Shown here: positions 1 to 64,000 of the stretch, piece after piece
Layout: every line of letters starts with the position of its first letter
How positions within the stretch are numbered: the first letter of the stretch is position 1
Source: a virus
Taxonomy: Duplodnaviria > Heunggongvirae > Uroviricota > Caudoviricetes
Length of the DNA stretch: 64,000 nt
IMG/VR virus record: IMGVR_UViG_3300012942_000032
Span: 58,282 to 122,281 of that record
Reading direction: 5' to 3' (one strand)
Notes under the pieces: generated by a model
Seen by the model: the letters and a program-made list of their open reading frames with translations, nothing else
Told to the model about the DNA's origin: nothing
Databases searched by the model: none
Position numbers and translations under genes: made by a program

Positions 1-113
1 CCGCAGCAGCTAGAGCACGAGCAGCAACGGTATGAGCACCAGTAGGGCTATTGAAGTCGTCATAGACAGCATTCAGTTCAGCAAGCAGGGTTTCAGCGGT
101 ATCAGTACTCATA
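1..113 (-). CDS. hypothetical protein, partial (runs off window start)
   Basis: Minus-strand ATG at 111-113 opens a frame (MSTDTAETLLAELNAVYDDF...) that continues past position 1. Confidence 0.35.
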
Positions 114-122
114 ATCAATTCC

Positions 123-389
123 TTAGCAAGTAGACGGTTGCCACCAGGTGATCTCACCATCGGCAGGATTTACATCATCAATATACATTCCAGCGGCACG
201 AGCAATGTTGTAGATGACATCATAGAGATCATCTTGATCATCGTTATCAACACCAAGATTGGGAATCGTAGAGATCAATTCCTCTACCTTCTTAATCTTT
301 TCAAACTTCTGAGAATTCAACTCAGAAATCTCTTTATGAACCTTATTCAGATCAGCAATGATGGAATCACCATTCACAGTAGACATCAT
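123..389 (-). CDS. hypothetical small acidic protein (88 aa)
   Basis: ORF track; part of the co-oriented minus-strand gene chain. Confidence 0.5.
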   Translation of the reverse strand: MMSTVNGDSIIADLNKVHKEISELNSQKFEKIKKVEELISTIPNLGVDNDDQDDLYDVIYNIARAAGMYIDDVNPADGEITWWQPSTC

Positions 390-400
390 GTTTCCTTATT

Positions 401-485
401 TGGTACCCAGGAAGGGACTCGAACCCTCACGCCGAAAGGCGGCAGATTTTAAGTCTGCTGTGGCTACCAATTACACCACCTGGGC
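401..485 (-). tRNA. tRNA-Leu (anticodon TAA)
   Basis: The reverse complement folds as a cloverleaf: acceptor GCCCAGG/CCTGGGT, anticodon stem GCAGA/TCTGC with loop CTTAAAA, long variable arm CGCCTTTCGGCGTG, T-arm GGGTTCGAGTCCC, encoded CCA. Confidence 0.85.
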
Positions 486-645
486 ATATTCAATTAACAG
501 CCGCTGTCGTACCAGTCGGATTCTTCCCATTCATCCTCAGGACCAGAATACTGCCCACTCTGGACTTCGCTCAAAATCCTGTCAAGGGTATCGCCCCTTG
601 CAATCAAAAGATCTGTATCTCGATCTGAAATCGTAATACTCATTA

Positions 646-906
646 TCAACACTCCATCGAAGAAGGAACCCAATGTGTAAAAGAAACACCATCAGGTGAT
701 ACATGAACGTAACACTTCTCACCTAAAGAATTTGAAGCATTATTTGCATAGGTCTCAATATCCCACGCCAAATAAGGCTCTTTCAGATCTTCATAAGTGA
801 AATCTTTCAAGATCATTTCGAGCTCAATCATTTTCTGATCCTTGAGCTCTTGTAGCTCTCTAGTAAAAGCAAGGAGCTTGTTTACTTTAGGCTGAAAAGT
901 GTTCAT
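646..906 (-). CDS. hypothetical protein (86 aa)
   Basis: ORF track; stop abuts the tRNA cluster. Confidence 0.5.
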   Translation of the reverse strand: MNTFQPKVNKLLAFTRELQELKDQKMIELEMILKDFTYEDLKEPYLAWDIETYANNASNSLGEKCYVHVSPDGVSFTHWVPSSMEC

Positions 907-925
907 GATTAAACTCTCAAAGAAT

Positions 926-1000
926 TGGTACCAGGTGCAGGGATCGAACCTGCGACAGCCGACTTGTAAGGTCGGAACTCTACCGCTGAGCTAACCTGGC
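926..1000 (-). tRNA. tRNA-Val (anticodon TAC)
   Basis: The reverse complement gives GCCAGGT acceptor, anticodon stem CCGAC/GTCGG with loop CTTACAA, T-arm GCAGGTTCGATCCCTGC, CCA. Confidence 0.85.
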
Positions 1001-1414
1001 TTAAATCAGTTTATTCTTCTTGGCATTCTGATAAGAAATACCCGTGGAATGAATTTCGCCGTTCTTATAGTGAACCCTGACTGGACGTTCATCTTCAGGA
1101 CAAAATTCTGAGATGTATTCGTCCACACTCACATGCTTATCCTTAGTCTTTCCATGCCAGCACCAAAGAGTAGGAAATTCCGAATGACCGTCATCATCCC
1201 AGGGTTGGCTCCAACGATCTCCACAACAGTCACAATCTTGTCCAGACGCGCAACCATTGAAGTAGATACCAATACGTTCTGCTACAGAAAGAGCATCTTC
1301 CAGATCAATTGCTTCGATCAAAACTTTTTCTGCGACTTCATCATCGTAATGAAAATGACCGCCACTGTTATTTTGATCGAAAATATACCACTTTAATTGT
1401 GCCAATTCATTCAT
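1001..1414 (-). CDS. hypothetical Cys-rich protein (137 aa)
   Basis: ORF track; a CxxC and CDCC cluster suggests metal binding. Confidence 0.55.
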   Translation of the reverse strand: MNELAQLKWYIFDQNNSGGHFHYDDEVAEKVLIEAIDLEDALSVAERIGIYFNGCASGQDCDCCGDRWSQPWDDDGHSEFPTLWCWHGKTKDKHVSVDEYISEFCPEDERPVRVHYKNGEIHSTGISYQNAKKNKLI

Positions 1415-1436
1415 GATGTATTCTCACAGAGAAATT

Positions 1437-1521
1437 TGGTGCGGATGGAGGGACTCGAACCCACACGCCTTGCGGCGCCTGCTTCTAAGGCAGGTGCGGC
1501 TACCAATTACGCCACATCCGC
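1437..1521 (-). tRNA. tRNA-Leu (anticodon TAG)
   Basis: The reverse complement gives GCGGATG/CATCCGC acceptor, anticodon stem CCTGC/GCAGG with loop CTTAGAA, long variable arm, T-arm GGGTTCGAGTCCC, CCA. Confidence 0.85.
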
Positions 1522-1559
1522 TAATGTCTAAACATTGTAACATGAAGTCTGCTAATTGC

Positions 1560-1784
1560 AATTCTATTTATGATTCAATAGCAAACTTTTAGGAATTAGT
1601 GCCGGTGATTGGATTATAAGGACACCGGCGAAACCCCAGTCTATTGCTTAGGCTGCGAGAGCCACCGCGTAGACGTCGTCATTAGCTGCGACATTTTTGG
1701 TTTTTGCTGTTATTTTACATCGGAACGCCCCGATGGATTGTTCAGTCTATATCTACGCCAGAGTCGATATCCGTTAACATCCCC
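1560..1784 (-). ncRNA. ssrA: tmRNA-like coding piece (GGGG acceptor 5' strand, tRNA-like D-analog, tag reading frame)
   Basis: Minus-strand RNA begins GGGGAUGUUAACGGAUAUCGAC (compare E. coli GGGGCUGAUUCUGGAUUCGAC). A PK1-like GGGGCG...GUAAAA...GCAAAAA follows. The resume-like AAUGUC GCA then opens the frame GCA GCU AAU GAC GAC GUC UAC GCG GUG GCU CUC GCA GCC UAA, giving ANDDVYAVALAA-stop, a canonical ...ALAA degradation tag. A CCGGTG...CACCGG hairpin lies downstream. Confidence 0.65.
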
Positions 1785-1818
1785 ATAGGTGCTCGAAGCT
1801 AATTCCGAGCAGCTTGAA

Positions 1819-1895
1819 TTTGGTGGAGATGGCGGGAGTCGAACCCGCGTGTTCCGACGCTTACTTCAACATCTGAGAAATTTCTTTCTCTACAA
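1819..1895 (-). ncRNA. ssrA: tmRNA-like acceptor piece (T-arm, acceptor 3' strand, CCA); 5' boundary approximate
   Basis: Minus-strand GCGUCGGAACAC-GCGGGUUCGACUCCCGC-CAUCUCC-A-CCA resembles the E. coli tmRNA 3' end. Its 3' strand CAUCUCC pairs with GGGGAUG of the coding piece through a G3:U70 wobble. It lies 5' of the coding piece on the same strand. Confidence 0.6.
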
Positions 1896-2493
1896 TCATT
1901 CCTTTATTTACTTCAGCTAAGGAAGTAAATGAATTTTCATACATCAAACGCCTTTCTTTTGCAAAAGAACCTTCATCTAGATTCACTAGACAGCCGCCTT
2001 TACCTGCAATTCCAAAGATATCTATCAATTTTGATTCTAAAGAAAGAGCTTCTAATTCTGTCAAGCCGTCTTTAATTATTTCTACACAAATTTCTTGTCC
2101 GTATTGATTTAGCAATTGACGGATTTTCCTATGCCCGCCATTACGGTTCAAATCATAAGCTCTGTTACCACATCCTTTGCCTACATAAAAAGGCATTTTC
2201 GTTGCGCCGAATGTAGCTAGACAAGAAGTTCTAAAATCTTTTTCTACCGCAATTCTACTATTAGGTTTACAATGTGTATAAACATAATAGATTGGATTTT
2301 CATCCAATGATAATGATTGATAAACTCGACTAATATCAGTATCTATAATAGACATGCAATCTGCGAATTTCCTTCTAAAAGAAGCCCTTTTAGATTCGCC
2401 GGATTTAACATTTCCTAGATACGTCTTAACAATATTAAGAGCTTTCTTGATAGATTCGATATCTTCAGTATCAAATACTACCTTCTTTTTCAT
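1861..2493 (-). CDS. GIY-YIG family homing endonuclease (Seg/I-TevI-like), free-standing
   Basis: The motifs PIYYVYTH ... PFYVGKGCGNRAYDLNRNGGHRK ... ICVEII match the GIY / YIG / Arg / Glu signature. The stop codon lies 1 nt from the tRNA-like T-arm. Confidence 0.75.
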   Translation of the reverse strand: MKKKVVFDTEDIESIKKALNIVKTYLGNVKSGESKRASFRRKFADCMSIIDTDISRVYQSLSLDENPIYYVYTHCKPNSRIAVEKDFRTSCLATFGATKMPFYVGKGCGNRAYDLNRNGGHRKIRQLLNQYGQEICVEIIKDGLTELEALSLESKLIDIFGIAGKGGCLVNLDEGSFAKERRLMYENSFTSLAEVNKGMIVEKEISQMLK

Positions 2494-2680
2494 CTCAATA
2501 TTCTTTCTTGTTCGAAAACCATTTACCTACGAAATTCAAAGTAGGAACTGAAATCAATTTTACAAGTTCCTTGCCGTCTTCTTCGCAGAAGTGCGGCTCC
2601 TCAGATTCTGCAATCGACATTCTCTTTTCGTAGACTCGATCGCACTTCGGACAATGAAAATCATACCATGGCATGTTCTA

Positions 2681-2914
2681 TCAATCTTCCCTTACTACAA
2701 CAGGGCCCACATAGGTAGCCTGAATATAGTAATCAGGAGCAGTGGGAGAAGAACAGTATTTAGTATTCGTTTCTTCTACGTTCTTAAGAGCAAGTTCTTC
2801 AGACAAGAAATCAGTGTTCCAGCTATCAGAACCCCAGCCGCGCTCTGATTCATAAAACGAAACTCTGTACTTGATCTTTTCCATTATGTTGCCTTCTCTG
2901 GATACCAGAACCAT
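2681..2914 (-). CDS. hypothetical protein (77 aa)
   Basis: ORF track. Confidence 0.4.
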   Translation of the reverse strand: MVLVSREGNIMEKIKYRVSFYESERGWGSDSWNTDFLSEELALKNVEETNTKYCSSPTAPDYYIQATYVGPVVVRED

Positions 2915-3123
2915 TGAACATGCGTTATATCAGCATCAAACCTGCGCCAGTGAACCTCGCTTGGTTTAACTGTTATGGGATAAATTTTACTTGAAGTTCC
3001 AAGCTTTGCATAGCCCAGTTTATCAGACAGTTTCTTACTTTTAACGAGCTTTAAGAATTTCTTCAGATCCATCTTTTCTGAAGTATATTCTTGCTCTTTG
3101 AAGAACTTGAAAGCCATTACCAT
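2884..3123 (-). CDS. hypothetical basic protein (79 aa)
   Basis: ORF track. Confidence 0.4.
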   Translation of the reverse strand: MVMAFKFFKEQEYTSEKMDLKKFLKLVKSKKLSDKLGYAKLGTSSKIYPITVKPSEVHWRRFDADITHVQWFWYPEKAT

Positions 3124-3323
3124 TTACCTAATGGGCAGGTAGACTGAGCATATTTTACCTTTGCAGGAAGATAGCATCCACATTCGCCACATTGTTTCAG
3201 GAGTTTACGAAATTTATCACACGTCACACAAATAGACATGCGCCTATTTTGATCTGCCTCTGGAGCATAAACAATGTTGCCAGAGACGGCATCTTTTGCT
3301 AGATCTATAATTCCATACGCCAT
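3117..3323 (-). CDS. hypothetical zinc-ribbon protein (68 aa)
   Basis: CVTC...CGECGC...C cysteine pairs. Confidence 0.45.
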   Translation of the reverse strand: MAYGIIDLAKDAVSGNIVYAPEADQNRRMSICVTCDKFRKLLKQCGECGCYLPAKVKYAQSTCPLGKW

Positions 3324-3332
3324 CAGAAGATC

Positions 3333-3608
3333 TCAAAATAATGAAAATAAACCTTCTAGATTGAAGGTAGAATCTTGTCCATAATGTGATTTGCGCATCG
3401 CCAGACGAATAAGCTTCTGATCATCTGTCAAGAAGGAGAGTGCTTCATGTACTCCAGAGATTCCACACATGGGTTTATCTATGTTTGAAACATAATGATC
3501 ATTTGCAACATTCATCAGTTTATCAATCAAGGCATCTTTATCTTCTTCAGGAGGTGCTTCTTGAGTTTGAGGATTAAATCCCAATTTGTAACGCGACATA
3601 TCTCTCAT
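3333..3608 (-). CDS. hypothetical protein (91 aa)
   Basis: ORF track. Confidence 0.45.
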   Translation of the reverse strand: MRDMSRYKLGFNPQTQEAPPEEDKDALIDKLMNVANDHYVSNIDKPMCGISGVHEALSFLTDDQKLIRLAMRKSHYGQDSTFNLEGLFSLF

Positions 3609-3826
3609 TAAAAATTCTCCCTTAGAAGACGCCCAATATGATATGATTGTGGATTCTTGTAGACGATCCTCTTCTGTTCTGAATTACCACAACAGAAATT
3701 GGTTTGAGCTTCTTTCAGAATAACATCTTCATCTTGCTTCAAAATCTTGATGATTTCTTCTGCAATCGCAATTTGTCTATCAGTTAAAGCCACGCCAAGA
3801 ATCCACCAGACGCATTTCAATATCAC
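3608..3826 (-). CDS. hypothetical protein (72 aa)
   Basis: ORF track. Confidence 0.4.
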   Translation of the reverse strand: MILKCVWWILGVALTDRQIAIAEEIIKILKQDEDVILKEAQTNFCCGNSEQKRIVYKNPQSYHIGRLLRENF

Positions 3827-4130
3827 GACCCTTCTTGATTAGAGTATCTTCATCAAGATAGAAGGCATTGCACGTCATCCAATACTTTCCATTGTCACCC
3901 ATTACAGACATCGAGAAAATTCCCTTCTCGCCTTCTTTGGCAATGGAAGGATCTCGTGTAACAGAAATCTCTACAGGTTTAACTTCATTGGTTTTACTCC
4001 TACACTTAGGAGCACCAAAGACTGTAGGGCGGAACCAGGTTTCTAGGCCGCCCTTGCTAACCACAGAAGATTTTTCAAACTTGTTCTTTTCTAACCATTC
4101 AATGTATGTCATACTGCTAGTCCTCTTCAA
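3780..4130 (-). CDS. hypothetical protein (116 aa)
   Basis: ORF track. Confidence 0.45.
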   Translation of the reverse strand: MKRTSSMTYIEWLEKNKFEKSSVVSKGGLETWFRPTVFGAPKCRSKTNEVKPVEISVTRDPSIAKEGEKGIFSMSVMGDNGKYWMTCNAFYLDEDTLIKKGRDIEMRLVDSWRGFN

Positions 4131-4150
4131 CTAGCAGTATTTAATGGAGG

Positions 4151-5110
4151 TTAGTCTTTCTTAAAAGGTTTCACTCGATCTTCAGAGACAGCCTTCCAGA
4201 AACGCTCGACATATTCCTGGTCGTACATCCCCAGAACCGTGTAATAGTTCTCCCAGGAGAATTCACGGAACCAACCAGATGTGATCGAAGTACATACCTT
4301 CATCAGAGCAGTATTAAATGCTCGCTTACGACCTTCTTCGTCCTTGATATCGAAAGGAATGATTGCACGTTCCAAAGAAAGAACATAACTCTCCTCCAAG
4401 GTTGCCAAAAGCTGCCAAGTCTTCGGCATCTTGAAGAACATATCCTTGGAAGTAAAGACTTCTGCACTGTCAGGCTTGAACTTGTCGTATGCAGGAGTAT
4501 CCAGATGCTTCACTGCTTCATGAATACTGTCATGATCATAGACATAATCAATGTTGTCATCCGAGAAGAAATTCTTCTTAGAGACATTGAGCTTCGGATG
4601 ACTGTAGGTGTAGGTTGCCTTTATGCGTTTCTTGTACCATTTCTTCCAGGACTTAGGAATTTCGCAACCTAGTTTCCTGAGCATATGGATATCAGACATC
4701 GTCTTCAAGAAATGCGGAGAGTTCTTGAGATAACGATGAGACATCTTCAGCATGTAGAGAACATTCAACGAAGGTACCAGGATGGTGAAATCGCCCTTCA
4801 GAATGATCTTTGTCTCGGTGTCTGCATGCACAAGCCCGATGAACTCTTCCGCCATCGAACCTTCCCATGCAAGCTCTGCCTCATAAACAAAGACAGATTT
4901 CTCGTCAGGATCAAAGACCTTGGCGCACATCTTGTCGCCATCTTTCAGAGGTTCTGCTTTCACAATTACCTTTCGATCTGTCAGGCAAGACTTCACGTAG
5001 GTAATGAAATCTTCAGGAGTGCAAACTAGATCGCAATCCAGTTTCTTCCTGTTTACTTCAATTCCATGAGCCCGCAGGGCATCAGATCCCATCAAAACCA
5101 CAGTGTTCAT
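4151..5110 (-). CDS. putative Pol-beta-superfamily nucleotidyltransferase-like protein (319 aa)
   Basis: The N-terminal VVLMGSDALRAHGIEVNRKKLDCDLV fits the hG[GS]x(9-13)DhD motif. A candidate third acidic residue sits in GLVHADTETKIIL. A helical C-terminal domain follows. Confidence 0.5.
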   Translation of the reverse strand: MNTVVLMGSDALRAHGIEVNRKKLDCDLVCTPEDFITYVKSCLTDRKVIVKAEPLKDGDKMCAKVFDPDEKSVFVYEAELAWEGSMAEEFIGLVHADTETKIILKGDFTILVPSLNVLYMLKMSHRYLKNSPHFLKTMSDIHMLRKLGCEIPKSWKKWYKKRIKATYTYSHPKLNVSKKNFFSDDNIDYVYDHDSIHEAVKHLDTPAYDKFKPDSAEVFTSKDMFFKMPKTWQLLATLEESYVLSLERAIIPFDIKDEEGRKRAFNTALMKVCTSITSGWFREFSWENYYTVLGMYDQEYVERFWKAVSEDRVKPFKKD

Positions 5111-5297
5111 GACGATCCTCAGAATTCACACCCAGAATTTTGCCAATAGGGGACATCAGCGTCTCCGTAAAGGCTTTCAAGCTTGATGTTCAGAATTTTC
5201 GCATCTTCAGATTCCATGAAGATGCGCAATTCCTTGATCAGAAGGTTAATGTGATTAACCTTATCGAAGACTTCTTTTTACCTTTTCGTAGTCCATA

Positions 5298-5567
5298 TTA
5301 GCAGTTCTGATCAGATGCGTACCAGAAGTCTTCTACCAGCACATCAGTGTCTGCAGACGAAGACCAACCGTAGTGATTGATGCCAAGTGGATCGTAATTG
5401 ATCTCACCTGGGAGATCTTTCATGTCTCCATCTTTCCAGTCAGTCCTGGAGTTAATCTCATCAACCAGTTCAGCTTTCATTTGATTGATTTTGTTGATCT
5501 TCTCCTTTACATCCAGAAGAAAATCTTTCTGATCCTGTTTCAGATCATTGAATGGGATAGAACTCAT
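5298..5567 (-). CDS. hypothetical acidic protein (89 aa)
   Basis: ORF track. Confidence 0.45.
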   Translation of the reverse strand: MSSIPFNDLKQDQKDFLLDVKEKINKINQMKAELVDEINSRTDWKDGDMKDLPGEINYDPLGINHYGWSSSADTDVLVEDFWYASDQNC

Positions 5568-5660
5568 TCTTCTACTCCGAAGTATTTGTGATCGTTGGCT
5601 GCTTCTGTAGGCCAGGGCATAGGCAGGATTGCCCGCATCAGACGTCCCTTGACACAGATA

Positions 5661-5885
5661 TCAATTTTCCAGACTTTCTGCTTTTCTTCCACGGTGCGCC
5701 TCGATTACTTTGTCCGCATTAGGCCAAGAACCGTCTACTATCGCTTTGTAGTAATCCAGTTCAAAATCCAGACTCTCGTACTGCTCACAGAGTTCGTCCC
5801 AGAATTTCCTTTCTTCAGGATCCTCGATCTTCTTGAGGTGTTCTTCGTATTCATCGAGACGCTGACACACGGTACAATCACACAT
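5661..5885 (-). CDS. hypothetical protein (74 aa)
   Basis: ORF track; CxxC at the N-terminus. Confidence 0.45.
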   Translation of the reverse strand: MCDCTVCQRLDEYEEHLKKIEDPEERKFWDELCEQYESLDFELDYYKAIVDGSWPNADKVIEAHRGRKAESLEN

Positions 5886-6225
5886 CGCATTCTCCAGCTT
5901 CTATGATACTTTCTAGTCTTCTGATTTCAGTGCGAAGATCTTCTACCTCAGATTCCAGACGTCTGATATCAAAACGAACTTCATCTAATTCAGATTCTAT
6001 TTGATCCTTATCTTTCACTGCTTCTCTTAGCGCATCACGAAGTTTGAAGGTACCTACATCTTTGATCGTCTCACAGAGCTCATCCATAGCAGAATTAAAG
6101 ATAGCTTCATTCTCTGGAGTAATCAGAACATGAAGTTTATCCCATGCATCAACAAATGCTTGCTCTACACCAGGACAAGTCTCAGGACAATAACCAAAGA
6201 CTTCTCTTTCCAAATAACGATTCAT
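5878..6225 (-). CDS. hypothetical coiled-coil protein (115 aa)
   Basis: ORF track; repeated DIRRLESEVEDLRTEIRRLESI heptads. Confidence 0.45.
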   Translation of the reverse strand: MNRYLEREVFGYCPETCPGVEQAFVDAWDKLHVLITPENEAIFNSAMDELCETIKDVGTFKLRDALREAVKDKDQIESELDEVRFDIRRLESEVEDLRTEIRRLESIIEAGECDV

Positions 6226-6233
6226 CGGAATTC

Positions 6234-6422
6234 TCAGACCAAAGTCATTTGATGCTCTTGAAATTTCATTTCGTAAGCATCTAACACATCATAATCAAAT
6301 TCGATTTTAAGAACAGCTTTGAGGAATCCTAAACTGTCTGAGACTTTAGAGGTCCACCTTGTGTTACCTTCCTTATCTCTAATCTTAAGCCTATAGAGCT
6401 TGAAAAGATTTTGAGCAGACAT
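6234..6422 (-). CDS. hypothetical protein (62 aa)
   Basis: ORF track. Confidence 0.4.
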   Translation of the reverse strand: MSAQNLFKLYRLKIRDKEGNTRWTSKVSDSLGFLKAVLKIEFDYDVLDAYEMKFQEHQMTLV

Positions 6423-6478
6423 AAGATTCCCCTGACTCTACAATGATATTATTGCAGGTTTCTACAGGTCTGTCAAGA

Positions 6479-7600
6479 TTAATATGTGAATGGTGCCGTT
6501 GGAGGAGTGAAATCAGAAGTATATCTAGATATACCTGATGTAATACGAAATTCGTCTATATACCCGCTAAAGAACTCATTTAGGTTTTCATGACCACCAA
6601 TTTGATTTATATTCCAAGAACTAGAGTCATTTCTAACAGAAACTTGATCAATACCATTTAAATAAAGTCTAATTTCTCCTGAAATTCTACAAAGTGCTAC
6701 ATGAAACCATTCATTTAGAGGATATGAATTAGAGGTAATTCTATCAGAAGCATCATATAATACGACGCAACCGTCTTTTAGATATAATCCATATGTGTTG
6801 TTATAAATGGATAGAGTTTGATACTTTCCAGATTCTCCAATAGTTGTAGAATAAACCCATAATTCTATTGTAAAATCTGAAGGTAAATTAATCGGATCAG
6901 GATATGCTTGAAGATATGAAGAATTAAAAAAGAAACTTCCAGAACCAAATTTCTTATTATTGTGGCTAATTGTTGACCCATTGGTCACATCTGAAAGAAC
7001 CCATGATTCACCATATAAATCAGATAATGAAAATCCATCTATTTTATCAAAATGAAGGAGCGATTTAGTATATGAGAATATAATCTTTACATCTATCAAA
7101 CAATAATCTGTTGTTATAGGAGTGGAAATTTTCAAAGTAAAATTAGAAACTCCTTCGCTTGATATTGCCCCAGAAACAATCAGATTATCATCGTCAATGG
7201 AAAAATTTATTCCAGAATCTTCAGGCCCAGATACAATAGACACAGAGTAAGGTCCAGGAGTACCAGTTATGGATTTGGTGACGTCAACTGAATTTCCTAA
7301 AGGGATTGTCCCTAAATCAAGTAGTGGACCACCATCAACCACAACAGGCATTGCATAAGGAGCTCTACGTGAAGAAATTACATCATCAAGAATATCTCCA
7401 CCTCTGGCAATAATGTCAAAGACAGAATCCATATCAAGATTAGAAAATCTCCAGGTTCCATCAGAAAAGCTCTGAGTAGTTCCACACCATTCAGAGTTAA
7501 AATAAAGATCAATTGTTGTTACAAAAGGAGTACCATTACGGCTAACAATGTTAGGTGAGTCTCCTCCAAGATATCCAGTTCCTGATGGGGGCGAAATCAT
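6479..7600 (-). CDS. LamG-like (concanavalin A-like lectin/glucanase) domain protein; paralog of the plus-strand structural LamG proteins
   Basis: The C-terminal ...EWFHVALCRISGEIRLYLNG...GYIDEFRITSGISRYTSDFTPPTAPFTY is nearly identical in protein sequence to the C-terminus of 15690..16982. Confidence 0.7.
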   Translation of the reverse strand: MISPPSGTGYLGGDSPNIVSRNGTPFVTTIDLYFNSEWCGTTQSFSDGTWRFSNLDMDSVFDIIARGGDILDDVISSRRAPYAMPVVVDGGPLLDLGTIPLGNSVDVTKSITGTPGPYSVSIVSGPEDSGINFSIDDDNLIVSGAISSEGVSNFTLKISTPITTDYCLIDVKIIFSYTKSLLHFDKIDGFSLSDLYGESWVLSDVTNGSTISHNNKKFGSGSFFFNSSYLQAYPDPINLPSDFTIELWVYSTTIGESGKYQTLSIYNNTYGLYLKDGCVVLYDASDRITSNSYPLNEWFHVALCRISGEIRLYLNGIDQVSVRNDSSSWNINQIGGHENLNEFFSGYIDEFRITSGISRYTSDFTPPTAPFTY

Positions 7601-8040
7601 AGTTTAGATGCTGCTCCTACGGCTAAACGATCACATTCTTCATTATACTTATGACCTGCATGACCCTTTACCCAAGTCCATTTAATTCTGTGAGGTCGTG
7701 CAACTCTGATCAGTTCCTTCCAATAATCTGGATTCTTCACATCCTTGAAGTTCTTCTTAATCCAACCTGGCAACCATTCAGAAGCACCTTTCACAACGTA
7801 ATTGGAATCTGTGACTACCTCAACGAAAGCAGGATCAGAACCAATGTACTTGAAAGCTTCAATGACCGCAGTAATTTCCATCTGATTGTTCGTCGCACCC
7901 TTTACACCTCCAGAACCTTGATAGGTATTAAATTCATCATTTTTAGGGACACAGATAAATGCCCAACCACCACGAGCATGAGGTTTACCGTTATCTAGGG
8001 AAGAACCATCAGCATAGAGTGTATAGTGTTTCATGATCAA
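7597..8040 (-). CDS. rnhA: ribonuclease H, type 1 (RnhA-like)
   Basis: Carries the LYADGSS...GGWAF...NNQMEITAVIEA...VVTDSNYVV...WVKGHAGHKYNEECDRLA catalytic D/E/D/D signature. Confidence 0.85.
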   Translation of the reverse strand: MIMKHYTLYADGSSLDNGKPHARGGWAFICVPKNDEFNTYQGSGGVKGATNNQMEITAVIEAFKYIGSDPAFVEVVTDSNYVVKGASEWLPGWIKKNFKDVKNPDYWKELIRVARPHRIKWTWVKGHAGHKYNEECDRLAVGAASKL

Positions 8041-8279
8041 ATTTCTCTATCAGGTGGAGTTGCAACCTTATACATTCCAAGCATCTCCTTAACTTTTTCA
8101 AGTCTCAAAGTAGCCTGAGGAAATGTTCTGATTGATTTTGCATGCTGTTCAACATAAAGACTGATCTCTTCTAGATCTAGAAGAAACTTTGCAGCTTTGA
8201 TATTTCCAACCGACGATTTGGATCTTGTGATGGTGTCCTTTACAAGTCTAATCTTCTTTTCAATATTACTCGGCTGCAT
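8037..8279 (-). CDS. hypothetical protein (80 aa)
   Basis: ORF track. Confidence 0.45.
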   Translation of the reverse strand: MQPSNIEKKIRLVKDTITRSKSSVGNIKAAKFLLDLEEISLYVEQHAKSIRTFPQATLRLEKVKEMLGMYKVATPPDREI

Positions 8280-8442
8280 GATCTTTAAACATTCTATCTA
8301 GTAACAGGTTAAGTCTTTCCATTTCATAAACAGCGAGTTGAAGTAACCAAATACAATCGTCTTTATTCTCAGGAATCATTCCTAAAGGATTTTCCTCATT
8401 TCTTTCACAAAATTTCATATCTTTCTCCTATATGAGCGCACA

Positions 8443-9363
8443 TTATATGCGAGTACGCTTGTTTCTGCTACCCAAGGGATTAATAGTGATTCTACAATTC
8501 TTGACGCCTTTGTCTGAACGATCTGTCTTGTAGACGGCATACAAGGTGGGTTCGTATTCTCCCAAAATCTCGTCCCCATTCTCGTATGTGTGCGCAGACC
8601 CTTGAATTACAAAAGCTTTCTTAGAAAAATTCCAAACAAGCTTCACATCACCCTGAAGGACTAACTGGACATTATCACGTCCATATTCCTGACCATAGTT
8701 CTTACCGTACACCGAAACAACTTTCAATCTTGTATCTTGAAACTCACGGAACAAAGTCGTCCCTGCAACAAGACCTCTGGGATAAAGTTTTTCAATATCA
8801 CGAGCAAAACGATTGATGTGTTCGTTATAAGCCATGAACGTATCTGACAAACCAGACACTCCGCCCCATTGCTGGAAGTGAATAGGCTTAGATCCGTGCT
8901 TATGGGAGATCCAGATACACTCTTCTCCATTACCGTTGATCAGATGAAAATCTGCTTTAGGTGTACCAGGAGTGCTTTCTGCATGGGAGATATGATGTAC
9001 TTGTCCGCACACATAAACAGGAACAAGTCCAGTTGAGAACTCGCATCTATCAGTGTTATGAAGATGTCTGTTAAGGGCATTCAAAGCATCATTTTCACGC
9101 TTCAAACCATTTCCCTTACCTCCAAATTCAGATGTCTTAGCTAAGTCTGAAAGCTTATACTCGTTACCCTCATGATCGTAAAGACGAAACTGTCTAAACT
9201 CATCTTGAGTTGCATCTAAGATACGAAAGCGTCTAGTGAAATGATGAATTAGTACATTGGCACCATTCATTAATTCGAAGGGAGACTGTTCTTTAATCTT
9301 CTTAAGAATTAACTCTCTACGCCATGTGTATTTGCAGATCTCTGCTGGACTTAACGACTTCAT
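8443..9363 (-). CDS. hypothetical protein (306 aa), possibly a PD-(D/E)xK-type nuclease
   Basis: ORF track. The weak motif ADFHLINGNGEECIWISHK resembles D...E.K. No confident family assignment. Confidence 0.5.
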   Translation of the reverse strand: MKSLSPAEICKYTWRRELILKKIKEQSPFELMNGANVLIHHFTRRFRILDATQDEFRQFRLYDHEGNEYKLSDLAKTSEFGGKGNGLKRENDALNALNRHLHNTDRCEFSTGLVPVYVCGQVHHISHAESTPGTPKADFHLINGNGEECIWISHKHGSKPIHFQQWGGVSGLSDTFMAYNEHINRFARDIEKLYPRGLVAGTTLFREFQDTRLKVVSVYGKNYGQEYGRDNVQLVLQGDVKLVWNFSKKAFVIQGSAHTYENGDEILGEYEPTLYAVYKTDRSDKGVKNCRITINPLGSRNKRTRI

Positions 9364-9914
9364 AATCTACTCCATTGATTAACAAGAATTTAGTTCTTTA
9401 GAACAAATGAACTAAACTAATGCTCAGGAGTGATTTGAAGTCACACTTTGGCTATCTACACCAAAGTGTTTGGAAAAGGCGTCAGTCTGCGACCCTCATC
9501 ACATTAGTACACAGAGTGAGTAACTTCTAAACTCAGGACGTGGGAATCGGCAACGCCCTATACTCTGACACTGGTCTCTCGCGAGAATTCCGCCAGAGAG
9601 TTATCCTTGATCTAATGAGAATAACCCTCACACCTGTTGCCGTGCCGCAGAGCAGGTCATACTTTGATCGCATGTCAAACGATCTTTCATTCACTTATAT
9701 CTAGTTGGTCGCGTTGCGCATATACCAACCCGAAAGTCGAGCTTACGTTGCGAGTTACCAACGATTAGACTTTCTCATCTTTTTCATAATGTAAGCAAGG
9801 ATTCACATCCTTGCGGAAGTTAAGGCGTATTGTATGCGATAATTCACACAATGCAAAGAGCAAGTTTCATAACAGAACCAAAGAATGTGAATACTTGCTA
9901 CGCTGCACGCTTGC

Positions 9915-9960
9915 GCAGTAGCAGCACGCGCAACGCACAAAACCGCACGCACACGGGATC
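9915..9960 (+). repeat. GC-rich intergenic repeat family member (AGCAGCAC...AACCGCACG...GGGATC)
   Basis: Shares the AACCGCACG core and a GATC-ending tail with the copies at 18311-18370 and 22321-22370. Confidence 0.6.
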
Positions 9961-10046
9961 TCCACATTGTAAGTGCTTGTTTTTATTATGCGGATTTTGG
10001 GATTTTTGCGTACACAAGCAAACCAAACAGATCCTGCAGTCAGCAG

Positions 10047-10082
10047 AAAGGCGCAAAGTTTCCAATGCGCCTTTCTTTTGTT
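10047..10082 (+). terminator. rho-independent terminator-like hairpin (AAAGGCGCA-loop-TGCGCCTTT followed by CTTTTGTT)
   Basis: A 9-bp GC-rich stem followed by a T-run on the plus strand. Confidence 0.5.
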
Positions 10083-10377
10083 ACTGATTCTTTTCGTCGT
10101 TTGTTTTCTGGAGCAATTCTTCTTCGTGTTTCTGCTCGCCACCTACTCTTGCGGCAGCCAAGATTCGATACCACGAAGTAACATTGACTCCATGAAAGCT
10201 CTTGTCGATCGCACCCTTCATTGCAGCATCTTCTTCGCCACGCATGTGCCTCATCAGAGCATATTCGATCACCATTGTAGTTTCCGGTGAATCGTATCCA
10301 CATTCTTTGAGGGCACGGAGTCCTGCTGCAACATTGATGCGATCGACGTTGTGTCCAGGAATTAGACCAACTCGCAT
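10081..10377 (-). CDS. hypothetical protein (98 aa)
   Basis: ORF track; lies in a region of elevated GC. Confidence 0.45.
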   Translation of the reverse strand: MRVGLIPGHNVDRINVAAGLRALKECGYDSPETTMVIEYALMRHMRGEEDAAMKGAIDKSFHGVNVTSWYRILAAARVGGEQKHEEELLQKTNDEKNQ

Positions 10378-10380
10378 AAT

Positions 10381-10773
10381 CTACTCCTGCACCTTCCAGC
10401 CCCAGGCGATGCAGCCGAAACGAACATCGAGATCTATATCGTCTTTGCCCTTGATGCCCGATTCATCCGTAATGGAAATGAGTTCTTCACCGTCTTGGAT
10501 GTAGTTGAAAACCCAGAGAGGAACCAGCCACTGATTCTCGTCCCAGCGACCAAAGCCCAGCCGCGTCAAAGCCACCGGATCGGCTGCGCGGAGTTCTTCG
10601 ATCGTGATGCGCCTGGACAGTGTTCCGGTTTCCTTGCCCTTCCAGACATCACGAATCTGTTTCCTGGCAAAAGCGTCCGTCCAGGACTCGTAGGCGGCAC
10701 CTTCTGCGGCTTCCGCCAACAAGCAAAGCTGGATGTGTGCCAGGTAGTTCTCGAGAGTGACCTTGTTATCCAT
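10381..10773 (-). CDS. hypothetical protein (about 130 aa; internal start MDNKVTLENYL... preferred)
   Basis: ORF track 10381..10953. The upstream 60 codons are Arg-rich and low-complexity and overlap the next ORF. Confidence 0.45.
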   Translation of the reverse strand: MDNKVTLENYLAHIQLCLLAEAAEGAAYESWTDAFARKQIRDVWKGKETGTLSRRITIEELRAADPVALTRLGFGRWDENQWLVPLWVFNYIQDGEELISITDESGIKGKDDIDLDVRFGCIAWGWKVQE

Positions 10774-10787
10774 TTTCTTTCCTCTGT

Positions 10788-10985
10788 TTATGAAAGATGA
10801 TTCACTCGACGATCTGTCGATTCTTTCCAGTGATAAGCCCGTTCGTTCCTGCCTTGATTGGGCCGCCAAATGTTTTCTGCTTCGTCGAGCTTGGGCTCGT
10901 TTTCGAACCAAAACCACTCGCCATTGCGATCCATTGCCATGTAGTTTGCCCAACTAGGGGCATGTCGCCATTCAGGCTTCATCAT
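10788..10985 (-). CDS. hypothetical protein (65 aa)
   Basis: ORF track. Confidence 0.35.
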   Translation of the reverse strand: MMKPEWRHAPSWANYMAMDRNGEWFWFENEPKLDEAENIWRPNQGRNERAYHWKESTDRRVNHLS

Positions 10986-11130
10986 GATCTTTTACTCCAT
11001 GAAGTTGTCCACCAATGTTGTTTGCAGGAAGCCAGCAGTATCGAGCAAGATCTTTGTTCTTGCTATCATCAACCCAAATACCATCTTCCAGCTTGATTGC
11101 TCTTTTACAGTGCTCACAGATCGTTTTCAT
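10972..11130 (-). CDS. hypothetical zinc-finger-like small protein (MKTICEHCK...)
   Basis: CxxC at the N-terminus; internal ATG of track ORF 10972..11175. Confidence 0.4.
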   Translation of the reverse strand: MKTICEHCKRAIKLEDGIWVDDSKNKDLARYCWLPANNIGGQLHGVKDHDEA

Positions 11131-11140
11131 GATTGTCCCT

Positions 11141-12232
11141 TTAAGCGTACAGCCGAACCATACGCTTCCAATCACCGTTCGGATTGCTTGCGCGCAGGTT
11201 CAACCCTCGAACCAGCTTGCGCAAATTGATGCTGATACTGTTCCTGCTTTCCCTGAGAGCATCGACGACTTCCAACCTTTCCTGCTTCGAGAGATACAAT
11301 CCATCTTCCAGATCCACATTCATGCAGATCTTTTCCATCATTTCCAGTACTTCATCATCCGTGGGATCGATATTGATCATCAGTGCGCGTGTTCGCAGCG
11401 CGCCATCGGGATCGAGCCTGTTGATAGACAGATTGCTAATGAAGATCACTTTACCAGTGAACTCGAAGTGAGATGGCATGAATCCTGCTTCGATATCTTC
11501 TTCTGTGATGGTCTCGGGATCCATCAGATTCTTCGAAGACTTTGTCCATACCAGCTTCCGTACTTTCTTGGTATCGGTTGCTGCTTTGAACAAGTTTCGG
11601 GAATCGAGATCTGCCAGACTGCCATCACTGTCGTCAAACACCAGAATGTCATCTTTGTGCTTGAACATCAGTTTGTAGAGTCCGCTGGGGCTTGAAGTGC
11701 CCGTATTCTTGAAGTAACCCTCACCATCAGACATTCCGAGTTGGGCAAGAGTTTCTTCCACGACATGCGATTTACCAACGCCACCACGACCTGCAACAAA
11801 GCAAGCGTTAGACGCTCCGCACACGGTGAGATTAACCAGAGTCCTGAGATCTTCCAGTTGCTCATCGTAGGGCATTTTGCTTGCGTTGGGATTGATTCGC
11901 TCGACGCCCTCTTCTTGATTGCTTTGCGCAAAATGGGGCGGAGCTTGTGTAGAAGAGCTTTGGCGGGATGCTTGTGCAGGTCTGCTACCTGCAATACCCA
12001 TGTCGAAAAGAATTTGTTGCTTGTTATGGAGCAATTCATTGATATCAGTAACACTACCAATGAAAACAACATCTCGACCCTGTTTACCGAACAAGTGCGA
12101 GAAGTTTCTGCGCAGATGATTCATTACTCTACTTCTGCGCCCTGTGCTCCATTCCGAAACATTCAGCCTTTGTCCTGGTTCCAGTGCTGCTAGTGCATCG
12201 TTGAAAATCTGATCGAAGACATCATTTAACAT
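11141..12232 (-). CDS. P-loop NTPase (Walker A GRGGVGKSH, Walker B ILVFDDSDG)
   Basis: AAGGAG RBS 7 nt upstream of the ATG of MLNDVFDQ. Walker A and B motifs present. Sits in an island of about 50% GC. Confidence 0.65.
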   Translation of the reverse strand: MLNDVFDQIFNDALAALEPGQRLNVSEWSTGRRSRVMNHLRRNFSHLFGKQGRDVVFIGSVTDINELLHNKQQILFDMGIAGSRPAQASRQSSSTQAPPHFAQSNQEEGVERINPNASKMPYDEQLEDLRTLVNLTVCGASNACFVAGRGGVGKSHVVEETLAQLGMSDGEGYFKNTGTSSPSGLYKLMFKHKDDILVFDDSDGSLADLDSRNLFKAATDTKKVRKLVWTKSSKNLMDPETITEEDIEAGFMPSHFEFTGKVIFISNLSINRLDPDGALRTRALMINIDPTDDEVLEMMEKICMNVDLEDGLYLSKQERLEVVDALRESRNSISINLRKLVRGLNLRASNPNGDWKRMVRLYA

Positions 12233-12381
12233 CAACGGCTCCTTATTATGGATTGCGTGCTGGGTCCTGTGTCCCTGCTTGTGCATATATTATTGCATTA
12301 TCAAGTGATGCTGTCAATCAACCTTTCATGGTTTTACCACAGAAATTTCAGTGAACTTGTGATAGTAAATCTGATCTATGA

Positions 12382-12410
12382 TTGACATTCCTGTTTCATG
12401 AATCTATAAT
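12382..12410 (+). promoter_or_regulatory. sigma70 consensus promoter TTGACA-17-TATAAT
   Basis: Exact TTGACA(12382-12387), 17-nt spacer, TATAAT(12405-12410). A 12-bp hairpin plus T-stretch follows at 12424-12465 before the GNAT gene. Confidence 0.6.
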
Positions 12411-12475
12411 CAGCATTTTATTGTTGGTTAGAGCAGATTTTAGCTTCTAACCAACACTTTTCTGCACCTTACAGT

Positions 12476-12877
12476 ATGGAAGATATAATGAATAGTGTTT
12501 ATAGATACAACATCTATAATGTTCCAGACAAAATTCTTGTCCAATGTCTCCAAATGTTTAAGAGTACTATTACTCAAGACTTTGTCCGTTGCAAGAAAAC
12601 AAAACCTAATGATGCCTGGGTATTTCCTTTCGTTTGTTCTGACAATTGGAATAAATGGGAAGTCTATGGTTGGGGTCTGTTGGAATTTGAAGATGATACA
12701 GGAATCATTCAAATCTTTGTAGATGAAGATCATCGTCGTATTGGAGTAGGTAAAGAAATCTTTAAGCAAATGGAAGAATTTACTCTGATTCATGGAAAGA
12801 AGATAGGATATTTTGTTTCTGATAAGGAATCAAAGCATTTCTTTGGATCCATGGTAAATAAAGCATCAAATGTATGA
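12476..12877 (+). CDS. GNAT family N-acetyltransferase (133 aa)
   Basis: Motif A IQIFVDEDHRRIGVGKEIFKQMEEF (Q/R-x-x-G-x-G/A). Confidence 0.7.
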   Translation: MEDIMNSVYRYNIYNVPDKILVQCLQMFKSTITQDFVRCKKTKPNDAWVFPFVCSDNWNKWEVYGWGLLEFEDDTGIIQIFVDEDHRRIGVGKEIFKQMEEFTLIHGKKIGYFVSDKESKHFFGSMVNKASNV

Positions 12878-12886
12878 GTTATTTCA

Positions 12887-14725
12887 ATGGCTGGATTTAA
12901 AACTTCTATTCTAGACAAATCGCCAGTTCTATTTCTGACATTCGATGGAGATTCTTTCGATTCTGCTAGGCGAACTCTGACTGCGGTTCCTGCTCAGATC
13001 ATAGATGAATCTGGTCTAGGAAATAATGCTATCTTTCATGATGATGGTCTGAGTCCAGATTACTTTGGTTATAGAATGGGCATGCCATCAATGGTAGATC
13101 TAGAACCTGCCGATCAATATTCAATGTCATTTGGATATTATGGTGCTCAGCCTTTACATCCATCTATTTGGGCGAAAACATATCTAGAAGTTCCGCATGC
13201 AGATTCCTTCCAATTTCCTAATTATGGAAGTTTTTCTGTAACAGCAATGATCAATAAAGCTTCTAATGAAAATACCTTTAGAAACTATTATTCATCAAAC
13301 TGGAATACGAATACCCTTACCAGACCTATTATCAGAAAAGGTCTGGCTTTCAAATTAGATTACATTGATCCTTGGTCAGGAAATGATTATCTCCAAGTCA
13401 CCTATCCTGCAGGCACTTTGACTTGGAATGTTTACACAGATGGAACATTCTTTGGAAAGAATATGTTTGTTGCATTCTCCTGGAATGTTCAACAGCAACC
13501 TAATGGGATCTATTCTGCTACTGCAACTCTTTGGGTGAATGGAATCGTTGTCGCAACAAAGTCCCATACGTTCTTAGATACCTATCCTGCATCTAATGTT
13601 TCTAGTCCATGGGAGATTGCAGGAACTGCCGCAGCAAGCCCTAATGGTAACAATTATGATGATAGACAGACAAGTTCACTTGTTTTAGATCAAATTGCTG
13701 TCTATCAAGATCCATTGACAGATGACGATATTCTTTTCTTATTCAAGAAGATCAGAAGCTATGAGAATATGGTTATTGCTCATAGACCGTCCCAATTCTG
13801 GACACTTGGAGATCTAGAGTCTCAGACAAGTAATTCTATGGTACCTTTGGTAGGTTCCCTGACCGGAAAATATCTAGGCGGAACTGCTCGTATTCTAAGA
13901 CAGCAGACTGGTCCAACGAATATTGTCAATAGTTCAGGGACCAGATTCCAGGCAGGTGGTGTAGCAGTAGTTCACGATTCAAGTAATGATGCAAATCCAA
14001 TCTTTAATCCATCTGGTGATTATACAATTGAATTTTGGTTTACAGCCGAGAATGGTGATCAGAGTGTAATGATGTCAATGCAGTCTGACAATTATCCATT
14101 TACTGGTATGCTCATTCAAATGAATACAAAACAGGATGTGTATTCTAATGGAATGATTCAGTTTAAGGTAACAGATAGTTATACAGTGAGCACAAGGGAT
14201 CTAAAAGATGATAACATCAATAGATTCCAATTTAATGATGGCTATTGGCACCATTGCGTAGCTATTAGAAGAGGATCTAATATTGAGCTTTGGTTAGATG
14301 GCGTCCTTCATAATACCACATCTGCACCTGTAGGGACAATTGATAATTCTGGTCAGCTTTATTTGATGGGTATGATGCCTGGAGAATTGAATACGACTGG
14401 TTGTATGTCTGAATTTGTTCTTTACAATTATGCTCTTGCACCAGCAATGATCAGAGCTCATTATTCATATGCTCTGGTTTATCGTATTCATGGTCAGGTT
14501 ACCTTGCAGGGCGTTCCTTATCAAGCAAACGTCAGAGTTTATAATCATGAAAGTGGTGAGCTAATTAAGACAATTCAGTCCAATCAATCAGATGGTAATT
14601 ATCTGATTGATCTTTATGATAATTCGTTGATTGATTTGATGGTTTTAAATACACAAGATAGAAATGTGAGATATCGTGCCTATGGTCCGATTACTCCAGC
14701 AGAATATGAGGATCTACCTGCATGA
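12887..14725 (+). CDS. structural-like protein with two LamG-like domains and a C-terminal beta-sandwich (612 aa)
   Basis: LamG_3-type endings LVLDQIAVYQDPLTDDDI and MSEFVLYNYALAPAMI. Confidence 0.7.
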   Translation: MAGFKTSILDKSPVLFLTFDGDSFDSARRTLTAVPAQIIDESGLGNNAIFHDDGLSPDYFGYRMGMPSMVDLEPADQYSMSFGYYGAQPLHPSIWAKTYLEVPHADSFQFPNYGSFSVTAMINKASNENTFRNYYSSNWNTNTLTRPIIRKGLAFKLDYIDPWSGNDYLQVTYPAGTLTWNVYTDGTFFGKNMFVAFSWNVQQQPNGIYSATATLWVNGIVVATKSHTFLDTYPASNVSSPWEIAGTAAASPNGNNYDDRQTSSLVLDQIAVYQDPLTDDDILFLFKKIRSYENMVIAHRPSQFWTLGDLESQTSNSMVPLVGSLTGKYLGGTARILRQQTGPTNIVNSSGTRFQAGGVAVVHDSSNDANPIFNPSGDYTIEFWFTAENGDQSVMMSMQSDNYPFTGMLIQMNTKQDVYSNGMIQFKVTDSYTVSTRDLKDDNINRFQFNDGYWHHCVAIRRGSNIELWLDGVLHNTTSAPVGTIDNSGQLYLMGMMPGELNTTGCMSEFVLYNYALAPAMIRAHYSYALVYRIHGQVTLQGVPYQANVRVYNHESGELIKTIQSNQSDGNYLIDLYDNSLIDLMVLNTQDRNVRYRAYGPITPAEYEDLPA

Positions 14726-15690
14726 CAGCTTTTACTTGGAATACTCCTGCTCCACCTAGTCCCATGAGTGCAAATCTCTTGAGTAACTGGGTGACTTTGT
14801 TTCAAGATGTTGATGCTAGAATGCTTGCAGCTGGGTTTGTTCAGACTGCTGATACTGGCCAATTAGATATATCGACAATTTCATCATTCTTAAGTAACTC
14901 TGGAGATTTCTTCTACGGTTACAAGATGTATGCTTTGAATGATTCCTTGCAAGATACTTTGCCTGTCTATATCAAGGCGGAATTTGGTTCTGGACCAGCT
15001 GGTAATGCTACTTCAAACTCCGCCTACGTCACACCAAAAATTAGATGGTCTTTCGGAGTATCTAATTATCCTATTCTCCCATCAGATGGATCGGGAAATC
15101 TATCAAGCGCTATTGGTACTGGCACACATCCAAGTACCTCCACCAATGGTGGAGGTACTTTTAGTACCTCCACCAATGTGACTTCTTATTGCACCTACAA
15201 TGAAAATCTAGGTTTTTACTCATTGATTTATGGGCCTGGAATGATTGGAGCATTACAAGGTCTGGGAACTTGGTTCATTCAAAGAACAATTGATGAAACA
15301 ACAGGCCTTCCAAATGCAGATGGAGTGTGCATCTATTACATCAATAATACAACAGGTTCTTCGACTACAACCGGGCAAGCAATAAATTCTATTTTCACTA
15401 GCAGTTCTTATACTTCAGGTGTATCAACCTCGTGGGCACAAAGAGTAGGAGGAATAGCAAATACACAAGAAGGAACTACCGTGTATCTTCAGAGAGCATG
15501 GATGTTATCTCCTCGCCAAAGACCTTGTTATGGTTTAGCTACCTACAATAATTCTAATCTCTCTGCTGGCTCACAATTTCCTCTTCAAACTCTAGGTACA
15601 GAAACTAATAATTTCGTCGCCCTTGGCTCTCTTAGTGGATATCCGGACGGAAGTGGTTTAAGCGCCTCCTTTGCTATGCTTTTTGAATAA
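14722..15690 (+). CDS. hypothetical structural-like protein, Ser/Thr/Gly-rich (322 aa)
   Basis: ORF track; translationally coupled (ATGA overlap) with its neighbours. Confidence 0.6.
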   Translation: MTAFTWNTPAPPSPMSANLLSNWVTLFQDVDARMLAAGFVQTADTGQLDISTISSFLSNSGDFFYGYKMYALNDSLQDTLPVYIKAEFGSGPAGNATSNSAYVTPKIRWSFGVSNYPILPSDGSGNLSSAIGTGTHPSTSTNGGGTFSTSTNVTSYCTYNENLGFYSLIYGPGMIGALQGLGTWFIQRTIDETTGLPNADGVCIYYINNTTGSSTTTGQAINSIFTSSSYTSGVSTSWAQRVGGIANTQEGTTVYLQRAWMLSPRQRPCYGLATYNNSNLSAGSQFPLQTLGTETNNFVALGSLSGYPDGSGLSASFAMLFE

Positions 15691-16982
15691 TGACTGACTA
15701 TATCATCTCAAGCCCATCTAATACTTCACTTTCTGGAGTTCTTAGAGACGCAAAATTATCTTTCTCCCTAGAAAATAGAACTTTCTTTAGGGGAAACGGA
15801 TACTTCGCTGGAAAGATTTTAGATTCCAACAATCATCCTCAAGAAGGTGCGACTGTACAGATCTGGCACAGAGCAACGAATAGCCTTGTAGGAACGACTG
15901 TAACAGATGATAATGGTGATTATACCTTTGTCAATGTTCCGGTTGGTGAGATGTTTGATCTGATTGCTATCGATCCAACCGGAAAATGGGAAAGAAAAGT
16001 ATCTTCAAGTAGATACCCTCAATCAGGTTGGTATCCTGATTTGACGATGACGACTAGAGGAAGATATCTTTATGATCTTGGAGAAAAAGTAAACCAAGAC
16101 GCCAGAGGTTTTGGTGGTAATGGTTCTTATGCTTACACAATTGATAATTCCACTGAAGGTTTGATCTGTGATGGATCATCAGGTCACATCACAAGTGATC
16201 CTCTGTCTGTGTCAGGTGAAATAATTGAATATAATGTTACGGTTGGAGATGGATCAGGAAAAACTTTAAGCAAACCAATGTCATTCAAAACGTATGATGA
16301 TCCATATCATAGCTCTGTTGTTAGTTTGATGCATTTTGATGGCCTGTACTCTCCAACTGTTTTTACAGACGAATTGAATAATTCTTGGGTTAGAGGCGGT
16401 ACGCCTGTTATAAGCAATGCCAGTCCTATCTTCGGAGTAGGTAGCTATTATTCTTCGTCTACTTCTGCTAATAGAATCACATGGACGTGCGGTTCTGCTC
16501 CTGTTTTAGGAGACGGAGATTTTACACTTGAATGTTGGTTTATTCCTAAAGTTCTAACTTCTGCTTCCCAATGGCTAGGAATTGTTAATAGGAGAGTATC
16601 GAATACTAATGCATCTTGGTCTCTTTATCAAGATCAGAATAATGCAGGTATCAATTTTGGAATAACATTCACAGGTCAAGTAACTGATCTAACCTATTCT
16701 AAATGGACAACACCTCTTGTCTTGAATACGATATATCATTTGGCGGTATGCAGAGTAGACAATATTATCACACTGTATGTCAATGGTGAAGCAGGAAATA
16801 CAATTGATGTAGGCACATCAGCAGAATATAAATCTACTAATTCTATAGTTCTTGGTGCATTGGACACTTCCGGTGGAGCATCATCTATAAATGGTTACAT
16901 TGATGAAATGAGAATCACGCAAGGTGTTGCAAGGTACACTTCTAATTTTACTCCACCTACTGCTCCATTCACTTTGAACTAA
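15690..16982 (+). CDS. structural-like protein with carboxypeptidase-regulatory-like N-domain and C-terminal LamG domain (430 aa)
   Basis: FAGKILDSNNHPQEGATVQIW...DDNGDYTF is CarboxypepD_reg-like. The C-terminus is GYIDEMRITQGVARYTSNFTPPTAPFTLN. Confidence 0.7.
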   Translation: MTDYIISSPSNTSLSGVLRDAKLSFSLENRTFFRGNGYFAGKILDSNNHPQEGATVQIWHRATNSLVGTTVTDDNGDYTFVNVPVGEMFDLIAIDPTGKWERKVSSSRYPQSGWYPDLTMTTRGRYLYDLGEKVNQDARGFGGNGSYAYTIDNSTEGLICDGSSGHITSDPLSVSGEIIEYNVTVGDGSGKTLSKPMSFKTYDDPYHSSVVSLMHFDGLYSPTVFTDELNNSWVRGGTPVISNASPIFGVGSYYSSSTSANRITWTCGSAPVLGDGDFTLECWFIPKVLTSASQWLGIVNRRVSNTNASWSLYQDQNNAGINFGITFTGQVTDLTYSKWTTPLVLNTIYHLAVCRVDNIITLYVNGEAGNTIDVGTSAEYKSTNSIVLGALDTSGGASSINGYIDEMRITQGVARYTSNFTPPTAPFTLN

Positions 16983-17003
16983 TAGATGATTATTCAGTCA
17001 AAA

Positions 17004-17035
17004 GAATAGGGGCGATCAAGCCCCTATTCTTTTCA
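17004..17035. terminator. bidirectional rho-independent terminator between convergent genes
   Basis: AGAATAGGGGC-gatcaa-GCCCCTATTCT, an 11-bp perfect stem flanked by AAAAG on one side and TTTTC on the other. Confidence 0.75.
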
Positions 17036-17257
17036 GACAGCAGTCAATCCGTAACGATTGCTCTTCACGAACCTTCCATTATCCTTCATCGCTTTGAGCA
17101 GTTCTGCCAAAGCTCCTTCATAGCGATGACGCACTTCAGGATAATCATCGTCGATGACTGCGACCTGATTGTGATTCTTCAGAGCCTTCGAGAATTCGTT
17201 AGCAGCAGCGAATTCCTTACTCTGAAGTTCCATTCGTTTCAGGATATCATCGCTCAT
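17033..17257 (-). CDS. hypothetical protein (74 aa)
   Basis: ORF track. Confidence 0.5.
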   Translation of the reverse strand: MSDDILKRMELQSKEFAAANEFSKALKNHNQVAVIDDDYPEVRHRYEGALAELLKAMKDNGRFVKSNRYGLTAV

Positions 17258-17259
17258 GA

Positions 17260-17544
17260 TCAGTCCTGGTGCCGATGAACGATTTGTTCGATGATGTCAC
17301 CGTACTTGGCATCCTTGGTAATCGGCATCGTGTAACTGCGAGGCACACCATTCGCTTTGGTGCCGCTCTTGATGATGCGACCTTCGACGATCTGCCGACC
17401 GCGTGCCTTGTTGAAGCGATCGCGTTCGTTGCAGACTGCGATGGCATAGGTCACCGTGTCGTCGTTCCAGTTCCGACGATAGCCGATTGTGGCACGTCGA
17501 CCGAAATCCTGACCCAGGTGGGCATACTTGATCTTGTCTTCCAT
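17260..17544 (-). CDS. hypothetical protein (94 aa)
   Basis: ORF track. Confidence 0.5.
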   Translation of the reverse strand: MEDKIKYAHLGQDFGRRATIGYRRNWNDDTVTYAIAVCNERDRFNKARGRQIVEGRIIKSGTKANGVPRSYTMPITKDAKYGDIIEQIVHRHQD

Positions 17545-17545
17545 C

Positions 17546-17710
17546 TCTACTCCTTTGTGGCGGTAACGCCGTTAAGTTGCGCCTTCACCCTTTCGATCAG
17601 CTCAGTTGTGATCTGAACTCCCACAGGGTCTTTGTTAGCCTTCTCCAACAGGCGTTTGTTGGCCAAGGCGTCTACTACATCTTCCAAAAGCTCTTTCAGA
17701 TCTTCGTTCA
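17546..17710 (-). CDS. hypothetical small protein (54 aa, MNEDLKELLEDVVDALANKRLLEK...)
   Basis: Below the ORF-track threshold but exactly fills the gap between flanking minus-strand genes. Confidence 0.4.
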
Positions 17711-17944
17711 TAGCTCATTCGACATATAGTCGCCTTTGTGAACATAGACCTTGATAAGATCATTGCCATAGGCACAGAATTGATCGAATACGAAGCAATT
17801 CTTTTTGGTTCCGTTAGTGAATTTCTTCTCCTGCCAGTAGCCTGGAATTTCTTCCATCATCTTTCCAGCAAGCGAATTACTCACTTCTGCAACCAAAGCA
17901 CCTCCTTCATGACTCCTGATGTACATCATCAATATCCTTCCCAC
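17708..17944 (-). CDS. hypothetical protein (78 aa)
   Basis: ORF track. Confidence 0.45.
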   Translation of the reverse strand: MGRILMMYIRSHEGGALVAEVSNSLAGKMMEEIPGYWQEKKFTNGTKKNCFVFDQFCAYGNDLIKVYVHKGDYMSNEL

Positions 17945-18132
17945 TGTTCATTGCAGTCTTCGCAGTCATAAGCTGCATTCAGATGAATGCCATCAGGAAC
18001 ACATCCTACGCATTTGATGTTGGTACCAGAACATCGGGGACACATCTTGCCCTTACAGACGGTATCCCTTTGGTCTTCTGTGAATGTCCACTCGCTAGGT
18101 CTACTTGGCATTTTCTCTGCACCAGGATTCAA
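17929..18132 (-). CDS. hypothetical zinc-ribbon protein (67 aa)
   Basis: CKGKMCPRC...CVGC...CEDC cysteine pairs. Confidence 0.5.
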   Translation of the reverse strand: MNPGAEKMPSRPSEWTFTEDQRDTVCKGKMCPRCSGTNIKCVGCVPDGIHLNAAYDCEDCNEQWEGY

Positions 18133-18349
18133 ATTCTTCTTGTTGACGATCGTAAATCTCTTTGATCTTGTCGTCGGATGCTTCTAGCCTATATTCAGCG
18201 AGCTTCTGACGACAATCAGAAATTGGGAGGTCGCATGCCCAACAGTGTTCTATCAATTTTTCCGCATCAGAAAGTTTCATGATGGTATCAATCGTTGGCT
18301 GTATTGCGTGCAAGTGTAGCACAACAGCGCAGGGAGTGCAAAACCGCAC
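18101..18349 (-). CDS. hypothetical protein (82 aa)
   Basis: ORF track. Confidence 0.45.
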   Translation of the reverse strand: MRFCTPCAVVLHLHAIQPTIDTIMKLSDAEKLIEHCWACDLPISDCRQKLAEYRLEASDDKIKEIYDRQQEEFESWCRENAK

Positions 18350-18370
18350 GTAGCTGGGAAAATAGTGATC
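18311..18370 (+). repeat. GC-rich intergenic repeat family member (AGCACAACAGCGCAGGGAGTGCAAAACCGCACGTAGCTGGG...GTGATC)
   Basis: Shares the AACCGCACGTAGC core with 22321-22370. Confidence 0.6.
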
Positions 18371-18378
18371 TTTTCACA

Positions 18379-18460
18379 GAAAGCGCGCTGCAAAATCAAT
18401 GACTTACACGGTGGTCAAATCAGCGATTTTTGCAGCGCGCTAACATGCGCTTTCAGTTTT
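18379..18460 (+). terminator. long GC-rich hairpin (AGCGCGCTGCAAAA...TTTTGCAGCGCGCT) with trailing T-run
   Basis: A 14-bp stem nested in an outer GAAAGCGC/GCGCTTTC stem, followed by AGTTTT. Confidence 0.45.
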
Positions 18461-18584
18461 ACCAGAACTTTCCTATGAAATGGATCACCACGCAAATCAG
18501 GCCTACGAACAGGGCGATGCACACCACAGCCCAGATCGCAGTGATCAGTTCAACCAACGTGAAACCCTTCTGGAACTTCTTCAT
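18459..18584 (-). CDS. prepilin-like (type IV pilin N-terminal motif) mini-protein, 41 aa
   Basis: MKKFQKGFTLVELITAIWAVVCIALFVGLICVVIHF carries a canonical G|FTLVEL prepilin cleavage/methylation motif plus a hydrophobic helix. It is the internal start of track ORF 18459..18680. Confidence 0.45.
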   Translation of the reverse strand: MKKFQKGFTLVELITAIWAVVCIALFVGLICVVIHFIGKFW

Positions 18585-18597
18585 TACCTGCTCCTGA

Positions 18598-18810
18598 TTA
18601 CGAAAAACGCCCTTTCGGACGGTTGTCAAGGGAAACCTGATGTTTCTTAGCCTTCCCAAAATTGAAGAATCGACGGCCATCTTCCGTGTAGTACCTGGTT
18701 CCAGTCTTGTCCTTCCTGAACATCATTCCATGGGGAAGACCTTTGTTGCCGAAGGTCACTTCCATCTTCACGTTCAGGATATTGAGGGTGGTACGGAACT
18801 GGCGCGTCAT
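18598..18810 (-). CDS. hypothetical basic protein (70 aa)
   Basis: ORF track; preferred over the overlapping 18647..18877 frame. Confidence 0.4.
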   Translation of the reverse strand: MTRQFRTTLNILNVKMEVTFGNKGLPHGMMFRKDKTGTRYYTEDGRRFFNFGKAKKHQVSLDNRPKGRFS

Positions 18811-19022
18811 GAGATAAAGCTCTCGATGCTGATTTCGACGCCGTCGCTGTTCTTGAACTTCTCACCACGATGAACAATGGTGTAGACTGCGCCCCTGATG
18901 TTCAGGTTCTTGAGAAACCCTTCCAACATCTCACCTGCCGCGTCCGCACCTTCCCTCATGTACTTGGCGACAAAGTTCTGCGAAGTCGCATTCTTGTCGG
19001 GAATCTCGATCGTTATTTTCAT
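18807..19022 (-). CDS. hypothetical protein (71 aa)
   Basis: ORF track. Confidence 0.45.
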   Translation of the reverse strand: MKITIEIPDKNATSQNFVAKYMREGADAAGEMLEGFLKNLNIRGAVYTIVHRGEKFKNSDGVEISIESFIS

Positions 19023-19053
19023 TTCTTGCCCCTGTTAAATCGGAAAGGCTATC

Positions 19054-19302
19054 TTATCGCTCTGGCATCAAATTGATTTGGAGCGATTTCTGTACGAAAC
19101 TCTGATCATCGATCATTTCAACCATTTTCTTAGGATCGCAGTGATCAAGATAATCGTCGAAAGGATCAAGAACACTTCCTGCACATCCATCCCACACGAT
19201 GTTAGGATTGTGTGCAGCAACCCAACCTAAGGCACCTACTATCACCCTCAGTTGGTTCTCGGTCATCCTGACCTCTACGATTTCGTTTCTGATATCACTC
19301 AT
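19054..19302 (-). CDS. hypothetical protein (82 aa; internal start MSDIRNEIVEV...)
   Basis: Track ORF 19054..19542. The N-terminal extension overlaps the neighbouring gene in another frame. Confidence 0.45.
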   Translation of the reverse strand: MSDIRNEIVEVRMTENQLRVIVGALGWVAAHNPNIVWDGCAGSVLDPFDDYLDHCDPKKMVEMIDDQSFVQKSLQINLMPER

Positions 19303-19735
19303 CTTCTTCGGTCTCTTCGCTCGCAGTCCACACGAAGGAAGGCCAGTAGACGATGTAGTCTCGGCCCAGGTTGTCGTAACGTGCCCCTGTGATTCCGAAT
19401 TGAGCAGCCCGCTCGATGATCTTGATGGGATCTTCCCCAGAGATGCCGTAGCAGCGTTCACCGTACATGCACCTGCCGGAATAACCCTCATAGATCGAAA
19501 CATCTTCCGCGTCTCCTTGAAGCGACTCCACCACCTCATCAAAAAGGTTCTTGATGAAATCCTTGTTTTCCTTTTCGTCGCTCCTGGAAATCCGCCTCAG
19601 ACCATGAGTAAGATGGTCGATGCTGTTCTGTATCTCGTCTTTCGACTCTTCCAGCTCTTCAAGAAACTCCACGGCTTGCACCTCGCGTTGTTTTGCCCAT
19701 GCGTTTATAATAACGCAATGCAAGCGTGGAGTCAA
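19295..19735 (-). CDS. hypothetical acidic protein (146 aa)
   Basis: ORF track. Confidence 0.5.
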   Translation of the reverse strand: MTPRLHCVIINAWAKQREVQAVEFLEELEESKDEIQNSIDHLTHGLRRISRSDEKENKDFIKNLFDEVVESLQGDAEDVSIYEGYSGRCMYGERCYGISGEDPIKIIERAAQFGITGARYDNLGRDYIVYWPSFVWTASEETEEDE

Positions 19736-19764
19736 GTGAAGAAGTTAATTATCAGTGATATACG

Positions 19765-19986
19765 TCACTGATTCTTCTGATCGTATTCTTCCACGATTTT
19801 CTTGATCGTTTGCAGGTGCTGACCTTGGGAATAATATAGGTCGCCAGAAGTCTTGAAGACTAGATCACGAGTCTCCAAAGAACGCATCGTTGCGGGAAGA
19901 ACATCAAGTTCAGAGATCGACCTGGGGGTATTGTCGATCTTGCGGAGGGCTTCGATTTGAAGCTCGGTGAGGGGTTTAGCAGCCAT
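19765..19986 (-). CDS. hypothetical protein (73 aa)
   Basis: ORF track. Confidence 0.45.
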   Translation of the reverse strand: MAAKPLTELQIEALRKIDNTPRSISELDVLPATMRSLETRDLVFKTSGDLYYSQGQHLQTIKKIVEEYDQKNQ

Positions 19987-20161
19987 GACACATCTCCAGT
20001 GATAAGATACCCTTCCAAGGAGGGTACGTCCTTCCCCTGTTTTGAGATGTTATTGGTATCGGGGAAACTGGATGCGCTTCTTGATAACGAAGAAGAGGCC
20101 AACCAGGTCAAGAACCAAGACAGCATAAATCGCAATCAGAAGCGCATCCATTGACTTTCTC

Positions 20162-20485
20162 CTACTTGACAGCCTCGAGCAAGGAAGGAGCAACCTTCCA
20201 ATTCATGCCATTCTCTGCCTTGACCTGCACCGTCTTAGCATTGATCTTCTGAACGGTGCCACGAACATGCATCTGCTTCTTGGCAGAATAGAACATGACA
20301 CGATCATTGACCTTGAAGAGCTTGGCGGTCTGGTACTGCAAAGAGTTCCAGCGCTCCTTGATGGCGGCATTGATCTGAGTAAGATCGTCCGTCGTCATAC
20401 TATTGGTGCGATCGAGGATGGTGTTGACAATCTGAGAAGTATTCATGAAACACCTTTGGTTTGGATGAAGGTTGTTGGGCTCCAC
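20162..20485 (-). CDS. hypothetical protein (107 aa)
   Basis: ORF track. Confidence 0.45.
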   Translation of the reverse strand: MEPNNLHPNQRCFMNTSQIVNTILDRTNSMTTDDLTQINAAIKERWNSLQYQTAKLFKVNDRVMFYSAKKQMHVRGTVQKINAKTVQVKAENGMNWKVAPSLLEAVK

Positions 20486-20530
20486 CTATAAGCAAGTGTA
20501 ACGCAAACAAGCGAAGATAAAAAGAAATTT

Positions 20531-20779
20531 CTAAGAGTTATGATCAATCCTTGAGGCGACCATAGCCCTTGCTGTCGCCTCGTCTGCATTGTAAAGCTTG
20601 TCGCAGAAGAAACGATCTTGTCGGCACTTCTCCAGCTTCATGTATGAATAGAAGGCCTGACCCCAACGCAGAGCTGTATTCCTGTGCCTGAACGCATCCA
20701 CGCGACTCTTAGGGAACATGAGCATGATCTGCTCCTTTGATTTCTTCCGTGACACGAACCAGATCTTCCAGAGTGACAT
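20531..20779 (-). CDS. hypothetical protein (82 aa)
   Basis: ORF track. Confidence 0.4.
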   Translation of the reverse strand: MSLWKIWFVSRKKSKEQIMLMFPKSRVDAFRHRNTALRWGQAFYSYMKLEKCRQDRFFCDKLYNADEATARAMVASRIDHNS

Positions 20780-21038
20780 CCAAGAAGAAGACGATACCTC
20801 GATTCCATGTTCTGGTGTACTTGCCCATGAAGTTTTCCAGGGTCAGAGGATCAACCTTCTTCAGATCTTCTGGTGTGATTGCAAACGAATGGACAGTCTT
20901 GCTTTTGAGGATGCTTCCCACCAGATGAACGATATCAGGAAGAGCAATGTCATAGGTGTCAGACACAGGGTAGTGAGCAGCCTTGAAAGAGACGCACATA
21001 TCCTTCAGTTTGGCAACGATGTCATCTTGCAGACTCAT
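20709..21038 (-). CDS. hypothetical protein (about 109 aa, start MSLQDD...)
   Basis: Track ORF 20709..21065, with the internal start preferred. Confidence 0.45.
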   Translation of the reverse strand: MSLQDDIVAKLKDMCVSFKAAHYPVSDTYDIALPDIVHLVGSILKSKTVHSFAITPEDLKKVDPLTLENFMGKYTRTWNRGIVFFLDVTLEDLVRVTEEIKGADHAHVP

Positions 21039-21241
21039 GATCTTCTCCTTACTGTTCCGTACCATTGATTGTCATGAAAACTGATCGAACCTATTAGAGG
21101 ATGACCTTCAGAGTCCTTTCCTTCCCAGTGTGCCTTGACGGGTTCCAGACCTTGATCCCGTAAGAACAGACGAACGTACTGAAGATTATCATCCTTGTAT
21201 TCTATGATTCCATTCTTTTTGACTACACCTAAGAAAGGCAC
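21035..21241 (-). CDS. hypothetical protein (68 aa)
   Basis: ORF track. Confidence 0.45.
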   Translation of the reverse strand: MPFLGVVKKNGIIEYKDDNLQYVRLFLRDQGLEPVKAHWEGKDSEGHPLIGSISFHDNQWYGTVRRRS

Positions 21242-21492
21242 TCGACTCTCCCCAACCTATTCATCAGCCGCGCAGACTTCGGTTCGTGCTTCGCGGTATT
21301 GATGGAACAGATTGTGAAGTCATTCCTGTGGAGCAACCTTCCAAGACGGTTCTCAATGCAATGCACGCAGAGCATTCCAATCTTGGTCGTGACAACAGAT
21401 AACCAAACCTCATCCTTAAGGTAATAGTGTTCGTAGATCTTTCCTGTATCAACTTTGCAATCCAGACACAGGAACTTAGACCTAGATTTCAT
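21229..21492 (-). CDS. hypothetical zinc-finger protein (87 aa)
   Basis: CLDC...CVHC cysteine pairs. Confidence 0.45.
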   Translation of the reverse strand: MKSRSKFLCLDCKVDTGKIYEHYYLKDEVWLSVVTTKIGMLCVHCIENRLGRLLHRNDFTICSINTAKHEPKSARLMNRLGRVECLS

Positions 21493-21625
21493 TTCTTGTC
21501 TTCCTTGCCAGGACAGGGAGCATTCATTGCCTTAGACGTGGCAGAGTTCTTCAGATTGATCAGACCACAGCGTCCACAGAACATGAAAGACATCTTGTGA
21601 GTGATCTTGAACCAGATATGACTTT

Positions 21626-21892
21626 TCATTTGACAATCCTGCTGTTCATGGCAACCATTTCTTGCACCAGAAGAAGATCAAAGTCGTCTGTCGTAGGGGC
21701 AGCCGCAATGACATTGAAACCGTGTTTCGTGAGGTAGTTGGCAGCAGTGACCACCATATCACGTGCCTCATAGTCGAAGGGGATTGTGATGCGATCACCA
21801 GGATGTCTGCATGAATACATCCTGATCCGCGCTCCTCGTTTGGAAGTAGGACCAATCTTCTTTACTTTGATCGCATGAAGATTAGGAAACAT
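21626..21892 (-). CDS. hypothetical protein (88 aa)
   Basis: ORF track. Confidence 0.45.
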   Translation of the reverse strand: MFPNLHAIKVKKIGPTSKRGARIRMYSCRHPGDRITIPFDYEARDMVVTAANYLTKHGFNVIAAAPTTDDFDLLLVQEMVAMNSRIVK

Positions 21893-21903
21893 TCTTTCTC
21901 CCC

Positions 21904-22212
21904 TTATTCTGGAATTTTGATCTTCACAGAATGATCATTGAAGTCGACAGTCATCAGGATGTCCCACTCATCCTCAAACGGAATGATGTAAGGATCTTCA
22001 TCCATCATGACCAACTCAATCACTTTGCAACCAGGTTCCCACTTCCAATTCGGCGCCCAGTGAGCCCAATCAAATTTGATAGCATCCAGGATGCAGCTTC
22101 CAAGACATCTTTCTTCCTTCAGCACCCAGGTATTCTTCTCGGGATAGGATTCTTTGATACAATCCTTGCCGAAAATCCTTTCTATCAGATCTCTACCGTA
22201 CATGGCGTGCAC
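21904..22212 (-). CDS. hypothetical Trp-rich protein (102 aa)
   Basis: ORF track. Confidence 0.45.
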   Translation of the reverse strand: MHAMYGRDLIERIFGKDCIKESYPEKNTWVLKEERCLGSCILDAIKFDWAHWAPNWKWEPGCKVIELVMMDEDPYIIPFEDEWDILMTVDFNDHSVKIKIPE

Positions 22213-22320
22213 CTGCTTGCCTGTTATCCATGCTTTATACTAACATGATCCATTATGGAATAGCAACTGAAGATTTAGACTATCTGTGATATAGATCTTC
22301 TGTTAGAATCTTCAATACTT

Positions 22321-22370
22321 TGCACACTAGCAGCACACAATCCCTGCAGAACCGCACGTAGCAGGATGAT
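22321..22370 (+). repeat. GC-rich intergenic repeat family member (TAGCAGCACACAATCCCTGCAGAACCGCACGTAGCAGGATGATC)
   Basis: See the repeat-family finding. Confidence 0.6.
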
Positions 22371-22465
22371 CGTCTCCAAATGTTTACAAAAGCGCATTAC
22401 AAAACAACGACTTGCGCTGACAATAGTCATGAAAATGCGCGCACAAAATGCACGCGCAGTTCCTG

Positions 22466-22696
22466 TTAATTCGTTTTCAGATCAGCAAGCTTGGCGAGGA
22501 ACTCGATCTCTTGCCTTCCTTGTTTCTTCAACCAGTCCAGAGTGCGACGATGATTGGACGGAATAGCTCTGGCGGCAGGACGACCACGATAGGTATATTT
22601 GTACTCCGCATCTTTCAGAGTACCATCCGCATGATACCATGCCCTGCATTTCTCCCAGGCAAGCATGAAGCTTCCGTCTTGGAAGTTAACCTTCAT
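22466..22696 (-). CDS. hypothetical protein (76 aa)
   Basis: ORF track. Confidence 0.45.
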   Translation of the reverse strand: MKVNFQDGSFMLAWEKCRAWYHADGTLKDAEYKYTYRGRPAARAIPSNHRRTLDWLKKQGRQEIEFLAKLADLKTN

Positions 22697-23010
22697 TAGT
22701 TCCTTCCTCGAGGAGCATTGATCAGGTTGCGCACCTCCTGGATGGCAAGGATATCGACGAGGTAATCCAGATCAATGCTGACGTGCGTCATTTCTACAAC
22801 GTCAACCAAGATCAGAACAGACTTCTCTTCCAGATGAAGCTCTGTGGCGCGCATATCATCCAGAAAGATTTCCAGACGAGCAGCAACCATAGCGGTCAAC
22901 ATCTGTTCAGACGACACGTTTTCCATTATTATTTGCTCCTTGAGGGCAACAAAGACCTCAGGTGAATGATTGCTTCTTCCCTGATAACGAATTCCCTTAC
23001 GGTGAACCAC
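22696..23010 (-). CDS. hypothetical protein (104 aa)
   Basis: ORF track. Confidence 0.4.
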   Translation of the reverse strand: MVHRKGIRYQGRSNHSPEVFVALKEQIIMENVSSEQMLTAMVAARLEIFLDDMRATELHLEEKSVLILVDVVEMTHVSIDLDYLVDILAIQEVRNLINAPRGRN

Positions 23011-23144
23011 TTCTTCGAAAGGAGTCGATCCAGAGAGGAATGAGTGATCAGACCATCCGTCTCCTCCTTGATCTGTTCGATGTCATCCTCGACTTCATCT
23101 TCCGTTACCCTGAAGTGGAGACCCTGAGGAGTGATATTGATCAT
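22929..23144 (-). CDS. hypothetical acidic protein (71 aa)
   Basis: ORF track. Confidence 0.4.
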   Translation of the reverse strand: MINITPQGLHFRVTEDEVEDDIEQIKEETDGLITHSSLDRLLSKKWFTVREFVIREEAIIHLRSLLPSRSK

Positions 23145-23488
23145 TTCAGATCCTCCTCAAGAAGGTTGATGGCCAGGAGTTCCAGAGAACGTTCTTCTTC
23201 AGACCAGAGGTGTGGGAAGCTCGTCACATGGTTGCGAAGTGCCTGGAGATCCTCCTTCTGATAGTCGGTGCCCAGAACATCAATGGCGATCTCCTGAGCC
23301 CTTTCCAGAACCTCGATCTGTGAGTTCACAAGCATCTGGTCGAGGAGTTCCCTGGCAGCATCCATATGAACACTCACTGAATGACTCCGGAAACACGGAA
23401 CCAGAAGATGCAGCTTACCACTGCCCACATGAAAGCAATGAAGCCCCAGCGGTTGAGGAGTCGACGACAGTCCCGATTGAACCGCCAT
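23141..23488 (-). CDS. hypothetical protein (115 aa)
   Basis: ORF track. Confidence 0.45.
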   Translation of the reverse strand: MAVQSGLSSTPQPLGLHCFHVGSGKLHLLVPCFRSHSVSVHMDAARELLDQMLVNSQIEVLERAQEIAIDVLGTDYQKEDLQALRNHVTSFPHLWSEEERSLELLAINLLEEDLK

Positions 23489-23521
23489 TGGAAACGAACA
23501 AAACCAGTGCGACGAATCATG

Positions 23522-23728
23522 TCAGCTGATCCTCTTGATGTAGATGTCCTGATCGTGCCCCACAAGCATCTCCTGCCCTGCTTGCAGATCAGCGATCAGA
23601 TCGACTTCTGATTCCGAGTAGTCAGTCATCTCGAACACCTGCTGGAGCGAGAGACCACAGTCTCGGCGATTGACTGTACCACCAGACCGATCTTCCATCG
23701 TGTAGCGTTTCATAAACAGATACCTCAC
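23522..23728 (-). CDS. hypothetical protein (68 aa)
   Basis: ORF track. Confidence 0.4.
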   Translation of the reverse strand: MRYLFMKRYTMEDRSGGTVNRRDCGLSLQQVFEMTDYSESEVDLIADLQAGQEMLVGHDQDIYIKRIS

Positions 23729-23997
23729 TCGCTGATATCAATCATCAGAGGAACATCTTCTTCCTCAAAGTAATCAGAGACATCGCCCCAGGTAACCTGA
23801 ACAGCAATGTTCTCCACCAGTTCCTGCTTGATCGCTGTCCGATCGTCAACCCTGACACACATCGTCTCCGGCAGTCCATCAACCTTCAGTTCCGCCTGCA
23901 AGAGATCGTAGATGACAGCCAGTTGGGCTTCCGTCAGACGCAGATCATATACCTTGTTCATGTTCGTGCCCCTACTTGTAACGCATCCTGAAGCCAA
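23725..23997 (-). CDS. hypothetical protein (90 aa)
   Basis: ORF track. Confidence 0.45.
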   Translation of the reverse strand: MASGCVTSRGTNMNKVYDLRLTEAQLAVIYDLLQAELKVDGLPETMCVRVDDRTAIKQELVENIAVQVTWGDVSDYFEEEDVPLMIDISE

Positions 23998-24235
23998 GTG
24001 CTTCTACACACTCGGACATAGAAATCGAATCACAAAAGCCCTGGAACCGACCCTCCGCCCTGCTCGCATACCACTTGAACACAACATCGGAAATGTATCC
24101 CTGAGAAACAGCAGCCTGTGTTACCAGCGCCACCTGAATCCCATCCTCGAGCAAGTACGCCTTACCCTTCCCTACATTTTCGATCGTATAGTTCATGTCT
24201 ACCTCAAGAAGCGGATTGCCTACAACGTATCCCAT
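23972..24235 (-). CDS. hypothetical protein (87 aa)
   Basis: ORF track. Confidence 0.45.
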   Translation of the reverse strand: MGYVVGNPLLEVDMNYTIENVGKGKAYLLEDGIQVALVTQAAVSQGYISDVVFKWYASRAEGRFQGFCDSISMSECVEALGFRMRYK

Positions 24236-24835
24236 GCGCTTATACTAGCACACAAGCAAAAGAAAGCAAGTGAAGATTTGAACTATCGTAGAACTCTGTC
24301 TAACTTACTTCGTCTAACTTACTTCTTAGGTACCTTACTCAGTTCAGATCTCCGAACACGAAGAGCTTTCCCATCACAAAAGATCGCCGCCCAACCCGGC
24401 TCCTTAAACTTCATACCCTGAATGACCTCGACCTTCCGCCCCTGATACATCTTCATCACCAACCGTGCCATACCCCATCACCTCCTGTAGTCCTGTGTCA
24501 ACATATGATGCAGTTCCTCCGCAATAGATAACAGAGCAAGCGCATTAGCATCTAACTTTTTCTCAAATGCCTTCTCTTTCATCTTAAACAACTTCTTCCG
24601 CAACACATGAAGCTGACGAACTTTCCGTTCCTGTAAGTCCATAACCACTCCCTCGCCCTAAAAGGTAAAGACATACTAAAAGAACATTCAGAAGAAAGCA
24701 AATAGAATCTAAGAAGTATCGTAGACACAATACTACACAAGCCCAGCACCAATATAGAACCTACGATGTAACGCGCTATAACAGCGCACAAGCAACGCGC
24801 ATCCCAACAGCAATACAGCAGCACACCCTTATACC

Positions 24836-24864
24836 TCCCTGCGCTTGTAGCGCGTTATAAAAGC
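24836..24864 (+). repeat. 29-bp direct repeat copy 1 (TCCCTGCGCTTGTAGCGCGTTATAAAAGC)
   Basis: Repeated at 26256-26284 with one mismatch; contains a GCGC-ttgta-GCGC mini-hairpin. Confidence 0.7.
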
Positions 24865-25229
24865 TCTCCAGTTTCGTCTGCAACTCACTCCGTCTTCACT
24901 ACGCTCGATTCTGCTTCGTCTACAACAATAGAATACGATCATTTATATTGCATTCATTGATAACGATCAAAAGGTCAGAAAGTGATGAAGATGGTCAAAA
25001 TTATATGATCTGTTCTCCTGACGTGCCACTCAAAAGAAAAGGAGCACAAAGGCCCCTAAGGAGTAGGTGTGGTGTGATACTACAAGGAGAGGAGTGAGAA
25101 GCAACAGGACTTAGATCATACACTAAGAGTGGTGTTGTGATCAGACCAAAGGTGCTATGGGTTCAGAAGTGGAACCAATCAGGCGACGATCACCAAGCTC
25201 ACCAAAGCTATCCTTTCTAAGAACCCAGT

Positions 25230-25595
25230 CTAGCCTTCCTCTCCAAACATCAGATCATAGAAGCGTTGCCAGTCACACTCCGCGAAGGTGGTGAGCTTAC
25301 ATTGTTTCATGCAACCAACAGGAGTGAGTACAACGTAGGAGATCAGGTCTGCCATACGTGCGAGCATTTCGTCCTTGTTGTGTACTATCTGATCAGGAGC
25401 ATGCTCGTAGGTAAAGGTGAGGAATCGATCTTGTTCTTCAGGAGAGGTGAAGGTGATAAAGGTCATAGCACCTCTGCCATCGTTGTGTATCTCTGCGACC
25501 TTTTTGTTGTTGCGGGTGAGGTGGTAGCGATAGGCGATCCCATTCCGAGTTTCCATATCGGAGTAGGAGGCGATTGAGTAGCCGTTAGTGATCAT
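25230..25595 (-). CDS. hypothetical protein (121 aa), elevated GC
   Basis: ORF track; translationally coupled (ATGA) to the upstream gene. Confidence 0.5.
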   Translation of the reverse strand: MITNGYSIASYSDMETRNGIAYRYHLTRNNKKVAEIHNDGRGAMTFITFTSPEEQDRFLTFTYEHAPDQIVHNKDEMLARMADLISYVVLTPVGCMKQCKLTTFAECDWQRFYDLMFGEEG

Positions 25596-25789
25596 AGGAC
25601 GAAGGAGAAGATGTGGTTGTCGGAGTTGGTGGGAGTCTGGAGAACATCCCCGAACATTTTGATCAGTAGATCGTTGGAGCAGGAATCGGGATCAGCTTCT
25701 GTTTCGGGAATAGGAGCCTGAGAGGAATTGGAGAGCGCGTGCATGAGGACAGCGATCTGATTGGAGGACAGGCGGATGTTGTAGTTCAT
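25592..25789 (-). CDS. hypothetical small protein (65 aa, start MNYNIRL...)
   Basis: Track ORF 25592..25825; AAGAGG lies upstream of the internal ATG. Confidence 0.4.
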   Translation of the reverse strand: MNYNIRLSSNQIAVLMHALSNSSQAPIPETEADPDSCSNDLLIKMFGDVLQTPTNSDNHIFSFVL

Positions 25790-25803
25790 GTGACCATTAC
25801 CTC

Positions 25804-26023
25804 TTAGGAGTGGAAGGCGTGCCAAGCGCCAGTGATGTAGGAGATGGTACCGACGATCTCCACACCTTCATAAAGATCGTCCTCTGAGAAGGAGCGCATA
25901 GCTCCTGTTTGGATAGCTTTCAAATCTTCAGGAGTGAGGTCTTTGATAGAGGTGACATTGAAACGCTCCAGATACCACTTCACACCGTCTTCGATGTTTT
26001 TGCGTACATCATGCAGGAAAGTC
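25804..26023 (-). CDS. hypothetical small protein (73 aa, start MTFLHDV...)
   Basis: Track ORF 25804..26106; AAGAGG RBS 7 nt upstream of the internal ATG. Confidence 0.45.
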
Positions 26024-26255
26024 ATTCTATTGCCTCTTAGGTGTGCATTGGGAGCATTGCGTCCCTGTATGCACATACTAGCACGCTGCGCACACAGGGC
26101 AAGCATTACATGCGATCTGCATCTATGAAAGTTTAGGAGTAGGTGGTGTGCTGCTATGCGCGGGAGCGTGCTAGTGTACGTGGTGCCTTAGACGCACGCT
26201 GCGCCCGTATAAGCGCGTCCCTGCCGTCCCGTGTGCTAGTGTAGTCCCGTACAGT

Positions 26256-26284
26256 TCCCTGCGCTTGTAGCGCGTTACAAAAGC
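26256..26284 (+). repeat. 29-bp direct repeat copy 2 (TCCCTGCGCTTGTAGCGCGTTACAAAAGC)
   Basis: See copy 1. Confidence 0.7.
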
Positions 26285-26409
26285 CCTTCAGTTCCACTTC
26301 CAAAGAGGAGTAGGAGCACATACGAGGAGGGCAAGGTGGTGCTGAAATAGAGGTGGCAAGAAAGGGAGCATCTCTGCTCCCGATCCTGCTTGCTTGTTGT
26401 GCTGCCGTA

Positions 26410-26913
26410 TTACGCTTCGGCGGACTCGGTCTTCGGAAGCGAACGTGCCGTCTTCAGACCCAGGTTGGCCAGCACCTCGTTCTTGTCGATCTTGCTCACG
26501 TCCCCGATGAAGCGCACGTTGCGGCCGCTCTTCTCGAAGTCTTTCGCGTACAGCTTCCGGATGGTCTGCATCATGCGCACCTTGCGCCCCGCCTTCCACT
26601 CGGTGAGCGTGTCGCCGGCCTGCAGCGCCTGGATGGCCATGTCGAAGACCACGTCGTACTCGGGGTTCTTCGTGCGCTCGGTCTGCTCCGCCGCTTCCTG
26701 CTTGGGAGCTTCCGCTTCCGGCTTGCTGAACGTGACCGTCAAGCTGTTCTCGCCGGCTTCGAACGAGGCACCTTCGAGCTGCTCCAGCGCCTTCTGCGCT
26801 TCGGCGGGATCGACCTTGCTGATCTTGTAGCCGTCGTCGCCGTGCTTGCGCACGCGGTCGAAGGACACGTTGCTGGACTTGAGGTTGGTGCTGATGTCGG
26901 TGGTGGTGTACAT
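26410..26913 (-). CDS. hypothetical protein (167 aa) encoded in a DNA segment of about 62% GC
   Basis: AAGGAG RBS 7 nt upstream. Third-position GC is strongly elevated and unlike the rest of the phage. The overlapping plus-strand ORFs are antisense artefacts. Confidence 0.65.
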   Translation of the reverse strand: MYTTTDISTNLKSSNVSFDRVRKHGDDGYKISKVDPAEAQKALEQLEGASFEAGENSLTVTFSKPEAEAPKQEAAEQTERTKNPEYDVVFDMAIQALQAGDTLTEWKAGRKVRMMQTIRKLYAKDFEKSGRNVRFIGDVSKIDKNEVLANLGLKTARSLPKTESAEA

Positions 26914-26998
26914 GGTGTTATCTCCTTTGCGTGCTAGGGCGGAATTGCCCTTGCTTAGTTGGGGGAAGTTAGCGCGTTGCTCCCTGTCCCTTATGCTT

Positions 26999-27026
26999 AG
27001 TATACGTCTGCGCTTTTGCAGGGCAA
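26999..27026 (-). promoter_or_regulatory. candidate sigma70 promoter (TTGCCC-16-TATACT) for the GC-rich gene
   Basis: Seen on the reverse complement about 80 nt upstream of the ATG at 26913. Confidence 0.4.
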
Positions 27027-27168
27027 GCGTTTTTTTGAACTTTTATAGGCGCGTTCAGCTTGCGTTTAGGAAAGCTTTTGCGTGCGCAGTTTGTAACGAA
27101 CGCGCACGCGCATAACACAAACGCGCTAGGGCTGTCAACGGTTCTCCAAAAAATAATTTTTGCAAGAC

Positions 27169-27197
27169 TTGACACGCCGTTTGCTTTATGCTATGCG
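27169..27197 (+). promoter_or_regulatory. candidate promoter TTGACA-17-TATGCG, preceded by GCAAGACTTGAC
   Basis: Exact -35; weak -10. Confidence 0.35.
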
Positions 27198-27246
27198 CTA
27201 GAAGCCGGGGCAAGGCACTAACACAAAACAGAGGGCAACGCAAGAC

Positions 27247-27275
27247 TTGACGGGAGGGATGCGGCATGCTATACT
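27247..27275 (+). promoter_or_regulatory. strong candidate promoter TTGACG-17-TATACT, preceded by GCAAGACTTGAC
   Basis: Near-consensus -35/-10 with a 17-nt spacer; second copy of the GCAAGACTTGAC box. Confidence 0.55.
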
Positions 27276-27344
27276 AGGCGACCCCCCTGATGGATGTAGA
27301 TCTTGGTCTGAAGCTACAATACCGCCTTAAGGGCCAAGCCATCT

Positions 27345-27530
27345 TTGACTCGCTTCCAATATCACTATGTTCATTCCCAGTATCACTTCTAGAAATATTG
27401 ACTCGCTCCCAATTTACTAGAAAACAGTTACCCGGATCAATACTGGTTTTGACTCGCTCCCAATTTCACTATGTTCATTCCCAATTTACTAGAAGGGGCT
27501 TCGCCTACTCGCAAACAGTTACCCGAGGCT
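27345..27530 (+). repeat. array of three about 50-bp direct repeats, each starting TTGACTCGCTYCC and containing 11-bp CCCAATTTCAC-type sub-repeats (iteron-like)
   Basis: TTGACTCGCT at 27345, 27398 and 27449. Five CCCA(A/G)T(A/T)T(C)AC boxes, some about 20 bp apart. AAACAGTTACCCG(G/A)(A/G) occurs twice. Confidence 0.6.
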
Positions 27531-27565
27531 TTTACAAAATCTGGTATAAAATTTCCAGAATGTAG

Positions 27566-27784
27566 CTACTCCCCAGCTAACCTGATATCAGTTCCCAGCG
27601 GTCCGTATCTACGATTGAGATAAATTTTCAGCTCTACTTTCTTCTCGTCCAAAATCTTAATCGCAGCTACAATATCCTCTGTAGACTTTCCCTTAGTAAA
27701 CTGATGCACACAATCATTAAGCAGATGTCTGAACTTTGATAGTTTCATAACATAATCGTTAGTGATAAGCAAATACAATAACAC
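27566..27784 (-). CDS. hypothetical protein (72 aa)
   Basis: ORF track. Confidence 0.45.
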   Translation of the reverse strand: MLLYLLITNDYVMKLSKFRHLLNDCVHQFTKGKSTEDIVAAIKILDEKKVELKIYLNRRYGPLGTDIRLAGE

Positions 27785-27816
27785 ATATATTATTCAGAGA
27801 TTTAAAATATCTTCTG

Positions 27817-28083
27817 TCATACTATTGTTATTCTCTTTTGAGCATTCTTGGGAAACAGGGCCGCGGACTCAAGTTCATCCATATCAATAAAGGTATCTGC
27901 CTGGACAGGTTTTCCATTGATATGAAGTGCCTGGTTCTTTATCCAACGAGCAAGCTCAGAGTTGGAGGCAACCTGCTTGGGATTTTCTTTTGACCAGAAT
28001 CCAGGGGATCGGAAATTATGAACAGTTCGGAGCCATTGAAGAGCTTTCATCTTGGGTGCCTCCCTGAGGAATAAACAGACCAT
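27817..28083 (-). CDS. hypothetical protein, possible S4-like RNA-binding fold (about 88 aa)
   Basis: ELARWIKNQALHINGKPVQ is a weak S4-domain resemblance. Confidence 0.35.
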   Translation of the reverse strand: MVCLFLREAPKMKALQWLRTVHNFRSPGFWSKENPKQVASNSELARWIKNQALHINGKPVQADTFIDMDELESAALFPKNAQKRITIV

Positions 28084-28243
28084 GGGCATATCTAAAACCT
28101 GCAATGAACGTGCTCAGATGTCTCTGATAATCGTTCCTCAGGTGCAGCTTAGAACCTTCAGAACATTCGAGTTCCTCGATACCAGCTGCACTTAAATTAT
28201 AAAACCTTTCAAAGGCTTCTACAAGTTTATCATAGGCTTCCAT
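28016..28243 (-). CDS. hypothetical protein (75 aa)
   Basis: ORF track. Confidence 0.4.
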   Translation of the reverse strand: MEAYDKLVEAFERFYNLSAAGIEELECSEGSKLHLRNDYQRHLSTFIAGFRYAHGLFIPQGGTQDESSSMAPNCS

Positions 28244-28256
28244 TGTATGAACTCTC

Positions 28257-28487
28257 TTAGATCTTTACAGGAAACTGATCTTGGTTAATTGTGATTGGTT
28301 TATGATTCGGCTCTTGAATCTTATGGAACAAGGTTGGTACAAATGGAGCAAAGATCTTTCCTTCTCTGATTACAATGATTGAGTAGTTCCAATCTTGACC
28401 ATCGAAGATTGCTCCAATATACAGACCATCGTTCTTAGGCTTTGTTGATGTCCAGAATTGCATGATGTTTACACCGTATAGAAACAA
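28257..28487 (-). CDS. hypothetical protein (76 aa)
   Basis: ORF track. Confidence 0.45.
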   Translation of the reverse strand: MFLYGVNIMQFWTSTKPKNDGLYIGAIFDGQDWNYSIIVIREGKIFAPFVPTLFHKIQEPNHKPITINQDQFPVKI

Positions 28488-28654
28488 TTTTCTAAGATAT
28501 AGTTGATCAGAGCATCTCTGGCATCCTGAGCCTCAGAAACATACTTGCCCCAAGACTTGTCTGAACAAAGTTGGTCGTGTCTGGCACTCTGCCTATCTTG
28601 GATCTTATACTCAAAAATCTGAATAAGATCTTCTAATGTAGTTTGACTAAGCAT
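28469..28654 (-). CDS. hypothetical protein (61 aa)
   Basis: ORF track. Confidence 0.4.
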   Translation of the reverse strand: MLSQTTLEDLIQIFEYKIQDRQSARHDQLCSDKSWGKYVSEAQDARDALINYILENCFYTV

Positions 28655-28952
28655 CTTTCCACCTGAGAATCTTGAAAATTGATTTGATCTTTTGAAAGAA
28701 TCCGTTTACAGGAGTTCCATGATCTTTAGAAGAATGAATATCGTCCATCCAGGCATTTCGCGCTTTCAGCGCCCGCTCAATTCTTTCAACTGACCAAGTC
28801 TTGCAGTTTTCAGGAACATCATGATTGCTGTAGACTGTTTTCCAGACAGGGAAATCTCCATGATTCTCAACTTCTAAGAACTTATGGTCATCAAAAATGC
28901 TGAATTGCCTCAGACCATATTTTCCATCTGCAAACTTAACGATCTTAGCCAT
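28647..28952 (-). CDS. hypothetical protein (101 aa); paralog of 29221..29541
   Basis: Shared N-terminus MAKIVKFADGKYGLR / MKLVSFNNGFWGLR. Confidence 0.5.
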   Translation of the reverse strand: MAKIVKFADGKYGLRQFSIFDDHKFLEVENHGDFPVWKTVYSNHDVPENCKTWSVERIERALKARNAWMDDIHSSKDHGTPVNGFFQKIKSIFKILRWKDA

Positions 28953-29202
28953 TTTGGAAGGCCTTACGTGCTTTATCTGCTCTGGATAAAATCGGAGGAA
29001 CTTTGGTACGAATAGATTCGAAAAGTTCGATCAAACCCTTCTCATAAGGTTGCATATAAGACTTTCCCAGATGATCGTAGAATACTTTCAGGAAGCTTTC
29101 GTGTCCGTATCCAACAAGTGCATCTAGGGCTCGCAATTCCTGTTCGTTAAAAGTCATCGTTGCTGAGACTTCAACCTTAGGTTGCTGAGTAATCTGAGCC
29201 AT
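28945..29202 (-). CDS. hypothetical protein (85 aa)
   Basis: ORF track. Confidence 0.45.
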   Translation of the reverse strand: MAQITQQPKVEVSATMTFNEQELRALDALVGYGHESFLKVFYDHLGKSYMQPYEKGLIELFESIRTKVPPILSRADKARKAFQNG

Positions 29203-29220
29203 TTAGCTACAATCCCCTAG

Positions 29221-29541
29221 TTAAGCTGCTTTACCAACGAGTTTCGCCAGACGATTACGAATTTTCTCGCAGAACCCTGGCAGCACAACATCTTGAACTT
29301 TGCCGTATTTGTTCTTCTTACTATCTTCGATATTTTGCTTCGTTTCCTGATATCGCTCAACAGATCTACGAACTGTATCTTCAGGAAACTGGCAATCAGC
29401 AAAATGATAATCACTTCTGGCACGCCAATTAAGTGCACCACTCTTTAGATCTACAAGATCAAGATATTGATAGAGACCTGGAATACAAAGAACATTCCGA
29501 CGAAGTCCCCAGAAACCATTATTGAAGCTGACAAGTTTCAT
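29221..29541 (-). CDS. hypothetical protein (106 aa); paralog of 28647..28952
   Basis: See above. Confidence 0.5.
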   Translation of the reverse strand: MKLVSFNNGFWGLRRNVLCIPGLYQYLDLVDLKSGALNWRARSDYHFADCQFPEDTVRRSVERYQETKQNIEDSKKNKYGKVQDVVLPGFCEKIRNRLAKLVGKAA

Positions 29542-29593
29542 TCTATTTCCTAAAAGAAGGGAGTAGAGAAAACTCTACTCCCTTATGCCGATA

Positions 29594-29836
29594 TTAAAGA
29601 TCGTCCGAATACTCAAGAGTCTCAATTGCGCTCTCAAGAGAGGAACTTACTTCCTGCCAAGCACTTACATTCTCTTGATAGACTTCAATCTCAGCTTCTG
29701 CTTCTTCGATCTTGGTATCAAGCTCTTCCTTCTTGGCGCGCAGATCATCAAGCAGATCCTGGCGGAAAGACTTCGCAATCTTAATTAGACGTCCCATTAT
29801 TATCTCCTGTATTCCTGATATTTGTGACAATGACAA
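29594..29836 (-). CDS. hypothetical coiled-coil protein (80 aa)
   Basis: ORF track. Confidence 0.45.
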   Translation of the reverse strand: MSLSQISGIQEIIMGRLIKIAKSFRQDLLDDLRAKKEELDTKIEEAEAEIEVYQENVSAWQEVSSSLESAIETLEYSDDL

Positions 29837-30042
29837 AGAGGATCAAAAATTGTACCTGTATCTTCCCACCAAGCATCCCTGTTATTGTAACTCCTCATAT
29901 ATTGTTCCTGACATTGGTGGCATGTCAAACAATAACGTCGATATGGATTCCTTTGATCATATCTGAATACTTTACCTTTGAAAGCTACTAAGAATGAAAC
30001 AAGGATTGTAATTCCAATCAGAATCCATATCATGATTATCAC
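29800..30042 (-). CDS. hypothetical membrane/Cys-rich protein (80 aa)
   Basis: N-terminal hydrophobic segment; CLTCHQC...CHC. Confidence 0.45.
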   Translation of the reverse strand: MIIMIWILIGITILVSFLVAFKGKVFRYDQRNPYRRYCLTCHQCQEQYMRSYNNRDAWWEDTGTIFDPLCHCHKYQEYRR

Positions 30043-30881
30043 CAGCTGCTAGAATCCATGCTCGATCCAGTGTCGAAGCTTGACGAACTTCCGAAGTCAA
30101 AGCTACTGCTAGAAGATGAACTATCAGAACCCCAACTCGAATCAGAGCTAGAACTTGAGCTTCCAAAGTCGAATCCAGAAGAGCTACTCGAAGAACTGCT
30201 TCCGTAATCAAAGCTTGAATCTGAACTACTCTTAGAGTATCGTCCAGTTGCTGCACTAATTGCTTCGTCTGCTAGAGCGCCAACAACCATACCCTCTACA
30301 AAATGTGAAGAACTACTTGGTGCTGGGCTAGGAGCAGAATAATAAGGTTGAGGAACAGAAATAGGACGCTGGTAACCTGGGCGTGCTGCAACAAGTCCCG
30401 CTGGGCTGACCGAAGCTGTTGGAGCAGGTGAAGTAACCGTATAAGACTGTTCTTTCTTCTTCTTTCGCTTGAAGAAGTACACCGCAATTACCACAAGAGC
30501 AAGTAGACCAAATCCCACATAAAGACCAGGATGACCAGACTGAACATTCTGATGGTAGACTGGTTCTTGAACCAGTGCATGATGCTCAACGGGTGCAGCA
30601 GGAACTGGATTCACTGCCTGTGCATAATTCACTTTACTATACAATTCGTTATAGATCTGGAGATTTGCAGCATAGCTATGACTGGGATCAATGGTATCAG
30701 CATGTTGAAGAGCAGTCTTTGCTTCTCCAATATGACCGAGCTTACCTTCTACTTGTGCCAAGTAGTACCAACCCTTAGCAGAATTGGGATGCTCTTGAAG
30801 GCCCGCTTGCAAATCATGTTCTGCAGCTACCCAATTCTGTTGCTGAATTTCATTTGTGATTCGTTGCATCGAAACTGGCAT
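30039..30881 (-). CDS. TPR-like N-domain, single TM helix, Ser-rich low-complexity C-terminal protein (280 aa)
   Basis: KGWYYLAQVEGKLGHIGEAKTALQHADTIDPSHSYAANLQ is TPR-like. LYVGFGLLALVVIAVYFF is the TM helix, followed by KRKKKKE and then SSSSSS repeats. Confidence 0.55.
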   Translation of the reverse strand: MPVSMQRITNEIQQQNWVAAEHDLQAGLQEHPNSAKGWYYLAQVEGKLGHIGEAKTALQHADTIDPSHSYAANLQIYNELYSKVNYAQAVNPVPAAPVEHHALVQEPVYHQNVQSGHPGLYVGFGLLALVVIAVYFFKRKKKKEQSYTVTSPAPTASVSPAGLVAARPGYQRPISVPQPYYSAPSPAPSSSSHFVEGMVVGALADEAISAATGRYSKSSSDSSFDYGSSSSSSSSGFDFGSSSSSSDSSWGSDSSSSSSSFDFGSSSSFDTGSSMDSSSW

Positions 30882-30960
30882 AATGTATCCTTCAAAATTG
30901 TTTCTTATGGTTAAATTCTAGCACAGCCTAAGTGGTTTGTCTATATCAAACACAATAGCT

Positions 30961-31188
30961 TTATGGGCTTGGGTAGGCGTCCTCGCCTTTAAGACCGTGA
31001 GCTTCAGCATACCTGATTCTTGATTCTGCGGTGAGTGCAGCAAGAAGAGTTGATTCATCCACAAGCGATGTACTCCAGACAAAAACTCCTCCTCCAATCT
31101 CATCGGAAAAGTATTCTCTTCCACCTACTGAATCCTCTTTAACGAAAAGCGCGCAACCATTGGGAAGATTTGCGATATGTTTCATCAA
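30961..31188 (-). CDS. hypothetical protein (75 aa)
   Basis: ORF track. Confidence 0.45.
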   Translation of the reverse strand: MMKHIANLPNGCALFVKEDSVGGREYFSDEIGGGVFVWSTSLVDESTLLAALTAESRIRYAEAHGLKGEDAYPSP

Positions 31189-31406
31189 TATTTCTCCCTA
31201 AAATTCTTTATGAAAGAATCCGTTATTTCATCTTCATGCTCTTTGTAATAATCAGCAAGCTTACATGCAAGCTCATGATCATCAATGCCAAGAATGGATG
31301 CAATCTTAGATCTAATTTGGGATGCTGATGATCTTGCAATCATTTCTTCAGAAAGAGATCTGATCAAATCACAAGCATAGGTATAAGGATATCTGGTATC
31401 GGTCAT
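31185..31406 (-). CDS. hypothetical protein (73 aa)
   Basis: ORF track. Confidence 0.45.
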   Translation of the reverse strand: MTDTRYPYTYACDLIRSLSEEMIARSSASQIRSKIASILGIDDHELACKLADYYKEHEDEITDSFIKNFREKY

Positions 31407-31460
31407 AAATCACCTAAAAAGAAAGGGGATCGATGGATCCCCTTTCTGGGATGTTTCAGA

Positions 31461-32318
31461 TTACTTCTGTTCAGGAATCTGGTACATCATGTTCGTACCA
31501 CTGCCCAGTTGGGTCTGCGGCAGATGACCATCCCACTTCTCGATCCAGTTCAGCTCAACGACGCCCGGATTGTCGTGCATCGCCTTACCACGCATCGCAA
31601 TAGCCTGAGCTTCGGCGGTTGCGAGCTTGAGCTTCGCCTGGGCCTGACCATCTGCCACTGCAACTTCCTTCTGGGCTTCGGCTTGTGCCTGGGCGACTTC
31701 GTTCTCACGCTGCTGAGCCATCTGGGTGGCCTGGATCTTCGCATTGATCGAGTTCACGACGTTCTGCGGCAGTCGCAGATCTCCGATCCAGTAGACCTTC
31801 TCGATCACGATACCCTTCGAACCCATTTCGTGCTGGACTTCACCTTGTACCTTGGAGATCAGATCTGCCTTACCCTTACCGTAGACAGATTCGATGCCCA
31901 TCGTACTCGCTTCGGTTACCAGAGCATCACGAACCATGTTGCGTAGATAGACATGGGTGATCTCGTCGATGCCCTTCCGATAGGTCTGGAACAGCTTCGT
32001 GACTTTCGTCGGATCGATATGGTAAGTGATGCCCACGTCAGCGTTGACACTCAGACCCTCGACGGTCTGGAATGAAAGCGATTCGTCACCATCGTCACCC
32101 TTCTGCTGCCACGTGTAGGTCTGGGTGAAGGTCGGAAAAGTGTAGAGTTCCTGATTCCACGTCAACCAGTAACGTCCCGGAGGAAGTTCTTGTGTCTGTA
32201 CGCCTTTGTCGCCGCCATACAGATTGAACTTGACACCGACATTACCTGCAGGTACCTTGGAGCAGGCAGCCAGCATCATGATGCAAAGCAGACCTACTAC
32301 CTTCAGTAGATTCTTCAT
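31461..32318 (-). CDS. SPFH/Band-7 (prohibitin/HflKC-like) domain lipoprotein
   Basis: Lipoprotein signal MKNLLKVVGLLCIMMLAAC followed by an SPFH core and a C-terminal coiled coil (AQAQAEAQKEVAVADGQAQAKLKLATAEAQA). The start is taken at the internal ATG of track ORF 31461..32489. Confidence 0.65.
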   Translation of the reverse strand: MKNLLKVVGLLCIMMLAACSKVPAGNVGVKFNLYGGDKGVQTQELPPGRYWLTWNQELYTFPTFTQTYTWQQKGDDGDESLSFQTVEGLSVNADVGITYHIDPTKVTKLFQTYRKGIDEITHVYLRNMVRDALVTEASTMGIESVYGKGKADLISKVQGEVQHEMGSKGIVIEKVYWIGDLRLPQNVVNSINAKIQATQMAQQRENEVAQAQAEAQKEVAVADGQAQAKLKLATAEAQAIAMRGKAMHDNPGVVELNWIEKWDGHLPQTQLGSGTNMMYQIPEQK

Positions 32319-32515
32319 GGATTTTCCTTTTTGGTTGTGTGAAAACGGATGATTTTGTAGAACCAGTAGAACAACATCACGAACGACAATACACCAATTC
32401 CGAACGCAATCCAAGATGTCGTCGAAATCAGAGTAGGTGAAACGCTCATTACCAGGAGTGCATAGAGCACGATCCACAGAAAATTGCAATATGCTTGACG
32501 CTTGAAGAAGTTCAT
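32315..32515 (-). CDS. small two-TM membrane protein (66 aa) upstream of the SPFH gene
   Basis: Hydrophobic segments LWIVLYALLVMSV and IAFGIGVLSFVMLFYWF; overlaps the SPFH start. Confidence 0.5.
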   Translation of the reverse strand: MNFFKRQAYCNFLWIVLYALLVMSVSPTLISTTSWIAFGIGVLSFVMLFYWFYKIIRFHTTKKENP

Positions 32516-32524
32516 GATTTCCCC

Positions 32525-32809
32525 TTAGAAAGGAAGGTCAGTTCGTTTTGGGATCAATTTAGATCTTTGTTCGTAACTGACGATTTTATAGACCTTGCTT
32601 ATGTCAATACCGAAATGTTCAGCTATCTTAGGAGCTTTCCATCCTGCAAACTCTTTCAGAGCTCTTATCTGCAAAATTTGCACGTCGGAAAGTACCTTCT
32701 CCTTTTTAGGCTTTTTAAGTTTCGCAGAAGTCAATTCCTCTGCTCTAACCTTCAAGGCAACTTTTAGAAGTCCTTTGTTTAATTTGAGGCTTGCGTGTAT
32801 GTTCTGCAT
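32525..32809 (-). CDS. HTH-domain DNA-binding protein (94 aa)
   Basis: SDVQILQIRALKEFAGWKAPKIAEHFGIDISKVYKI has a helix-turn-helix character. Confidence 0.45.
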   Translation of the reverse strand: MQNIHASLKLNKGLLKVALKVRAEELTSAKLKKPKKEKVLSDVQILQIRALKEFAGWKAPKIAEHFGIDISKVYKIVSYEQRSKLIPKRTDLPF

Positions 32810-32870
32810 GTTGACTTAACCTGCTGTCGTGGCACAGTTTACAGGAAATCAACAATGTGTCAACAGGTTC

Positions 32871-33158
32871 TTATGATTGCTTACGTGTTTTCAAGATGTC
32901 GTCGATCAAGAAACCCAAAACAGATTGGGCACTGTTTCTTTCTGCAGAATCGAGAAGTGCAATTCCACCATGAACAGGATGAAACACGGTAATTCCGTTT
33001 TCCACTCTTGCCAACTGCCAGCCCATGTTCTTTAAATCTGTGTATGCGCTATGTGCAACTTCAGGAAATGTGACTGACTGCTCTTTCATAAACTTGACCT
33101 CATAATGTTTGTGCAGCTTCCGCCAAGTTAGTTTAATTGTTTGCAATAGGAGAATCAA
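32871..33158 (-). CDS. hypothetical protein (95 aa)
   Basis: ORF track. Confidence 0.45.
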   Translation of the reverse strand: MILLLQTIKLTWRKLHKHYEVKFMKEQSVTFPEVAHSAYTDLKNMGWQLARVENGITVFHPVHGGIALLDSAERNSAQSVLGFLIDDILKTRKQS

Positions 33159-33188
33159 GCACTTTCAATGGTAAATATAACATAATTC

Positions 33189-34400
33189 ATGGTGATTAAT
33201 ATGTTGACACAGACAAGAACTAAAATCTATACAGATCAGACTCCTGGAATTCCGTTAGTTAATTCTAATCCAGGAACTCTTGTTACAATGCTAGATGCCG
33301 TTCTAGTAAACGGTTTCAATTCTAAATCTATTGAAAATTTCGTTCTTTCAAGTGGTGTAGCAACTATCACTTCGACTTCTCATGGATATGTTTCTCTTCA
33401 AGCAGGTACGCCAGATCAATATTTTCCAGTAATTCAGATTGTAGGTCTAGACCCTGCTCTAGATGGTCAATACAGAATTCAGAGTATTCCTGACGCTAAT
33501 ACTATCACTATCAATGTTGATTCCCCTGATAAGACTTTGACAAGTACAGGATCATTTCAATTCGCACCAGCTGGATGGTCTATTGCCTACACAGATAATT
33601 CTCATAAAAGAGTATATCGTCAGATAAACGTTCAGGGTTCCAGATTCTATCTAAGAATCGACGATTCCAAATCTAGAGCTTTGATCACTGTCTATAAAAC
33701 CATGACGGACATAGACACCGGAACATGGCCTGTGCCTGCAACATCTCAATCTGCAGATAATCAACTAGAATGGGGTCATGTTGTATATTCATCTTCTGGT
33801 CCATCCAAATTCTTCAATATCTTTGCAGATGATTTGATTTTCTATTTGTTCATGGAAAATCCAAATGCAAACCAATTTGACACTAACAATTATGTTGCTA
33901 TGGTTTTCGGAGATATTATCACTCTCAATGAGAGTGATAATACCGCTTGTGTCATTTCTGGTGCAGTTACCAAAAACTACACTGGAGAGAACGTATGGAG
34001 ATATTATGGTTTTACTACCAATTCAACTACTGGAAATTATTTGGTAGATGATCCAAATGCTGCTGCATCTACTCCTTTAGCATCAATGGTTCTTTACAAT
34101 ACAGGAAGGCCCATCCTTCCTTTTCAAGATCCGTTCACACAAACCATTACATACACTTCGTTGTATCTCGGAGATACAACGAACAACTCAATTAGGGGCA
34201 TTGTACCTGGCATGTACGATCCTTGGTTTATTACTCCACATAATGGTAATAATTCAGGTTCGTTACCATCGCCAGTGACCAATAGATCAGTCATTCCTTT
34301 GGATGATCAAAATTATGGCATATTGACATATTCTGCAACGACAGATTCAGATAGAGCATTTGGTTCAGCTTTAGTTTTCTCAGGTAGTGATTGGCGATGA
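33189..34400 (+). CDS. virion structural protein (baseplate/tail-fibre module), 403 aa
   Basis: First gene of the plus-strand late operon; ATGA-coupled to the next gene. Confidence 0.6.
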   Translation: MVINMLTQTRTKIYTDQTPGIPLVNSNPGTLVTMLDAVLVNGFNSKSIENFVLSSGVATITSTSHGYVSLQAGTPDQYFPVIQIVGLDPALDGQYRIQSIPDANTITINVDSPDKTLTSTGSFQFAPAGWSIAYTDNSHKRVYRQINVQGSRFYLRIDDSKSRALITVYKTMTDIDTGTWPVPATSQSADNQLEWGHVVYSSSGPSKFFNIFADDLIFYLFMENPNANQFDTNNYVAMVFGDIITLNESDNTACVISGAVTKNYTGENVWRYYGFTTNSTTGNYLVDDPNAAASTPLASMVLYNTGRPILPFQDPFTQTITYTSLYLGDTTNNSIRGIVPGMYDPWFITPHNGNNSGSLPSPVTNRSVIPLDDQNYGILTYSATTDSDRAFGSALVFSGSDWR

Positions 34401-36379
34401 TTATCAATGAATTATTTCAAAGTGGAAATATCAAAATCGCAGGAGAATCGTATCTGCGAGGAACCATCCTGAAAGAACCAAATAGATCGTATAAAGATTT
34501 TGCTGTTTATTTGGTTGACAATTATACACCATCTATTCTTTTGACAAAAAGAATAGATGGTGATGGCACATTTACGATCTATAATCTAAATGCTCAAGTC
34601 GATTACACCTTGTTAGCAAAAGATAGAAAATATCAATTCAATGATATCGTCTATACCAATGTCCAACCTATTCCGTATCAATTAACTTTAGAAAATAATC
34701 TACAAATTTCTGAAGATAGTACCAGAGTAAATGGCTCTATCAAAATTAACAATGGTCTGGGCCCATTTACTCTATCTCAAATTAGTGGTTCTATTCCTGA
34801 CGAATTTGTATATGCTATTGACGACGGGGAGGGGGGGGGACCTGAAATTATAATTCAAGGTTCAGGTAATATTTCACAATCATATGAATCATGGATTAAA
34901 ATTACATCAGCGAATGGGTATTCAAAGGTTATTCCAGTTTATATTGATCCCTTTGGTACCACAGGAAACATCAAGAATTTCACTGGTGAACAATTGAAAT
35001 GTAATTTTCAGAATTCTAGAAATAATATTCTTGCTTCGGCGCCTGTTGCTTACTGGAATTTTAATGATGCTGCTGGTAGCACTTCTATCGCAGATTATGG
35101 ATCAGGTGGTAATCCTCTGGTAATTACGGGATCAAGTGTTGCTCTTCAAACAAACGGATACTATAGTGAAACAGGTCAATCTGTGTTCCTTAATGGGTCA
35201 GCAGGTTATCTTAAACCTGCATCTTCTACAACCTTCCAATATCTAGGTGATATCAGCGTCTTTGCATGCTTCAGTTTGAATAGAATTCCTACTGGTTCGC
35301 AATATATTTCTCTTATGGATTGCTATGCTTCAGGTGAAACTGAAGCAGTAAATGCAACATTAAATATAGAAATTTTCCCTGCCTTTTTGAAAGTATTTCA
35401 CGAAAATGGTGCTGGTGTAGATACAAATATCCAAATTGCATATCAATGGCAAGCAGGTGTTCCGTATCAAATATTCATTTGCCGAGATACAACCTTACTA
35501 AGATATGCTGTCTACATCAATGGAGATTTTCTAGGATATTATTCATATATCAATAATCCTACTGGCGGCACGACCAGCACTTTAGCAGTAGGTTTTACGC
35601 CCGTTTCTGATACCAATGCAAATAATGCTCTTATTACTATTGATGAGCTTGCATATTGGCAACGATATCTTTCTCAAGAAGATATTCAGAACATGGTTGC
35701 TTTCAATGAAAGCAACGTAGATTGGTCAGGAACAACCATTAAATCTAGGCTGAGATTCGATGACGATGTTGTAGGTTCATCATCAATTACAGATGATTAT
35801 TCTAATACATGGACAGTTAATGGAGTAGGTTTTGCAACTGTTTCTGCTGATGGTTATAAAGGAAATTGTCTATATTTTCCTGGTGGTATTGCGGGGAATG
35901 TCTTGTCTTCTACACCTTGGACATCGATAGGAACTCAGGATTGGTGCATTCAATTCTTCATGAAAATGTCTCAGACGACTCAGACTTCTAGAACAATCAT
36001 TGATTTTAGACCTACAAATAGTAATGGATCTTATCCTTGGATAGGTTTCGATAATAGTAATAATTTTGCATTCTATTATCAATCTGCCTATCAAATTACT
36101 ACACCTAATCCAGCTGATGATAAATGGCATCACATTGCATGCACTAAGAATAAAGGAGTAATTCGTTTATTCTTAGATGGAAATTTAGTAGGAGCATATT
36201 TTAATTCTTCTACATGTCCAGATTCTAGCACTGTGCGATTAGGTGTTTCTTCAACTGGTGCAGGTAATACTTTAGCATCAGCTTTTCTGGGATATGTAGA
36301 TGAAATTAGAGTAGATGTGGGAAATGCGATCTACACCAAAAATTTCACACCTTCATTGCCATATGGAGCAGAAATCTGA
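34397..36379 (+). CDS. structural protein with C-terminal LamG-like domain (660 aa)
   Basis: The C-terminus GYVDEIRVDVGNAIYTKNFTPSLPYGAEI is homologous to the other LamG tails. Start taken at the ATG overlapping the upstream stop. Confidence 0.65.
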   Translation: MIINELFQSGNIKIAGESYLRGTILKEPNRSYKDFAVYLVDNYTPSILLTKRIDGDGTFTIYNLNAQVDYTLLAKDRKYQFNDIVYTNVQPIPYQLTLENNLQISEDSTRVNGSIKINNGLGPFTLSQISGSIPDEFVYAIDDGEGGGPEIIIQGSGNISQSYESWIKITSANGYSKVIPVYIDPFGTTGNIKNFTGEQLKCNFQNSRNNILASAPVAYWNFNDAAGSTSIADYGSGGNPLVITGSSVALQTNGYYSETGQSVFLNGSAGYLKPASSTTFQYLGDISVFACFSLNRIPTGSQYISLMDCYASGETEAVNATLNIEIFPAFLKVFHENGAGVDTNIQIAYQWQAGVPYQIFICRDTTLLRYAVYINGDFLGYYSYINNPTGGTTSTLAVGFTPVSDTNANNALITIDELAYWQRYLSQEDIQNMVAFNESNVDWSGTTIKSRLRFDDDVVGSSSITDDYSNTWTVNGVGFATVSADGYKGNCLYFPGGIAGNVLSSTPWTSIGTQDWCIQFFMKMSQTTQTSRTIIDFRPTNSNGSYPWIGFDNSNNFAFYYQSAYQITTPNPADDKWHHIACTKNKGVIRLFLDGNLVGAYFNSSTCPDSSTVRLGVSSTGAGNTLASAFLGYVDEIRVDVGNAIYTKNFTPSLPYGAEI

Positions 36380-36418
36380 TTGTAAATATGAATTAGATTA
36401 ACCAAGGATTCTGAAATA

Positions 36419-38935
36419 GTGAGCGGCTATATTCCACCAATTGGTAATTCAGTCGCTTTCACTTTCAGCGATGATTATCAGGCACCGGTAGGAAATCAAG
36501 TAGTCTTTGATTTCACATTAGTGCCTGTTCTCTTGGGAGAAACATCGCTCTTTGACGGTTCCTCGATTAATGCTTCATTATTGTGCGGTACCTGGGTCTA
36601 TAAAGATGGTAATAAGATCAAATTTGATCTTCAAGACTCATGGGCAAGTATAGACGGAAATAAGATCTCTCTGAAATGGGATTGCCCTTACCTGGTTATT
36701 GACTGTCCAGAGATGTGGCACGATCTTCCGGGTGATGCAATTGATTTTGACTTTGATTTGCTTTATATTGATAGTATTCCTGGCGATCAGATTAACTTCA
36801 ATTTCACTTGCGAAACTAATCAGCCGTCACAAGATATAATTCTTGGTTCTATTCTTGGATATGCAGGGGATTCGTTAACTGCAAAGATTCAAGAAACCTT
36901 CAATATCACATTCTACGAAGGTGCAGAATATATTCCGAATATTGAATTCGTGAATATCTATCTGCCGATGGAATTTGATGAAGGGTCGACTTTATTTGCA
37001 GATTTGTCAGCTTCTCCATACTTCACAGCAAGTGCAAGAGGCGGCGGCGCATTTGCGGCAGATATTACTCCTTCTCTTATTGCGTACTTCACGCCTCAAT
37101 TCCTTGAAGGCGCAGAGGCAGATTTATCTGATATTTGGACTCAAGTTTCATTTGATGTCAATATCGGTGATGGTGCAGATCTTGTTGGGATTCTGAGCAC
37201 AAGACCTAGTGCAGATCTTGAAGCAGATGCCTTTGATGGTGCTTCATCACAATCTTCATTAACTACTGCGGTACTATTCAATCTAAATCCTCTTGATGGA
37301 TCAGAAGCATCATTTGATCTAACAACGATCATCAATGATGGTATGCCATGTCAGGCATTTGAAGGATCAGAAGTTGATTTTGATCTTTATAATGTTCCTG
37401 GCTTTATTCTGCAAGCTCTTGATGGATCAGAAGTTGATTTTGATCTTTCTGCAACATATTCTCTTACCGCAGAAGCAGACGATGGATCGGTGTTTGTTGC
37501 AGATATTACACCTAATCCGAATGTACCTTTTGGAATTCAATTCTATGAAGGTGCAATTGCTTCATGTGACTTAGCAACCACCGTTTCGTTCCAGTTTGAA
37601 TCAGATGAAGGTGCAATTCTAAGCGGTGATGTAACCACACGTCCTGCTCAAAGTTGGTCATTTGAGTTTGATGATGGCGCAATTCTAAGTGGTTCTCTAA
37701 ATGCAGGCGCACAGAACTTCATCTTCTACACATATGATGGAGCTTCTTTTGTTGCAGACTTCACTCCAAACCCATCACCATCAATGGTACTGCAATTCCT
37801 CGATGGTGCTACTGCTTCTGTAACGATTTCTTATGCTGCAAATCTAGGAAACTTTAACTTCTTAGATGGTTCTATTGCAAACATTACATCACTTGGCATA
37901 GATCCTATCATCTATGTCTACGATGGTGCAGAAGTTTCATTTGAACTAGCGACTCAAAATACATTCTCCTTTGGAATGTACGATGGAGGCATTGGTTCAT
38001 TAGATATTGAACTGCATCCTTCACAGGGTCTGGGTCTATTCACAGCATTTGAAGGTGCTACTTTAGAATTCGGCGCTCTAGCTACACTTATCAGCTCACA
38101 TCTATCAGTCGTATTCAGGAATAGTTACGTCACAAGAGCTGATATTGATAGTGGAACTGATTTTGATCTTACAACTGATGCTTGCTGTGGTCTAAGGGAC
38201 AATTCTGGTGCCTATGTTGATATCGGTCTAGCAGAAGCACCTGACTGGCACTATTATGGTTACAAGCAGATCTTTACTGTTGATCTTTCATGCAGACCTA
38301 GATTTGCAGTAAACTTTGCCGAAGGAGGAGAGCTAACTCTCAAGGATTATTCTGCCTATTTCAATTTTGATTTTGCAGATGGATCAGAAGGTAAGCTTGT
38401 TGCATTTGATCAAGATCTTAAGATCAGATTGTGTAAAGGTAACTTCATTCCAGATGGTGACAACATCATTGTGGAATTGACCACTGTAGATACAGAAGAT
38501 TGCGAAGTTAATTTTGCATACGAAGGATCTACTCTAGAAGCAGTTCTAGCAAATTATGTTCAAGAAGCTCCGTCAATGTATGATGGTGCACATTTTGATG
38601 CTGATATTACTGTCGATCATCCTTGGTTCTTCCAATTCTGGGATGGTGCAGCATTAACAATGAAGAACTTCCCAGCAGAGTTACCTGTAAATATGCGCGA
38701 TGGCGCTTCTGCTTCGTTTACGTTTGCATCAGAGGGATGGTATGCGGCAGAAGGTGCTGCTCTTACATGCAGCGGTCTATCTACAGATTACGATGTAGAA
38801 TTCTTAGAAGTAGGCTGTCTAGATAACGAATATATTCCTACAAACGAAAATGGCGATCCTGAGCCAGAATTAGCAAGAACGACTCCTATGGAAATGGATC
38901 CGTTCTATCATGAATTGAAAGCAAGGTGTTACTAA
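36419..38935 (+). CDS. acidic tandem-repeat structural protein (838 aa), GTG start
   Basis: About 20 repeats of a roughly 20-aa unit with a hydrophobic-x-(D/E)-G-(A/S)...(D/E)-hydrophobic pattern. Exact 24-bp DNA repeats sit at 37363 and 37423. Confidence 0.6.
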   Translation: MSGYIPPIGNSVAFTFSDDYQAPVGNQVVFDFTLVPVLLGETSLFDGSSINASLLCGTWVYKDGNKIKFDLQDSWASIDGNKISLKWDCPYLVIDCPEMWHDLPGDAIDFDFDLLYIDSIPGDQINFNFTCETNQPSQDIILGSILGYAGDSLTAKIQETFNITFYEGAEYIPNIEFVNIYLPMEFDEGSTLFADLSASPYFTASARGGGAFAADITPSLIAYFTPQFLEGAEADLSDIWTQVSFDVNIGDGADLVGILSTRPSADLEADAFDGASSQSSLTTAVLFNLNPLDGSEASFDLTTIINDGMPCQAFEGSEVDFDLYNVPGFILQALDGSEVDFDLSATYSLTAEADDGSVFVADITPNPNVPFGIQFYEGAIASCDLATTVSFQFESDEGAILSGDVTTRPAQSWSFEFDDGAILSGSLNAGAQNFIFYTYDGASFVADFTPNPSPSMVLQFLDGATASVTISYAANLGNFNFLDGSIANITSLGIDPIIYVYDGAEVSFELATQNTFSFGMYDGGIGSLDIELHPSQGLGLFTAFEGATLEFGALATLISSHLSVVFRNSYVTRADIDSGTDFDLTTDACCGLRDNSGAYVDIGLAEAPDWHYYGYKQIFTVDLSCRPRFAVNFAEGGELTLKDYSAYFNFDFADGSEGKLVAFDQDLKIRLCKGNFIPDGDNIIVELTTVDTEDCEVNFAYEGSTLEAVLANYVQEAPSMYDGAHFDADITVDHPWFFQFWDGAALTMKNFPAELPVNMRDGASASFTFASEGWYAAEGAALTCSGLSTDYDVEFLEVGCLDNEYIPTNENGDPEPELARTTPMEMDPFYHELKARCY

Positions 38936-40254
38936 TGGCGACATGCCTTCAGAGTATTACGAACATTGTGAATGCTGGACAGATTGATTCTGTCCCTGAG
39001 CTTTCACCTAATACTCTGACACCTATTTCTTTTGGTTCAACTGCCAACCAATTATTTCTCTTAAAACTTCCTATCTTTCAGACCATTAGCTTTCAATTAG
39101 TCTTGGTTCCCGCGGGTTCTGGCACAAATATTTCTGTAACAGCAGAGATCTATGTTCTAAATTCTGATAATTCTGTTACATCACAGGGATCTATTCTGAT
39201 CAGTGATCTAAACAGTGCATTCAATAAAGATCTCCAAGCAGGAACATATTTTCTATGTCTTAGAACTACTGTAGGTTCGTTTACAGGAACGATTTTAGCT
39301 TCATTTACGGGTTATCCTACTACATCATTCTTCACGTTCTTGATGTATGATGGTTCCGTTGCATCTTATCAATTCGATAACACAAGACCTCCTAGACCTT
39401 GTGACGAACCTTTATTCTTTGAATTACTCGATGGTACTTTGCCGCCTGGTATTGCAATGAATGCCCTAGGTAAACTTTCTGGAATTCTCCCTAATCTAGA
39501 TTGCATCGACGATACAAAAGATCTTTCTCCTTCTCAGAATTGGTATCAAGAAGAAATGGATGGGTCATTTACTCCTTGGGGAAAACAATGGAGATTTAAA
39601 GTCAAAGTATATCTCCAAGATTATCCTGATTCATATGATGAAGATTGGTTTTGCATCAGAGTAGTTAATAACTGGTCTTTCGACAGAGATAATTTTCTTT
39701 CTCAGATGCCATTTACTAATGTGAGAACTGTCCAGGTAGTAGAACAACCCAAAACTCTACCTGAAATTTGTTTTGAGCCTTGTGAGATTCAGGCCCCTGA
39801 AGATTTTAACCCAATCCCCTTAAAAGATCAGTGTTCTGCTTGTTCTGATCCCAATGTGGAAACTGATGTTACTCTAATTCAAATACCAAAGCAGGTTGCA
39901 TCTGTTCCTGTAACAGAATTGCCATTGTGGTATGTTGTAAATCAGGGTAAGTTTTTTGCTTCTGAAGAAGTGAATAAATTTATTGGTAATCTAGAAAATT
40001 CATATGCTTTCAAACTTTTGTTAGCTCAAGCAGGTTTAATTGATCCGGTTCAGTCAGAAGAAGATGCTGCTAAAACTGCTGTCAATGTCTCAGAATTCAA
40101 TAATTTTGTTCAAATTTCTGTTTCGTCATTAGTAGATGGACGTAATACAACAGATCTAGATGCAATGATGCTTCAATGGAGAGATGAGCAAAATCAAAAA
40201 TTGCCTATTACTCTATCATCATATGATGGTTCACTAATGACGGTAAAAATCTAA
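38935..40254 (+). CDS. virion structural protein (439 aa)
   Basis: TAATG coupling with the upstream gene. Confidence 0.55.
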   Translation: MATCLQSITNIVNAGQIDSVPELSPNTLTPISFGSTANQLFLLKLPIFQTISFQLVLVPAGSGTNISVTAEIYVLNSDNSVTSQGSILISDLNSAFNKDLQAGTYFLCLRTTVGSFTGTILASFTGYPTTSFFTFLMYDGSVASYQFDNTRPPRPCDEPLFFELLDGTLPPGIAMNALGKLSGILPNLDCIDDTKDLSPSQNWYQEEMDGSFTPWGKQWRFKVKVYLQDYPDSYDEDWFCIRVVNNWSFDRDNFLSQMPFTNVRTVQVVEQPKTLPEICFEPCEIQAPEDFNPIPLKDQCSACSDPNVETDVTLIQIPKQVASVPVTELPLWYVVNQGKFFASEEVNKFIGNLENSYAFKLLLAQAGLIDPVQSEEDAAKTAVNVSEFNNFVQISVSSLVDGRNTTDLDAMMLQWRDEQNQKLPITLSSYDGSLMTVKI

Positions 40255-40481
40255 TGGCTGATCTTCCTACAATTTGTCAACCATGCCCTGAACAACCAGA
40301 AATTCAATTGGTTTCAGAGTTGCCTTCATCTATGTGCCCTTGCCCTGAACCAGCGCCTGATGACAATTCCGCTATTCTTCCTACAATTACAACAATCACT
40401 GTCACCGATGATTGTTTTCAGAGTATGCTCTACAATATGACATCAGTCAAGTTCTGTAATATAGGTCCTAAGGCTTGTTAA
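40254..40481 (+). CDS. small Cys/Pro-rich protein (75 aa) preceding the PAAR gene
   Basis: CQPCPEQPE...CPCPEP motifs; TAATG coupling. Confidence 0.5.
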   Translation: MADLPTICQPCPEQPEIQLVSELPSSMCPCPEPAPDDNSAILPTITTITVTDDCFQSMLYNMTSVKFCNIGPKAC

Positions 40482-40506
40482 ATACAGAGTATTCTAGGAG
40501 AAATAA

Positions 40507-40794
40507 ATGGGATTGCCCGTAGCACGAATCCAAGATATGTGTTCTGGTCATGATTGTCATAGCCCCAGACCTGCTATTCAGGGTTCTGTAAACGTCTTCG
40601 TTAACAAAAGAGGTGTTAATGGGATGGGCGATATGTGGGCTGTTCATTGTTGCGATGACTGTCATCCAGGTAATACTGCTGCAGGTTCTAGTTCTGTTTT
40701 CGTAAACGGAAAAGAAGTAGGTAGAATAGGCGATCAAATTTCATGCGGAAGCGTCATTATGACAGGATCCGCAAACGTATTTGCAGGTGGGTAA
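40507..40794 (+). CDS. PAAR-repeat spike-tip protein (gp5.4-like)
   Basis: Cys/His ligands (CSGHDCHSP, HCCDDCHPG) and beta-strand repeats SSVFVNGK / ANVFAGG typical of PAAR. Confidence 0.75.
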   Translation: MGLPVARIQDMCSGHDCHSPRPAIQGSVNVFVNKRGVNGMGDMWAVHCCDDCHPGNTAAGSSSVFVNGKEVGRIGDQISCGSVIMTGSANVFAGG

Positions 40795-41195
40795 TGGCAA
40801 CAAATGTAAAATCGAGTCCAATCTATAGTGATCTGGATTTATCATTCCAGCCTCATCCTTTGACTGGAGATCTTCCACCTAAAGTAAATGTGGATGCTAT
40901 CAGACGATCTGTAAAAACTCTTTTCTCTTTAGAACCTTTCGATATTCCTTTCGAGCCTAACAAACAAGCAGGCCTAAAAGATCTGCTATTCGAACCAAGT
41001 TCACACCTAACAGAAGTAGCAATCAAAACCAAACTTGAATATATTTTCAAGAAAATAGAAACAAGAGCAAATCTAATCAGTATTGATGTTGAAGCTTCGG
41101 ATGATGACCTAGGTTACAATATTACTGTTACCTACAATATCAAATCCATTATGCAAGCAGATACTTTCAATTTCTATGTCGAGAGAGTTCGATAA
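40794..41195 (+). CDS. 25: baseplate wedge protein gp25-like (GPW/lysozyme-like fold)
   Basis: MATNVKSSPIYSDLD... aligns with the T4 gp25 N-terminus MANINKLYSDIDPE. The length of about 133 aa fits. Start taken at TAATG. Confidence 0.7.
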   Translation: MATNVKSSPIYSDLDLSFQPHPLTGDLPPKVNVDAIRRSVKTLFSLEPFDIPFEPNKQAGLKDLLFEPSSHLTEVAIKTKLEYIFKKIETRANLISIDVEASDDDLGYNITVTYNIKSIMQADTFNFYVERVR

Positions 41196-42998
41196 ATGAA
41201 GAATCTTCCAGTACAAACATTAAACTTCCTTGACATCAAGACAAACTTTACAAGTTTCTTGAAAGGAGATCCTTTCTATAAGGATTTCAATTTTGATGCT
41301 TCTGGCATTTCATCTCTACTTAATATCTTAGCATACAATTCGCATTATATTGGGTTCTATACCAAGATGATGTTAGATGAAAGCTTTGTTGATTCTGCTC
41401 ATACCAGAATTGCAATGCTTTCTCATGCTAAAAGAACTGGATATGTTGTCAAAGGAAATAGAAGTGCTAGAGCTGATATTCAATTAGCTATCTCTATGGA
41501 TCCAGCAGATGAACCCATCAGCGGTATCATTGTAATTCCTAAGGGCTCGTCATTTAAGGCTACAAATTCTACCCAAGATACCAGAGTCTTTCAGGTAATT
41601 GATGATGTGACGGTGTATGATAGATCTGTAGTAGATGGAAAAGTGATCTATACTTCTCCAGTATTCACAATCTACGAAGGATCTGCTGAAACTTGGACAT
41701 TCACTGTAGATAACACCGATACAAATCAGCGATTTGTAATCAAGGATTTTGATATTGATGTTGATACGATCAGAGTCAATGTAAGAGATCATGCAGGAAG
41801 CGATAATCTAACAGAATTCCAGTTAGCTGATGATATTTTTGAGATTGATGGCACCAGCAATGTATTCTTTTTTACTACAAATGAGGATGGTTATTACCAA
41901 ATCTTCTTTGGTAATGGAGTATTTGGTGTAAAACCTGATAACAATAATGTAGTCGAAGCAACCTATGTTTCTACATCAGGCGAAGATGGAAACGGAGCTA
42001 AGGCATTCAGTTATACTCCGCCTGCTGCTGATCCTACAGATGATTACAATATTGGTAACTATTCTGATTTTACCGTAACCACAATTTCAGCATCTTCAGG
42101 TGGAATGGAACCAGAAACTGTAGATTCTTTACGTTTCACAATTCCATATCATACCAGACGTCAGAATAGAATTGTTACAGAAAGCGATTATCAATCTGTG
42201 CTCCTGAGTGAGTTTAGAAATATTGATAGCATTAACGTTTGGGGCGGCGAAAAGAATACTCAGAGACAATATGGTAAGATCTTCATTTCAATCAAACCAA
42301 AATATTCAGATGCTCTAACATCAAGCGCCAGAAATGAAATTGCAACATCAATCATTTCTAAGTATGGTGTTGTAGGAGTAGACCCAATCTTTGTTGATCC
42401 GGAATTCATCAATGTAGATCTTACTGTAAAGGCAAAGATTGATACCAGAAAGACTAATAAATCTCTTGGTGAGATTGAAAAACTGATTTTAGATAGAGTT
42501 TCTGAATTTAATTCTGATAATTTGAATAGATTCAATGAAACTCTATCAGATGTCAATATGCTTGATTATTTGAAAGATGGGGAAGATGAAATTGTTTCCA
42601 TCTATGATACCAAAGTTCTAAGAAAGAGTATGAATATCATTCCAAAATCAACTGCTGCAAATGATTTGATCTTTGGTAACGGAATTAACTTAGGTGTTTC
42701 GTCAAGTACCTTTACATATTCAGGTAATATATGTCAGTTTAAAGATGATCCTTCATTAGCAGATGATCATCTTTATATCTACACGAATAGCTCTAAGCTT
42801 CTAACAAAGGCGTTTGGAACTGTTGATTATGATACTGGAGAAATCACATTCTCACTTCCTGCGGCTGCGGTAATGGTAGGATATGAAAATCAGACATCTG
42901 CGGTAATTGAGTTTACTGTCACACCTCAAACACCTGACATTGATACCTATCTAAATAACATCACACGCATTGCGACAACAAGAGTTATCCTATCGTGA
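41196..42998 (+). CDS. 6: baseplate wedge protein gp6-like
   Basis: The N-terminal LNILAYNSHYIGFY region resembles the T4 gp6 LCDLLAYNTLYIQQF region. It follows gp25 as in cyanomyovirus-type gene order. Confidence 0.65.
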   Translation: MKNLPVQTLNFLDIKTNFTSFLKGDPFYKDFNFDASGISSLLNILAYNSHYIGFYTKMMLDESFVDSAHTRIAMLSHAKRTGYVVKGNRSARADIQLAISMDPADEPISGIIVIPKGSSFKATNSTQDTRVFQVIDDVTVYDRSVVDGKVIYTSPVFTIYEGSAETWTFTVDNTDTNQRFVIKDFDIDVDTIRVNVRDHAGSDNLTEFQLADDIFEIDGTSNVFFFTTNEDGYYQIFFGNGVFGVKPDNNNVVEATYVSTSGEDGNGAKAFSYTPPAADPTDDYNIGNYSDFTVTTISASSGGMEPETVDSLRFTIPYHTRRQNRIVTESDYQSVLLSEFRNIDSINVWGGEKNTQRQYGKIFISIKPKYSDALTSSARNEIATSIISKYGVVGVDPIFVDPEFINVDLTVKAKIDTRKTNKSLGEIEKLILDRVSEFNSDNLNRFNETLSDVNMLDYLKDGEDEIVSIYDTKVLRKSMNIIPKSTAANDLIFGNGINLGVSSSTFTYSGNICQFKDDPSLADDHLYIYTNSSKLLTKAFGTVDYDTGEITFSLPAAAVMVGYENQTSAVIEFTVTPQTPDIDTYLNNITRIATTRVILS

Positions 42999-44548
42999 CA
43001 CAGACAATTCTACCAGTAATCAAAGGTAGATTCCAGAGCTTTGTAAAGGATGATTATCCTAATTTTGCAAAGTTTATGGGGGACTACTTCAAATGGTTGG
43101 AGCAGGATAATAATTTCCTGCAGATTGTCAACGACTGGAGGTCCAATACTGAACCTTCAAACAATGTAGAACCTTATATCACTGCAATTCTAGAAGATGT
43201 AGGTTTTGATATCAACCAAGATATTTCAATTCCTAAATCTACTTTATTGCATTTCATGAAAGATTTCTATCTTGCAAGAGGTAGCACGCAATCATTTGAA
43301 TTCTTATTCAGAGTTCTCTTTGCTGATGATACAATTAAGATCAGATATCCTCGAGAAAATCTTCTTATTCCTTCATATGCAGAATACGGAGAGAAATTCT
43401 ATGTCTATCTGAGTGCGAACAATGTAGGATCTAGAGATTATCTTGCAATTCTTCAAAATCTTACAGAATTATCAGGTACTCTAACAGGTCTTACTTCTAA
43501 GGTTGTTGTATCCGTAGAATCAATCACGCCTATTTTAGGTAACAGCAAGACATATCTAGAAATTGAAATTCTGAAATCTATTGGTGATTTTATTGTTGGA
43601 GAGAATGTTTCTCTAACAGTAGGGGACAATCAGATTGTAGAAGTTATTCAGAATGTTTCATCAGTTGATATTCATGCAGGTGGAAGCGGGTATCAACTAA
43701 ATGATCCTGTCATCGTGAGTCATGCTCAGATTACATCTAACGGATATGTCAGTAAAATCAGCTCAGGTGGTATTGATTCTTTAACGATTACATCTGCAGG
43801 AACAGGTTATACAGTTGGTGATTTGATTCTTGCTAGAAATGTAACAAATCAAGATGGTTCAGGATTCAGTGCTCAAGTATCTGCGGTGGGTAATAATGGT
43901 GAGCTTCAATCTTATATCGTTCTGTGCCCAGGATATGGATATACAATTCTTCCTGAGATTACTGTAAAAAGACAAGAAACAGGAACATTTACAGATGCTA
44001 TCATTGAACCGTTAAGTTCTCAGATTGGTAGCATCCAAAATATCACGTTCTTAGGAGCAAATGTAGATTTTGATGAAACTGCAACCGTAGAAGTTTCATC
44101 AATCACAGGAACGGGCGGATCATTAATCTTAAACTCTGTTTCTACTTTTGGAATTAGTGATTGGGACAATGATAGAGGATTCATAGGTGAGAATTCTACC
44201 ATCATTGACAGTGATAAATATCAGCAATATTCATATGAGATCATTTCATCGATCAGCCCCTCTAGATATTTGACAATTGTAGATGATTTGCTTCATCCAG
44301 TCGGATATGTTAGATCGGCAGTTATTGAAATTGAATCAAGTGTTGTTCTAAATACACCAAAATCAACAAGTTCTGGTTCTATTATCACAGATATTACCTT
44401 CTTGTCTGATTCCCCTGATGATGATTTCATAACTTCAGAAGATGGAATATTGATTATCATCTCTGAGCCAGATTCCGACACTCTGGTAACAGATATCGGC
44501 GACACAATTGTTACAGATCAAGGCGAGGTGATTGAGCTGAGCCACTGA
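42995..44548 (+). CDS. structural protein with Ig-like GYT repeat (517 aa), GTG start
   Basis: Contains ITSAGTGYTVGDLIL and CPGYGYTILPEITV repeat units. Confidence 0.55.
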   Translation: MTQTILPVIKGRFQSFVKDDYPNFAKFMGDYFKWLEQDNNFLQIVNDWRSNTEPSNNVEPYITAILEDVGFDINQDISIPKSTLLHFMKDFYLARGSTQSFEFLFRVLFADDTIKIRYPRENLLIPSYAEYGEKFYVYLSANNVGSRDYLAILQNLTELSGTLTGLTSKVVVSVESITPILGNSKTYLEIEILKSIGDFIVGENVSLTVGDNQIVEVIQNVSSVDIHAGGSGYQLNDPVIVSHAQITSNGYVSKISSGGIDSLTITSAGTGYTVGDLILARNVTNQDGSGFSAQVSAVGNNGELQSYIVLCPGYGYTILPEITVKRQETGTFTDAIIEPLSSQIGSIQNITFLGANVDFDETATVEVSSITGTGGSLILNSVSTFGISDWDNDRGFIGENSTIIDSDKYQQYSYEIISSISPSRYLTIVDDLLHPVGYVRSAVIEIESSVVLNTPKSTSSGSIITDITFLSDSPDDDFITSEDGILIIISEPDSDTLVTDIGDTIVTDQGEVIELSH

Positions 44549-44565
44549 TACCATAAGGTACTCTA

Positions 44566-46101
44566 ATGTCAGACAAGGTTAGTTCAAATATCAAACCGTA
44601 TCTGGTTTCTAGTCTGATTCAGACTCTTAGAAACAATCCTGCTCCAGGTTGGAAAAAGCTTACCCCTTATACTTTAGGTACGCAAGTATCTAATTCTGGT
44701 AAGGTATATGCAGCTATTCAAAATGGTGTCTCTGGAATTACTCCTCCTTCACAAAATTCTGGATTGTTTCTAGATGGAACAGTCCAATGGATCTATGTAG
44801 GTCAGATCAATAATCAATCAGATATTTCGAGTAATATCTACCTTGGAATTGGTGATATTGAAGAATGGGCGGATCCTAATAATCCAGATACTCCTACAAC
44901 TGGATCAGAGTCAGAATCGTTTGTCCTGAACAATCTAATTACTCTTATTAAAGTAACTCCTACCAATGTTCGTCTGGGTTTAAAAATCAATATCTGGACT
45001 GAAAATACTGTTTATTCTCAGTTTGATAGCTCTAAAGATCCTTCAGAATATGATTCTGCTCATCCTTTGTATGTTGTGATTGGATCAGATGTTTATAAGT
45101 GCATCGACAATGCTGAAGGTGCTCCTTCTACTGTAAAACCAACAGGAACATCACTGAATCTAATTCGTTTAGCAGACAAGTATGTCTGGAAGTATATGGG
45201 TTCAGTCTCTTCTTCAGATTCTGTAACTTTCCAGACTACTCAGTACATTCCGGTGGTCTACAAGACGTCTAATGATGGCTCAACTCAATGGGCTGTTCAG
45301 CAGGCTGCACTTGAAGGCTCATTGTCAACCTTTGGCGAGGTATTCTCAAACAATGAAGCTTTTACAACACCTTCTGTATCTATTCAAGGCTCTGGTAGTG
45401 GGGCTATTGCTGCTTTTGATTTGTCACCTTCTGGACTAATCCAGCATCTCTATATTACAAATCCTGGAACAGGTTATGATCAGAACACTTTTGCTATTGT
45501 AAAAGAAACTTCTGCTGCTGGTTCGGGTGCATCTGTAGATGTTCAAATTGCAGATGGTGTTGTTTCTATCAATGGCTCCGTAACTCCAGGCACGAATTAT
45601 GAAGAAGCTTGTCTAGTAATCATTGGTGATGGTTCTGGGGCAGTTGGTCAAGTTACTGTTGCAGGTGGACAGGTGACTAATGTAACGATTACGGATGGTG
45701 GTTCTGGATATACATGGGCAGAAGCATTTATTATTCCAGGTTCCGCCGGTGCAGTATCCCAGGCGATTTTAGCACCTCTGCAGGGACACGGAAGCAATAT
45801 CATCACAGAATTGTGTGCAAATACTCTTCTGATGTCATTTAAGATTACAAATAGTGATACAGATTATATTACTGATGTAGATTACAGACAAATTTCTCTT
45901 CTGAGTTCAATCCAACCTGATCAGAATTCTGTATCAAATGCTAATATGTTCATTGGACCATCACATCCAGAATATAATTCGTCAACCTCACTCAATAAGT
46001 ATAGTATCGGAAGTGGTTATATGCTCTATTTGAACAATGTTCCAGTGATTGAGCATACATACTCACAAGAAGAAACTCTAAAAATTGCGATTGAATTTTA
46101 A
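44566..46101 (+). CDS. structural protein with Ig-like GYT repeats (511 aa)
   Basis: Contains ITNPGTGYDQNTFAIV and VTITDGGSGYTWAEAFII. Confidence 0.55.
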   Translation: MSDKVSSNIKPYLVSSLIQTLRNNPAPGWKKLTPYTLGTQVSNSGKVYAAIQNGVSGITPPSQNSGLFLDGTVQWIYVGQINNQSDISSNIYLGIGDIEEWADPNNPDTPTTGSESESFVLNNLITLIKVTPTNVRLGLKINIWTENTVYSQFDSSKDPSEYDSAHPLYVVIGSDVYKCIDNAEGAPSTVKPTGTSLNLIRLADKYVWKYMGSVSSSDSVTFQTTQYIPVVYKTSNDGSTQWAVQQAALEGSLSTFGEVFSNNEAFTTPSVSIQGSGSGAIAAFDLSPSGLIQHLYITNPGTGYDQNTFAIVKETSAAGSGASVDVQIADGVVSINGSVTPGTNYEEACLVIIGDGSGAVGQVTVAGGQVTNVTITDGGSGYTWAEAFIIPGSAGAVSQAILAPLQGHGSNIITELCANTLLMSFKITNSDTDYITDVDYRQISLLSSIQPDQNSVSNANMFIGPSHPEYNSSTSLNKYSIGSGYMLYLNNVPVIEHTYSQEETLKIAIEF

Positions 46102-46110
46102 GGTGAAATA

Positions 46111-49100
46111 ATGTCCAGATTAGATCTAAATAGATCTCCTTATTTTGATGACTTCGATCCGTCGAAGAATTACATGCGTATCTTGTTTCGCCCTGGACGT
46201 CCAGTTCAAGGACGTGAACTGAACCAGATTCAAAGCACGCTTCAAAATCAAATTGAGCAGTTCGCAAACAACATCTTTAAGAATGGCTCTATCGTAAGTA
46301 ATGCTCGCAGTTCGCTGGTAGCTAAAGCTTACGCTCGTCTGATGGAAAATACCGCAGACACAAATGTCGTGGTTGATATTGAACAATTTGCAGAAGGTAC
46401 TCAACTTAAGGGCGATGTTTCTGGTATTACTGCTACCCTAGTAAAATCTGTGAATGCAGATTCTGTAGCTGGTGATCCTCCGACAATCTACATCGTTTAT
46501 ACTGGGACTGCTATTGATGGAAAAACATCTAGCTTTATTCCAGGTGAAACTGTCAGTGTTTATGATGAAAATAATCTACCAGTTTATAAGGTAACTGTTC
46601 GTTGTCCAAGCTGTCCTGGCTCATCTCTATCAGATACAATTCCACCTACCGGTTCAGGGCAAATCTTCACTGTAGATGAAGGTGTGTTCTATTACGAAGG
46701 AATGTTTGTTCAGTGTGCTCGTCAGGATATCATTGTTCTGAAGTACATGCTGAAGGATTCTGATGGAAACGTAACGAATAGCGTTCCGTGCAAACTAGGT
46801 CTAGATTTTGTTCAAAGCATTGTGACCTATGAAGATGATCCATCTCTTTTAGATCCTGCTCTTGGATATCCAAATAGTACAGCGCCAGGTGCTGATCGCT
46901 ATAAAGCAGACCTAGTACTGACAAAGAGATCATACGATGCCGAGGATGGTGATAATTTCATCCTGCTATGTCGTGTTGGCGATGGAATGACAATTGAGTA
47001 CATGAAGTCGGGCAGTGAATACTCGGCAATCATGGATGAAATTGCAAAGAGAACTTATGAAACTTCTGGTGATTACACTATTACTCCTTTCAAAGTTTCT
47101 TTCTATAATTCACTGAAGTCATCAGACACTGATACACTAGGTTGGTCAACAACTGGTGATGCTGATTCTTTGATTGCTCTTGTTACTCCTGCCACTGCTT
47201 ATGTGAAGGGTTATAGAGTACAAACGATTTCTAACACTCCTGTTCAGTTTAGAAAAGCGAGAGATACAAAGAAGATTGGATCTTTCATTAAGCGTTTCGA
47301 TGAAAGAACTTATGTGATGATGCAACCTAAGGGTTCCGCTGGAATCTGGCCTAATGCTGCGACAGATGTATCTTTGATTGGTTCTAATACTGTTACCATG
47401 TTTGATGGTCCAGTGGTAAGCAACTCTACAAGTGGCAATGCAATTGGTACATTCCAGGTTTCGGACATGGTTCTGGTTTCTGGAGATCCTACTCTTGGAA
47501 CTGCTACCTACAAATATTACATCTACAATCTGAATATCACTGTTGCAGGTAAGAAACTTTCAGATGCACAGAGCTTCGGAAACGCTGGATCTCAATTCGT
47601 TGCTGCCGCAGTAACGGATACTACTTCTGGTCTATTTGAACTTTACAATTCAAATCAAAGTGCTCTGATCTACAAGATTGATCGTGATAATATCAAGACT
47701 CTAAGAGATAACGACAATAATCAGAATGGTTCTATCAGCGTAATTGTTCGTAAGAAACTGACAGGTACTCTGAATAGCACAGGTTCGGTAACCTTTAACT
47801 CTACTACGAATGAATTTTACGAACCATTCGATAATACAATGATCGTCTATACCACGGATGGATCGGGTAATATCCATCCCGTGAACTTGCTTGCGAGCAT
47901 GGTAGATGATGATCCTACTGCTCTAACTCTAAATCTAGGAAGTGCATATCAAGGTCAAAGCGTTACAGTTCTGACAAGCGTCTTAATGACCAATCAGAAA
48001 GAAAAGACAAAGACTCTAACTGCAACTAGCTTCCAAACAAATACTGCTCCTAGCTTCAGTGTAGGCGATATCATTCCTCTAGGGAAGGGAGATGCTTGGG
48101 CTCTAACAAGTGTTCAAGTCATTAACCCTGCAGATGCGAATTTCACTCCTGTAGATGTCACTTCAGAATATTCGTTGAATACTAACATCAATGATTATGG
48201 TTATTTTGAGTCGACAATCACCAGAGTAAAAGCAGGTTCCTTGAGCCCTAACAGTAACTTCAGATTGCTGATTAGCTTTACCTATTTTGATCATTCTGGA
48301 ACTGCTGGTTACTTTACGATCGATTCTTATGCTTCAGCATTAAACGATCCTACAAGTGGTGTAACATACGAAAATCTACCTACCTATGTATCGAGTAATC
48401 AGACTTCATACCCAATTGCGTCTAGTTTTGATTTCCGTCCTTTAATTGTAGGAACCGACGCAATTAGTGCTCTGCCGCCTGCTAATGCAACGACAGCAAT
48501 TTTTGATATTGAATATTATCTGCCACGTACAGATCTTCTTCAGATTAACAAAGATGGTGTCTTGTATGTTAAGGAAGGTATCTCAAGCGAGAGCCCAGTA
48601 CCTCCTACAACTGATAATAATGCGATGGCTCTGTACCAAATTTGGCAGAAGCCTTATGTGTATTCATTGAATGATGTAAGCACCAAGTACATCGAGAACA
48701 AGCGTTACACCATGAGAGATATTGGTGGTCTAGAAAGCAGAATTGCAAATCTAGAATACTACACCTCTCTGACTCTACTTGAGCAGAGTGCAGCAAATAT
48801 GAGTATCAAGGATAGTAGTGGCCTTGATCGATTTAAGAATGGTTTCATTGCTGATAACTTCAGCGATTTCCAAGCTGCTGATCTAACAAACGTAGAATTC
48901 CGCGCCGCCGCCGATAGAACACAACAAGAACTTCGTGCTCAATTCAAGACACGTAACAAGAAGCTTGCTCTGAACATTCAGAAATCATTGAATGTAAAGA
49001 TGATGGGTAATGTTGCGATGCTTCCATTCACCGAAGTAGTGATTGATCAGAATCCTTATGCGACAACGCATCTGAGTATCAATCCATATTTCCAGTATTG

Positions 49101-51906
49101 TCAGCGAGGAACACTTGTTCTGTCACCTAACACTGATACTTGGACTAACGATACTGCTCTACCTAAGGTAACTGTGGATGTCGATACTGGTGTTCAAGCC
49201 TTCCAACAACTTGCGAATGCAACTGGTGTGTTAGGGACTGATTGGGGTTCATGGGTAGATCAGAACAGAACTATTCTGCAATCTTCATCTCAGAGCACTT
49301 CTACGGCAAATAATAATGGCGTAAAAACCACAACTGCTACAACAACCACGACAACTAATCTGGTTGCTACTACTTCGACAAGAACTGGTACTGCGACAAC
49401 CGTTGGTTCAAGAACTGATACCTACGATATCGGTGACGTTGTTAAGGATGTACAGATCATTCCTTACATGAGATCTGTTGTGGTAGAATTCTATGCTACA
49501 AAGATGAAGCCTAATACCATTGTGTATCCATTCTTTGATGGAACCGATGTATCTGCTAATTGCCGTAACACTGGATTCCAACTAACGTCTGCTAATGCTT
49601 CAACAAATGCTCAACTTGTCGCATATGGAAGTCCGTTAATCACTGATGGAAATGGCGAACTTCGTGGTGAATTTAAGATTCCTGATAACACATTCTTCAC
49701 TGGTGAAAAGACCTTTAAGCTGACTGATGATGAAACTAACTCAGGAAATCCTGATTTAGAATCAACTTCTGCAGATACTACATTCTTCTCAGGTGGTCTT
49801 GATGTTACAACTCAAGACACTACCTTGAATGTGATCAGCCCAACGTTCAACAAATCACAAGTTTCTCAAAGCAATACAACGACAACGACAGAAACAAGTC
49901 GTCAAACATCTGTTGTGACTACATTGAACCCTGATCCGATCTCACAGAAGTGTGGAAATATTCCAGAACATACTTCTTCTTTCAGAAAATGTTCGTGTGC
50001 TATTAGCCCATCTTCATGGCAATGTCATGATCCTGTAGCCCAAGGTCTGCAAACGACTTCTGAAATGGTTGTGACCGCAGTAGGTGTATTCTTTAAAGCT
50101 GCCGATCCTATCGGTGATAGCTTGTTCTTACAGATTCGTGATATGGTAAATGGTTATCCTGGTCAGAATATCCTAGCCCAGAAGAACTTTACTTCAAGCG
50201 ATCTTCAGTTATACATTTCTGATGATTCTGCAAAGGAATTTAAGGTAACATTTGATACACCTGTGTACCTAGAAGGAAATAGTCAGTATTGTTTTGTGGT
50301 AGGTGGTTACTCACCTAATACTAGAATTTGGATCTCTACTCTTGGTCAAGAAGTAGTGAACATGCCTGGTACAATTGTTCAAGAATCTCCAACTGGTCAA
50401 TCAAGTTTCCGTTCTTTAAATGGTGATACCTGGAATGCTGAACAGACTCAAGAGATCAAGTACAATCTATATGCGGCTAATTTCACAGAAAACACAATGA
50501 CACTTGTGTTTGAGAATAGCCAAGATATGAACACCTGGCCTCTAGATGATAATCCGTTTGAATTTGAATCTGGAAGCAATCAGATGCGTGTGTATGCACG
50601 TGATCATGGATTTACTGAAAATGATCGTATTAGTATTTCTCTATTTGATGATCAAACGATCTCAATCCAAGCGACGGATTTCCCACCTCAAGTAGGTCAA
50701 ACAATCCATACGATTACAGGTCACGCAATAATCGCGAGTGTAACACCTGATCCTTCATCTGGAGCAAATTACTACAAGATCACTGTCAATCAGTCTTATG
50801 GTTTATTCCTAAATGGTCAACAATACACCGCAGATCCTATGAACAAGACAGTAAGAGACAATTATCTTGTTACTGCAATTGGTTCTGTGAAACCAGCAAG
50901 TTACCAATTGAATGAATGCTTCGGTTACTTCCGTCAAGATGCCTATACGAACAAGTATCCGGGTGGAAGCCTTGCAGGTATTCCTCTAGATCAGATCAAT
51001 ACTCAATTGATTGTAACTGCGGTTGATAGCCAAGACACATTCATCGTTCAACTTTCAAGTGTTGCAAATGTTTCTGGCCGTTACGGTGGAACTGGTGTTG
51101 TTTCATACGATTTCAACGAAAAATATGATGTGTTCAACATTTCAGGTGCCCGTACTGCTTACAGAGCAACAGAAAACTGGACAATGACAGGTATTGGACA
51201 CGGAAAGACTTCTAGCCCATTTGCAAGTTCTAATTATGCTCAGCAACCTGCAATCAGTTTCACAATTGGTGAAGACCGTTACATGGACCAGCCGTTCAAG
51301 ATTGCTTCTGCAAATAACGAGCAAAGAGTTCTTGGTTCTGATGGTAAATCTGTAGCGGTTCAATGCGTATTCAGTTCTGCTGGTAATGCAGTATCGCCTA
51401 TGGTAAACTGCGACACATTTAGCATCACAACAATCAGTAACAGAACAGAATGGATTGATGCAGCATCATACAATGTGGCACCTAATGCTACAGGTAGATT
51501 GATTGCTGAAACTGATGGTTATAGAGGTGTTGAATCATATAAGTACGTTACACGAAACATTTTGCTTCAAAACCCAGCAAATGATTTGTATATCTATTTT
51601 GACGTTTATAAGGATCTAAACGCTGATTTTGATGTATACGTTAAGCGCACTTCGGTTTATGATAACAGAAATGTAGATGATATTCCTTGGTTGTTAGTTG
51701 ATCAACTCGATAAATCACATTCATCAGTTGATTTGACAGATAGAGTTGAATATACAGTTCAATGTTCACAAGCAATCTCGGATTGGTTAGATACAAATGG
51801 TGAACCAGAACCTTTCACAGCTTTCAAGATCAAGCTTGTAGGACGTGCAAAGAATTCAGCTCATCCTGTATTGTTTGCAAATCTACGCGGTATTGCGGTA
51901 ACGTAA
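46111..51906 (+). CDS. giant virion structural protein (1931 aa), probably a fibre/baseplate-associated protein
   Basis: I recall the N-terminal YFDDFDPSKNYMRILFRPGRPVQGRELNQIQ motif from giant structural proteins of marine T4-like phages, but cannot confirm it here. Thr-rich linkers (TTATTTTTTN) suggest a multi-domain fibre. Confidence 0.6.
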   Translation: MSRLDLNRSPYFDDFDPSKNYMRILFRPGRPVQGRELNQIQSTLQNQIEQFANNIFKNGSIVSNARSSLVAKAYARLMENTADTNVVVDIEQFAEGTQLKGDVSGITATLVKSVNADSVAGDPPTIYIVYTGTAIDGKTSSFIPGETVSVYDENNLPVYKVTVRCPSCPGSSLSDTIPPTGSGQIFTVDEGVFYYEGMFVQCARQDIIVLKYMLKDSDGNVTNSVPCKLGLDFVQSIVTYEDDPSLLDPALGYPNSTAPGADRYKADLVLTKRSYDAEDGDNFILLCRVGDGMTIEYMKSGSEYSAIMDEIAKRTYETSGDYTITPFKVSFYNSLKSSDTDTLGWSTTGDADSLIALVTPATAYVKGYRVQTISNTPVQFRKARDTKKIGSFIKRFDERTYVMMQPKGSAGIWPNAATDVSLIGSNTVTMFDGPVVSNSTSGNAIGTFQVSDMVLVSGDPTLGTATYKYYIYNLNITVAGKKLSDAQSFGNAGSQFVAAAVTDTTSGLFELYNSNQSALIYKIDRDNIKTLRDNDNNQNGSISVIVRKKLTGTLNSTGSVTFNSTTNEFYEPFDNTMIVYTTDGSGNIHPVNLLASMVDDDPTALTLNLGSAYQGQSVTVLTSVLMTNQKEKTKTLTATSFQTNTAPSFSVGDIIPLGKGDAWALTSVQVINPADANFTPVDVTSEYSLNTNINDYGYFESTITRVKAGSLSPNSNFRLLISFTYFDHSGTAGYFTIDSYASALNDPTSGVTYENLPTYVSSNQTSYPIASSFDFRPLIVGTDAISALPPANATTAIFDIEYYLPRTDLLQINKDGVLYVKEGISSESPVPPTTDNNAMALYQIWQKPYVYSLNDVSTKYIENKRYTMRDIGGLESRIANLEYYTSLTLLEQSAANMSIKDSSGLDRFKNGFIADNFSDFQAADLTNVEFRAAADRTQQELRAQFKTRNKKLALNIQKSLNVKMMGNVAMLPFTEVVIDQNPYATTHLSINPYFQYCQRGTLVLSPNTDTWTNDTALPKVTVDVDTGVQAFQQLANATGVLGTDWGSWVDQNRTILQSSSQSTSTANNNGVKTTTATTTTTTNLVATTSTRTGTATTVGSRTDTYDIGDVVKDVQIIPYMRSVVVEFYATKMKPNTIVYPFFDGTDVSANCRNTGFQLTSANASTNAQLVAYGSPLITDGNGELRGEFKIPDNTFFTGEKTFKLTDDETNSGNPDLESTSADTTFFSGGLDVTTQDTTLNVISPTFNKSQVSQSNTTTTTETSRQTSVVTTLNPDPISQKCGNIPEHTSSFRKCSCAISPSSWQCHDPVAQGLQTTSEMVVTAVGVFFKAADPIGDSLFLQIRDMVNGYPGQNILAQKNFTSSDLQLYISDDSAKEFKVTFDTPVYLEGNSQYCFVVGGYSPNTRIWISTLGQEVVNMPGTIVQESPTGQSSFRSLNGDTWNAEQTQEIKYNLYAANFTENTMTLVFENSQDMNTWPLDDNPFEFESGSNQMRVYARDHGFTENDRISISLFDDQTISIQATDFPPQVGQTIHTITGHAIIASVTPDPSSGANYYKITVNQSYGLFLNGQQYTADPMNKTVRDNYLVTAIGSVKPASYQLNECFGYFRQDAYTNKYPGGSLAGIPLDQINTQLIVTAVDSQDTFIVQLSSVANVSGRYGGTGVVSYDFNEKYDVFNISGARTAYRATENWTMTGIGHGKTSSPFASSNYAQQPAISFTIGEDRYMDQPFKIASANNEQRVLGSDGKSVAVQCVFSSAGNAVSPMVNCDTFSITTISNRTEWIDAASYNVAPNATGRLIAETDGYRGVESYKYVTRNILLQNPANDLYIYFDVYKDLNADFDVYVKRTSVYDNRNVDDIPWLLVDQLDKSHSSVDLTDRVEYTVQCSQAISDWLDTNGEPEPFTAFKIKLVGRAKNSAHPVLFANLRGIAVT

Positions 51907-52103
51907 TGAAAGAAAAAGTTCGAGATTATCCAGGTCTGGTTAAAGTTGATAGAGCCTTTGTAGTCAATACAAACGATACTGAATACAGAAAAGCTCTTGC
52001 AAGGAACAAACAACAAAAGAAGTTAGAGGGCATGGATGCCCGCTTGACTTCCTTAGAAGGAAAATTGGATCAAATCCTATCACTCTTAGGAGCAGGTAAA
52101 TGA
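51906..52103 (+). CDS. hypothetical small protein (65 aa)
   Basis: ORF track; lies between the giant gene and gp13. Confidence 0.45.
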   Translation: MKEKVRDYPGLVKVDRAFVVNTNDTEYRKALARNKQQKKLEGMDARLTSLEGKLDQILSLLGAGK

Positions 52104-52366
52104 CTTCTACAAACCCTAACTGGGCAGAAATGTCCGACGATTTAAAAATCATCGAAATGATGGCGGACGGTTTTGACCACGTGGATACTAAGATTCAAGC
52201 AATTACTCAGGATATCCAAGATATCAGAGAATCGTTATCTAGTCTAGAGACAATGTTAGGTGATCCTTCTAGATTAAATGATAAGAGTATTGTTGACACT
52301 CTAAATACAATTGTAGAAATGCTTGAAACTACTCAAGCGAATGTGTCAGCTTCTCAACAGAAATAA
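52100..52366 (+). CDS. hypothetical small acidic coiled-coil protein (88 aa)
   Basis: ORF track. Confidence 0.45.
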   Translation: MTSTNPNWAEMSDDLKIIEMMADGFDHVDTKIQAITQDIQDIRESLSSLETMLGDPSRLNDKSIVDTLNTIVEMLETTQANVSASQQK

Positions 52367-52374
52367 GGTAGATT

Positions 52375-53121
52375 ATGGCTGTTACCAGAATTACATCTAG
52401 AGATCAGCTAAAGGACTATGCGCTTAGGGCTCTTGGTGCACCTGTTCTTCAGATCAATGTAGATGACAACCAGCTTGAAGATAGAATTGATGATGCACTG
52501 GATATGTTCTGGGAATATCATGCTGATGGTGCTATCCGCACTTTTGTGAAATACGAACTAACCCAAGATGATTTTGATAGAGAATATCTTCAGTTACCTG
52601 ATGGTATTTTATCTGTTATGAGAGTTCTGTCCGTTGATAATCAGAAAGCTTTGATTAATCTGCAATATCAGATGTTCATTACAGATATCATGAATATCAA
52701 ACAGATCACAACTGGCGGTATTAACGGATATGTTCTGACAAATAGCTATCTGAATATGATTAATGATTTCTTTTCTTATGAAAGAGTCGTTAGTTTTAAC
52801 AAGCATCGAGATCAATTAAGAATTGATACTGATTGGTCAACCTATAATGTAGGCGATATTCTTCTTGTTGAGTGTTATATCATTCAAAATCCAGAAGAAT
52901 ATGGTGAGACCTACAACAATTATTGGTTAAAACAGTATGTGATTGCCCTATTCAAGAAGCAATGGGGTCAGAATTTAATGAAATTCTCAGGTGTCAACTT
53001 ACCTGGTAACATTCAGGTAAATGGCAGAGAGATTTACGAAGAAGCTAAAGATGAAGTCAAGGATCTAGAAGATCGTTTGAGAAACGAATTTCAATATCCT
53101 TGCGATTTTTTTATCGGTTGA
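52375..53121 (+). CDS. 13: neck protein gp13-like
   Basis: ALRALGAPVLQINVDDNQLEDRIDDALDMFWEYHADG aligns with the T4 gp13 [37 protein letters not shown]. Confidence 0.75.
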   Translation: MAVTRITSRDQLKDYALRALGAPVLQINVDDNQLEDRIDDALDMFWEYHADGAIRTFVKYELTQDDFDREYLQLPDGILSVMRVLSVDNQKALINLQYQMFITDIMNIKQITTGGINGYVLTNSYLNMINDFFSYERVVSFNKHRDQLRIDTDWSTYNVGDILLVECYIIQNPEEYGETYNNYWLKQYVIALFKKQWGQNLMKFSGVNLPGNIQVNGREIYEEAKDEVKDLEDRLRNEFQYPCDFFIG

Positions 53122-53136
53122 TGCGAGTAATTCTTA

Positions 53137-53769
53137 ATGGCCACGAATAAGTATTTCAACCGATTAAAGCAAACTTCAGAACAAGATCTTTTTGAAGATA
53201 TGGTAATTGAATCCATCCAACAATCTGGTGTGGATGTTTGGTATATCCCAAGAGAAAATCTAGAAGTTGATCCTATTTTAGGTGAACCTACACAATCTAC
53301 TTTCAGAGAAGCTTTCTTGATTGAAGCATATCTTCCTGAAGGTGGACAAATGGATGGTCAACAAAATCTGATGTCTAAGTTTGGTTTTAGAATGAATCAA
53401 ACTATTGATATGATCATTTCTAAGAGACGTTGGGCTGAAATTGGAACTGGATTTCCTCGTCCACGTGAAGGTGATCTAATCTATATTGGGGATTCTCAGA
53501 ATTCATATTCTTCATTCTTGAACACATTCTTTGAGATCAATCAGGTCTGGTACACAAATCCTGACTGGCAATTTGGTCGTCATTTCACATACAAGATGAT
53601 GTGCGAAGTCTTTACCTACTCTTATGAGAAGTTTCAGACTGGTGTTACGACCATTGATGATATGCAGCTTCCAAATATGGACATTGTAGACATGGCGATC
53701 AATGAAGCCTTAGAGCAACAAAAGCCGTCTGTAGTGATTGACAAAAGCAATCCTTTTGGTGATTTCTAA
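53137..53769 (+). CDS. 14: neck protein gp14-like
   Basis: Position between gp13 and gp15; size compatible. Confidence 0.55.
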   Translation: MATNKYFNRLKQTSEQDLFEDMVIESIQQSGVDVWYIPRENLEVDPILGEPTQSTFREAFLIEAYLPEGGQMDGQQNLMSKFGFRMNQTIDMIISKRRWAEIGTGFPRPREGDLIYIGDSQNSYSSFLNTFFEINQVWYTNPDWQFGRHFTYKMMCEVFTYSYEKFQTGVTTIDDMQLPNMDIVDMAINEALEQQKPSVVIDKSNPFGDF

Positions 53770-54512
53770 TGGTAAGAAATATCTTCTATTATGGCACTAC
53801 AAAAAAGATCATCGTCGGATTTGCATCTTGTTTCGATGATATTCGTTATGTAGATGGTCATGGACAAACTATCTTGGTTCCTATCCATTATTCGCCTAAA
53901 GAAAAATTCATTGAATTGATCCAAGCAAATCCTGATTTTGACAATACGAATTTTGATATTACTCTACCTCAGATGGGTTTTGAGATTACAGATATCAAAT
54001 TTGATTCATCACGACATACAAATCCATTGTCAAAAATTGATGATGTAGATTCTACTTCTGGCGAACAATATATGTTCAACAGAGTACCTTACAATTTTGA
54101 AGTTAGCCTTTACATTGCAGCAAGAAGATTTGAAGATTCCTTGAAGATTGTGGAACAAATTATTCCTTTCTTTACGCCCGAATTAACAATTACGATCAAT
54201 GATAAAGAAGATTATAATCTTCAGACGAATGTTCCTATCATTTTAAATGATGCTCAATTCGACATTGATTATGAAGGTTCGTTCAATACCAAGAGAACCA
54301 TTACTTGGACTTTGAATTTTACAGTGAAAGGATTTTATTACTCAAATCCAAGAGATGCAAAGCGTATTAAGCAATCAATTGTTGAATTGCATAACGAAGA
54401 TTTCGATCGTTATTTCACAAAATATACGGCAACTGTAGATCCATTTGAAGCTACTCCATCTGAACCGCATACTATTGTAGAAACTACTGAAACGGTATTA
54501 AATGATGACTGA
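53769..54512 (+). CDS. 15: tail sheath stabilizer/completion protein gp15-like
   Basis: VPIHYSPKEKF and IVEQIIPFFTPE motifs match T4 gp15 (VPITYASKEHF, IVEQILPYFQP). Confidence 0.75.
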   Translation: MVRNIFYYGTTKKIIVGFASCFDDIRYVDGHGQTILVPIHYSPKEKFIELIQANPDFDNTNFDITLPQMGFEITDIKFDSSRHTNPLSKIDDVDSTSGEQYMFNRVPYNFEVSLYIAARRFEDSLKIVEQIIPFFTPELTITINDKEDYNLQTNVPIILNDAQFDIDYEGSFNTKRTITWTLNFTVKGFYYSNPRDAKRIKQSIVELHNEDFDRYFTKYTATVDPFEATPSEPHTIVETTETVLNDD

Positions 54513-54966
54513 TGCAATCTCAAAATCACTAGGTGTTGCTGAACCTAAGCAATTGATGTCTGCAGAAACAGAAGTCGCACGAGTGACCGATGTAACAAGA
54601 ACCCTTGTTGATGCAAAGAAGGAAAATCAAACTTCTGATTATGAAGATGCAAGAACTAATATCAAGTCTATCATTAAAGACTCTATGTCATTAGTTCCTG
54701 ATCTAGTTAATCTGACCAGAGAAGCATATAGTGATAAGATGTATAAAGCTGCTGCTGAATTCCTTGCTACTTTAGCAGATCTAAATGTTTCTCTAGTAGG
54801 TTTATCGGAAACAAAAGAAGTTTCTTCTTCGCAAAAAATTAAACCTGAAGAATCTAAACCTCAAGAAAAACGTGAAGTTAAGGTCTTCATTGGAACTACA
54901 GAAGAGATGCTAGACCGAGTTTCTTCACAAGAGAAGTTGCCTGTCCAAATTCAAGACAATGTTTAA
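54502..54966 (+). CDS. 16: terminase small subunit gp16-like
   Basis: Acidic protein of about 154 aa immediately upstream of the large terminase, as in T4-like order. Confidence 0.5.
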   Translation: MMTDAISKSLGVAEPKQLMSAETEVARVTDVTRTLVDAKKENQTSDYEDARTNIKSIIKDSMSLVPDLVNLTREAYSDKMYKAAAEFLATLADLNVSLVGLSETKEVSSSQKIKPEESKPQEKREVKVFIGTTEEMLDRVSSQEKLPVQIQDNV

Positions 54967-55431
54967 GGGATGGGTTACTCAATCCCATTAGCTCCCTTGT
55001 GACGATACTAGATCGTTCAGTTATTTGCTTTTCTTCCCAGAAAAGCTCACTAGCGACAGGAGCTCATTTTCTCGTCAGAGTTTCATTACTATCCTGTCTG
55101 TCAGTCTCATGCAATCCCAGTTCGGCTGGCACCTGAAAATTGCATTACCTAACACGTTTCAAACGGTTAGTCTGACACCTTTGTCGGAGATATAATCTCC
55201 CTAGCATATAGATGATGACTAGTAACCTGTCTATATACTACCCGTTTCGGTAAAACCCTAATGGTGCAAGCGGGGTTTCATCTGTTGGCTGCGCTACTCC
55301 GGGTCACTCCGTTAACTTTTGGGCTCGGACGAGTGATGAGTTTCTTAAATATTCTAGTCTTTCAGTCTTTAAACAGGAGCAATGCTAACTTCTAATCATG
55401 CGTTTGCATAGTCTGAGTTAGATAATGTATC

Positions 55432-57012
55432 ATGGAATACGATTTCATTAAAGAGAATAGCTATAATGGCAACGGCAAACTTAAAAAAGCCGGTGTCAGA
55501 ATGGAAATCACTGCAGAAGAACAACAAGAGTTCATTAAATGTAGAGATGACTTTTTCTATTTTCTAGAGACATATTGTAAGATCATTTCTCTGGATGAAG
55601 GTCTAGTAAATTTCAAACTTTATCCATATCAAAAGAAAATGATGAAAATGATGGAGGATAATCGTTTCAATATCTTCCTTCTTCCTCGCCAGATGGGTAA
55701 GACAATCACTGTTGCTGCTTACCTTTGTTGGTGTGCAATTTTCAATAGACGTTTCAATATTGCTATTCTTGCTAATAAAGCTGAACAAGCAAGAGAAATT
55801 ATGTCTCGTCTTCAATTGATGTACGAAGAACTTCCTTGGTTTCTTCAACCTGGCGTCAAGACTTGGAATAAAGGTGACATTTGGTTGGGAAACGGCTCAA
55901 AAGTATTTACCGCAGCAACCACTGGTTCATCTGTTCGTGGTAAGTCGCTGAACATTGTTTACCTTGACGAATTTGCATTCGTAGAAAATGATGTTGAGTT
56001 CTATACTTCTACCTACCCTGTTATTACATCAGGTAAGAAGACTAAAGTAATTATTACCTCCACTCCTAATGGAATGAATCTGTTCTATAAGCTTTGGACA
56101 GATGCAATGGAAGGTAGAAGTGCATACAAACATCTTCAAGTACATTGGTCTGAACATCCCAATCGCGATGAATCCTGGAAACAAGATCAGCTTCGCAATA
56201 TGGATGAGAAGCAATTCAATCAGGAATTTGGTTGTCAATTCTTGGGGTCTACAGACACTTTGATTTCAGGTCATAAGCTTCAACAATTAACCTTTGTAGA
56301 AGCAATTGGCGGTGATGAAAAGTTCTTTAAAATCTATTCTCAACCAGAGAAAGATCGATCTTATGTAATCACCACTGACGTATCAGAAGGTATTGCAAAG
56401 GATTATTCTGTCATCAATGTCTTCGATGTAACTGAAGCTCCTTACAAACAGGCAGCAATCTATAGAAGCAACATTGTTCCCCCATTGCTACTTTCAGAAG
56501 CTCTATTCAGAATTGCGAATATGTATAACTCTGGAGTCGTAATTGTAGAAAATAACAATATGGGTTCTGATGTTTGTAATTCACTCTGGAATGACTATGA
56601 GTATGAAAATATGCTCATTACCAGGAACAAGAACAATGAAAGCTTAATCAGAGAAGGTCGTCAATCTAACGTAGGCATTAGGACCACGAATAAAACAAAG
56701 TTGATTGGATGCTCTTCTTTGAAATCACTGATCGAAAGTAATACATTAGTGATCTATGATTTTGAAACCGTCAAAGAATTAACGACGTTTATCAAAAAAG
56801 GTAAATCATACGAAGCTGAAAAAGGTAAGAATGATGACATTGTCATGTCAATGGTCTTATTTGCATGGTTCGTTCATCAACCATACTTTTCAGAAATGGT
56901 AGATCTAAACGTAAAAGCATTAACCAAGGACAATCTGTACGATGAGTATTCCATCTGTTTAGGCTTTTTTGCAGATGGAACGGAAACAGACAATGATTCA
57001 TTCATATGGTAA
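55432..57012 (+). CDS. 17: terminase large subunit gp17
   Basis: KCRDDFFYFLETYCKI, Walker A-like LPRQMGKTIT, IVYLDEFAF, and the ITSTPNGMNLFYKLW RNase-H-fold nuclease segment all align with T4 gp17. Confidence 0.9.
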   Translation: MEYDFIKENSYNGNGKLKKAGVRMEITAEEQQEFIKCRDDFFYFLETYCKIISLDEGLVNFKLYPYQKKMMKMMEDNRFNIFLLPRQMGKTITVAAYLCWCAIFNRRFNIAILANKAEQAREIMSRLQLMYEELPWFLQPGVKTWNKGDIWLGNGSKVFTAATTGSSVRGKSLNIVYLDEFAFVENDVEFYTSTYPVITSGKKTKVIITSTPNGMNLFYKLWTDAMEGRSAYKHLQVHWSEHPNRDESWKQDQLRNMDEKQFNQEFGCQFLGSTDTLISGHKLQQLTFVEAIGGDEKFFKIYSQPEKDRSYVITTDVSEGIAKDYSVINVFDVTEAPYKQAAIYRSNIVPPLLLSEALFRIANMYNSGVVIVENNNMGSDVCNSLWNDYEYENMLITRNKNNESLIREGRQSNVGIRTTNKTKLIGCSSLKSLIESNTLVIYDFETVKELTTFIKKGKSYEAEKGKNDDIVMSMVLFAWFVHQPYFSEMVDLNVKALTKDNLYDEYSICLGFFADGTETDNDSFIW

Positions 57013-57060
57013 ATATGATAGAATAATTTGAAAGTACGTCCTTGAATTAGGAGAAAATAG

Positions 57061-59031
57061 ATGGCTTCATCTCAAACAAGCCCAGGCGTAGTGGTTCAGG
57101 AAACTGATTTAACCAACTTCGTTGCTAGTGTTGGCACCTCGGGCGGTGCATTTGTAGGCGGTTTTGCATGGGGTCCTGTAGAACAGTACACAACTCTAGC
57201 TAGTGCAACCGACCTAGAAGCTCAATTTGGTAAGCCAGATGACACTAATTATGTCGATTGGTTCTCGGCATCAAACTTCCTTAGCTATACTGGTCAGCTA
57301 ATTCTTGTCCGTGTTGTTGATGAGAATGCGCTGAATTCGTCAGATGACGGTGATGGTATTCTGATTAAGAATGATAATGATTTCCAGATTGTTAGCTCAA
57401 CTGGACCAACTGGTGTGCATTTTGCTGGTAAGTTCCCAGGCACTCTTGGTAACTCACTAGGTGTGTATGCTTGTGATGCTACTGGATTTGATACTTGGCA
57501 GTACAAGGGTTCATTTGACTCTGCTCCAGGCACTTCAGAAGCTGCTGCTGCTGTAGGCGCAAGCAATGACGAACTTCATGTCGTTGTGGTAGATCTTCAT
57601 GGTAAGTTCTCAGGAACTCCAGGTAGTGTTCTAGAATCTTTCGCATACCTTTCAAAAGCAAAGGATGCAAAGGATATCAACAATGCTCCTAACTACTATG
57701 TCAACGTTCTGAATAGATCCTCACAATACATTCGTGCTCTTACGGCACTGAATGGTGAAAGCGGTTCAGCTGGTGGTGCTGTTACTTCAGTGACTGTAAC
57801 AGATGCTGGTTCTGGATACACAGATGCTACGGTTGCTTTTAGTGCTCCTCCTGCAGGTGGCGTTCAAGCAACTGGTACGGTTCAACTAGATGCTGGTGCT
57901 ATTACAGGTGTGACGATTACCAATCCTGGTAAGGGTTACACGGCTGCTCCTACAGTGACGATTACTGGTACAGGCGGAACCGGTGCAACTGCGACAGCCG
58001 CAGTGAGTGCAATTGTTACGACTGTTGATTGGGGAACTGCTCTTATTGTTGCTGGTGTGCCTTCTGCTTACTCAAGCCTGGCTGCTCCTGTTTCCATGCC
58101 GCTGACTGGTGGTGTTGATAGCACTTCAATTGGTTCACAAGAGCTGATCACTGGCTACTCAATGTTCGAGAATGCAGAGCAGGTTGATGTAAGCTTGATC
58201 TTTGTGGGTTCAGCAGGCGGCGATGATGAAATGGACACTGTTGTTCAATTTGTGATTGACAATGTTTGCGAATCCAGAAAGGATTGCATGGTATTCTTCT
58301 CACCAAAGCTAACTGACGTGCTGAATGTGACTCAGAGCGCTGCTGCAACCAATGTTGTTGCAACTCGCAATCTGATTGCTCGTTCTAGCTCATATGCAGT
58401 TATGGATAGTGGATGGAAGCTACAGTATGACGTCTATGCTGACAAGTACCGTTGGATTCCTCTGAATGCCGATATTGCTGGTCTTTGCGCTCGCGTAGAT
58501 ACCACAAATGATGCTTGGTGGAGCCCTGCAGGATACAATCGCGGTCAGATCAAGAATGTTGTATCTCTTGCATTCAATCCGAACAAGACCTCACGAGATG
58601 CAATCTATAAGGTTGGAATTAACCCTGTGGTTACTTTCAATACTGATGGAACTATTCTTTATGGAGATAAGACGCTTCTAGGAAAGAATAGTGCATTCAG
58701 CTTCATCGGAACACGTCGTCTGTTCATCTTGCTTGAGAAGACAATTAGCGGTGCTGCAAAGTATTCACTATTTGAATTCAATGATCAGTACACGCAGGCT
58801 GCTTTTGTGAACATGGTTGAGCCTCAGCTTCGTACAGTGAAGGGTCGCCGCGGTATGGAAGACTACCGTATTGTTTGCGATAGCTCAAATAACACTGATG
58901 CAGTGATCCAGGCAGGTCAGTTTGTTGGATCAATTTTCATCAAGCCTCAATATAGCATCCAATGGGTGCAACTGAACTTCGTAGCAGTACGTCGTGAAGT
59001 GAGCTTCGATGAAGTCGTAGGCGTTGTTTAA
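57061..59031 (+). CDS. 18: tail sheath protein gp18
   Basis: The N-terminal SPGVVVQETDLTNFVASVGTSGGAFVGGFAWGP aligns with the T4 gp18 SPGIELKETTVQS...GKFQWGP. The protein is about 656 aa. It carries an inserted GYT-repeat segment. Confidence 0.9.
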   Translation: MASSQTSPGVVVQETDLTNFVASVGTSGGAFVGGFAWGPVEQYTTLASATDLEAQFGKPDDTNYVDWFSASNFLSYTGQLILVRVVDENALNSSDDGDGILIKNDNDFQIVSSTGPTGVHFAGKFPGTLGNSLGVYACDATGFDTWQYKGSFDSAPGTSEAAAAVGASNDELHVVVVDLHGKFSGTPGSVLESFAYLSKAKDAKDINNAPNYYVNVLNRSSQYIRALTALNGESGSAGGAVTSVTVTDAGSGYTDATVAFSAPPAGGVQATGTVQLDAGAITGVTITNPGKGYTAAPTVTITGTGGTGATATAAVSAIVTTVDWGTALIVAGVPSAYSSLAAPVSMPLTGGVDSTSIGSQELITGYSMFENAEQVDVSLIFVGSAGGDDEMDTVVQFVIDNVCESRKDCMVFFSPKLTDVLNVTQSAAATNVVATRNLIARSSSYAVMDSGWKLQYDVYADKYRWIPLNADIAGLCARVDTTNDAWWSPAGYNRGQIKNVVSLAFNPNKTSRDAIYKVGINPVVTFNTDGTILYGDKTLLGKNSAFSFIGTRRLFILLEKTISGAAKYSLFEFNDQYTQAAFVNMVEPQLRTVKGRRGMEDYRIVCDSSNNTDAVIQAGQFVGSIFIKPQYSIQWVQLNFVAVRREVSFDEVVGVV

Positions 59032-59051
59032 GATAGAAAGAAATAAAAGAA

Positions 59052-59079
59052 GCCCGTCTTGATGGCGGGTTTTCTTTTG
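59052..59079 (+). terminator. rho-independent terminator after the sheath gene
   Basis: GCCCGTC-ttga-TGGCGGG followed by TTTTCTTTT. Confidence 0.6.
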
Positions 59080-59117
59080 ACTAAATAAAAAGAAATTCAA
59101 AGTTGGAGATATCTCAG

Positions 59118-59660
59118 ATGAGTGCTGACATTCATTCGTTTCTTGCAAATTTTCAAGGCGGCGGCGCTCGTCCTAACCGCTACGAAGTAGTTCTTACTTT
59201 CCCTGCTGGTGTTCCTGGTGGTATTTCGGCTTCTATTAAGGCTGGTTTTACTTGTAGAGCTGCATCTATCCCTGCATCAAATATGGGCGTTGTAGATGTT
59301 CCGTATAAGGGACGTCAAGTTAAAGTTCCTGGCGATAAGGTATGGGATGATTGGACTGTCCAAATTCTTATTGATAATGATTTTGCGACTCGCTCAGTAT
59401 TTGAGAAGTGGCATGATCTTATTTTAGGATTTGATAGCAACGTCGCATCCGCTGGTTTCGTTAACCCTGCTAATGCTTATGCTAGAGCTCAGGTTAATGC
59501 ACTTGATCGTTATGATCAGATTATTCAGACTTATGTTGTAGATGGTATGTTCCCGACTCAAGTTGGTGAAATTACTCTAGCATATGATGCTAACGATCAG
59601 ATCATGGAACAACAGGTTACATTTGCAATCAATGGTTGGTCATCAGACGTTACAACCTAA
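59118..59660 (+). CDS. 19: tail tube protein gp19
   Basis: ARPNRYEVVLTF and DDWTVQIL match T4 gp19 ARPNLFQVEISY and DDWTVTVM. ATG at 59118 preferred over the TTG at 59103 used by the track. Confidence 0.85.
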   Translation: MSADIHSFLANFQGGGARPNRYEVVLTFPAGVPGGISASIKAGFTCRAASIPASNMGVVDVPYKGRQVKVPGDKVWDDWTVQILIDNDFATRSVFEKWHDLILGFDSNVASAGFVNPANAYARAQVNALDRYDQIIQTYVVDGMFPTQVGEITLAYDANDQIMEQQVTFAINGWSSDVTT

Positions 59661-59671
59661 GAAGATAACAC

Positions 59672-59717
59672 ACCCGCCTCGCCTCTCTTTGAAGCGCAAA
59701 TAGGCGGGTCTTCTTGA
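59672..59717 (+). terminator. terminator-like hairpin after the tube gene
   Basis: CCCGCCT...AGGCGGG followed by TCTTCTT. Confidence 0.5.
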
Positions 59718-59746
59718 ATAAATAATGGAAAGTCTTAAAGGAATAT

Positions 59747-61360
59747 GTGATGGAGCTTTTCGGCTACGAACTTAAAAAGAAGAAAGTCTCTAATCCGTTA
59801 GAGACATTTCAAATCGACAGAGAAGATATTGCGTCAGATGCAGTAATTGTTTCTGATGGTCCTGTCGATGGCTCTGGAATGTCGGTATTCAGCTATGATG
59901 CTACATCCATTCCTGGCGATGAAATTGAACTTATCTCAACATACAGATCAATTTCCCTTTCTTCTGAAATTGATGAAGCTTTGCAGGAAATCAGAAACGA
60001 AGTATTCATTTTCGATGTTCCCGGCAAGAGGGCATTTGAAATTGACTTCAAAGATGAACCTACGTCACCTTCATCTTCGATCAAAAAGAAGATTACAGAA
60101 GAATTTCATAATCTTTATAATGTAGTGAATTTTGACGAACGTGGGCTATCATATTTTGATGATTGGTATATTGATAGCAAGCTCTATCTTCATAAGATCA
60201 TTGACAGTAAGCAACCTAAGCTAGGTATTCAGAAAGTTGTGGCAATTGATCCTCTGCGAATTCGCAGAGTGAAGTTCATGCCTAAGTCTGATGCTAATGG
60301 TGTCTATGACATCTCCAAAGTTCAAGAATGGTATATCTATTCTAATCACTTTGCCAAGAATATTATGCCTGGAACTATTACTCCTATTGAGTTTGGTTCT
60401 GAAATTGCAGGTCTAAGAATTAAACCTGATGCTATTTGTTATACAGATAGTGGTGTAATTGATAGAGCAACAGGCAAGACAATCGGATATCTAAGAAAGG
60501 CAATCGTTCCTTATAACAATCTGCGAATGATGGAAGATGCAATGTTAATCTTCCGCGTTGTTCGTGCTCCTCAACGTCGTGCGATCTATATTGACGTCGC
60601 GGGTATGCAGAAGAACAAAGCTGAGCAGTACATGAAGGATATGATGTCTCGCTTCAAAAATAAGATGGTTTATGACAGCAAGACAGGTCAACTTGCTGAT
60701 CGTCGCAATGTCATGTCTATGCTTGAAGATTATTGGTTACCACGTCGTGACGGCGGTAAGGGAACTGAAATCGAGACAATTGATGGCCAGAATGCTCAAG
60801 ATATCATGGATGAAGTAGAATATTACAGAGACAAGTTATGGCGCGCTCTAAATGTTCCTCGTTCAAGATTTGGACAAGATGATGCGCCATCTTTCCCATT
60901 TGGTAAGGGTATTGAAATCCAAAGAGACGAATATCGTTTTAGAAAGTTCTTAGATAAGATTAGATCAAGATTCTTGATGTTTATGAAGGATCTTCTGAAG
61001 ACTCAACTTATCTTGAAGAATATTATTACACCTGATGATTGGGATCAGATCAGTAAATCCATTGTTTGGACTTTCACGGAAGATAATGCTTTCGTTGAAT
61101 ACAAAGAGTCAGAAATCTTAAATAATAGGTTAGTAACCTTAAATCAAATTCAACCGTATATTGGAAAGTTCTTTTCCCAAGAATGGATTAAAAAGAACGT
61201 TCTTCGTCAGACAGACCAAGAAATTTCTGATATGCAGACTCAAATGGATAGTGAGCCTCCTTATGATATAGGTCTACCTGGAAGTGAGGACGGTCCACCG
61301 GGTGGTAGCTCAGAACCGATCCAAGATACAGACACAGATACAGGAAGCGATAATGACTAA
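59747..61360 (+). CDS. 20: portal vertex protein gp20
   Basis: YFDDWYIDSKLYLHKIID, LEDYWLPRRDGGKGTEIETIDG, KLWRALNVPRSRF and DEYRFRKFL align with T4 gp20 ([38 protein letters not shown]). Confidence 0.9.
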   Translation: MMELFGYELKKKKVSNPLETFQIDREDIASDAVIVSDGPVDGSGMSVFSYDATSIPGDEIELISTYRSISLSSEIDEALQEIRNEVFIFDVPGKRAFEIDFKDEPTSPSSSIKKKITEEFHNLYNVVNFDERGLSYFDDWYIDSKLYLHKIIDSKQPKLGIQKVVAIDPLRIRRVKFMPKSDANGVYDISKVQEWYIYSNHFAKNIMPGTITPIEFGSEIAGLRIKPDAICYTDSGVIDRATGKTIGYLRKAIVPYNNLRMMEDAMLIFRVVRAPQRRAIYIDVAGMQKNKAEQYMKDMMSRFKNKMVYDSKTGQLADRRNVMSMLEDYWLPRRDGGKGTEIETIDGQNAQDIMDEVEYYRDKLWRALNVPRSRFGQDDAPSFPFGKGIEIQRDEYRFRKFLDKIRSRFLMFMKDLLKTQLILKNIITPDDWDQISKSIVWTFTEDNAFVEYKESEILNNRLVTLNQIQPYIGKFFSQEWIKKNVLRQTDQEISDMQTQMDSEPPYDIGLPGSEDGPPGGSSEPIQDTDTDTGSDND

Positions 61361-61868
61361 AGGTATTGAAGCAATCCGTGAATCAGTTAAAAAGGGTGAT
61401 TCATACCATGCCATCACAGGTCTTTGTGAGGAAATTGCTCAAAGAGTTTCCATGGTAACTCCTATGTCTCTGGTTCAAAGAGATCCTAAGAGAGATAATG
61501 AAGGTGTTGCAATTGCAGATCATGGACATCTTGGTAATGGTCCAGGAAAAGCTTTTCTAGATCCTCTTGAATTTGCTGCTCTTACAATTAAAGAGACTGC
61601 TCGTCAACAATTTGGTTCTGATGATGGAACTTACAAAGATGGTATCCTGACTCTAGAACTTCGTGCTGTTCAGGCTGCCAAGGAATTTGCTGCTTGGCTA
61701 GATGATAGCCCTTTAGTGTATGGTTATCTTCTAGATGTTACTAGAAATGATAAGAATAAAGGTATTGAAAAGAGAGCTCCTGTTCTTAATTTAGATGATA
61801 TTACCAACGATACAAGCATCTTTTATTTCACATTTAGAATTGCTGTAGGGGAGGATCTTTTGGTATGA
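61353..61868 (+). CDS. small prohead-core-region protein between portal and protease (gp67/gp68-position), 171 aa
   Basis: ATG at 61353 within track ORF 61284..61868; positional analogy only. Confidence 0.45.
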   Translation: MTKGIEAIRESVKKGDSYHAITGLCEEIAQRVSMVTPMSLVQRDPKRDNEGVAIADHGHLGNGPGKAFLDPLEFAALTIKETARQQFGSDDGTYKDGILTLELRAVQAAKEFAAWLDDSPLVYGYLLDVTRNDKNKGIEKRAPVLNLDDITNDTSIFYFTFRIAVGEDLLV

Positions 61869-62539
61869 TTATCCTTGTAGAGCAATATGATGAATTTGAT
61901 TGCGAGGTTCTAGAAGAACAAACTTCTGCTGGTAAGAAAGATAAGAAGTATGTGATTCAAGGAATCACAATTCAGTCTAATGTGAAGAATAGAAACGGTC
62001 GCGTCTATCCAGAAGAAATTGTGGATGGAGAAGTAGGACGTTACATTAAGGATGTTCTGAATAAGAATAGAGCTGTGGGTGAGTTAAATCACCCTGCCGC
62101 GGAAAATCCTAAGATCAATTATGAGAGAGCTTCGCATAAATTTGAAACCCTTACTAAGGATGGTTCAAATTGGCATTCTAGAGCGGTAGTAACAAAGAAG
62201 ACTCCTATGGGCTCTATTGTTGCTGGGCTTATGGATGAAGGTGTCCAGATGGGCATCAGTTCTCGTGCAGTAGGTTCTACTAAGAAGCAACATGATGGAA
62301 CAAAAATTGTCCAAAAAGATTTTCATCTGATTACACCAGGAGACATTGTCTCTGATCCATCAGCACCTGATGCATATCTAACAAACCTTATGGAAGATAA
62401 GGAGTGGGTATGGGCTAATGGGCTACTTATTGAAAAAGAAGTAGAAATCAAAGATGAAGTAAATAAATTAGCCAAAACTAAAATGCTGAATGAAGAGAAC
62501 ATGTTGAGATTGTTCAATCACATTCTCTCACAGATCTAA
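61865..62539 (+). CDS. 21: prohead core protease gp21
   Basis: VKNRNGRVYPEEI, GELNHPAAENP, GISSRAVGS and SDPSAPDAYLT match T4 gp21 VVNRNKRLYPKRI, GELNHPPRANV, GVSSRGLGS and WGPSAPDAWVT. Confidence 0.85.
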   Translation: MIILVEQYDEFDCEVLEEQTSAGKKDKKYVIQGITIQSNVKNRNGRVYPEEIVDGEVGRYIKDVLNKNRAVGELNHPAAENPKINYERASHKFETLTKDGSNWHSRAVVTKKTPMGSIVAGLMDEGVQMGISSRAVGSTKKQHDGTKIVQKDFHLITPGDIVSDPSAPDAYLTNLMEDKEWVWANGLLIEKEVEIKDEVNKLAKTKMLNEENMLRLFNHILSQI

Positions 62540-62550
62540 GGAGCAAAGTA

Positions 62551-63303
62551 ATGAAGTTGAATGAAGAAATCACAGGTCTTCTAGGCGAGGAAAATCTTGC
62601 TGAGGAAACTGCTGTGAAGCTCGCAGCACTTGTTGAGAGTCATGTGGCAGCTAAGCTAGAAGAAAAGACAACTGGTCATGCTGCTGAAATTCAGGCTCTG
62701 AATGAAGCTCATGCTGAAGAAATCACGGCTCTACGTACAGAGCTAACTGAACAAGCAAATTCTTATGCAGAATATGTGAAGGAAGAAGTTTCAGAAAAGA
62801 TCAGCGAATATGTTGATGCTGCTGTCTCGAAGTATGTCACAGAAAATGAAGAAAAGTTTGCGAAGCTAGATAAATTTGATCGCATTGAAAAGTCATTTGA
62901 ATTGATTAAAGAAGCATTTGAAAATAATGGTTTTGATGTCAAAGAAGATGCAGTTTCAAGCAAACTACAAGAAGACGTCGATGCTGCTACGGCTGCCTAT
63001 GGTCACCTGTTTGAACAGAATAAGGAACTGAAGGAACTACTGCAAGAAGCACAGATGGAAAATATTTTCAATACCAAGACAATCTCACTTTCTGACACTC
63101 AGAAGGAAAAGGTAAAGGCACTTGCTGAAAGTGTTCAGTTTGAAGGTGTTGATCAGTTCGGAAAGGCCCTAGATTTGATCGTGTCACAGGCAGTCAGTAA
63201 GTCTTCCGAGAATCAAGGTTCACTGAATGAGGATACTCAGGACGTGATTCCTGCTGTAAAGCCAATCTCGGACAAGATGAAAAAGTACATCGATCGTCTG
63301 TGA
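62551..63303 (+). CDS. 22: prohead core scaffold protein gp22
   Basis: Acidic, alanine- and glutamate-rich coiled-coil protein of 250 aa between gp21 and gp23; AAGGAG RBS. Confidence 0.75.
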   Translation: MKLNEEITGLLGEENLAEETAVKLAALVESHVAAKLEEKTTGHAAEIQALNEAHAEEITALRTELTEQANSYAEYVKEEVSEKISEYVDAAVSKYVTENEEKFAKLDKFDRIEKSFELIKEAFENNGFDVKEDAVSSKLQEDVDAATAAYGHLFEQNKELKELLQEAQMENIFNTKTISLSDTQKEKVKALAESVQFEGVDQFGKALDLIVSQAVSKSSENQGSLNEDTQDVIPAVKPISDKMKKYIDRL

Positions 63304-63317
63304 TAAATTAGTTTTTC

Positions 63318-63325
63318 TATAAATA
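63318..63325 (+). promoter_or_regulatory. T4-type late promoter TATAAATA upstream of the major capsid gene
   Basis: Exact TATAAATA about 40 nt upstream of the gp23 ATG. Confidence 0.6.
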
Positions 63326-63366
63326 GAATTGAATAACGAATATTGAGATTTGTTGAGGAGAAAACG

Positions 63367-64000
63367 ATGTCTCTAGAAGTATTAACAGAGAAGTGGGATG
63401 GCGTCCTTAATTCGGACAAGCTGCCTAAAATTGACAGCCAACTGAAGGTAAGAACAACTGCCCAGCTTCTGGAAAACCAGGAGAAGTTTCTTGCTGAGGC
63501 ATCAAACGTTGCCGGCGGAATTGAGAACTTCGACCCTGTTCTGATTAGCTTGGTTCGCCGTCTTGCTCCTAAGCTTATTGCTTATGATGTATGTGGTGTG
63601 CAGACGATGTCAGGTCCGACCGGACTGATCTTCGCTCTACGTGCTCGCTACACAGGACGTAATGGTGCAACTCCTGGAACTGGTTCAGGATCTGATACGC
63701 CTCAGGGTGGTTCAGAAGCTCTGTTCTATGAAGCCAATACTGCTTACTCGGGTGCTGGTTCGCATAGCGGAGACAATCCGTGGGCAGTTGGTTACTCTAC
63801 TGGTACTGGTATGGATCTTGCCGATGGTGAGTCAAATGCCTGGGCTGCAATGGGTGTGACCATCGAGAAGAGCAATGCTGTTGCTAAGACTCGTCAGCTA
63901 CGTGCAGACTACTCGCTAGAACTGGCACAAGACCTTCGTGCAATTCATGGTCTGGATGCTGAAGGTGAGCTGACCAACATTCTGTCGTCAGAAATCATTG
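63367..64000 (+). CDS. 23: major capsid protein gp23, 5' partial (continues beyond window)
   Basis: MSLEVLTEKWDGVLNSDKLPKIDSQLKVRTTAQLLENQEKFLAE...FDPVLISLVRRLAPKLIAYDVCGVQTMSGPTGLIFALRA is the T4 gp23 N-terminal pattern. Not in the ORF track because there is no stop within the window. Confidence 0.85.
   Translation, partial: MSLEVLTEKWDGVLNSDKLPKIDSQLKVRTTAQLLENQEKFLAEASNVAGGIENFDPVLISLVRRLAPKLIAYDVCGVQTMSGPTGLIFALRARYTGRNGATPGTGSGSDTPQGGSEALFYEANTAYSGAGSHSGDNPWAVGYSTGTGMDLADGESNAWAAMGVTIEKSNAVAKTRQLRADYSLELAQDLRAIHGLDAEGELTNILSSEII

What the first reader, a model, noticed from the sequence alone, without database searches (positions are those of the whole stretch)
1560..1900. tmRNA (ssrA)-like gene with circularly permuted, two-piece architecture in a phage tRNA cluster
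Four observations on the minus strand support this.
1. At plus 1784 going downward, a GGGGAUGUUAACGGAUAUCGAC... module resembles the tmRNA 5' acceptor and D-analog.
2. A PK1-like region follows, then a resume-like AAUGUC|GCA opening a frame that reads ANDDVYAVALAA-UAA. This is a textbook ...YA.ALAA proteolysis tag.
3. Only about 120 nt with one hairpin follow before tRNA-Leu. A one-piece tmRNA would need about 200 nt of PK2-4 plus a T-arm here.
4. The tRNA-like T-arm, acceptor 3' strand and CCA (GCGGGUUCGACUCCCGC-CAUCUCC-A-CCA) lie upstream of the GGGG module, at 1860->1819 and separated by 34 nt. The acceptor strands pair with a G3:U70 wobble, the AlaRS identity element.

This order (acceptor piece before coding piece) is the hallmark of permuted two-piece tmRNAs. 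These are known from alphaproteobacteria, some betaproteobacteria and marine cyanobacteria. A phage-borne copy next to tRNA genes is unusual and may report on host lineage or on phage manipulation of trans-translation.
Basis: partly seen in the sequence, partly recalled or inferred. Interest (0 to 1): 0.9.

Follow-up and report, generated by a model that had tools for sequence, protein, structure and literature searches.

The report
Phage-borne two-piece tmRNA gene
A large T4-like phage carries a real, circularly permuted (two-piece) ribosome-rescue RNA gene of the betaproteobacterial type; such phage copies are rare, but they are already documented in its cultured relatives.

Summary
On the minus strand at about 1884-1592, ARAGORN calls a permuted tmRNA and Rfam's permuted-tmRNA model matches full length (63.7 bits against a threshold of 47; E 6e-10). 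The T-arm, acceptor 3' strand and CCA (1848-1821) lie 36 nt upstream of the GGGG 5' acceptor (1784). G3:U70 is present. The tag ORF reads (A)ANDDVYAVALAA-UAA and is followed by a pseudoknot.

The window is an uncultured T4-like myovirus of about 157 kb. At the same syntenic spot in the tRNA cluster, two closer metagenomic relatives (L203, L201) carry the same gene. So do the cultured Stenotrophomonas (Mendera/Marzo group) and Xanthomonas (BUDD, X1) phages. Helices co-vary strongly: 97% of cells are paired and 10 of 18 pairs show compensatory changes. Several relatives pass the betaproteobacterial two-piece model (RF01850).

Phage two-piece tmRNAs are already published (Buchholz 2022; Marzo announcement), so this is a new, unusually diverged member of a known kind.

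It does not report host lineage. Its cultured relatives infect Xanthomonadales, whose own ssrA appears to be one-piece, and a Variovorax-infecting relative has no tmRNA.

Locally, a GIY-YIG-like ORF has replaced the gene's own promoter and overlaps its 5' end.

The parts
1592..1884 (-). Permuted (two-piece) tmRNA gene as a whole: acceptor piece, intervening sequence, coding piece. The 5' and 3' ends are approximate.
   Evidence: Rfam RF04321 matches 1648-1884 at 63.7 bits against a gathering score of 47. ARAGORN calls tmRNA* at 1557-1914. The conserved post-pseudoknot AAUUCC motif ends at 1592.
1868..1873 (-). P2 distal helix, 3' strand (GAUGUU), in the acceptor piece. It pairs with AAC[A]AUC at 1742-1736 and needs one bulged A. 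It lies inside the last codons of the upstream ORF.
   Evidence: The equivalent 6-bp helix co-varies in relatives: GGUUGU/ACAACC, GUGGU/ACCAC, CAUGGU/ACCAUG, CGUGGU/ACCACG, GGUCGU/ACGACU, GGUAGU/ACUACC (read from sequences). In the window it is imperfect.
1853..1859 (-). P2a helix, 3' strand (CGUCGGA).
   Evidence: Pairs 7/7 with UCUGGCG at 1762-1756. All six P2a pairs counted at fixed offset show changes on both sides across 16 sequences.
1849..1852 (-). Junction before the T stem. It reads ACAC (GGAACAC if the preceding GGA is unpaired), where 18 of 18 other genes compared have GGAC.
   Evidence: The same GGAACAC junction is found in the close relative L201, while L203 has GGAC.
1832..1848 (-). 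T-arm: stem GCGGG/CCCGC, loop UUCGACU.
   Evidence: Two of the five stem pairs change on both sides across homologues, and 100% of cells are paired.
1821..1831 (-). Acceptor stem 3' strand CAUCUCC (1831-1825), discriminator A (1824), encoded CCA (1823-1821). This is the 3' end of the acceptor piece.
1785..1820 (-). Intervening sequence, 36 nt, predicted to be removed during processing. It contains a GCUCG/CGAGC hairpin.
   Evidence: The intervening sequence is 25-36 nt in beta-type loci, 36 nt in L201, and 31-127 nt in other phage copies.
1778..1784 (-). Acceptor stem 5' strand GGGGAUG. G1 at 1784 is the predicted RNase P site, and G3 pairs with U70.
   Evidence: G3:U70 is invariant in 16 of 16 sequences, and positions 4 and 5 change compensatorily.
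1763..1777 (-). D-loop analogue UUAACGGAUAUCGAC. It is 2 nt longer than the family norm ...GGUUUCGAC.
1756..1762 (-). P2a helix, 5' strand (UCUGGCG).
1736..1742 (-). P2 distal helix, 5' strand (AACAAUC).
   Evidence: Read from the sequence.
1718..1735 (-). Hairpin at the PK1 position: CAUCGG-GGCGUU-CCGAUG. A second pseudoknot stem (GCGUU with AAC[A]GC at about 1712-1707) is possible but untestable because it is invariant.
   Evidence: The core UCGGGGCGUUCCGA is invariant in the window, L203 and L201. The closing pairs co-vary: CA..UG, CU..AG, GA..UC.
1648..1692 (-). Resume context GUC (1692-1690) and tag ORF: GCA 1689-1687 through GCC, then stop UAA 1650-1648. It encodes AANDDVYAVALAA, or ANDDVYAVALAA if translation resumes at GCU 1686-1684.
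   Evidence: The block AAAUGUC-GCN-GCN-AAY-GAY and the frame are conserved in Mendera, BUDD, X1, L070, L073, L074, L201 and L203.
1601..1638 (-). PK2, an H-type pseudoknot after the tag. S1 is UGGGG (1638-1634) with CCUUA (1621-1617). S2 is GCCGGUG (1629-1623) with CACCGGC (1607-1601). The loop UAAUCCAAU matches the beta-type consensus.
   Evidence: (local RF01850 match at 1601-1662). S2 co-varies: GCCACUU/AAGUGGC in L203, CGCCAG/CUGGCG in Mendera, and others.
1592..1597 (-). Conserved AAUUCC motif just after PK2, of unknown role. The 3' end of the coding piece lies somewhere between here and 1522.
1861..2493 (-). 210-aa ORF, GIY-YIG-like and a putative free-standing homing endonuclease. Its last roughly 8 codons and its TAA stop overlap the 5' end of the acceptor piece. 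It occupies the position where relatives have the tmRNA promoter.
   Evidence: ORF. PHROG 314 'homing endonuclease', E 1.4e-5. Pfam LEM-3_GIY-YIG, E 1.2e-3, below cut-off. Comparison with L201 and L203.
1437..1521 (-). tRNA-Leu(tag), the next gene downstream. Its RNase P site sets the outermost possible 3' limit of the tmRNA coding piece.

Best explanation
This is a genuine phage-encoded ssrA gene in the circularly permuted form that yields a two-piece tmRNA. It is of the betaproteobacterial structural type, and it was inherited vertically within a clade of T4-like myoviruses rather than captured recently from the host.

Inferred mechanism, all from established tmRNA biology:
- The region is transcribed by read-through from upstream, because the gene's own promoter has been replaced by a homing-endonuclease-like ORF.
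- RNase P cuts 5' of G1 (1784).
- The acceptor piece is trimmed to its encoded CCA (1821), and the 36-nt spacer is discarded.
- The downstream tRNA-Leu processing site helps to free the 3' end.
- The two RNAs stay together through the 7-bp acceptor stem, the 7-bp P2a helix and a weaker distal P2 helix.
- Host AlaRS charges the RNA (G3:U70, discriminator A73).
- Host SmpB and EF-Tu deliver it to ribosomes stalled on broken mRNAs.
- Translation resumes at GCA/GCU and appends (A)ANDDVYAVALAA.
- The ...LAA end directs the product to ClpXP-type proteolysis, and the UAA stop releases the ribosome.

Shown here: gene identity, architecture, conservation and covariation, synteny, and phage context.

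Inferred, not shown: expression, processing, charging, use of host SmpB, and the benefit to the phage. The likely benefit is to sustain ribosome rescue while host and phage mRNAs are being cleaved.
For: Detectors:
- ARAGORN calls a permuted tmRNA.
- RF04321 matches full length above threshold, E 5.7e-10.
- The one-piece model RF00023 matches only the 3' tRNA-like part, below threshold.

Phage context:
- T4-type terminase, sheath, gp6, gp7 and portal genes.
- TerL is 62% identical to Menderavirus.
- The identical neighbouring protein occurs on a contig of 156,730 bp.
- The gene lies inside a tRNA cluster between phage genes and the RNR gene.

Synteny and homologues, all at the same position:
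- L203 at 85 bits and L201 at 78 bits.
- Mendera at 118 bits on RF04321 and 92 bits on RF01850.
- BUDD and X1.
- Further members L070, L073, L074, DLP_6 and JGB6.

Covariation on fixed-offset constructs of 16 sequences:
- 97.2% of cells are paired, against 79.3% in shuffles and 47-56% in slid registers.
- 10 of 18 pairs change on both sides.
- The score is 0.469 against 0.113, reached by 0 of 500 shuffles.
- G3:U70 is present in 16 of 16.
- The PK1 hairpin and PK2 stems co-vary among the window, L203 and L201.

Tag:
- The frame and the AANDD start are conserved across about 50% nucleotide divergence.

Beta type:
- The PK2 motif and the 36-nt spacer match beta-type loci.

Phage-specific:
- The family composite motif is absent from 185,579 bacterial species genomes.
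Against: - The window's copy is the most diverged of those found. It has the lowest RF04321 score of the ten phage-family copies scored and is at most 58% identical to GenBank and IMG/VR copies.
- It fails the beta-specific model, with only 9.7 bits locally.
- The otherwise universal GGAC before the T stem reads (GGA)ACAC.
- The D-analogue is 2 nt longer than in relatives.
- 7 nt of the acceptor-piece 5' region and the gene's own promoter are missing.
- The distal P2 helix needs a bulge.
- Unconstrained MFE cofolding prefers an alternative pairing by about 5 kcal/mol.
- No promoter-like site lies directly upstream.
- No phage SmpB was found, so function depends on an unknown host's SmpB.
- There are no expression data.
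Confidence: 0.8

Rival explanations
1. Decaying remnant. It was a functional phage tmRNA until a homing-endonuclease gene landed upstream, removing the promoter and the 5' end of the acceptor piece. It is now drifting towards a pseudogene.
For: - The promoter seen in L201 (TTGACA-17-TATTAT) and 7 nt of the conserved GAAGCCAAUCGA region are absent, replaced by the ORF's 3' end.
- It has the lowest model score in the family.
- The junction and D-analogue are unusual.
- The sister copy L201 has an aberrant T-loop (GGCGGUG) and mismatches in P2a. ARAGORN did not call it, so decay does occur in this subclade.
Against: - Every core element is intact in the window: a 7/7 acceptor stem with G3:U70, A73-CCA, a canonical T-loop, a 7/7 P2a helix, an open tag frame with a canonical ...ALAA end and stop, and both PK2 stems.
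- Differences from L203 and L201 within helices are compensatory. That pattern indicates selection, not drift.
- Read-through transcription is normal for T4-type tRNA clusters (general knowledge).
Confidence: 0.12
2. A decoy rather than a rescuer. The RNA mainly titrates host SmpB or AlaRS, or competes with host tmRNA, as proposed for the tRNA-like-domain-only RNA of mycobacteriophage DS6A. Tagging would be irrelevant.
For: - Phage copies lack a partner SmpB.
- The cultured relatives' hosts appear to use a differently organised, one-piece tmRNA.
- The DS6A precedent is described in PMC4131195 and PMC11915505.
Against: A decoy needs no mRNA-like half. Here the resume context, the tag frame, the stop codon, and PK1 and PK2 are conserved and co-vary across the family.
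Confidence: 0.05
3. Not a tmRNA gene. On this view it is a broken tRNA, or a tmRNA 3' fragment of the kind temperate elements carry as an attachment site, lying by chance next to a GGGG-rich segment and a short ORF.
For: The T-arm/CCA 30-mer alone matches many phage att sites and tRNAs.
Against: - The covariance model matches full length and spans both halves.
- The two halves co-vary with each other across 16 genes.
- No integrase context was noted among the window proteins that were scanned. The genome is T4-like and the locus is syntenic in relatives.
Confidence: 0.01
4. A standard one-piece tmRNA whose 5' half lies further upstream, with the downstream GGGG module being coincidental.
For: RF00023 aligns its 3' end to 1821-2050.
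Against: - That match is below threshold (27.8-30.7 bits against 47), consists of gaps except for the T-arm region, and runs into a protein-coding ORF.
- No RF00023 hit appears in the whole-window gathering search.
Confidence: 0.01

Closest known systems
tmRNA of Stenotrophomonas T4-like phages (Menderavirus: Marzo, Mendera, Moby, IME-SM1, YB07, Bhz51, Yut2/3), of Xanthomonas phages BUDD and X1, and of the uncultured relatives L203 and L201
   Same: - Same permuted order.
- Same syntenic position: DUF7277 gene, small ORFs, tRNA cluster, RNR gene.
- Same resume block AAAUGUC-GCN-GCN-AAY-GAY.
- Tags start AANDD/AANDA.
- Same PK2 architecture.
- Already reported as a tmRNA or as permuted.
   Different: - Only 48-49% nucleotide identity to the cultured copies and 67-71% to L203 and L201.
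- Shorter spacer: 36 nt against 56-127 nt in Mendera, Moby, BUDD and X1 (L201 also has 36 nt, L203 52 nt).
- (GGA)ACAC junction, shared only with L201.
- Truncated acceptor-piece 5' region and no promoter of its own, because of the adjoining GIY-YIG-like ORF.
- The tag ends in the canonical ...VALAA, where relatives have ...VRIAA, ...ARYA and ...VRLRA.
Betaproteobacterial two-piece tmRNA (Rfam RF01850 beta_tmRNA; the lineage I recall as described by Sharkady & Williams 2004, which could not be opened here)
   Same: - Gene order.
- Short intervening sequence: 25-36 nt in beta-type loci.
- P2 layout.
- PK2 with GGGG...CCUU(G/A)U(U/A)A(C/U)C(A/C)AA loop motifs.
- AND... tag ending in LAA.
- The relatives Mendera and L073 pass RF01850.
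   Different: - The window itself does not pass RF01850.
- It has a 6-nt GUCGCN insertion at the resume site relative to the beta consensus.
- It lacks the terminal GC-rich hairpin and the promoter that the bacterial model includes.
- It lies in a phage genome, and the family composite motif is absent from bacterial genomes.
Two-piece tmRNA of marine myophages (OM43 phage Melnitz, pelagimyophages); other ARAGORN-permuted phage copies, from Caulobacter phages and some cyanophages, are listed in the same paper's Table S1
   Same: A phage-encoded permuted ssrA in large lytic phages. It is often near tRNA genes and has no phage smpB. The gene type need not match the host's own lineage (PMC9004378).
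   Different: - The Melnitz gene is phylogenetically alphaproteobacterial (SAR11-like) and is associated with a glutamine riboswitch.
- The window's gene is beta-type, and no riboswitch hit was found.
One-piece tmRNAs of mycobacteriophages (Bxz1 group) and Bacillus phage G
   Same: Phage-borne ssrA without smpB (PMC4131195).
   Different: Standard, unpermuted gene order.

Membership tests
tmRNA, permuted/two-piece form (Rfam RF04321) | Covariance-model score at or above the curated gathering score, full-length match | tested here: met
   63.7 bits against 47, model positions 1-213 of 213, E 5.7e-10.
tmRNA, permuted/two-piece form (Rfam RF04321) | Permuted order on one strand: T-arm, acceptor 3' strand and CCA lie upstream of the acceptor 5' strand, separated by a short intervening sequence | tested here: met
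   CCA ends at 1821 and G1 is at 1784, giving a 36-nt spacer. ARAGORN flags the permuted form.
tmRNA, permuted/two-piece form (Rfam RF04321) | Alanine identity: 7-bp acceptor stem with G3:U70, discriminator A, CCA | tested here: met
   GGGGAUG/CAUCUCC-A-CCA. G3:U70 is invariant in 16 of 16 homologues while positions 4 and 5 co-vary.
tmRNA, permuted/two-piece form (Rfam RF04321) | T-arm with a conserved T-loop | tested here: met
   GCGGG-UUCGACU-CCCGC.
tmRNA, permuted/two-piece form (Rfam RF04321) | Inter-piece P2 helix joining the acceptor and coding pieces | tested here: met
   P2a is 7/7 in the window, and all six P2a pairs counted at fixed offset change on both sides across 16 sequences. 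The distal P2 helix is only imperfect in the window.
tmRNA, permuted/two-piece form (Rfam RF04321) | Tag reading frame: GCN resume codon, hydrophobic ...AA C-terminus, stop codon, conserved in relatives | tested here: met
   (A)ANDDVYAVALAA-UAA. The frame is conserved in nine related phage copies. Which codon resumes translation (GCA or GCU) is unresolved.
tmRNA, permuted/two-piece form (Rfam RF04321) | Pseudoknot PK1 upstream of the resume codon | tested here: inconclusive
   The hairpin at 1735-1718 is supported by covariation of its closing pairs. The candidate second stem is invariant and needs a bulge, so it cannot be tested.
tmRNA, permuted/two-piece form (Rfam RF04321) | Processing into two RNAs, alanylation, SmpB binding, trans-translation | not testable with these tools
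   Requires RNA and biochemical experiments.
Betaproteobacterial-type two-piece tmRNA (Rfam RF01850) | Score at or above gathering (84 bits) | tested here: not met
   Only a local 9.7-bit match at PK2. Relatives Mendera (92.1) and L073 (101.6) do pass. The window is therefore filed as beta-type by homology to them, not as an RF01850 member.
Betaproteobacterial-type two-piece tmRNA (Rfam RF01850) | Post-tag H-type pseudoknot with the GGGG...CCUUGUUACCAAA-like motif | tested here: met
   [UGGGG]..(GCCGGUG)U[CCUUA]UAAUCCAAU(CACCGGC).
Betaproteobacterial-type two-piece tmRNA (Rfam RF01850) | Own promoter abutting the acceptor-piece 5' end, and a terminal GC-rich hairpin | tested here: not met
   There is no promoter-like site upstream, because the position is occupied by the ORF's 3' end. 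There is no terminal hairpin. L201 keeps the promoter and JGB6 keeps the terminator.
Standard one-piece tmRNA (Rfam RF00023) | Acceptor 5' strand, tag ORF and pseudoknots upstream of the T-arm; score at or above 47 bits | tested here: not met
   27.8-30.7 bits, covering the 3' tRNA-like part only. The 5' half lies downstream of the CCA.

The most novel reading that the evidence does not exclude
This is a phage-lineage-specific, beta-type two-piece tmRNA that T4-like phages have kept under purifying selection through host shifts. That includes shifts into hosts whose own tmRNA is one-piece. It therefore works with heterologous host SmpB and AlaRS.

Its tag is being tuned by the phage. The N-terminal AANDD is fixed, while the C-terminal degron varies between relatives: ...VALAA, ...LALAA, ...VRIAA, ...VRRAA, ...ARYA, ...VRLRA. 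Some of these ends look like poor ClpX degrons. That would suggest ribosome rescue is decoupled from proteolysis in some phages.

The window's copy would show that the RNA still functions after losing its promoter and part of P2 to a homing-endonuclease invasion.
Probability: 0.25. Interest if true: 0.5.

Novelty: new member of a known kind. Interest (0 to 1): 0.3.

Why it matters
- It adds a highly diverged, uncultured branch (three contigs at about 41-43% G+C) to the small set of phage-borne two-piece tmRNAs.
- It shows that in this T4-like clade the gene is inherited with the phage, not with the host. This cautions against using tmRNA architecture to predict hosts.
- It documents that the tmRNA/tRNA cluster is a landing site for free-standing GIY-YIG endonuclease genes, which can remodel the RNA gene's ends.
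- Practically, several GenBank relatives leave the gene unannotated or cover it with 'hypothetical protein' CDSs: Mendera, Moby, IME-SM1, YB07, BUCT608, BUDD, X1, DLP_6 and JGB6.
- It does not open a new class of mechanism.

Tried and rejected
- blastn of the locus against 50,697 GenBank phages found only tRNA-Leu and T-arm matches. An 8-kb structural region gave no nucleotide match.
- IMG/VR scans with window-specific motifs found nothing: the 5' acceptor/D-analogue, the back-translated tag and the neighbouring protein.
- The single metagenome scan, with the 20-nt resume block, returned only chance matches. No tmRNA was found in the 80 loci listed, so that scan was wasted.
- Both bacterial-genome scans found nothing. 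For the family composite motif this is informative. For the Xanthomonadales tag I recalled as ANDDNYG..NF, my recollection was evidently inexact. The hosts' own tmRNA form therefore rests on indirect primer evidence and general knowledge.
- The defining paper for the beta lineage (PMC516066) is not held. The tmRNA-database supplements gave no taxon table.
- The sample accessions are not mentioned in any held paper, so environment and host remain unknown.
- Unconstrained MFE cofolding recovers the acceptor stem but not the T-arm or P2a. I therefore did not use thermodynamic prediction as evidence.
- The free pseudoknot search mis-assigned PK2 in BUDD, DLP_6, JGB6 and L014, so I used only the consistent cases.
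- tblastx found no protein-level relation between the held stretches of L070, L073 and L074 and the window.
- A terminal helix between the upstream leader (AGGAAU, about 1904-1899) and the post-PK2 AUUCCU appears in cofolds made with ARAGORN's boundaries. It lies inside the ORF and I could not see an equivalent pairing in L201 or L203, so I rejected it as a feature.
Full report
**The observation**

In transcript order it contains:

- a T stem-loop, GCGGG-UUCGACU-CCCGC (1848-1832);
- the acceptor 3' strand CAUCUCC (1831-1825), discriminator A and an encoded CCA (1824-1821);
- GGGGAUG at 1784-1778, followed by a D-loop analogue ending in CGAC;
- a hairpin at the PK1 position (1735-1718);
- the block AAAUGUC|GCA GCU AAU GAC GAC GUC UAC GCG GUG GCU CUC GCA GCC UAA, with the stop at 1650-1648.

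Read from the GCA the peptide is AANDDVYAVALAA. tRNA-Leu(tag) begins 126 nt after the stop.

ARAGORN calls a permuted tmRNA at 1557-1914. Rfam's permuted-tmRNA model RF04321 matches all 213 positions at 63.7 bits against a gathering score of 47, with E 5.7e-10 for the whole 64-kb window against all 4227 families. The one-piece model RF00023 aligns only the 3' tRNA-like end, below threshold.

**Context**

The window is phage DNA:

- It encodes a T4-type large terminase, tail sheath, gp6- and gp7-like baseplate proteins and a T4-type portal.
- It comes from a 110,955-bp metagenomic contig. An identical neighbouring protein also occurs on a 156,730-bp contig.
- It has no nucleotide-level relative among GenBank phages.
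- Its TerL is 62% identical to Stenotrophomonas Menderavirus phages, 58% to Variovorax phage V45v66 and Acidovorax phage ACP17, and 56% to Xanthomonas phages BUDD and X1.

The tmRNA heads a tRNA cluster (Leu-tag, Val, Leu-taa, Ile, Phe, Thr) that lies between small phage ORFs and the ribonucleotide reductase gene. It is therefore phage-borne and not a host flank.

**Relatives**

The same interval (DUF7277 gene, small ORFs, tRNA cluster, RNR) in Mendera, BUDD and X1 holds an ARAGORN-permuted tmRNA. Those three GenBank records do not annotate it. Rfam confirms these genes, and Mendera's copy also passes the betaproteobacterial two-piece model RF01850 over its full length (92.1 bits against 84).

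A conserved resume block led to three further members in phage tRNA clusters in IMG/VR: L070, L073 and L074. blastn with Mendera's gene added Stenotrophomonas phage DLP_6 and Xanthomonas phage JGB6.

A protein search with the conserved neighbour gene found five closer uncultured relatives. Two of their contigs span the interval, and both carry the gene at the same place:

| Contig | RF04321 score | Tag | Notes |
|---|---|---|---|
| L203 | 85 bits | AANDAVYEVRLRA | Downstream tRNA order identical to the window's contig |
| L201 | 78 bits | AANDDVYAPLALAA | ARAGORN did not call it |

With the intervening sequence removed, the window's gene is 67-71% identical to these two. It is only 45-58% identical to every other copy. 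It is a diverged branch of one phage-borne family.

**Structure and selection**

I extracted helix strands at fixed offsets from conserved anchors, without searching for pairs, from 16 distinct genes. These were the phage family plus beta-type loci from IMG/VR. The pair count gave:

- 97.2% of cells form standard pairs, against 79.3% in shuffles and 47-56% when the partner is slid by 1-3 columns.
- 10 of 18 pairs change on both sides.
- The covariation score is 0.469 against 0.113, reached by 0 of 500 shuffles.
- G3:U70 is invariant, while acceptor positions 4 and 5 change compensatorily.

One caveat applies to that count. The acceptor 5' strand was picked by complementarity in my script, so that helix is partly circular. 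P2a and the T-arm are not affected.

Among the window, L203 and L201 the evidence continues:

- The PK1 hairpin core is invariant and its closing pairs co-vary.
- PK2 stem 2 co-varies (GCCGGUG/CACCGGC against GCCACUU/AAGUGGC).
- All three acceptor stems differ yet pair perfectly.

Its loop motifs match the beta-type consensus. The 36-nt spacer is also typical of beta-type genes, which have 25-36 nt.

Thermodynamic cofolding always gives the inter-piece acceptor stem. It otherwise prefers an alternative by about 5 kcal/mol, so I do not rely on it.

**What is odd about the window's copy**

- The junction before the T stem reads (GGA)ACAC, where 18 other genes have GGAC. L201 shares this, so it is a subclade trait.
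- The D-analogue is 2 nt longer.
- 7 nt of the conserved acceptor-piece 5' region are missing, and the distal P2 helix needs a bulge.
- The gene has no promoter of its own. L201 has a TTGACA-17-TATTAT promoter abutting the acceptor piece, as in the bacterial beta model. The window instead has the last codons and the TAA stop of a 210-aa GIY-YIG-like ORF at that position.

L201 has a different, textbook GIY-YIG gene just upstream of its promoter, and L203 has none. The cluster is evidently a landing site for free-standing endonuclease genes. From memory, this recalls T4 segB in the T4 tRNA region.

These features raise a modest possibility that the window's copy is decaying. However, all of its core elements are intact, and its differences from sister copies within helices are compensatory.

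**How it most likely works**

All of this is inferred from established tmRNA biology:

1. The region is transcribed by read-through.
2. RNase P cuts at G1784, the acceptor piece is trimmed to the encoded CCA, and the spacer is lost.
3. The two RNAs are held together by the acceptor stem and P2.
4. Host AlaRS charges the RNA through G3:U70 and A73.
5. Host SmpB and EF-Tu deliver it to stalled ribosomes.
6. The (A)ANDDVYAVALAA tag is added, translation terminates at UAA, and the product is degraded through the ...LAA end.

No SmpB homologue was found in the window or the adjoining 3 kb. That search is a soft negative, because the query was my recalled E. coli SmpB sequence.

**Comparison with what is known, and novelty**

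Phage two-piece tmRNAs are on record:

- Buchholz et al. 2022 found tmRNA genes in 402 of 18,146 phage genomes, representing 133 unique tmRNA structures. ARAGORN classed 53 of those as two-piece.
- Their Table S1 lists Mendera, Moby, YB07, IME-SM1, DLP_6 and XacN1 as 'Permuted'.
- The Marzo announcement reports one tmRNA of 'Betaproteobacter class'.
- GenBank annotates the gene in Marzo, Bhz51 and Yut2/3.
- My own IMG/VR scan with one narrow pattern found 58 contigs, of which ARAGORN called 55 permuted.

This is therefore a new, diverged member of a known kind.

**Does it report host lineage?**

The evidence says no:

- The family-specific composite motif is absent from 185,579 bacterial species genomes.
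- The cultured carriers infect Xanthomonadales. Chromosomal ssrA of Stenotrophomonas was amplified with a forward primer at the tmRNA 5' end and a reverse primer in the T-arm. That works only for a one-piece gene order. This evidence is indirect.
- The Variovorax-infecting relative has no tmRNA anywhere in its genome.
- Acidovorax phage ACP17 has none in the 50 kb that include the syntenic region.

The host of the window's phage remains unknown.

**Verdict**

Novelty is low to moderate. The interest lies mainly in the divergence of this copy, the vertical inheritance of the gene in a phage clade, and the endonuclease-driven remodelling of the gene's 5' end.

Noticed in passing
window 1861-2493 (-): A 210-aa ORF with weak GIY-YIG/homing-endonuclease similarity (PHROG 314, E 1.4e-5; Pfam LEM-3_GIY-YIG, E 1.2e-3, below cut-off). 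It ends inside the tmRNA acceptor piece and sits where relatives have the tmRNA promoter. It has no blastp similarity to the GIY-YIG ORF at the same place in L201.
   Followed up: partly
L201 14795-15545 (+): In this close relative, the 5' half of tRNA-Leu(tag) (GCGGATGTGGCGTAACTGGTAGCCGCAC) is followed by a 213-aa ORF (14836-15477). Only after that comes a tRNA-Leu(tag) call (15468-15545, weak at 33.6 bits). The tRNA gene therefore appears split or duplicated by an ORF insertion. No group I intron model hit was seen.
   Followed up: partly
L201 14393-14631 (+): This relative's tmRNA has an aberrant T-loop (GGCGGUG instead of UUCGANU) and two mismatches in P2a. ARAGORN does not call it. It may be a decaying copy or an assembly error.
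   Followed up: partly
window 59673-59709 (+): An Rfam 'abiF RNA' match just above threshold (39.4 bits against 37). It lies in the leader immediately upstream of the T4-type portal gene (59747-61360), so it is probably a fortuitous hairpin or a 5'-UTR element.
   Followed up: partly
window 1534-1561 (-): A sigma-70-like site, TTGCAA-16-TACAAT with an extended TG, lies between the tmRNA and tRNA-Leu(tag). The number of such sites in the region is not above shuffles.
   Followed up: no
window 6479-7600 (-), 12887-14725 (+), 15690-16982 (+), 34391-36379 (+): At least three large proteins carry concanavalin-like Laminin_G_3 domains by Pfam scan, and the source contig's precomputed annotation gives the same family for a fourth (6479-7600). 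They are probably tail fibres or receptor-binding proteins. The 612-aa one is 43-44% identical to proteins of BUDD and Menderavirus.
   Followed up: no
GenBank records MN098328, MN095772, KR560069, MK580972, MZ042490, ON758385, OQ427096, KU682439, OQ436456 (loci L061, L072, L067, L062, L065, L194, L195): The permuted tmRNA is unannotated in these phage records. In Moby, BUDD and JGB6 a 'hypothetical protein' CDS is drawn over it, and Ps15 labels it 'tRNA-OTHER'.
   Followed up: yes
PV558790.1 (L064, L196-L199); NC_041997.1 100000-149999 (L063): Variovorax phage V45v66, a clade member with a betaproteobacterial host, has tRNAs but no tmRNA in its whole genome. Acidovorax phage ACP17 has neither tRNA nor tmRNA in the 50 kb that include the syntenic RNR region.
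   Followed up: partly
PMC8928761 (Marzo announcement): [quoted passage not shown] This conflicts with primer evidence for a one-piece chromosomal ssrA (PMC4342816). It may reflect phage sequence filed under the host's name.
   Followed up: partly
L044 118-405 (-), L054 5118-5405 (-): Very short permuted tmRNAs (288 nt, tag ANDNFALAA) embedded in phage tRNA arrays and overlapping a tRNA-Ile call. L044 passes RF04321 only (76 bits); L054 was not scanned with Rfam. They belong to a different phage lineage from the one studied here.
   Followed up: no

Follow-up and report, generated by a model that had tools for sequence, protein, structure and literature searches.

The 64,000-nt stretch of DNA analysed here (the window) is metagenome-derived and comes from an uncultured T4-like myovirus. 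Our preferred reading, to which we assign a probability of roughly 60%, is that its LamG genes belong to a resident baseplate/adhesin module that is split in two, and that this is accompanied by a p373 duplicate coupled to an RNase H gene, a variant of the late promoter and an accessory early GNAT gene. The finding is real yet largely ordinary: three of the LamG proteins would represent the normal baseplate module of the lineage and the fourth an old copy. This reading builds on observed domains, paralogous relationships, synteny, motif counts and rates of evolution, whereas expression timing, virion location and glycan binding are inferred.

The phage and its relatives

T4-like core genes detected in the window are gp6, a gp8-like gene, gp15, terL, sheath and portal. 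The portal protein shares 53-59% identity with its counterparts in Acidovorax phage ACP17, Stenotrophomonas Menderaviruses and the Xanthomonas phages BUDD and X1. Four related metagenomic lineages all retain the AAA gene facing the cassette (p612, p322 and p430) as well as the RNase H gene with the LamG paralog behind it. Identity between the window and one of these lineages, L016, is 84% for rnh, 77% for AAA, 74% for p612, 46% for p373, 44% for p430 and 34% for p322. The following genes are considered:

6479-7600, minus strand: p373 (373 aa), LamG paralog (Pfam; full-length paralogy to p430)
7597-8040, minus strand: RNase HI gene, directly upstream of p373 (phrog_531, E=8.7e-48; PF00075)
11141-12286, minus strand: AAA-like ATPase gene (Pfam AAA_16 below cutoff)
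12476-12877, plus strand: small GNAT acetyltransferase gene (Acetyltransf_1, 24.7 bits; cutoff 20.7)
12887-14725, plus strand: p612 (612 aa), conserved cassette member (phrog_31125, E=8e-199)
14722-15690, plus strand: p322, Ser/Thr/Gly-rich, fast-evolving, overlapping its neighbours by 4 nt and 1 nt
15690-16982, plus strand: p430 (430 aa), CarboxypepD_reg-like N-terminal domain and C-terminal LamG domain, plus-strand paralog of p373
17033-33158, minus strand: about 16 kb of small genes, mostly unannotated, between the cassette and the rest of the module (ORF maps)
33189-34400, plus strand: p403 (403 aa), similar to proteins annotated as "tail assembly protein" (phrog_9998, phrog_9600)
34397-36379, plus strand: p660 (660 aa), fourth LamG protein, two Laminin_G_3 stretches (Pfam)
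36419-40254, plus strand: p838 and p442 (synteny; phrog_29085)

LamG proteins and their paralogy

A preliminary description of this DNA had listed four LamG-like proteins on both strands, and this was confirmed by Pfam. All four exceed the gathering threshold of Laminin_G_3 (PF13385; 27.6 bits), with 56.9 bits for p373, 64.4 bits for p612, 59.1 bits for p430 and 80.7 bits for p660; three are encoded on the plus strand and one on the minus strand. CarboxypepD_reg was found in p430 with 34.1 bits, and LamG is absent from all other large late proteins of the window. The proposal that the four form one paralog family holds in part. Pairwise alignment joined p373 and p430 end to end (28% identity, E=2e-21), while p660 matches p373 over 92 columns and p430 over 255 columns, mainly within the LamG region at the C-terminus (E=1e-9). 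The BLASTP match of p612 to p430 is not significant (E=0.075), and its match to the family profile is weak (E=0.0014 over 41 columns). The alignments thus indicate two close paralogs, a more distant p660 and a distant LamG protein, p612. A single recent paralog family of four was rejected, as similarity beyond the Pfam domain was found for p373 and p430 and was not significant for p612.

The C-terminal tails of p373 and p430 share 22 of 27 residues at a nucleotide identity of 69%, and the codons differ for 15 of these 22. This supports the earlier view of an old duplication with constraint at the protein level. The motif RYT..FTPP of these tails occurs in 65 of the 120 best database homologs, in 53 of these 65 no more than 15 residues from the C-terminus, and internal LamG repeats end with it too. 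The shared 25-residue tail is a hallmark of a large LamG subfamily rather than peculiar to the pair.

Domains of this kind are found in other phages. The C-terminal LamG domains of T4-like cyanophages such as S-IOM18, Syn19 and S-MbCM6 are about 30-36% identical, including the motif GYIDE.R...ARYT.NFTPPT, and the respective proteins are named "virion structural protein" or "baseplate wedge" by record annotation alone. However, their N-terminal and middle domains and their genome positions differ, so that the LamG domain alone is common. Gp03 of the Zicotriavirus phages ZC08 and ZC03 shows full-length similarity to p373 and p430 (27-29%, E=2e-18 to 7e-23), and its gene in ZC08 is located between a gene annotated as "tail assembly protein" and the tail fibre genes. 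These N4-like Pseudomonas podoviruses, however, differ in virus family and tail type. Assignment to the T4 baseplate core proteins (gp6-gp12) was rejected, since the "baseplate wedge subunit" PHROG matches cover the LamG domain only. No Pfam baseplate family was detected in the LamG and cassette proteins; gp6, gp8-like and gp25-like are separate downstream genes.

The cassette as probable front part of a split module

The three cassette genes are flanked by minus-strand genes, among them those for RNase HI (PHROGs) and the AAA-like ATPase. p612 contains a distant LamG domain (residues 372-522) and near its C-terminus a weak, sub-threshold match to phrog_27013, a small beta-domain family (residues 531-573). 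It is 38-44% identical to baseplate-region proteins of ACP17, Menderavirus and BUDD and 66-76% identical within the clade. Identity within the clade is lower for p322 (35-52%) and p430 (39-46%). p322 has no match in Pfam, PHROG or PDB, but a 347-aa protein of phage Mendera, itself uncharacterized, has a matching fold (TM 0.68, E=9e-12).

A p612 ortholog heads a one-strand LamG block in Menderavirus (Moby gp173-gp166), in Busanvirus ACP17 (gp068-gp073) and in BUDD. Behind it, in the same orientation, come variable LamG and p403-like genes, some of which escape detection in one relative or another, and in all three phages p838 and p442. Where the fetched stretch extends far enough (ACP17, BUDD), p75, gp25 and gp6 come next. 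p403 is a neighbour of the cassette genes in the relatives. While the blocks of Moby, ACP17 and BUDD are contiguous and lie between gp5 and gp25, the block in the window is split by 16 kb. Because the p612 homolog is contiguous with the counterparts of 33189-40254 in all three phages, the cassette can be assigned to the front of the baseplate/adhesin module of this lineage. p612, p322 and p430 would be the first three genes of a baseplate-periphery/adhesin module, which would continue with p403, p660, p838 and p442, then gp25 and gp6. The front appears as an island among early-type genes because of the small minus-strand genes between p430 and p403. This block has no counterpart in ACP17, Moby and BUDD, and its junction beside p430 is conserved in L016. 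The present order may have arisen by insertion of the small genes or by relocation of the cassette. In T4-like cyanophages, hot spots of small genes are located near gp5 and between gp46 and gp25 (PMC3037559).

In the preliminary description the cassette was seen as plus-strand, tail-fibre-like and embedded among minus-strand genes. Its setting was confirmed and its tail/baseplate character supported, and synteny in the relatives places p612, p322, p430 and p660 in the tail/baseplate module. Neither fibre-like repeats nor trimerisation motifs were seen, and the monomer models of p373 and p322 show no coiled coil, beta-helix or triple beta-spiral. The paper on Ps15, a relative, contains no proteomic or transcript evidence for these proteins. 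Whether relatives carry the cassette in their late module could be answered by synteny with yes for ACP17, Moby and BUDD. An autonomous, independently regulated module is not in line with this result, as the cassette forms the 5' portion of a conserved block of baseplate-region genes and is separated from its partners. In the proposed arrangement p612 would be the conserved, particle-proximal component. p322, p430 and p660 would be fast-evolving and presumably surface-exposed parts, which may bind host polysaccharide by a lectin-like jelly-roll domain.

Promoter-like elements and the GNAT gene

The following elements were located around the GNAT gene and before p403:

12289-12317, minus strand: sigma-70-like promoter facing the AAA-like ATPase gene (11/12 matches, TG extension)
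12382-12410, plus strand: perfect TTGACA-17-TATAAT promoter (12/12 matches), back to back with the minus-strand promoter
12421-12456, plus strand: stable hairpin between promoter and GNAT ORF (RNA fold -20.2 kcal/mol, z=-4.1)
12851-12860, plus strand: late-promoter-like ATGGTAAATA, within the 3'-terminal part of the GNAT ORF; the p612 ATG follows after 27 nt
33168-33177, plus strand: second copy of ATGGTAAATA; the p403 ATG follows after 12 nt

The window contains ATGGTAAATA three times, compared to 0.11 expected, with one copy each in front of p612, p403 and the tail sheath gene, and three copies were reached in 0 of 100 shuffles. TAAATA was counted 20 times on the plus strand versus 5 times on the minus strand. 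The T4 late promoter consensus is TATAAATA (PMC3037559), which in the window is found at 63318, after the scaffold-like gene, at the presumed start of the major capsid gene. Like T4 late promoters, which depend on gp55, gp33 and gp45, the element is an A/T-rich -10-type sequence that lacks a -35 element, is found mainly on the late strand and is over-represented upstream of late genes. Its distance to late gene starts is 12 to about 45 nt, or about 85 nt if a weaker site at 62460 is counted. Unlike in T4, GTAAATA is the form seen most often, and there is a single exact copy of the T4 octamer. Each of the four lineages has a leader of the type TAAATAA..TCAA..GAG..ATG in front of p612, whether GNAT is present or not. 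On the basis of these motif statistics and the analogy to T4 the element is termed late-promoter-like, and the cassette is probably late-regulated. As each half of the module has its own copy of ATGGTAAATA, the cassette would be transcribed late, together with the other structural genes.

The GNAT gene most likely starts with the ATG at 12488 (129 aa), and the contig's own gene call also has 129 aa. Acetyltransf_7 and Acetyltransf_10 remained below their cutoffs. GNAT enzymes carry the acetyl-CoA motif A, R/Q-x-x-G-x-G/A, and RRIGVG is readable in the translation. The sole homolog found (P0140) carries PF13508, is 55% identical and occupies the same position in L021-L023; none was found in cultured phages. 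GNAT is thus present in two of the four related lineages and absent from L016 and L018, which retain the cassette.

According to the preliminary description, a perfect promoter drives the cassette, a GNAT gene leads it and the enzyme could modify its products. Both the promoter and the leading GNAT gene were found as described. TTGACA-17-TATAAT sites with at most one mismatch occur three times in the window versus 0.78 expected. The perfect site probably serves the GNAT gene, and it could read into the cassette if the hairpin fails to terminate. It is unlikely to drive p612, since the late-promoter-like motif lies directly upstream of this gene and is conserved in four lineages. Any modifying role of GNAT would be dispensable, as two of the four cassette-bearing lineages lack the gene. 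Of the divergent promoter pair, the plus-strand member would most likely express a small accessory GNAT early; located between sigma-70 and late promoters, this gene could be lost without loss of the cassette.

Two other readings of the cassette were weighed. An adhesin/fibre module which is independently regulated early by the sigma-70 promoter, and whose products are acetylated by the leading GNAT, would agree with the predicted consensus promoter 65 nt upstream of the GNAT ORF and with the gap of only 9 nt between the GNAT and p612 ORFs. It would also fit the GNAT ortholog that a second, non-sister lineage has at this position, so that the linkage extends beyond this genome. Nevertheless we regard it as unlikely: L016 and L018 have the cassette without GNAT and, of the plus-strand promoter, retain just the -10 element, the strong hairpin is followed by CUUUUCU, the motif upstream of p612 is identical to the one that precedes the tail sheath gene, and the cassette genes of cultured relatives belong to a late baseplate block. 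L016 and L018 have unrelated long hairpins at the same place. A recent acquisition of the cassette from outside, as a moron or by transfer from another phage, is highly improbable. Its position among opposite-strand genes and a GC content of about 32-37% around 12300-13000, compared to 45-58% in the adjacent minus-strand genes, would be explained in this way, but p612 has syntenic orthologs in the baseplate region of ACP17, Menderavirus and BUDD, the p322 fold is shared with Mendera and the arrangement is stable over four lineages despite 66-76% identity of p612.

The p373 gene and the RNase HI gene

The ATG of p373 and the stop codon of the RNase H gene overlap (ATGA), by which p373 is predicted to be translationally coupled to it. 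This overlap, or a gap of 8 nt, is found in all four lineages. Unlike in the window, no LamG gene lies beside the RNase H gene in Moby, ACP17 and BUDD, and p373 is located outside the tail/baseplate module. The protein consists of an N-terminal beta-sandwich, a middle beta domain and the C-terminal Laminin_G_3 domain. Its AF2 model is all-beta, a string of globular beta domains with a pLDDT of 73.6 (about 80-90 over residues 200-360). Foldseek revealed matches to ConA-like domains (E down to 4.5e-9), and the two-sheet beta jelly-roll fold was recognised in p373, the sole LamG protein modelled for it. The LamG domain resembles the arabinan-binding domain 4 of AbnA (5hon_A; Foldseek E=1e-6, TMt 0.63; E=7e-4 at the sequence level), the C-terminal lectin domain of trans-sialidase and a binding-domain region of botulinum neurotoxin (BoNT). 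Identity to these proteins, none of which are phage proteins, is below 20%.

Orthologs of p373 are found at the same position in L016, L017, L018 and L021 with 39-46% identity (BLASTP), and p373 evolves as fast as its plus-strand paralog p430. No TAAATA motif lies upstream of p373 in the window, so a virion role would require an early-strand transcript. p373 is an ancient p430-type duplicate, fixed downstream of the RNase HI gene throughout the clade, and would act as a further adhesin or baseplate decoration made from this transcript.

It is conceivable, if rather doubtful, that p373 is instead a non-virion, cytoplasmic protein of the early or middle phase that uses its LamG and beta-sandwich domains otherwise, for example for binding of a host glycan precursor or protein, for takeover or anti-defence, or as an assembly helper for p430-type adhesins. 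This would suit the early-strand location, the conserved junction with the RNase HI gene, the lack of a late-promoter motif in the window, a sigma-70-like promoter for the next gene directly after p373 and the N-terminus, in which no signal peptide was seen on reading the sequence. However, p373 has the same architecture as p430 and ZC08 gp03, both located in tail modules, and shows adhesin-like divergence (42-49%) in contrast to the 75-88% identity of its neighbours across the clade. Its ortholog P0003 has gained a second LamG domain, as in modular receptor-binding proteins. In addition, CATAAATA is present 51-63 nt upstream of the p373 orthologs in three of four relatives, although the coding sequence accounts for this motif. 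A further adhesin or baseplate decoration is therefore preferred for p373.

As a separate observation, a strongly covarying structured RNA, which scores below the threshold of every Rfam family, is located on the minus strand at about 9420-9790.

Genomic context and LamG-domain genes

The window (GC content 41%) belongs to an uncultured T4-like myovirus, whose closest cultured relatives by portal protein identity are ACP17 (59%), Variovorax phage V45v66 (56%), BUDD and X1 (55-56%) and the Menderaviruses (53%). Megablast of 6000-17500 against cultured phages gave no matches and thus no close cultured relative. Minus-strand genes occupy 1-12.3 kb and 17-33 kb. From ~33 kb onward the plus strand carries a T4-type late module, which encodes a gp25-like protein, gp6, gp7/gp8-like wedge proteins, neck proteins, gp15, terL, tail sheath, tube and portal. 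The ORFs downstream of the portal gene were taken as protease and scaffold from gene order. After the gp8-like gene lies a DUF4815 protein gene, whose product is probably a large fibre or baseplate protein of the lineage. The features discussed here are:

6479-7600, minus strand: p373, LamG protein
7597-8040, minus strand: rnh, RNase HI gene
11141-12286, minus strand: AAA-like ATPase gene
12382-12410, plus strand: sigma-70 promoter
12421-12456, plus strand: hairpin
12476-12877, plus strand: GNAT acetyltransferase ORF
12887-14725, plus strand: p612, LamG protein
14722-15690, plus strand: p322
15690-16982, plus strand: p430, LamG protein
33189-34400, plus strand: p403
34397-36379, plus strand: p660, LamG protein
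within 36419-40254, plus strand: p838 and p442
46111-51906, plus strand: 1931-aa DUF4815 protein, phrog_358

The cassette as the front of a split baseplate module

The preliminary description had seen p612-p322-p430 as a plus-strand, tail-fibre-like cassette among early genes and had asked whether relatives carry it in the late module. This is indeed the case in the cultured phages ACP17, Moby and BUDD, where the late baseplate region includes an ortholog of p612 (38-44% identity). Behind it, the same strand encodes variable LamG and beta-sandwich proteins, a p403-like protein with the annotation "tail assembly protein" (identified by tblastn in ACP17 and BUDD and from the annotation in Moby) and orthologs of p838 and p442. 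The stretches of ACP17 and BUDD reach further and continue with a small ORF, p75, and then gp25 and gp6. Judged by this contiguous order from p612 to gp25/gp6, the block 12887-16982 is the front of the module that resumes at 33189. Between the two halves lie ~16 kb of small genes on the minus strand. Plasticity is also seen at the site upstream of the p612 ortholog, with two minus-strand genes in Moby and ACP17 and about twenty in BUDD. In T4-like cyanophages, hot spots of small genes have been described near gp5 and also between gp46 and gp25 (PMC3037559).

The structural model of p322 has no counterpart in the PDB (Foldseek, best E=0.28) and resembles an uncharacterized 347-aa Mendera protein (TM 0.68, E=9e-12). 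PDB sequence searches with p322, p430 and p612 gave nothing useful, and no proteomic evidence that could be applied to these proteins was obtained from the papers on Ps15 (PMC9025141) and Atu_ph07 (PMC6102473). A repeated unit of adaptor and LamG protein, with p322 and p403 as paralogs, was rejected, as the profile comparison was negative.

Regulation of the cassette and the GNAT gene

Three copies of the 10-mer ATGGTAAATA are present in the window, compared with 0.11 expected, and none of 100 shuffles reached three. Its copies end 27 nt before the start codon of p612, 12 nt before that of p403 and 46 nt before that of the tail sheath gene. TAAATA elements of a related kind are placed ahead of the tube and portal genes and, less closely, ahead of p838 and the scaffold-like gene. 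The sequence TATAAATA is found at 63318, past the scaffold-like gene, and the major capsid gene presumably starts near it. The TAAATA hexamer favours the plus strand by 20:5. In all four related metagenomic lineages the element upstream of p612 and its leader (TAAATAA..TCAA..GAG..ATG) are kept, and the element resembles the T4 late promoter (consensus cited in PMC3037559). From the 10-mer statistics, the conserved leader and the likeness to T4 we infer that both halves of the module would be late genes, each with its own promoter. The split module is of interest as a case of conserved baseplate genes parted by a block of small genes, with a putative late promoter for each half.

The perfect TTGACA-17-TATAAT promoter of the preliminary description is present at 12382-12410; allowing up to one mismatch, the whole window has just three such sites, this one included. 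Downstream of it come a stable hairpin (z=-4.1) with a CUUUUCU tail and the GNAT ORF, and the late element lies within the 3' end of the latter. In the lineages L016 and L018, a plus-strand -10 box, a long hairpin (5652-5699 and 3861-3906, respectively; sequences unrelated to that of the window) and the late element occur in the same order, and GNAT is absent. Possible roles of the hairpin are transcription termination or attenuation, stabilisation of the 5' end, or protein binding.

The 133-aa ORF leading the cassette passes the Acetyltransf_1 model, so its assignment to the GNAT family holds. Only one homolog, P0140 (55% identity), was found among 5.8 billion proteins, and none in cultured phages. 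P0140 fills the same slot in L021-L023, and we therefore rejected the idea that GNAT is specific to this genome. Judged by rnh and the AAA-like ATPase, the GNAT-free lineages L016 and L018 are more closely related to one another than to the remaining lineages, so that a single loss of an ancestral accessory GNAT is the simplest history. GNAT is thus tied to the cassette by position, and the cassette does not need it.

Relationship of the LamG proteins

All four proteins score above the Laminin_G_3 gathering score, as the preliminary description had proposed, and p430 additionally contains a CarboxypepD_reg domain. No LamG domain was found in the other large late proteins of the window. The proposed paralog family stands in part. 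Pairwise alignment of p373 and p430 extends over their entire length (28% identity, E=2e-21). The similarity of p660 to p373 and p430 lies mainly in the C-terminal LamG region (92 and 255 aligned columns, E=1e-9), and that of the N-terminal beta-sandwich is faint. The similarity of p612 to p430 was not significant by BLASTP, and its match to the p373/p430 family profile is weak (E=0.0014, 41 columns).

The tails of p373 and p430 are nearly identical and their DNA has diverged, as described before: the two proteins share 22 of 27 residues, 15 of these 22 are encoded by different codons, and the nucleotide sequences are 69% identical. A special link between the two proteins does not follow from this. 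Of the 120 best database homologs of p373, 65 have the ending GYIDE.R.T.G.ARYT.NFTPPT.PF (C-terminal in 53), which also closes internal LamG repeats; it is therefore a hallmark of the subfamily. Peptide scans of IMG/VR gave no relatives of p373 and only distant LamG relatives of p430. An ENA metagenome contig (110,955 bp) encodes the exact p373 protein.

Overall, the original observation was confirmed and its interpretation is partly supported: the four LamG proteins are lectin-domain proteins of phage baseplate/tail modules, in a genome arrangement which is unusual but explicable.

Conservation and rates within the clade

Four further metagenomic lineages (L016, L017/L021 and L018) carry homologs of p373 (39-46% identity by BLASTP). 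The LamG gene of each lies directly 3' of the RNase HI gene and in the same orientation, with a stop-start overlap or an 8-nt gap, and is followed by DUF7277/7275 and then nrdA. The AAA-like ATPase gene is divergent from the p612-p322-p430 block wherever the contigs extend far enough.

Pairwise identities among lineages of the clade
rnh: 75-88%
AAA-like ATPase: 76-88%
p612: 66-76%
p373: 42-49%
p430: 39-46%
p322: 35-52%

By this measure, evolution of p322, p430 and p373 is 2-3 times faster than that of the neighbouring genes. The p373 ortholog P0003 (L018, 8814-10604; 596 aa) has an extra C-terminal LamG domain, which shows domain accretion in the rnh-linked paralog. Host-recognition proteins would be expected to show such a conserved anchor with fast-diversifying, modular partners, and p322, p430 and p373 mark likely host-recognition genes of this uncultured T4-like clade.

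Role of p373

The model of p373 is a string of beta domains with a C-terminal jelly-roll, which matches the AbnA arabinan-binding domain, a trans-sialidase lectin domain and the binding-domain region of botulinum toxin. The matches of p373 and of p430 to gp03 of the N4-like phage ZC08 extend over the full length, and the gp03 gene is flanked by genes annotated as "tail assembly protein" and tail fibre protein. We favour p373 as a virion adhesin or decoration protein, with a probability of about 0.55. A non-virion role is a clearly weaker alternative, in which a duplicate of a structural protein would have been recruited to an intracellular role, for example in host takeover, anti-defence or adhesin assembly, and conserved in the clade. 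No late-type motif was found upstream of p373 in the window. The motif CATAAATA upstream of p373 orthologs in three relatives was rejected as evidence for a late promoter, because it coincides with His-Lys-Tyr codons of the RNase H gene and is uninformative. More doubtful still is the fuller proposal that p373 and its orthologs are early, non-virion, lectin-like proteins and that the conserved arrangement of sigma-70 promoter, hairpin, optional GNAT and late promoter gives the cassette two-phase control.

As LamG/ConA-like domains are frequent on phage tails, the proteins contribute little by themselves. What a fibre-type lectin protein does in one operon with RNase HI is a testable question. 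The adjacency was also considered as an echo of T4, where rnh lies beside tail fibre gene 34. This was rejected, since T4 rnh encodes a 305-aa protein of the 5'-3' exonuclease type and is divergent from gene 34, whereas rnh of the window encodes a 147-aa RNase HI (PF00075) and has the same direction as p373.

A conserved structured RNA

The same coordinate range also contains what is probably the more original item, a structured RNA located in a gene-free stretch of ~700 nt (9364-10100) and read on the minus strand.

~9420-9790, minus strand: structured RNA of ~330-370 nt, core at 9505-9665; no Rfam family threshold reached
8443-9363, minus strand: p306, phrog_13937, no Pfam domain, directly downstream of the RNA

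Column identity of the RNA stretch across four lineages is 85%, compared with ~50% identity of the flanking proteins. RNAalifold predicted 180 pairs, 31 of them with compensatory changes. A covariance model of the core (161 positions, 9505-9665) matches in Ps15, IME-SM1, BUDD, Moby and IMG/VR contigs of T4-like relatives; Menderaviruses carry two copies, and blastn also matches X1 over 40 nt. Among 14 distinct core sequences, 91% of cells are paired versus 69% in shuffles and 32-45% in slid controls, in an alignment fitted to the model and thus favouring structure; compensatory changes occur in 36 of 46 pairs of this model-fitted alignment. The gap between terS and terL, the usual site among the IMG/VR contigs, harbours the RNA in antisense orientation in Ps15 and three of these contigs. 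The corresponding gap of the window (54966-55432, 466 nt without a convincing ORF, between putative terS and terL) contains no copy detectable by the covariance model.

The two invariant first helices resemble freshwater-1 below threshold (18 bits; gathering score 72). Other Rfam matches were at chance level, as were those of a 15-mer scan of IMG/VR. A likeness to RNase P RNA seen by eye was rejected, since no Rfam RNase P model supports it. Homologs of p306 occur in cyanophages, where one weak match is annotated as a type-2 restriction enzyme, as well as in the Sinorhizobium phages phiM12 and phiN3 and Stenotrophomonas phage DLP6.

Other RNA genes and GC content

ARAGORN predicted further RNA genes at the left end of the window:

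within 401-1914, minus strand: three tRNA genes (Leu-taa, Val-tac and Leu-tag)
within 401-1914, minus strand: tmRNA* with the tag peptide AKTKNVAANDDVYAVALAA (the asterisk is the flag of the program)

The tmRNA* call overlaps the ORF 1861-2493. The GC content peaks at 52-58% at 10400-10800, across the minus-strand genes 10381-10985, and numerous overlapping ORFs are present there on both strands.

Follow-up and report, generated by a model that had tools for sequence, protein, structure and literature searches.

Three copies of a short motif lie within the window, by which we mean the whole 64,000-nt (64-kb) stretch of phage DNA that was analysed. Each occupies a gap that is free of genes according to gene calls and open reading frames: copy A at 9939-9952 (AAAACCGCACGCAC, in plus-strand letters) in the gap 9364-10080, copy B at 18340-18354 (AAAACCGCACGTAGC) in the gap 17930-18458, and copy C at 22349-22362 (GAACCGCACGTAGC) in the gap 22204-22465. 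The correct reading strand of the motif has to be the minus strand, the same as that of the surrounding genes. Read this way, the conserved element forms the core of a 150–250-nt intergenic unit, or cassette, that runs the same way as the genes. After the stop codon of the preceding gene come one or two stable terminator-like hairpins, an A/T-tract box (AAAAWCAAGCACTTAC) in either orientation, a 22–25-nt core (TTCCC-N6-CGTGCGGTTTTGC), a GC-rich stretch in which purines and pyrimidines alternate and which includes a GTGCTA(N3)T box, and an AT-richer leader. The features of the three cassettes are as follows:

10046 to 10076, minus strand: hairpin of cassette A (-23.9 kcal/mol, z=-6.0), directly after the stop codon of gene 10081..10377
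9966 to 9984, minus strand: A-tract box of cassette A (AAAAACAAGCACTTACAAT), from alignment; reversed in cassettes B and C
9884 to 9965, minus strand: element A, core TCCCGTGTGCGTGCGGTTTTGTGC, with CGTGCGG at 9949-9943, from the nhmmer envelope and alignments
9829 to 9857, minus strand: proximal sigma-70-type promoter TTTGCA-17-TACAAT, preceding the structured RNA
9383 to 9822, minus strand: structured non-coding RNA of ~440 nt, with a conserved multi-helix core and covariation
18382 to 18441, minus strand: long hairpin of cassette B (-37.6 kcal/mol, z=-4.1; plus strand -28.6)
18285 to 18366, minus strand: element B, core TCCCAGCTACGTGCGGTTTTGCAC, with CGTGCGG at 18350-18344, from profile and alignment
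18101 to 18280, minus strand: 59-aa open reading frame directly after element B, missing from the public annotation
22436 to 22458, minus strand: intrinsic terminator of cassette C, after gene 22466..22696; a 10-bp GC-rich stem, then UUUUCAUG
22391 to 22418, minus strand: second hairpin of cassette C, holding the reversed box (GCGCAAGTCGTTGTTTTG), then UUUUGU
22293 to 22374, minus strand: element C, core ATCCTGCTACGTGCGGTTCTGCAG, with CGTGCGG at 22358-22352 and GTGTGCTGCTAGTGT next
22237 to 22266, minus strand: candidate proximal promoter TTGCTA-18-TAGTAT, matching 8 of 12 consensus positions

The hairpins at all three sites fold better as minus-strand than as plus-strand RNA, and because they abut minus-strand stop codons (at B, that of gene 18459..18584) they are explained as terminators of the genes they follow. 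The cassette A hairpin is kept with compensatory changes in five relatives (L054, L055, L056, L064 and L065) and, having U-runs on both strands, could terminate transcription in either direction. From the end of the stable hairpin to the core there are 29 nt at B, 35 nt at C and about 95 nt at A. The original prediction placed hairpins after the motif; they do stand beside all three sites, but since both the genes and the reading direction are on the minus strand, they precede it. A small plus-strand hairpin with a U-run also lies near B (18434-18460). The box CCCTGCAG, with which every copy was thought to start, is present as such only in C, is on the other strand in B and is missing from A. 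The cassette B hairpin contains the reversed box (GTGTAAGTCATTGATTTTG), and UUUCUGUG then follows; CAAGCACTTACAA is exact in copy A of the window and of L056, and reverse-complemented in copy B of L055 and L056. After its core, element A continues with GTGCTGCTACTGC and then the highly conserved GCGCAAGCGTGCAGCGTAGCAAG. Purine-pyrimidine alternation reaches 0.70–0.76 in the A copies, where the background is 0.46 ± 0.07.

A profile HMM trained on six copies of other phages, excluding all window sequence, returned A (E=1e-14), B (E=1e-10) and C (E=3e-5, by a model that included no C copy) from the 64 kb, with a runner-up at E=2.7; a model of the relatives' B copies alone recovers A and C too. 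Because a relatives-only profile picks exactly these three sites, the family exists beyond chance. The proposal of one core at three intergenic sites in a single orientation is confirmed, by coordinates as well as by this profile. By itself the 9-mer has no significance (seven matches at ≤1 mismatch versus 4.2 expected). No extra copy was found in the 8 kb beyond the window start, which gives three copies in the 72 kb covered of a ~157-kb genome; the relatives' loci of 12–21 kb that span both the A and B positions have two copies each. Other parts of the initial description fared less well. GATC, taken as part of the motif, is incidental: it is twofold over-represented across the whole window (480 versus 235 expected) and is missing near the core from eight of the nine relatives' copies, the sole carrier being copy B of L054. 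The supposedly related boxes at 24812-24840 and 26150-26260 score E>0.5 with the family profile; they are part of a separate 48-nt repeat (24826-24873 and 26246-26293, 85% identical), and a box at 26146-26156 has the opposite orientation. Nor is the region AT-rich, as had been stated, since 10–32 kb has 40–51% GC, above the 36–43% of the late region; the 72-nt motif blocks have 46–58% GC versus 32–47% in their own 60-nt flanks. A REP or MITE-like mobile repeat was considered and rejected, given the asymmetric core and just three copies, at orthologous positions in relatives.

Sites A and B recur at orthologous positions across five related metagenomic phages. Their cores are near-identical among relatives whose flanking proteins share 35–70% amino acid identity, a pattern that shows the family to be selected for and fits strong purifying selection at both sites. 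Paralogous copies are 45–55% identical outside a core of 13–19 nt. In L055, the B-type cassette carries a 23-nt A-type patch; one exchange between cassette copies has therefore occurred. Gene content around the cassettes is fluid: all four relatives compared have a different gene order just after B, between zero and five genes separate the AAA-ATPase gene from cassette A depending on the phage, and 5.8 billion proteins include no homologue of the gene after C. In L054, a homologue of the 59-aa open reading frame after B lies elsewhere (2246-2425; 33% identity, E=3e-10).

Element B contains a promoter-like pair (TTGCAC at 18341-18336, a 17-nt spacer and TACACT at 18318-18313), followed by an ATG at 18280. 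As a sigma-70-like match it is weak, with seven of 12 consensus positions and a GC-rich -10, yet the pattern TTGCnn-17/18-TAnnCT is kept in four of five B copies, and a start codon follows the -10 by 33–52 nt (70–89 nt after the core start) in all five genomes with B. By eye, there is no other promoter candidate ahead of the gene after B, and an SD sequence is visible in L054 and L055 and absent from the window copy and L065. In elements A and C, the sole TTG...TA pairs have too short a spacing, 14 nt; TTTTGC after the core is lost in two A orthologues (L056 and L065), and the next start codon is much further off than after B (the gene downstream of C starts at 22203). Instead, a second promoter follows, its -10 lying 115 nt from the core start at A and 116 nt at C (114, 114 and 118 nt in A orthologues). 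Taking all elements together, the TA-boxes (TACACT, TACGCT, TAAGCT, TAGTGT, TACTGC and TATGTA) vary, and the nearest one is 26, 29 or 32 nt from the core depending on the copy, too loose a distance for a -35-type contact. Canonical TTGACA-17-TATAAT promoters are present in the window at 6448-6476, 12289-12317, 12382-12410 and 19707-19735; the GC-rich elements, being unlike these, would form a separate class, too sparse at three copies in 72 kb to be the phage's general promoter type.

The motif region has no conserved RNA fold (consensus folds reach just -2.4 and -5.2 kcal/mol, and single-copy z-scores are mostly 0 to -1, as base composition predicts), no reading frame that is open with a start codon across all copies, and, on reading the aligned copies, no conserved plus-strand -35/-10 pair. 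These results speak against action as an RNA or as a protein.

Downstream of cassette A, the ~440-nt structured RNA is previously undescribed. It begins with a 5' hairpin (9814-9795) and ends in a terminator hairpin (9418-9381) just ahead of an SD sequence and the ATG of a 306-aa gene. Its model has 52 pairs, 24 of them with compensatory changes, and pairing stands at 94.9% versus 81.6% in shuffles (0/500); no match was found in Rfam. The -10 is at the same place upstream of the RNA in 10/10 homologues whose flank was read, mostly by eye. Between element A and the RNA, a boxA-like string, TGCTCTTTG, can be read in the sequence, at this site only. The RNA also occurs in cultured Stenotrophomonas and Xanthomonas phages and so, unlike the motif, could be studied in the laboratory straight away. 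A scan of the phages with this RNA, which left out BUDD and Moby, found the element missing from the distant carriers L057 (21 kb) and YB07 (3 kb), and it was not seen in the few hundred bases upstream of the RNA in L062; the RNA therefore does not need the element.

With moderate confidence, we read the three sites as terminator-promoter cassettes with a new GC-rich core that is probably bound by protein. The earlier suggestion of a phage-specific regulatory cassette agrees with selection in five relatives, an orientation that matches the genes, and a place right after the hairpins. We infer from the sequences protein binding to the core, promoter activity of any copy and the timing in infection. 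At the core, a sequence-specific DNA-binding protein of the phage or its host would dock and set where transcription restarts beyond the terminator, by analogy with T4 middle promoters placed behind early terminators. In B-type cassettes, the core at about -38 to -58 abuts the weak sigma-70-like promoter TTGCAC-17-TACACT, which would drive the next gene; at A and C, about 120 nt upstream of a separate and more ordinary promoter, it may be a weak tandem promoter or regulate from upstream. The copies, conserved repeats at gene-cassette borders, also recombine with one another. More tentatively, and with considerable doubt, TTCCC-N6-CGTGCGGTTTTGC could be the box of a phage-encoded transcription factor and define a new delayed, activator-dependent promoter class. 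A Pfam search found no MotA, AsiA or sigma domains in the 68 minus-strand open reading frames of 1.9–33 kb, more than half of the genome lying outside the window, and it yielded no candidate regulator, with a single weak HTH match among these early-region frames. MotA and AsiA appear to be missing from T4-like phages beyond the classical T-even group. If the tentative proposal were true, the "middle promoter" strategy of T4 would have been invented independently in a T4-like lineage without MotA or AsiA in the part examined, and the ~440-nt structured RNA would be among the targets of a phage-encoded transcription factor. A conserved non-canonical element behind terminators offers a handle on the little-understood timing of expression in such phages after the first minutes of infection, and can be cloned and used as protein bait.

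It is unlikely that the cassettes are chiefly recombination substrates, as proposed for the stem-loop cassettes of T4-type phages, through which small genes are swapped, inserted and deleted with secondary effects on transcription. The A-type patch in L055, the variable genes after B and before A, and the gene after C without a homologue all speak for exchange at these sites, and lend some direct support to the idea of a recombination hot spot. However, exchange is rare, since orthologues group by site; three copies in 72 kb with 45–55% identity outside a 13–19-nt core make a poor homologous substrate; conservation far above that of neighbouring genes implies a function needed every generation; and regions of this kind typically vary in gene content whether or not they hold repeats. 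Replication origins of the T4 ori(uvsY)/ori(34) kind, where a regulated promoter precedes an easily unwound AT-rich stretch and the annealed transcript primes DNA synthesis, seem very doubtful. Every copy does have a GC-rich block (46–58% GC) followed by an AT-richer 60 nt (32–47% GC), the low copy number fits, and the alternation in the A copies is extreme. Yet the GC skew of the blocks, +0.1 to +0.2 (negative in copy B of the window and of L056), is within the background of 0.08 ± 0.20, and the G-rich RNA signature expected of stable R-loops is missing; the B start codon falls within 70–89 nt, and a shared DnaA-box or iteron pattern is absent.

Two further alternatives place the function in RNA. 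That the element works within minus-strand read-through transcripts, as a processing site, a translational operator or a loading site for antitermination (boxA, nut or ops-like), is quite improbable. The U-run of the B hairpin is weak, which makes read-through plausible; the strand is rich in G and U, and in 11 of 12 copies the minus-strand RNA folds more stably than the plus. Untranslated RNAs often have to be protected from Rho, and the boxA-like string lies ahead of one, but it is confined to A and is upstream of the structured RNA's own conserved promoter. Moreover, neither structure nor covariation is conserved across the elements, fold energies match base composition, and the linear sequence matches no known RNA family. 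A plus-strand small RNA gene at each motif, ending at a GC-rich hairpin with a T-run, is hardly credible. The A hairpin has a good plus-strand U-run (UUUCUUUUGUU) and B has its small U-run hairpin at 18434-18460, but C has U-runs on the minus strand alone, and its plus-strand fold is no better than shuffles (z=-0.7). Relatives keep neither a -35/-10 pair nor a structure for such an RNA, and the hairpins, which are upstream of the motif, are explained as terminators of the genes whose stops they abut; the predicted small RNAs running from motif to downstream hairpin thus find no support.

Returning to protein-bound terminator-promoter cassettes, several known systems invite comparison. A sigma-54 promoter (TGGCAC-N5-TTGCW) was rejected: the GG of CGTGCGG is 2 or 9 nt from TTGC, not 8, and the pattern is not shared. 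An IHF site consists of an A-tract plus WATCAANNNNTTR, and the box AAAAWCAAGCACTTAC matches it exactly in the window's cassette B (18394-18406) and with one mismatch in other copies; like architectural sites, it sits upstream of the core in either orientation. However, IHF consensus matches are not enriched in the window (8 versus 5.9 expected), and in B and C the box is inside a hairpin, which could explain its conservation. Ribosomal RNA operons are controlled by tandem P1 and P2 promoters about 120 bp apart, upstream activator sites and boxA. Element A similarly precedes a stable structured RNA's promoter by ~120 nt, with the boxA-like string between them, but only this copy fits, the string is upstream of the RNA's promoter, and there are no Fis or UP-type AT-rich sites.

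The middle promoters of T4 depend on sigma appropriation, with a MotA box, (a/t)(a/t)(a/t)TGCTTtA, 12 ± 1 bp from an excellent -10 (TAtaaT) (Hinton 2010, PMC2988021). The cassettes resemble them in having an asymmetric, phage-specific box in place of the -35 or overlapping it, often behind early terminators and in tandem with another promoter, and TTTTGC is similar to positions one to six of the MotA box. Unlike T4 middle promoters, they have no TGCTT, no excellent -10, and 13–16 nt to the -10-like box; box, spacing and -10 all depart from this MotA-dependent class in the aligned copies.

The closest parallel is with the promoter-early stem-loop (PeSL) cassettes of T4-type phages, which occur as series or sets in each genome, clustered in variable regions, and combine a good sigma-70 promoter (17-nt spacer) with AT-rich sequence upstream of it (Arbiol et al. 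2010, PMC2839356; Comeau et al. 2014, PMC4122927). The present cassettes differ in number (three copies in 72 kb, not many), in the GC-rich core CCCAGCTACGTGCGG that replaces AT-rich sequence upstream of the -35, in the conservation of this core upstream of or overlapping a weak -35, and in the separate promoter about 115 nt further on at A and C. Like PeSLs, they lie between small early genes of a T4-like myovirus and have a stem-loop or terminator immediately before a promoter-like element. They match the genes in orientation, and they adjoin insertions, deletions and rearrangements between close relatives, with exchange between copies. PeSLs end in an SD sequence and a start codon; here a start codon comes after the B copies, with an SD sequence visible in some, and is much further off at A and C. 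With these cassettes, the terminator-promoter modules thought to drive gene shuffling in T4-type phages would gain a GC-rich form of low copy number.

Genes around the three intergenic sites lie on the minus strand, with the exception of a plus-strand block at 12.4–17.0 kb, and thus the motif, originally described on the plus strand, has to be read in reverse complement:

9884–9965, minus strand, motif copy A, in a gene-free gap of 717 nt
18285–18366, minus strand, motif copy B, in a gene-free gap of 529 nt
22293–22374, minus strand, motif copy C, in a gene-free gap of 262 nt

The core named in the original prediction is present at all three, where the common minus-strand sequence is CGTGCGGTT(T/C)TG, and B and C are identical at 18 of 19 bases (GCTACGTGCGGTTyTGCA). 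The bare 9-mer is not a significant signal taken alone. Related phages found via the neighbouring AAA-ATPase and 306-aa proteins (one related-locus search with the AAA protein returned no loci) bring the motif copies to 12: six A-type and five B-type at orthologous positions, plus C. A profile built solely on the six copies of the first three relatives detected all three sites in the window (E=1e-14 for A, 1e-10 for B and 3e-5 for C) and matched nothing else there better than E=2.7, and a further 8 kb past the window start contained no copy; we therefore conclude that the family is real but small. A model from the B copies alone still detected A and C. The 51 single matches of a 16-nt core pattern in IMG/VR fell in unrelated contigs, at chance level. 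No orthologues of copy C were identified, since the gene that follows it lacks any recorded homologue. A 14-mer identical to the copy C core, ACGTGCGGTTCTGC, is found at 16485–16498 (plus strand, opposite to copy C) inside a LamG-domain gene (15690–16982); its flanks have no further similarity, and it is probably a chance match, though such a repeat is unexpected in 64 kb.

The window itself derives from a T4-like myovirus. Its genes include those for a tail sheath, a gp6-type baseplate protein and a large terminase that shares 62% identity with the terminase of the Stenotrophomonas Smp14/Mendera group; a nucleotide search found no close match among cultured phages, and the identical sequence also occurs in metagenome assemblies, e.g. 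ENA ERZ27256360 contig k141_210475.

On the minus strand, each site begins with a hairpin immediately 3′ of the stop codon of the upstream gene, so that the hairpins precede the motif rather than follow it as first proposed. The RNA fold is more stable on this strand than on the plus strand, and termination of the upstream genes best accounts for the hairpins:

Hairpin A, −23.9 kcal/mol on the minus strand (z=−6.0), −22.0 kcal/mol on the plus strand
Hairpin B, −37.6 kcal/mol on the minus strand (z=−4.1), −28.6 kcal/mol on the plus strand
Hairpin C, −28.9 kcal/mol on the minus strand (z=−2.2), −20.6 kcal/mol on the plus strand; separately listed as terminator-like

After the hairpin comes an A/T-tract box, AAAAWCAAGCACTTAC, which in A is oriented opposite to B and C; in B and C the box lies within the hairpin. 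The core, TTCCC-N6-CGTGCGGTTTTGC, comes after this box and is followed 3′ by a GC-rich stretch carrying a GTGCTA(N3)T-type box whose reverse complement is the TAGCAGCAC box described originally. Purine-pyrimidine alternation in the GC-rich stretch reaches 0.70–0.76 in the A copies, versus a background of 0.46 ± 0.07, and the 60 nt beyond it are AT-richer.

Several further parts of the original description did not survive comparison. The CCCTGCAG box assigned to all three sites is found only at C, and base composition contradicts the AT-rich region in which they were placed. GATC, proposed as part of the element, is missing from eight of nine copies in relatives and is in two-fold excess window-wide (2.0× expected); TGCA occurs at 1.45× and ACGT and GTAC at only 0.54–0.57×, a tetranucleotide bias that may stem from methylation or restriction pressure. 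The boxes at 24.8 and 26.2 kb, one of them inverted, do not match the profile and belong to a second repeat family (24826–24873 and 26246–26293; 48 nt, 85% identical, CCCTxxxxxxTCCCTGCGCTTGTAGCGCGTTAyAAAAGC on the plus strand), which explains why they had seemed related. The GC-rich, apparently non-coding segment 26107–26330 also contains two GTGCTAGTGT boxes (plus strand, 26168 and 26233). A 298-nt gap at 27268–27565 has two 36-nt direct repeats, 94% identical (27344–27379 and 27448–27483), and additional partial copies of TTGGGAGCGAGTCAA; from its sequence it looks like an array of putative binding sites, with an origin or iterons among the possibilities.

The motif differs from the other promoters of the window, which are canonical (TTGACA-17-TATAAT and close variants, at 6448–6476, 12289–12317, 12382–12410 and 19707–19735). 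Two of these form a back-to-back consensus sigma-70 pair at 12289–12410: the minus-strand member reads TTGACA-17-AATAAT and the plus-strand member is a perfect TTGACA-17-TATAAT. The pair separates the AAA-ATPase gene from the plus-strand block of LamG-domain, tail-fibre-like genes inside the early region. Promoter-like sequences at the cassettes, each comprising a motif copy and its hairpin(s), are as follows:

18341–18313, minus strand, putative promoter within copy B, TTGCAC-17-TACACT
9857–9829, minus strand, second promoter at A, TTTGCA-17-TACAAT
22266–22237, minus strand, candidate second promoter at C, TTGCTA-18-TAGTAT

The B-type arrangement (TTGCnn, a 17- or 18-nt spacer and TAnnCT) is kept in four of five genomes, with the start codon 33–52 nt downstream of the −10 and no alternative promoter before the gene visible by eye. 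It is weak, agreeing with the sigma-70 consensus at 7 of 12 positions; the core lies at about −38 to −58 relative to it, a region in which activators or upstream elements operate. The A and C elements have no acceptable −35/−10 pair inside, since the spacing is 14 nt. The distance from the core to the −10 of the second promoter is nearly constant, at 115 nt for A, 116 for C and 114, 114 and 118 for three A orthologues. Simple promoter-box patterns (GTGCTANNNT and TTGACA-N17-TANNNT) were not enriched. Sigma-54 and ECF-type promoters were rejected on spacing, read directly on either strand; the motif does not correspond to a MotA box as defined in PMC2988021, and GC skew within background disposed of an R-loop-prone G-rich tract. 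An IHF reading of the A-tract box was set aside, as the consensus is not enriched; an extra exact CAAGCACTTAC (29658–29668) falls within a gene.

Taken together, the sites are best explained as putative composite terminator-plus-regulatory cassettes, in which the GC-rich core is new and is most likely a site for a sequence-specific protein. Such a protein would govern re-initiation of transcription behind the terminators; a regulator candidate was not apparent among 68 ORFs of the window. We give this transcription-control reading an even chance, the remainder being shared by four rivals: a mainly recombinational role, action at the RNA level, an origin-like function and the plus-strand small RNAs of the original prediction. 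The last of these is unlikely, as it would need transcription in the other direction, where there is no conserved promoter and where the U-runs at C, confined to the minus strand, are absent. As for RNA, the motif was rejected as a structured element (consensus folds of −2.4 and −5.2 kcal/mol are negligible), as was a hairpin in A-type copies, most of which fold no better than shuffled sequence, and no known RNA family matched the motif. Nor is it coding, for no frame with a start codon is open throughout in all copies.

One exchange between copies is evident, and the gene complement varies immediately beside the cassettes. The B cassette of one relative (L055) joins a B-type core to a 23-nt A-type block, which is a conversion patch; the small genes behind B are ordered differently in each relative, and zero to five genes, varying by phage, separate the AAA-ATPase gene from cassette A. 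The window has two additional small ORFs behind B, both absent from public annotation:

18101–18280, minus strand, uncalled ORF with a homologue elsewhere in relative L054 (E=3e-10)
17929–18132, minus strand, uncalled ORF for a CxxC...CxxC zinc-ribbon-like peptide

Motif orthologues nonetheless group by site, indicating that the duplication is old and that selection keeps both copies. Blocks such as TTTTCCCAGCTrygTGCGGTTTTGCG and GCGCAAGCGTGCAGCGTAGCAAG are almost invariant despite divergent flanking proteins (35–70% identical among phages at B, 49–57% for the 306-aa protein beside A).

Work on copy A had a by-product that may be of greater importance than the motif. The gene-free stretch of ~440 nt downstream of it (about 9822 to 9383, minus strand) is 85–95% identical among close relatives. 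Homologues are also present in metagenomic T4-like phages at a greater distance (L057, L062), in cultured Stenotrophomonas phages (Smp14, IME-SM1, YB07, Mendera, Moby and others) and in Xanthomonas phages BUDD and X1; the records either leave it without annotation or show a short "hypothetical protein" overlapping it:

Close relatives: L054 9725–10165; L055 11655–12100; L056 11813–12262; L064 6355–6800; L065 9535–9985
Other loci: L057 14695–15085; L062 1310–1745 (minus strand); L063 (YB07) 1360–1725; L068 (BUDD) 550–970; L069 (Moby) 498–895

An alignment from 11 phages marks it as a structured non-coding RNA: 10 helices contain 52 base pairs, and compensatory changes occur in 24 of the pairs. 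Pairing holds in 94.9% of cells versus 81.6% in shuffles (0 of 500 reach 94.9%) and falls to 45% or less when partners are slid by 1–3 columns; covariation is strong. The RNA carries a conserved −10 box of its own, together with a 5′ hairpin and a terminator. It matched no Rfam family; scans with its strings returned nothing from IMG/VR and one short relative only from JGI metagenomes, and its pattern gave a single chance match, inside a GC-rich bacterial gene, among 185,579 bacterial and archaeal genomes. In cultured Mendera-type phages (YB07, NC_048755.1 9223–10212) it occupies a ~1-kb unannotated gap flanked by the genes for the tail sheath stabiliser and the large terminase. In YB07 it is on the strand opposite to these flanking genes, and the neighbourhood is unlike that of the window. 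No GC-rich element accompanies it in L057 or YB07 by profile scan, or in L062, where little upstream sequence is available; thus the motif is a clade-specific addition upstream of the RNA gene.

Other RNA genes were also noted in the window:

1648–1884, minus strand, phage-encoded permuted (two-piece type) tmRNA, tag peptide AKTKNVAANDDVYAVALAA
404–485, 929–1000 and 1440–1521, minus strand, three tRNA genes beside the tmRNA
59673–59709, plus strand, abiF RNA family match between two late genes (39.4 bits against a gathering score of 37, E=0.0012)

Permuted tmRNAs are known from only a few bacterial groups, and that of the phage may hint at its host.

Among known systems, the cassettes appear nearest to the promoter-early stem-loop (PeSL) modules of T4-type phages (PMC4122927), while falling outside that family as defined. 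PeSL cassettes have an upstream AT-rich region, occur in many copies and have a good sigma-70 promoter in each, whereas those described here lack the AT-rich region, are few, and have such a promoter at best in B. For the proposed control of re-initiation behind terminators, the middle promoters of T4 (PMC2988021) offer an analogue.
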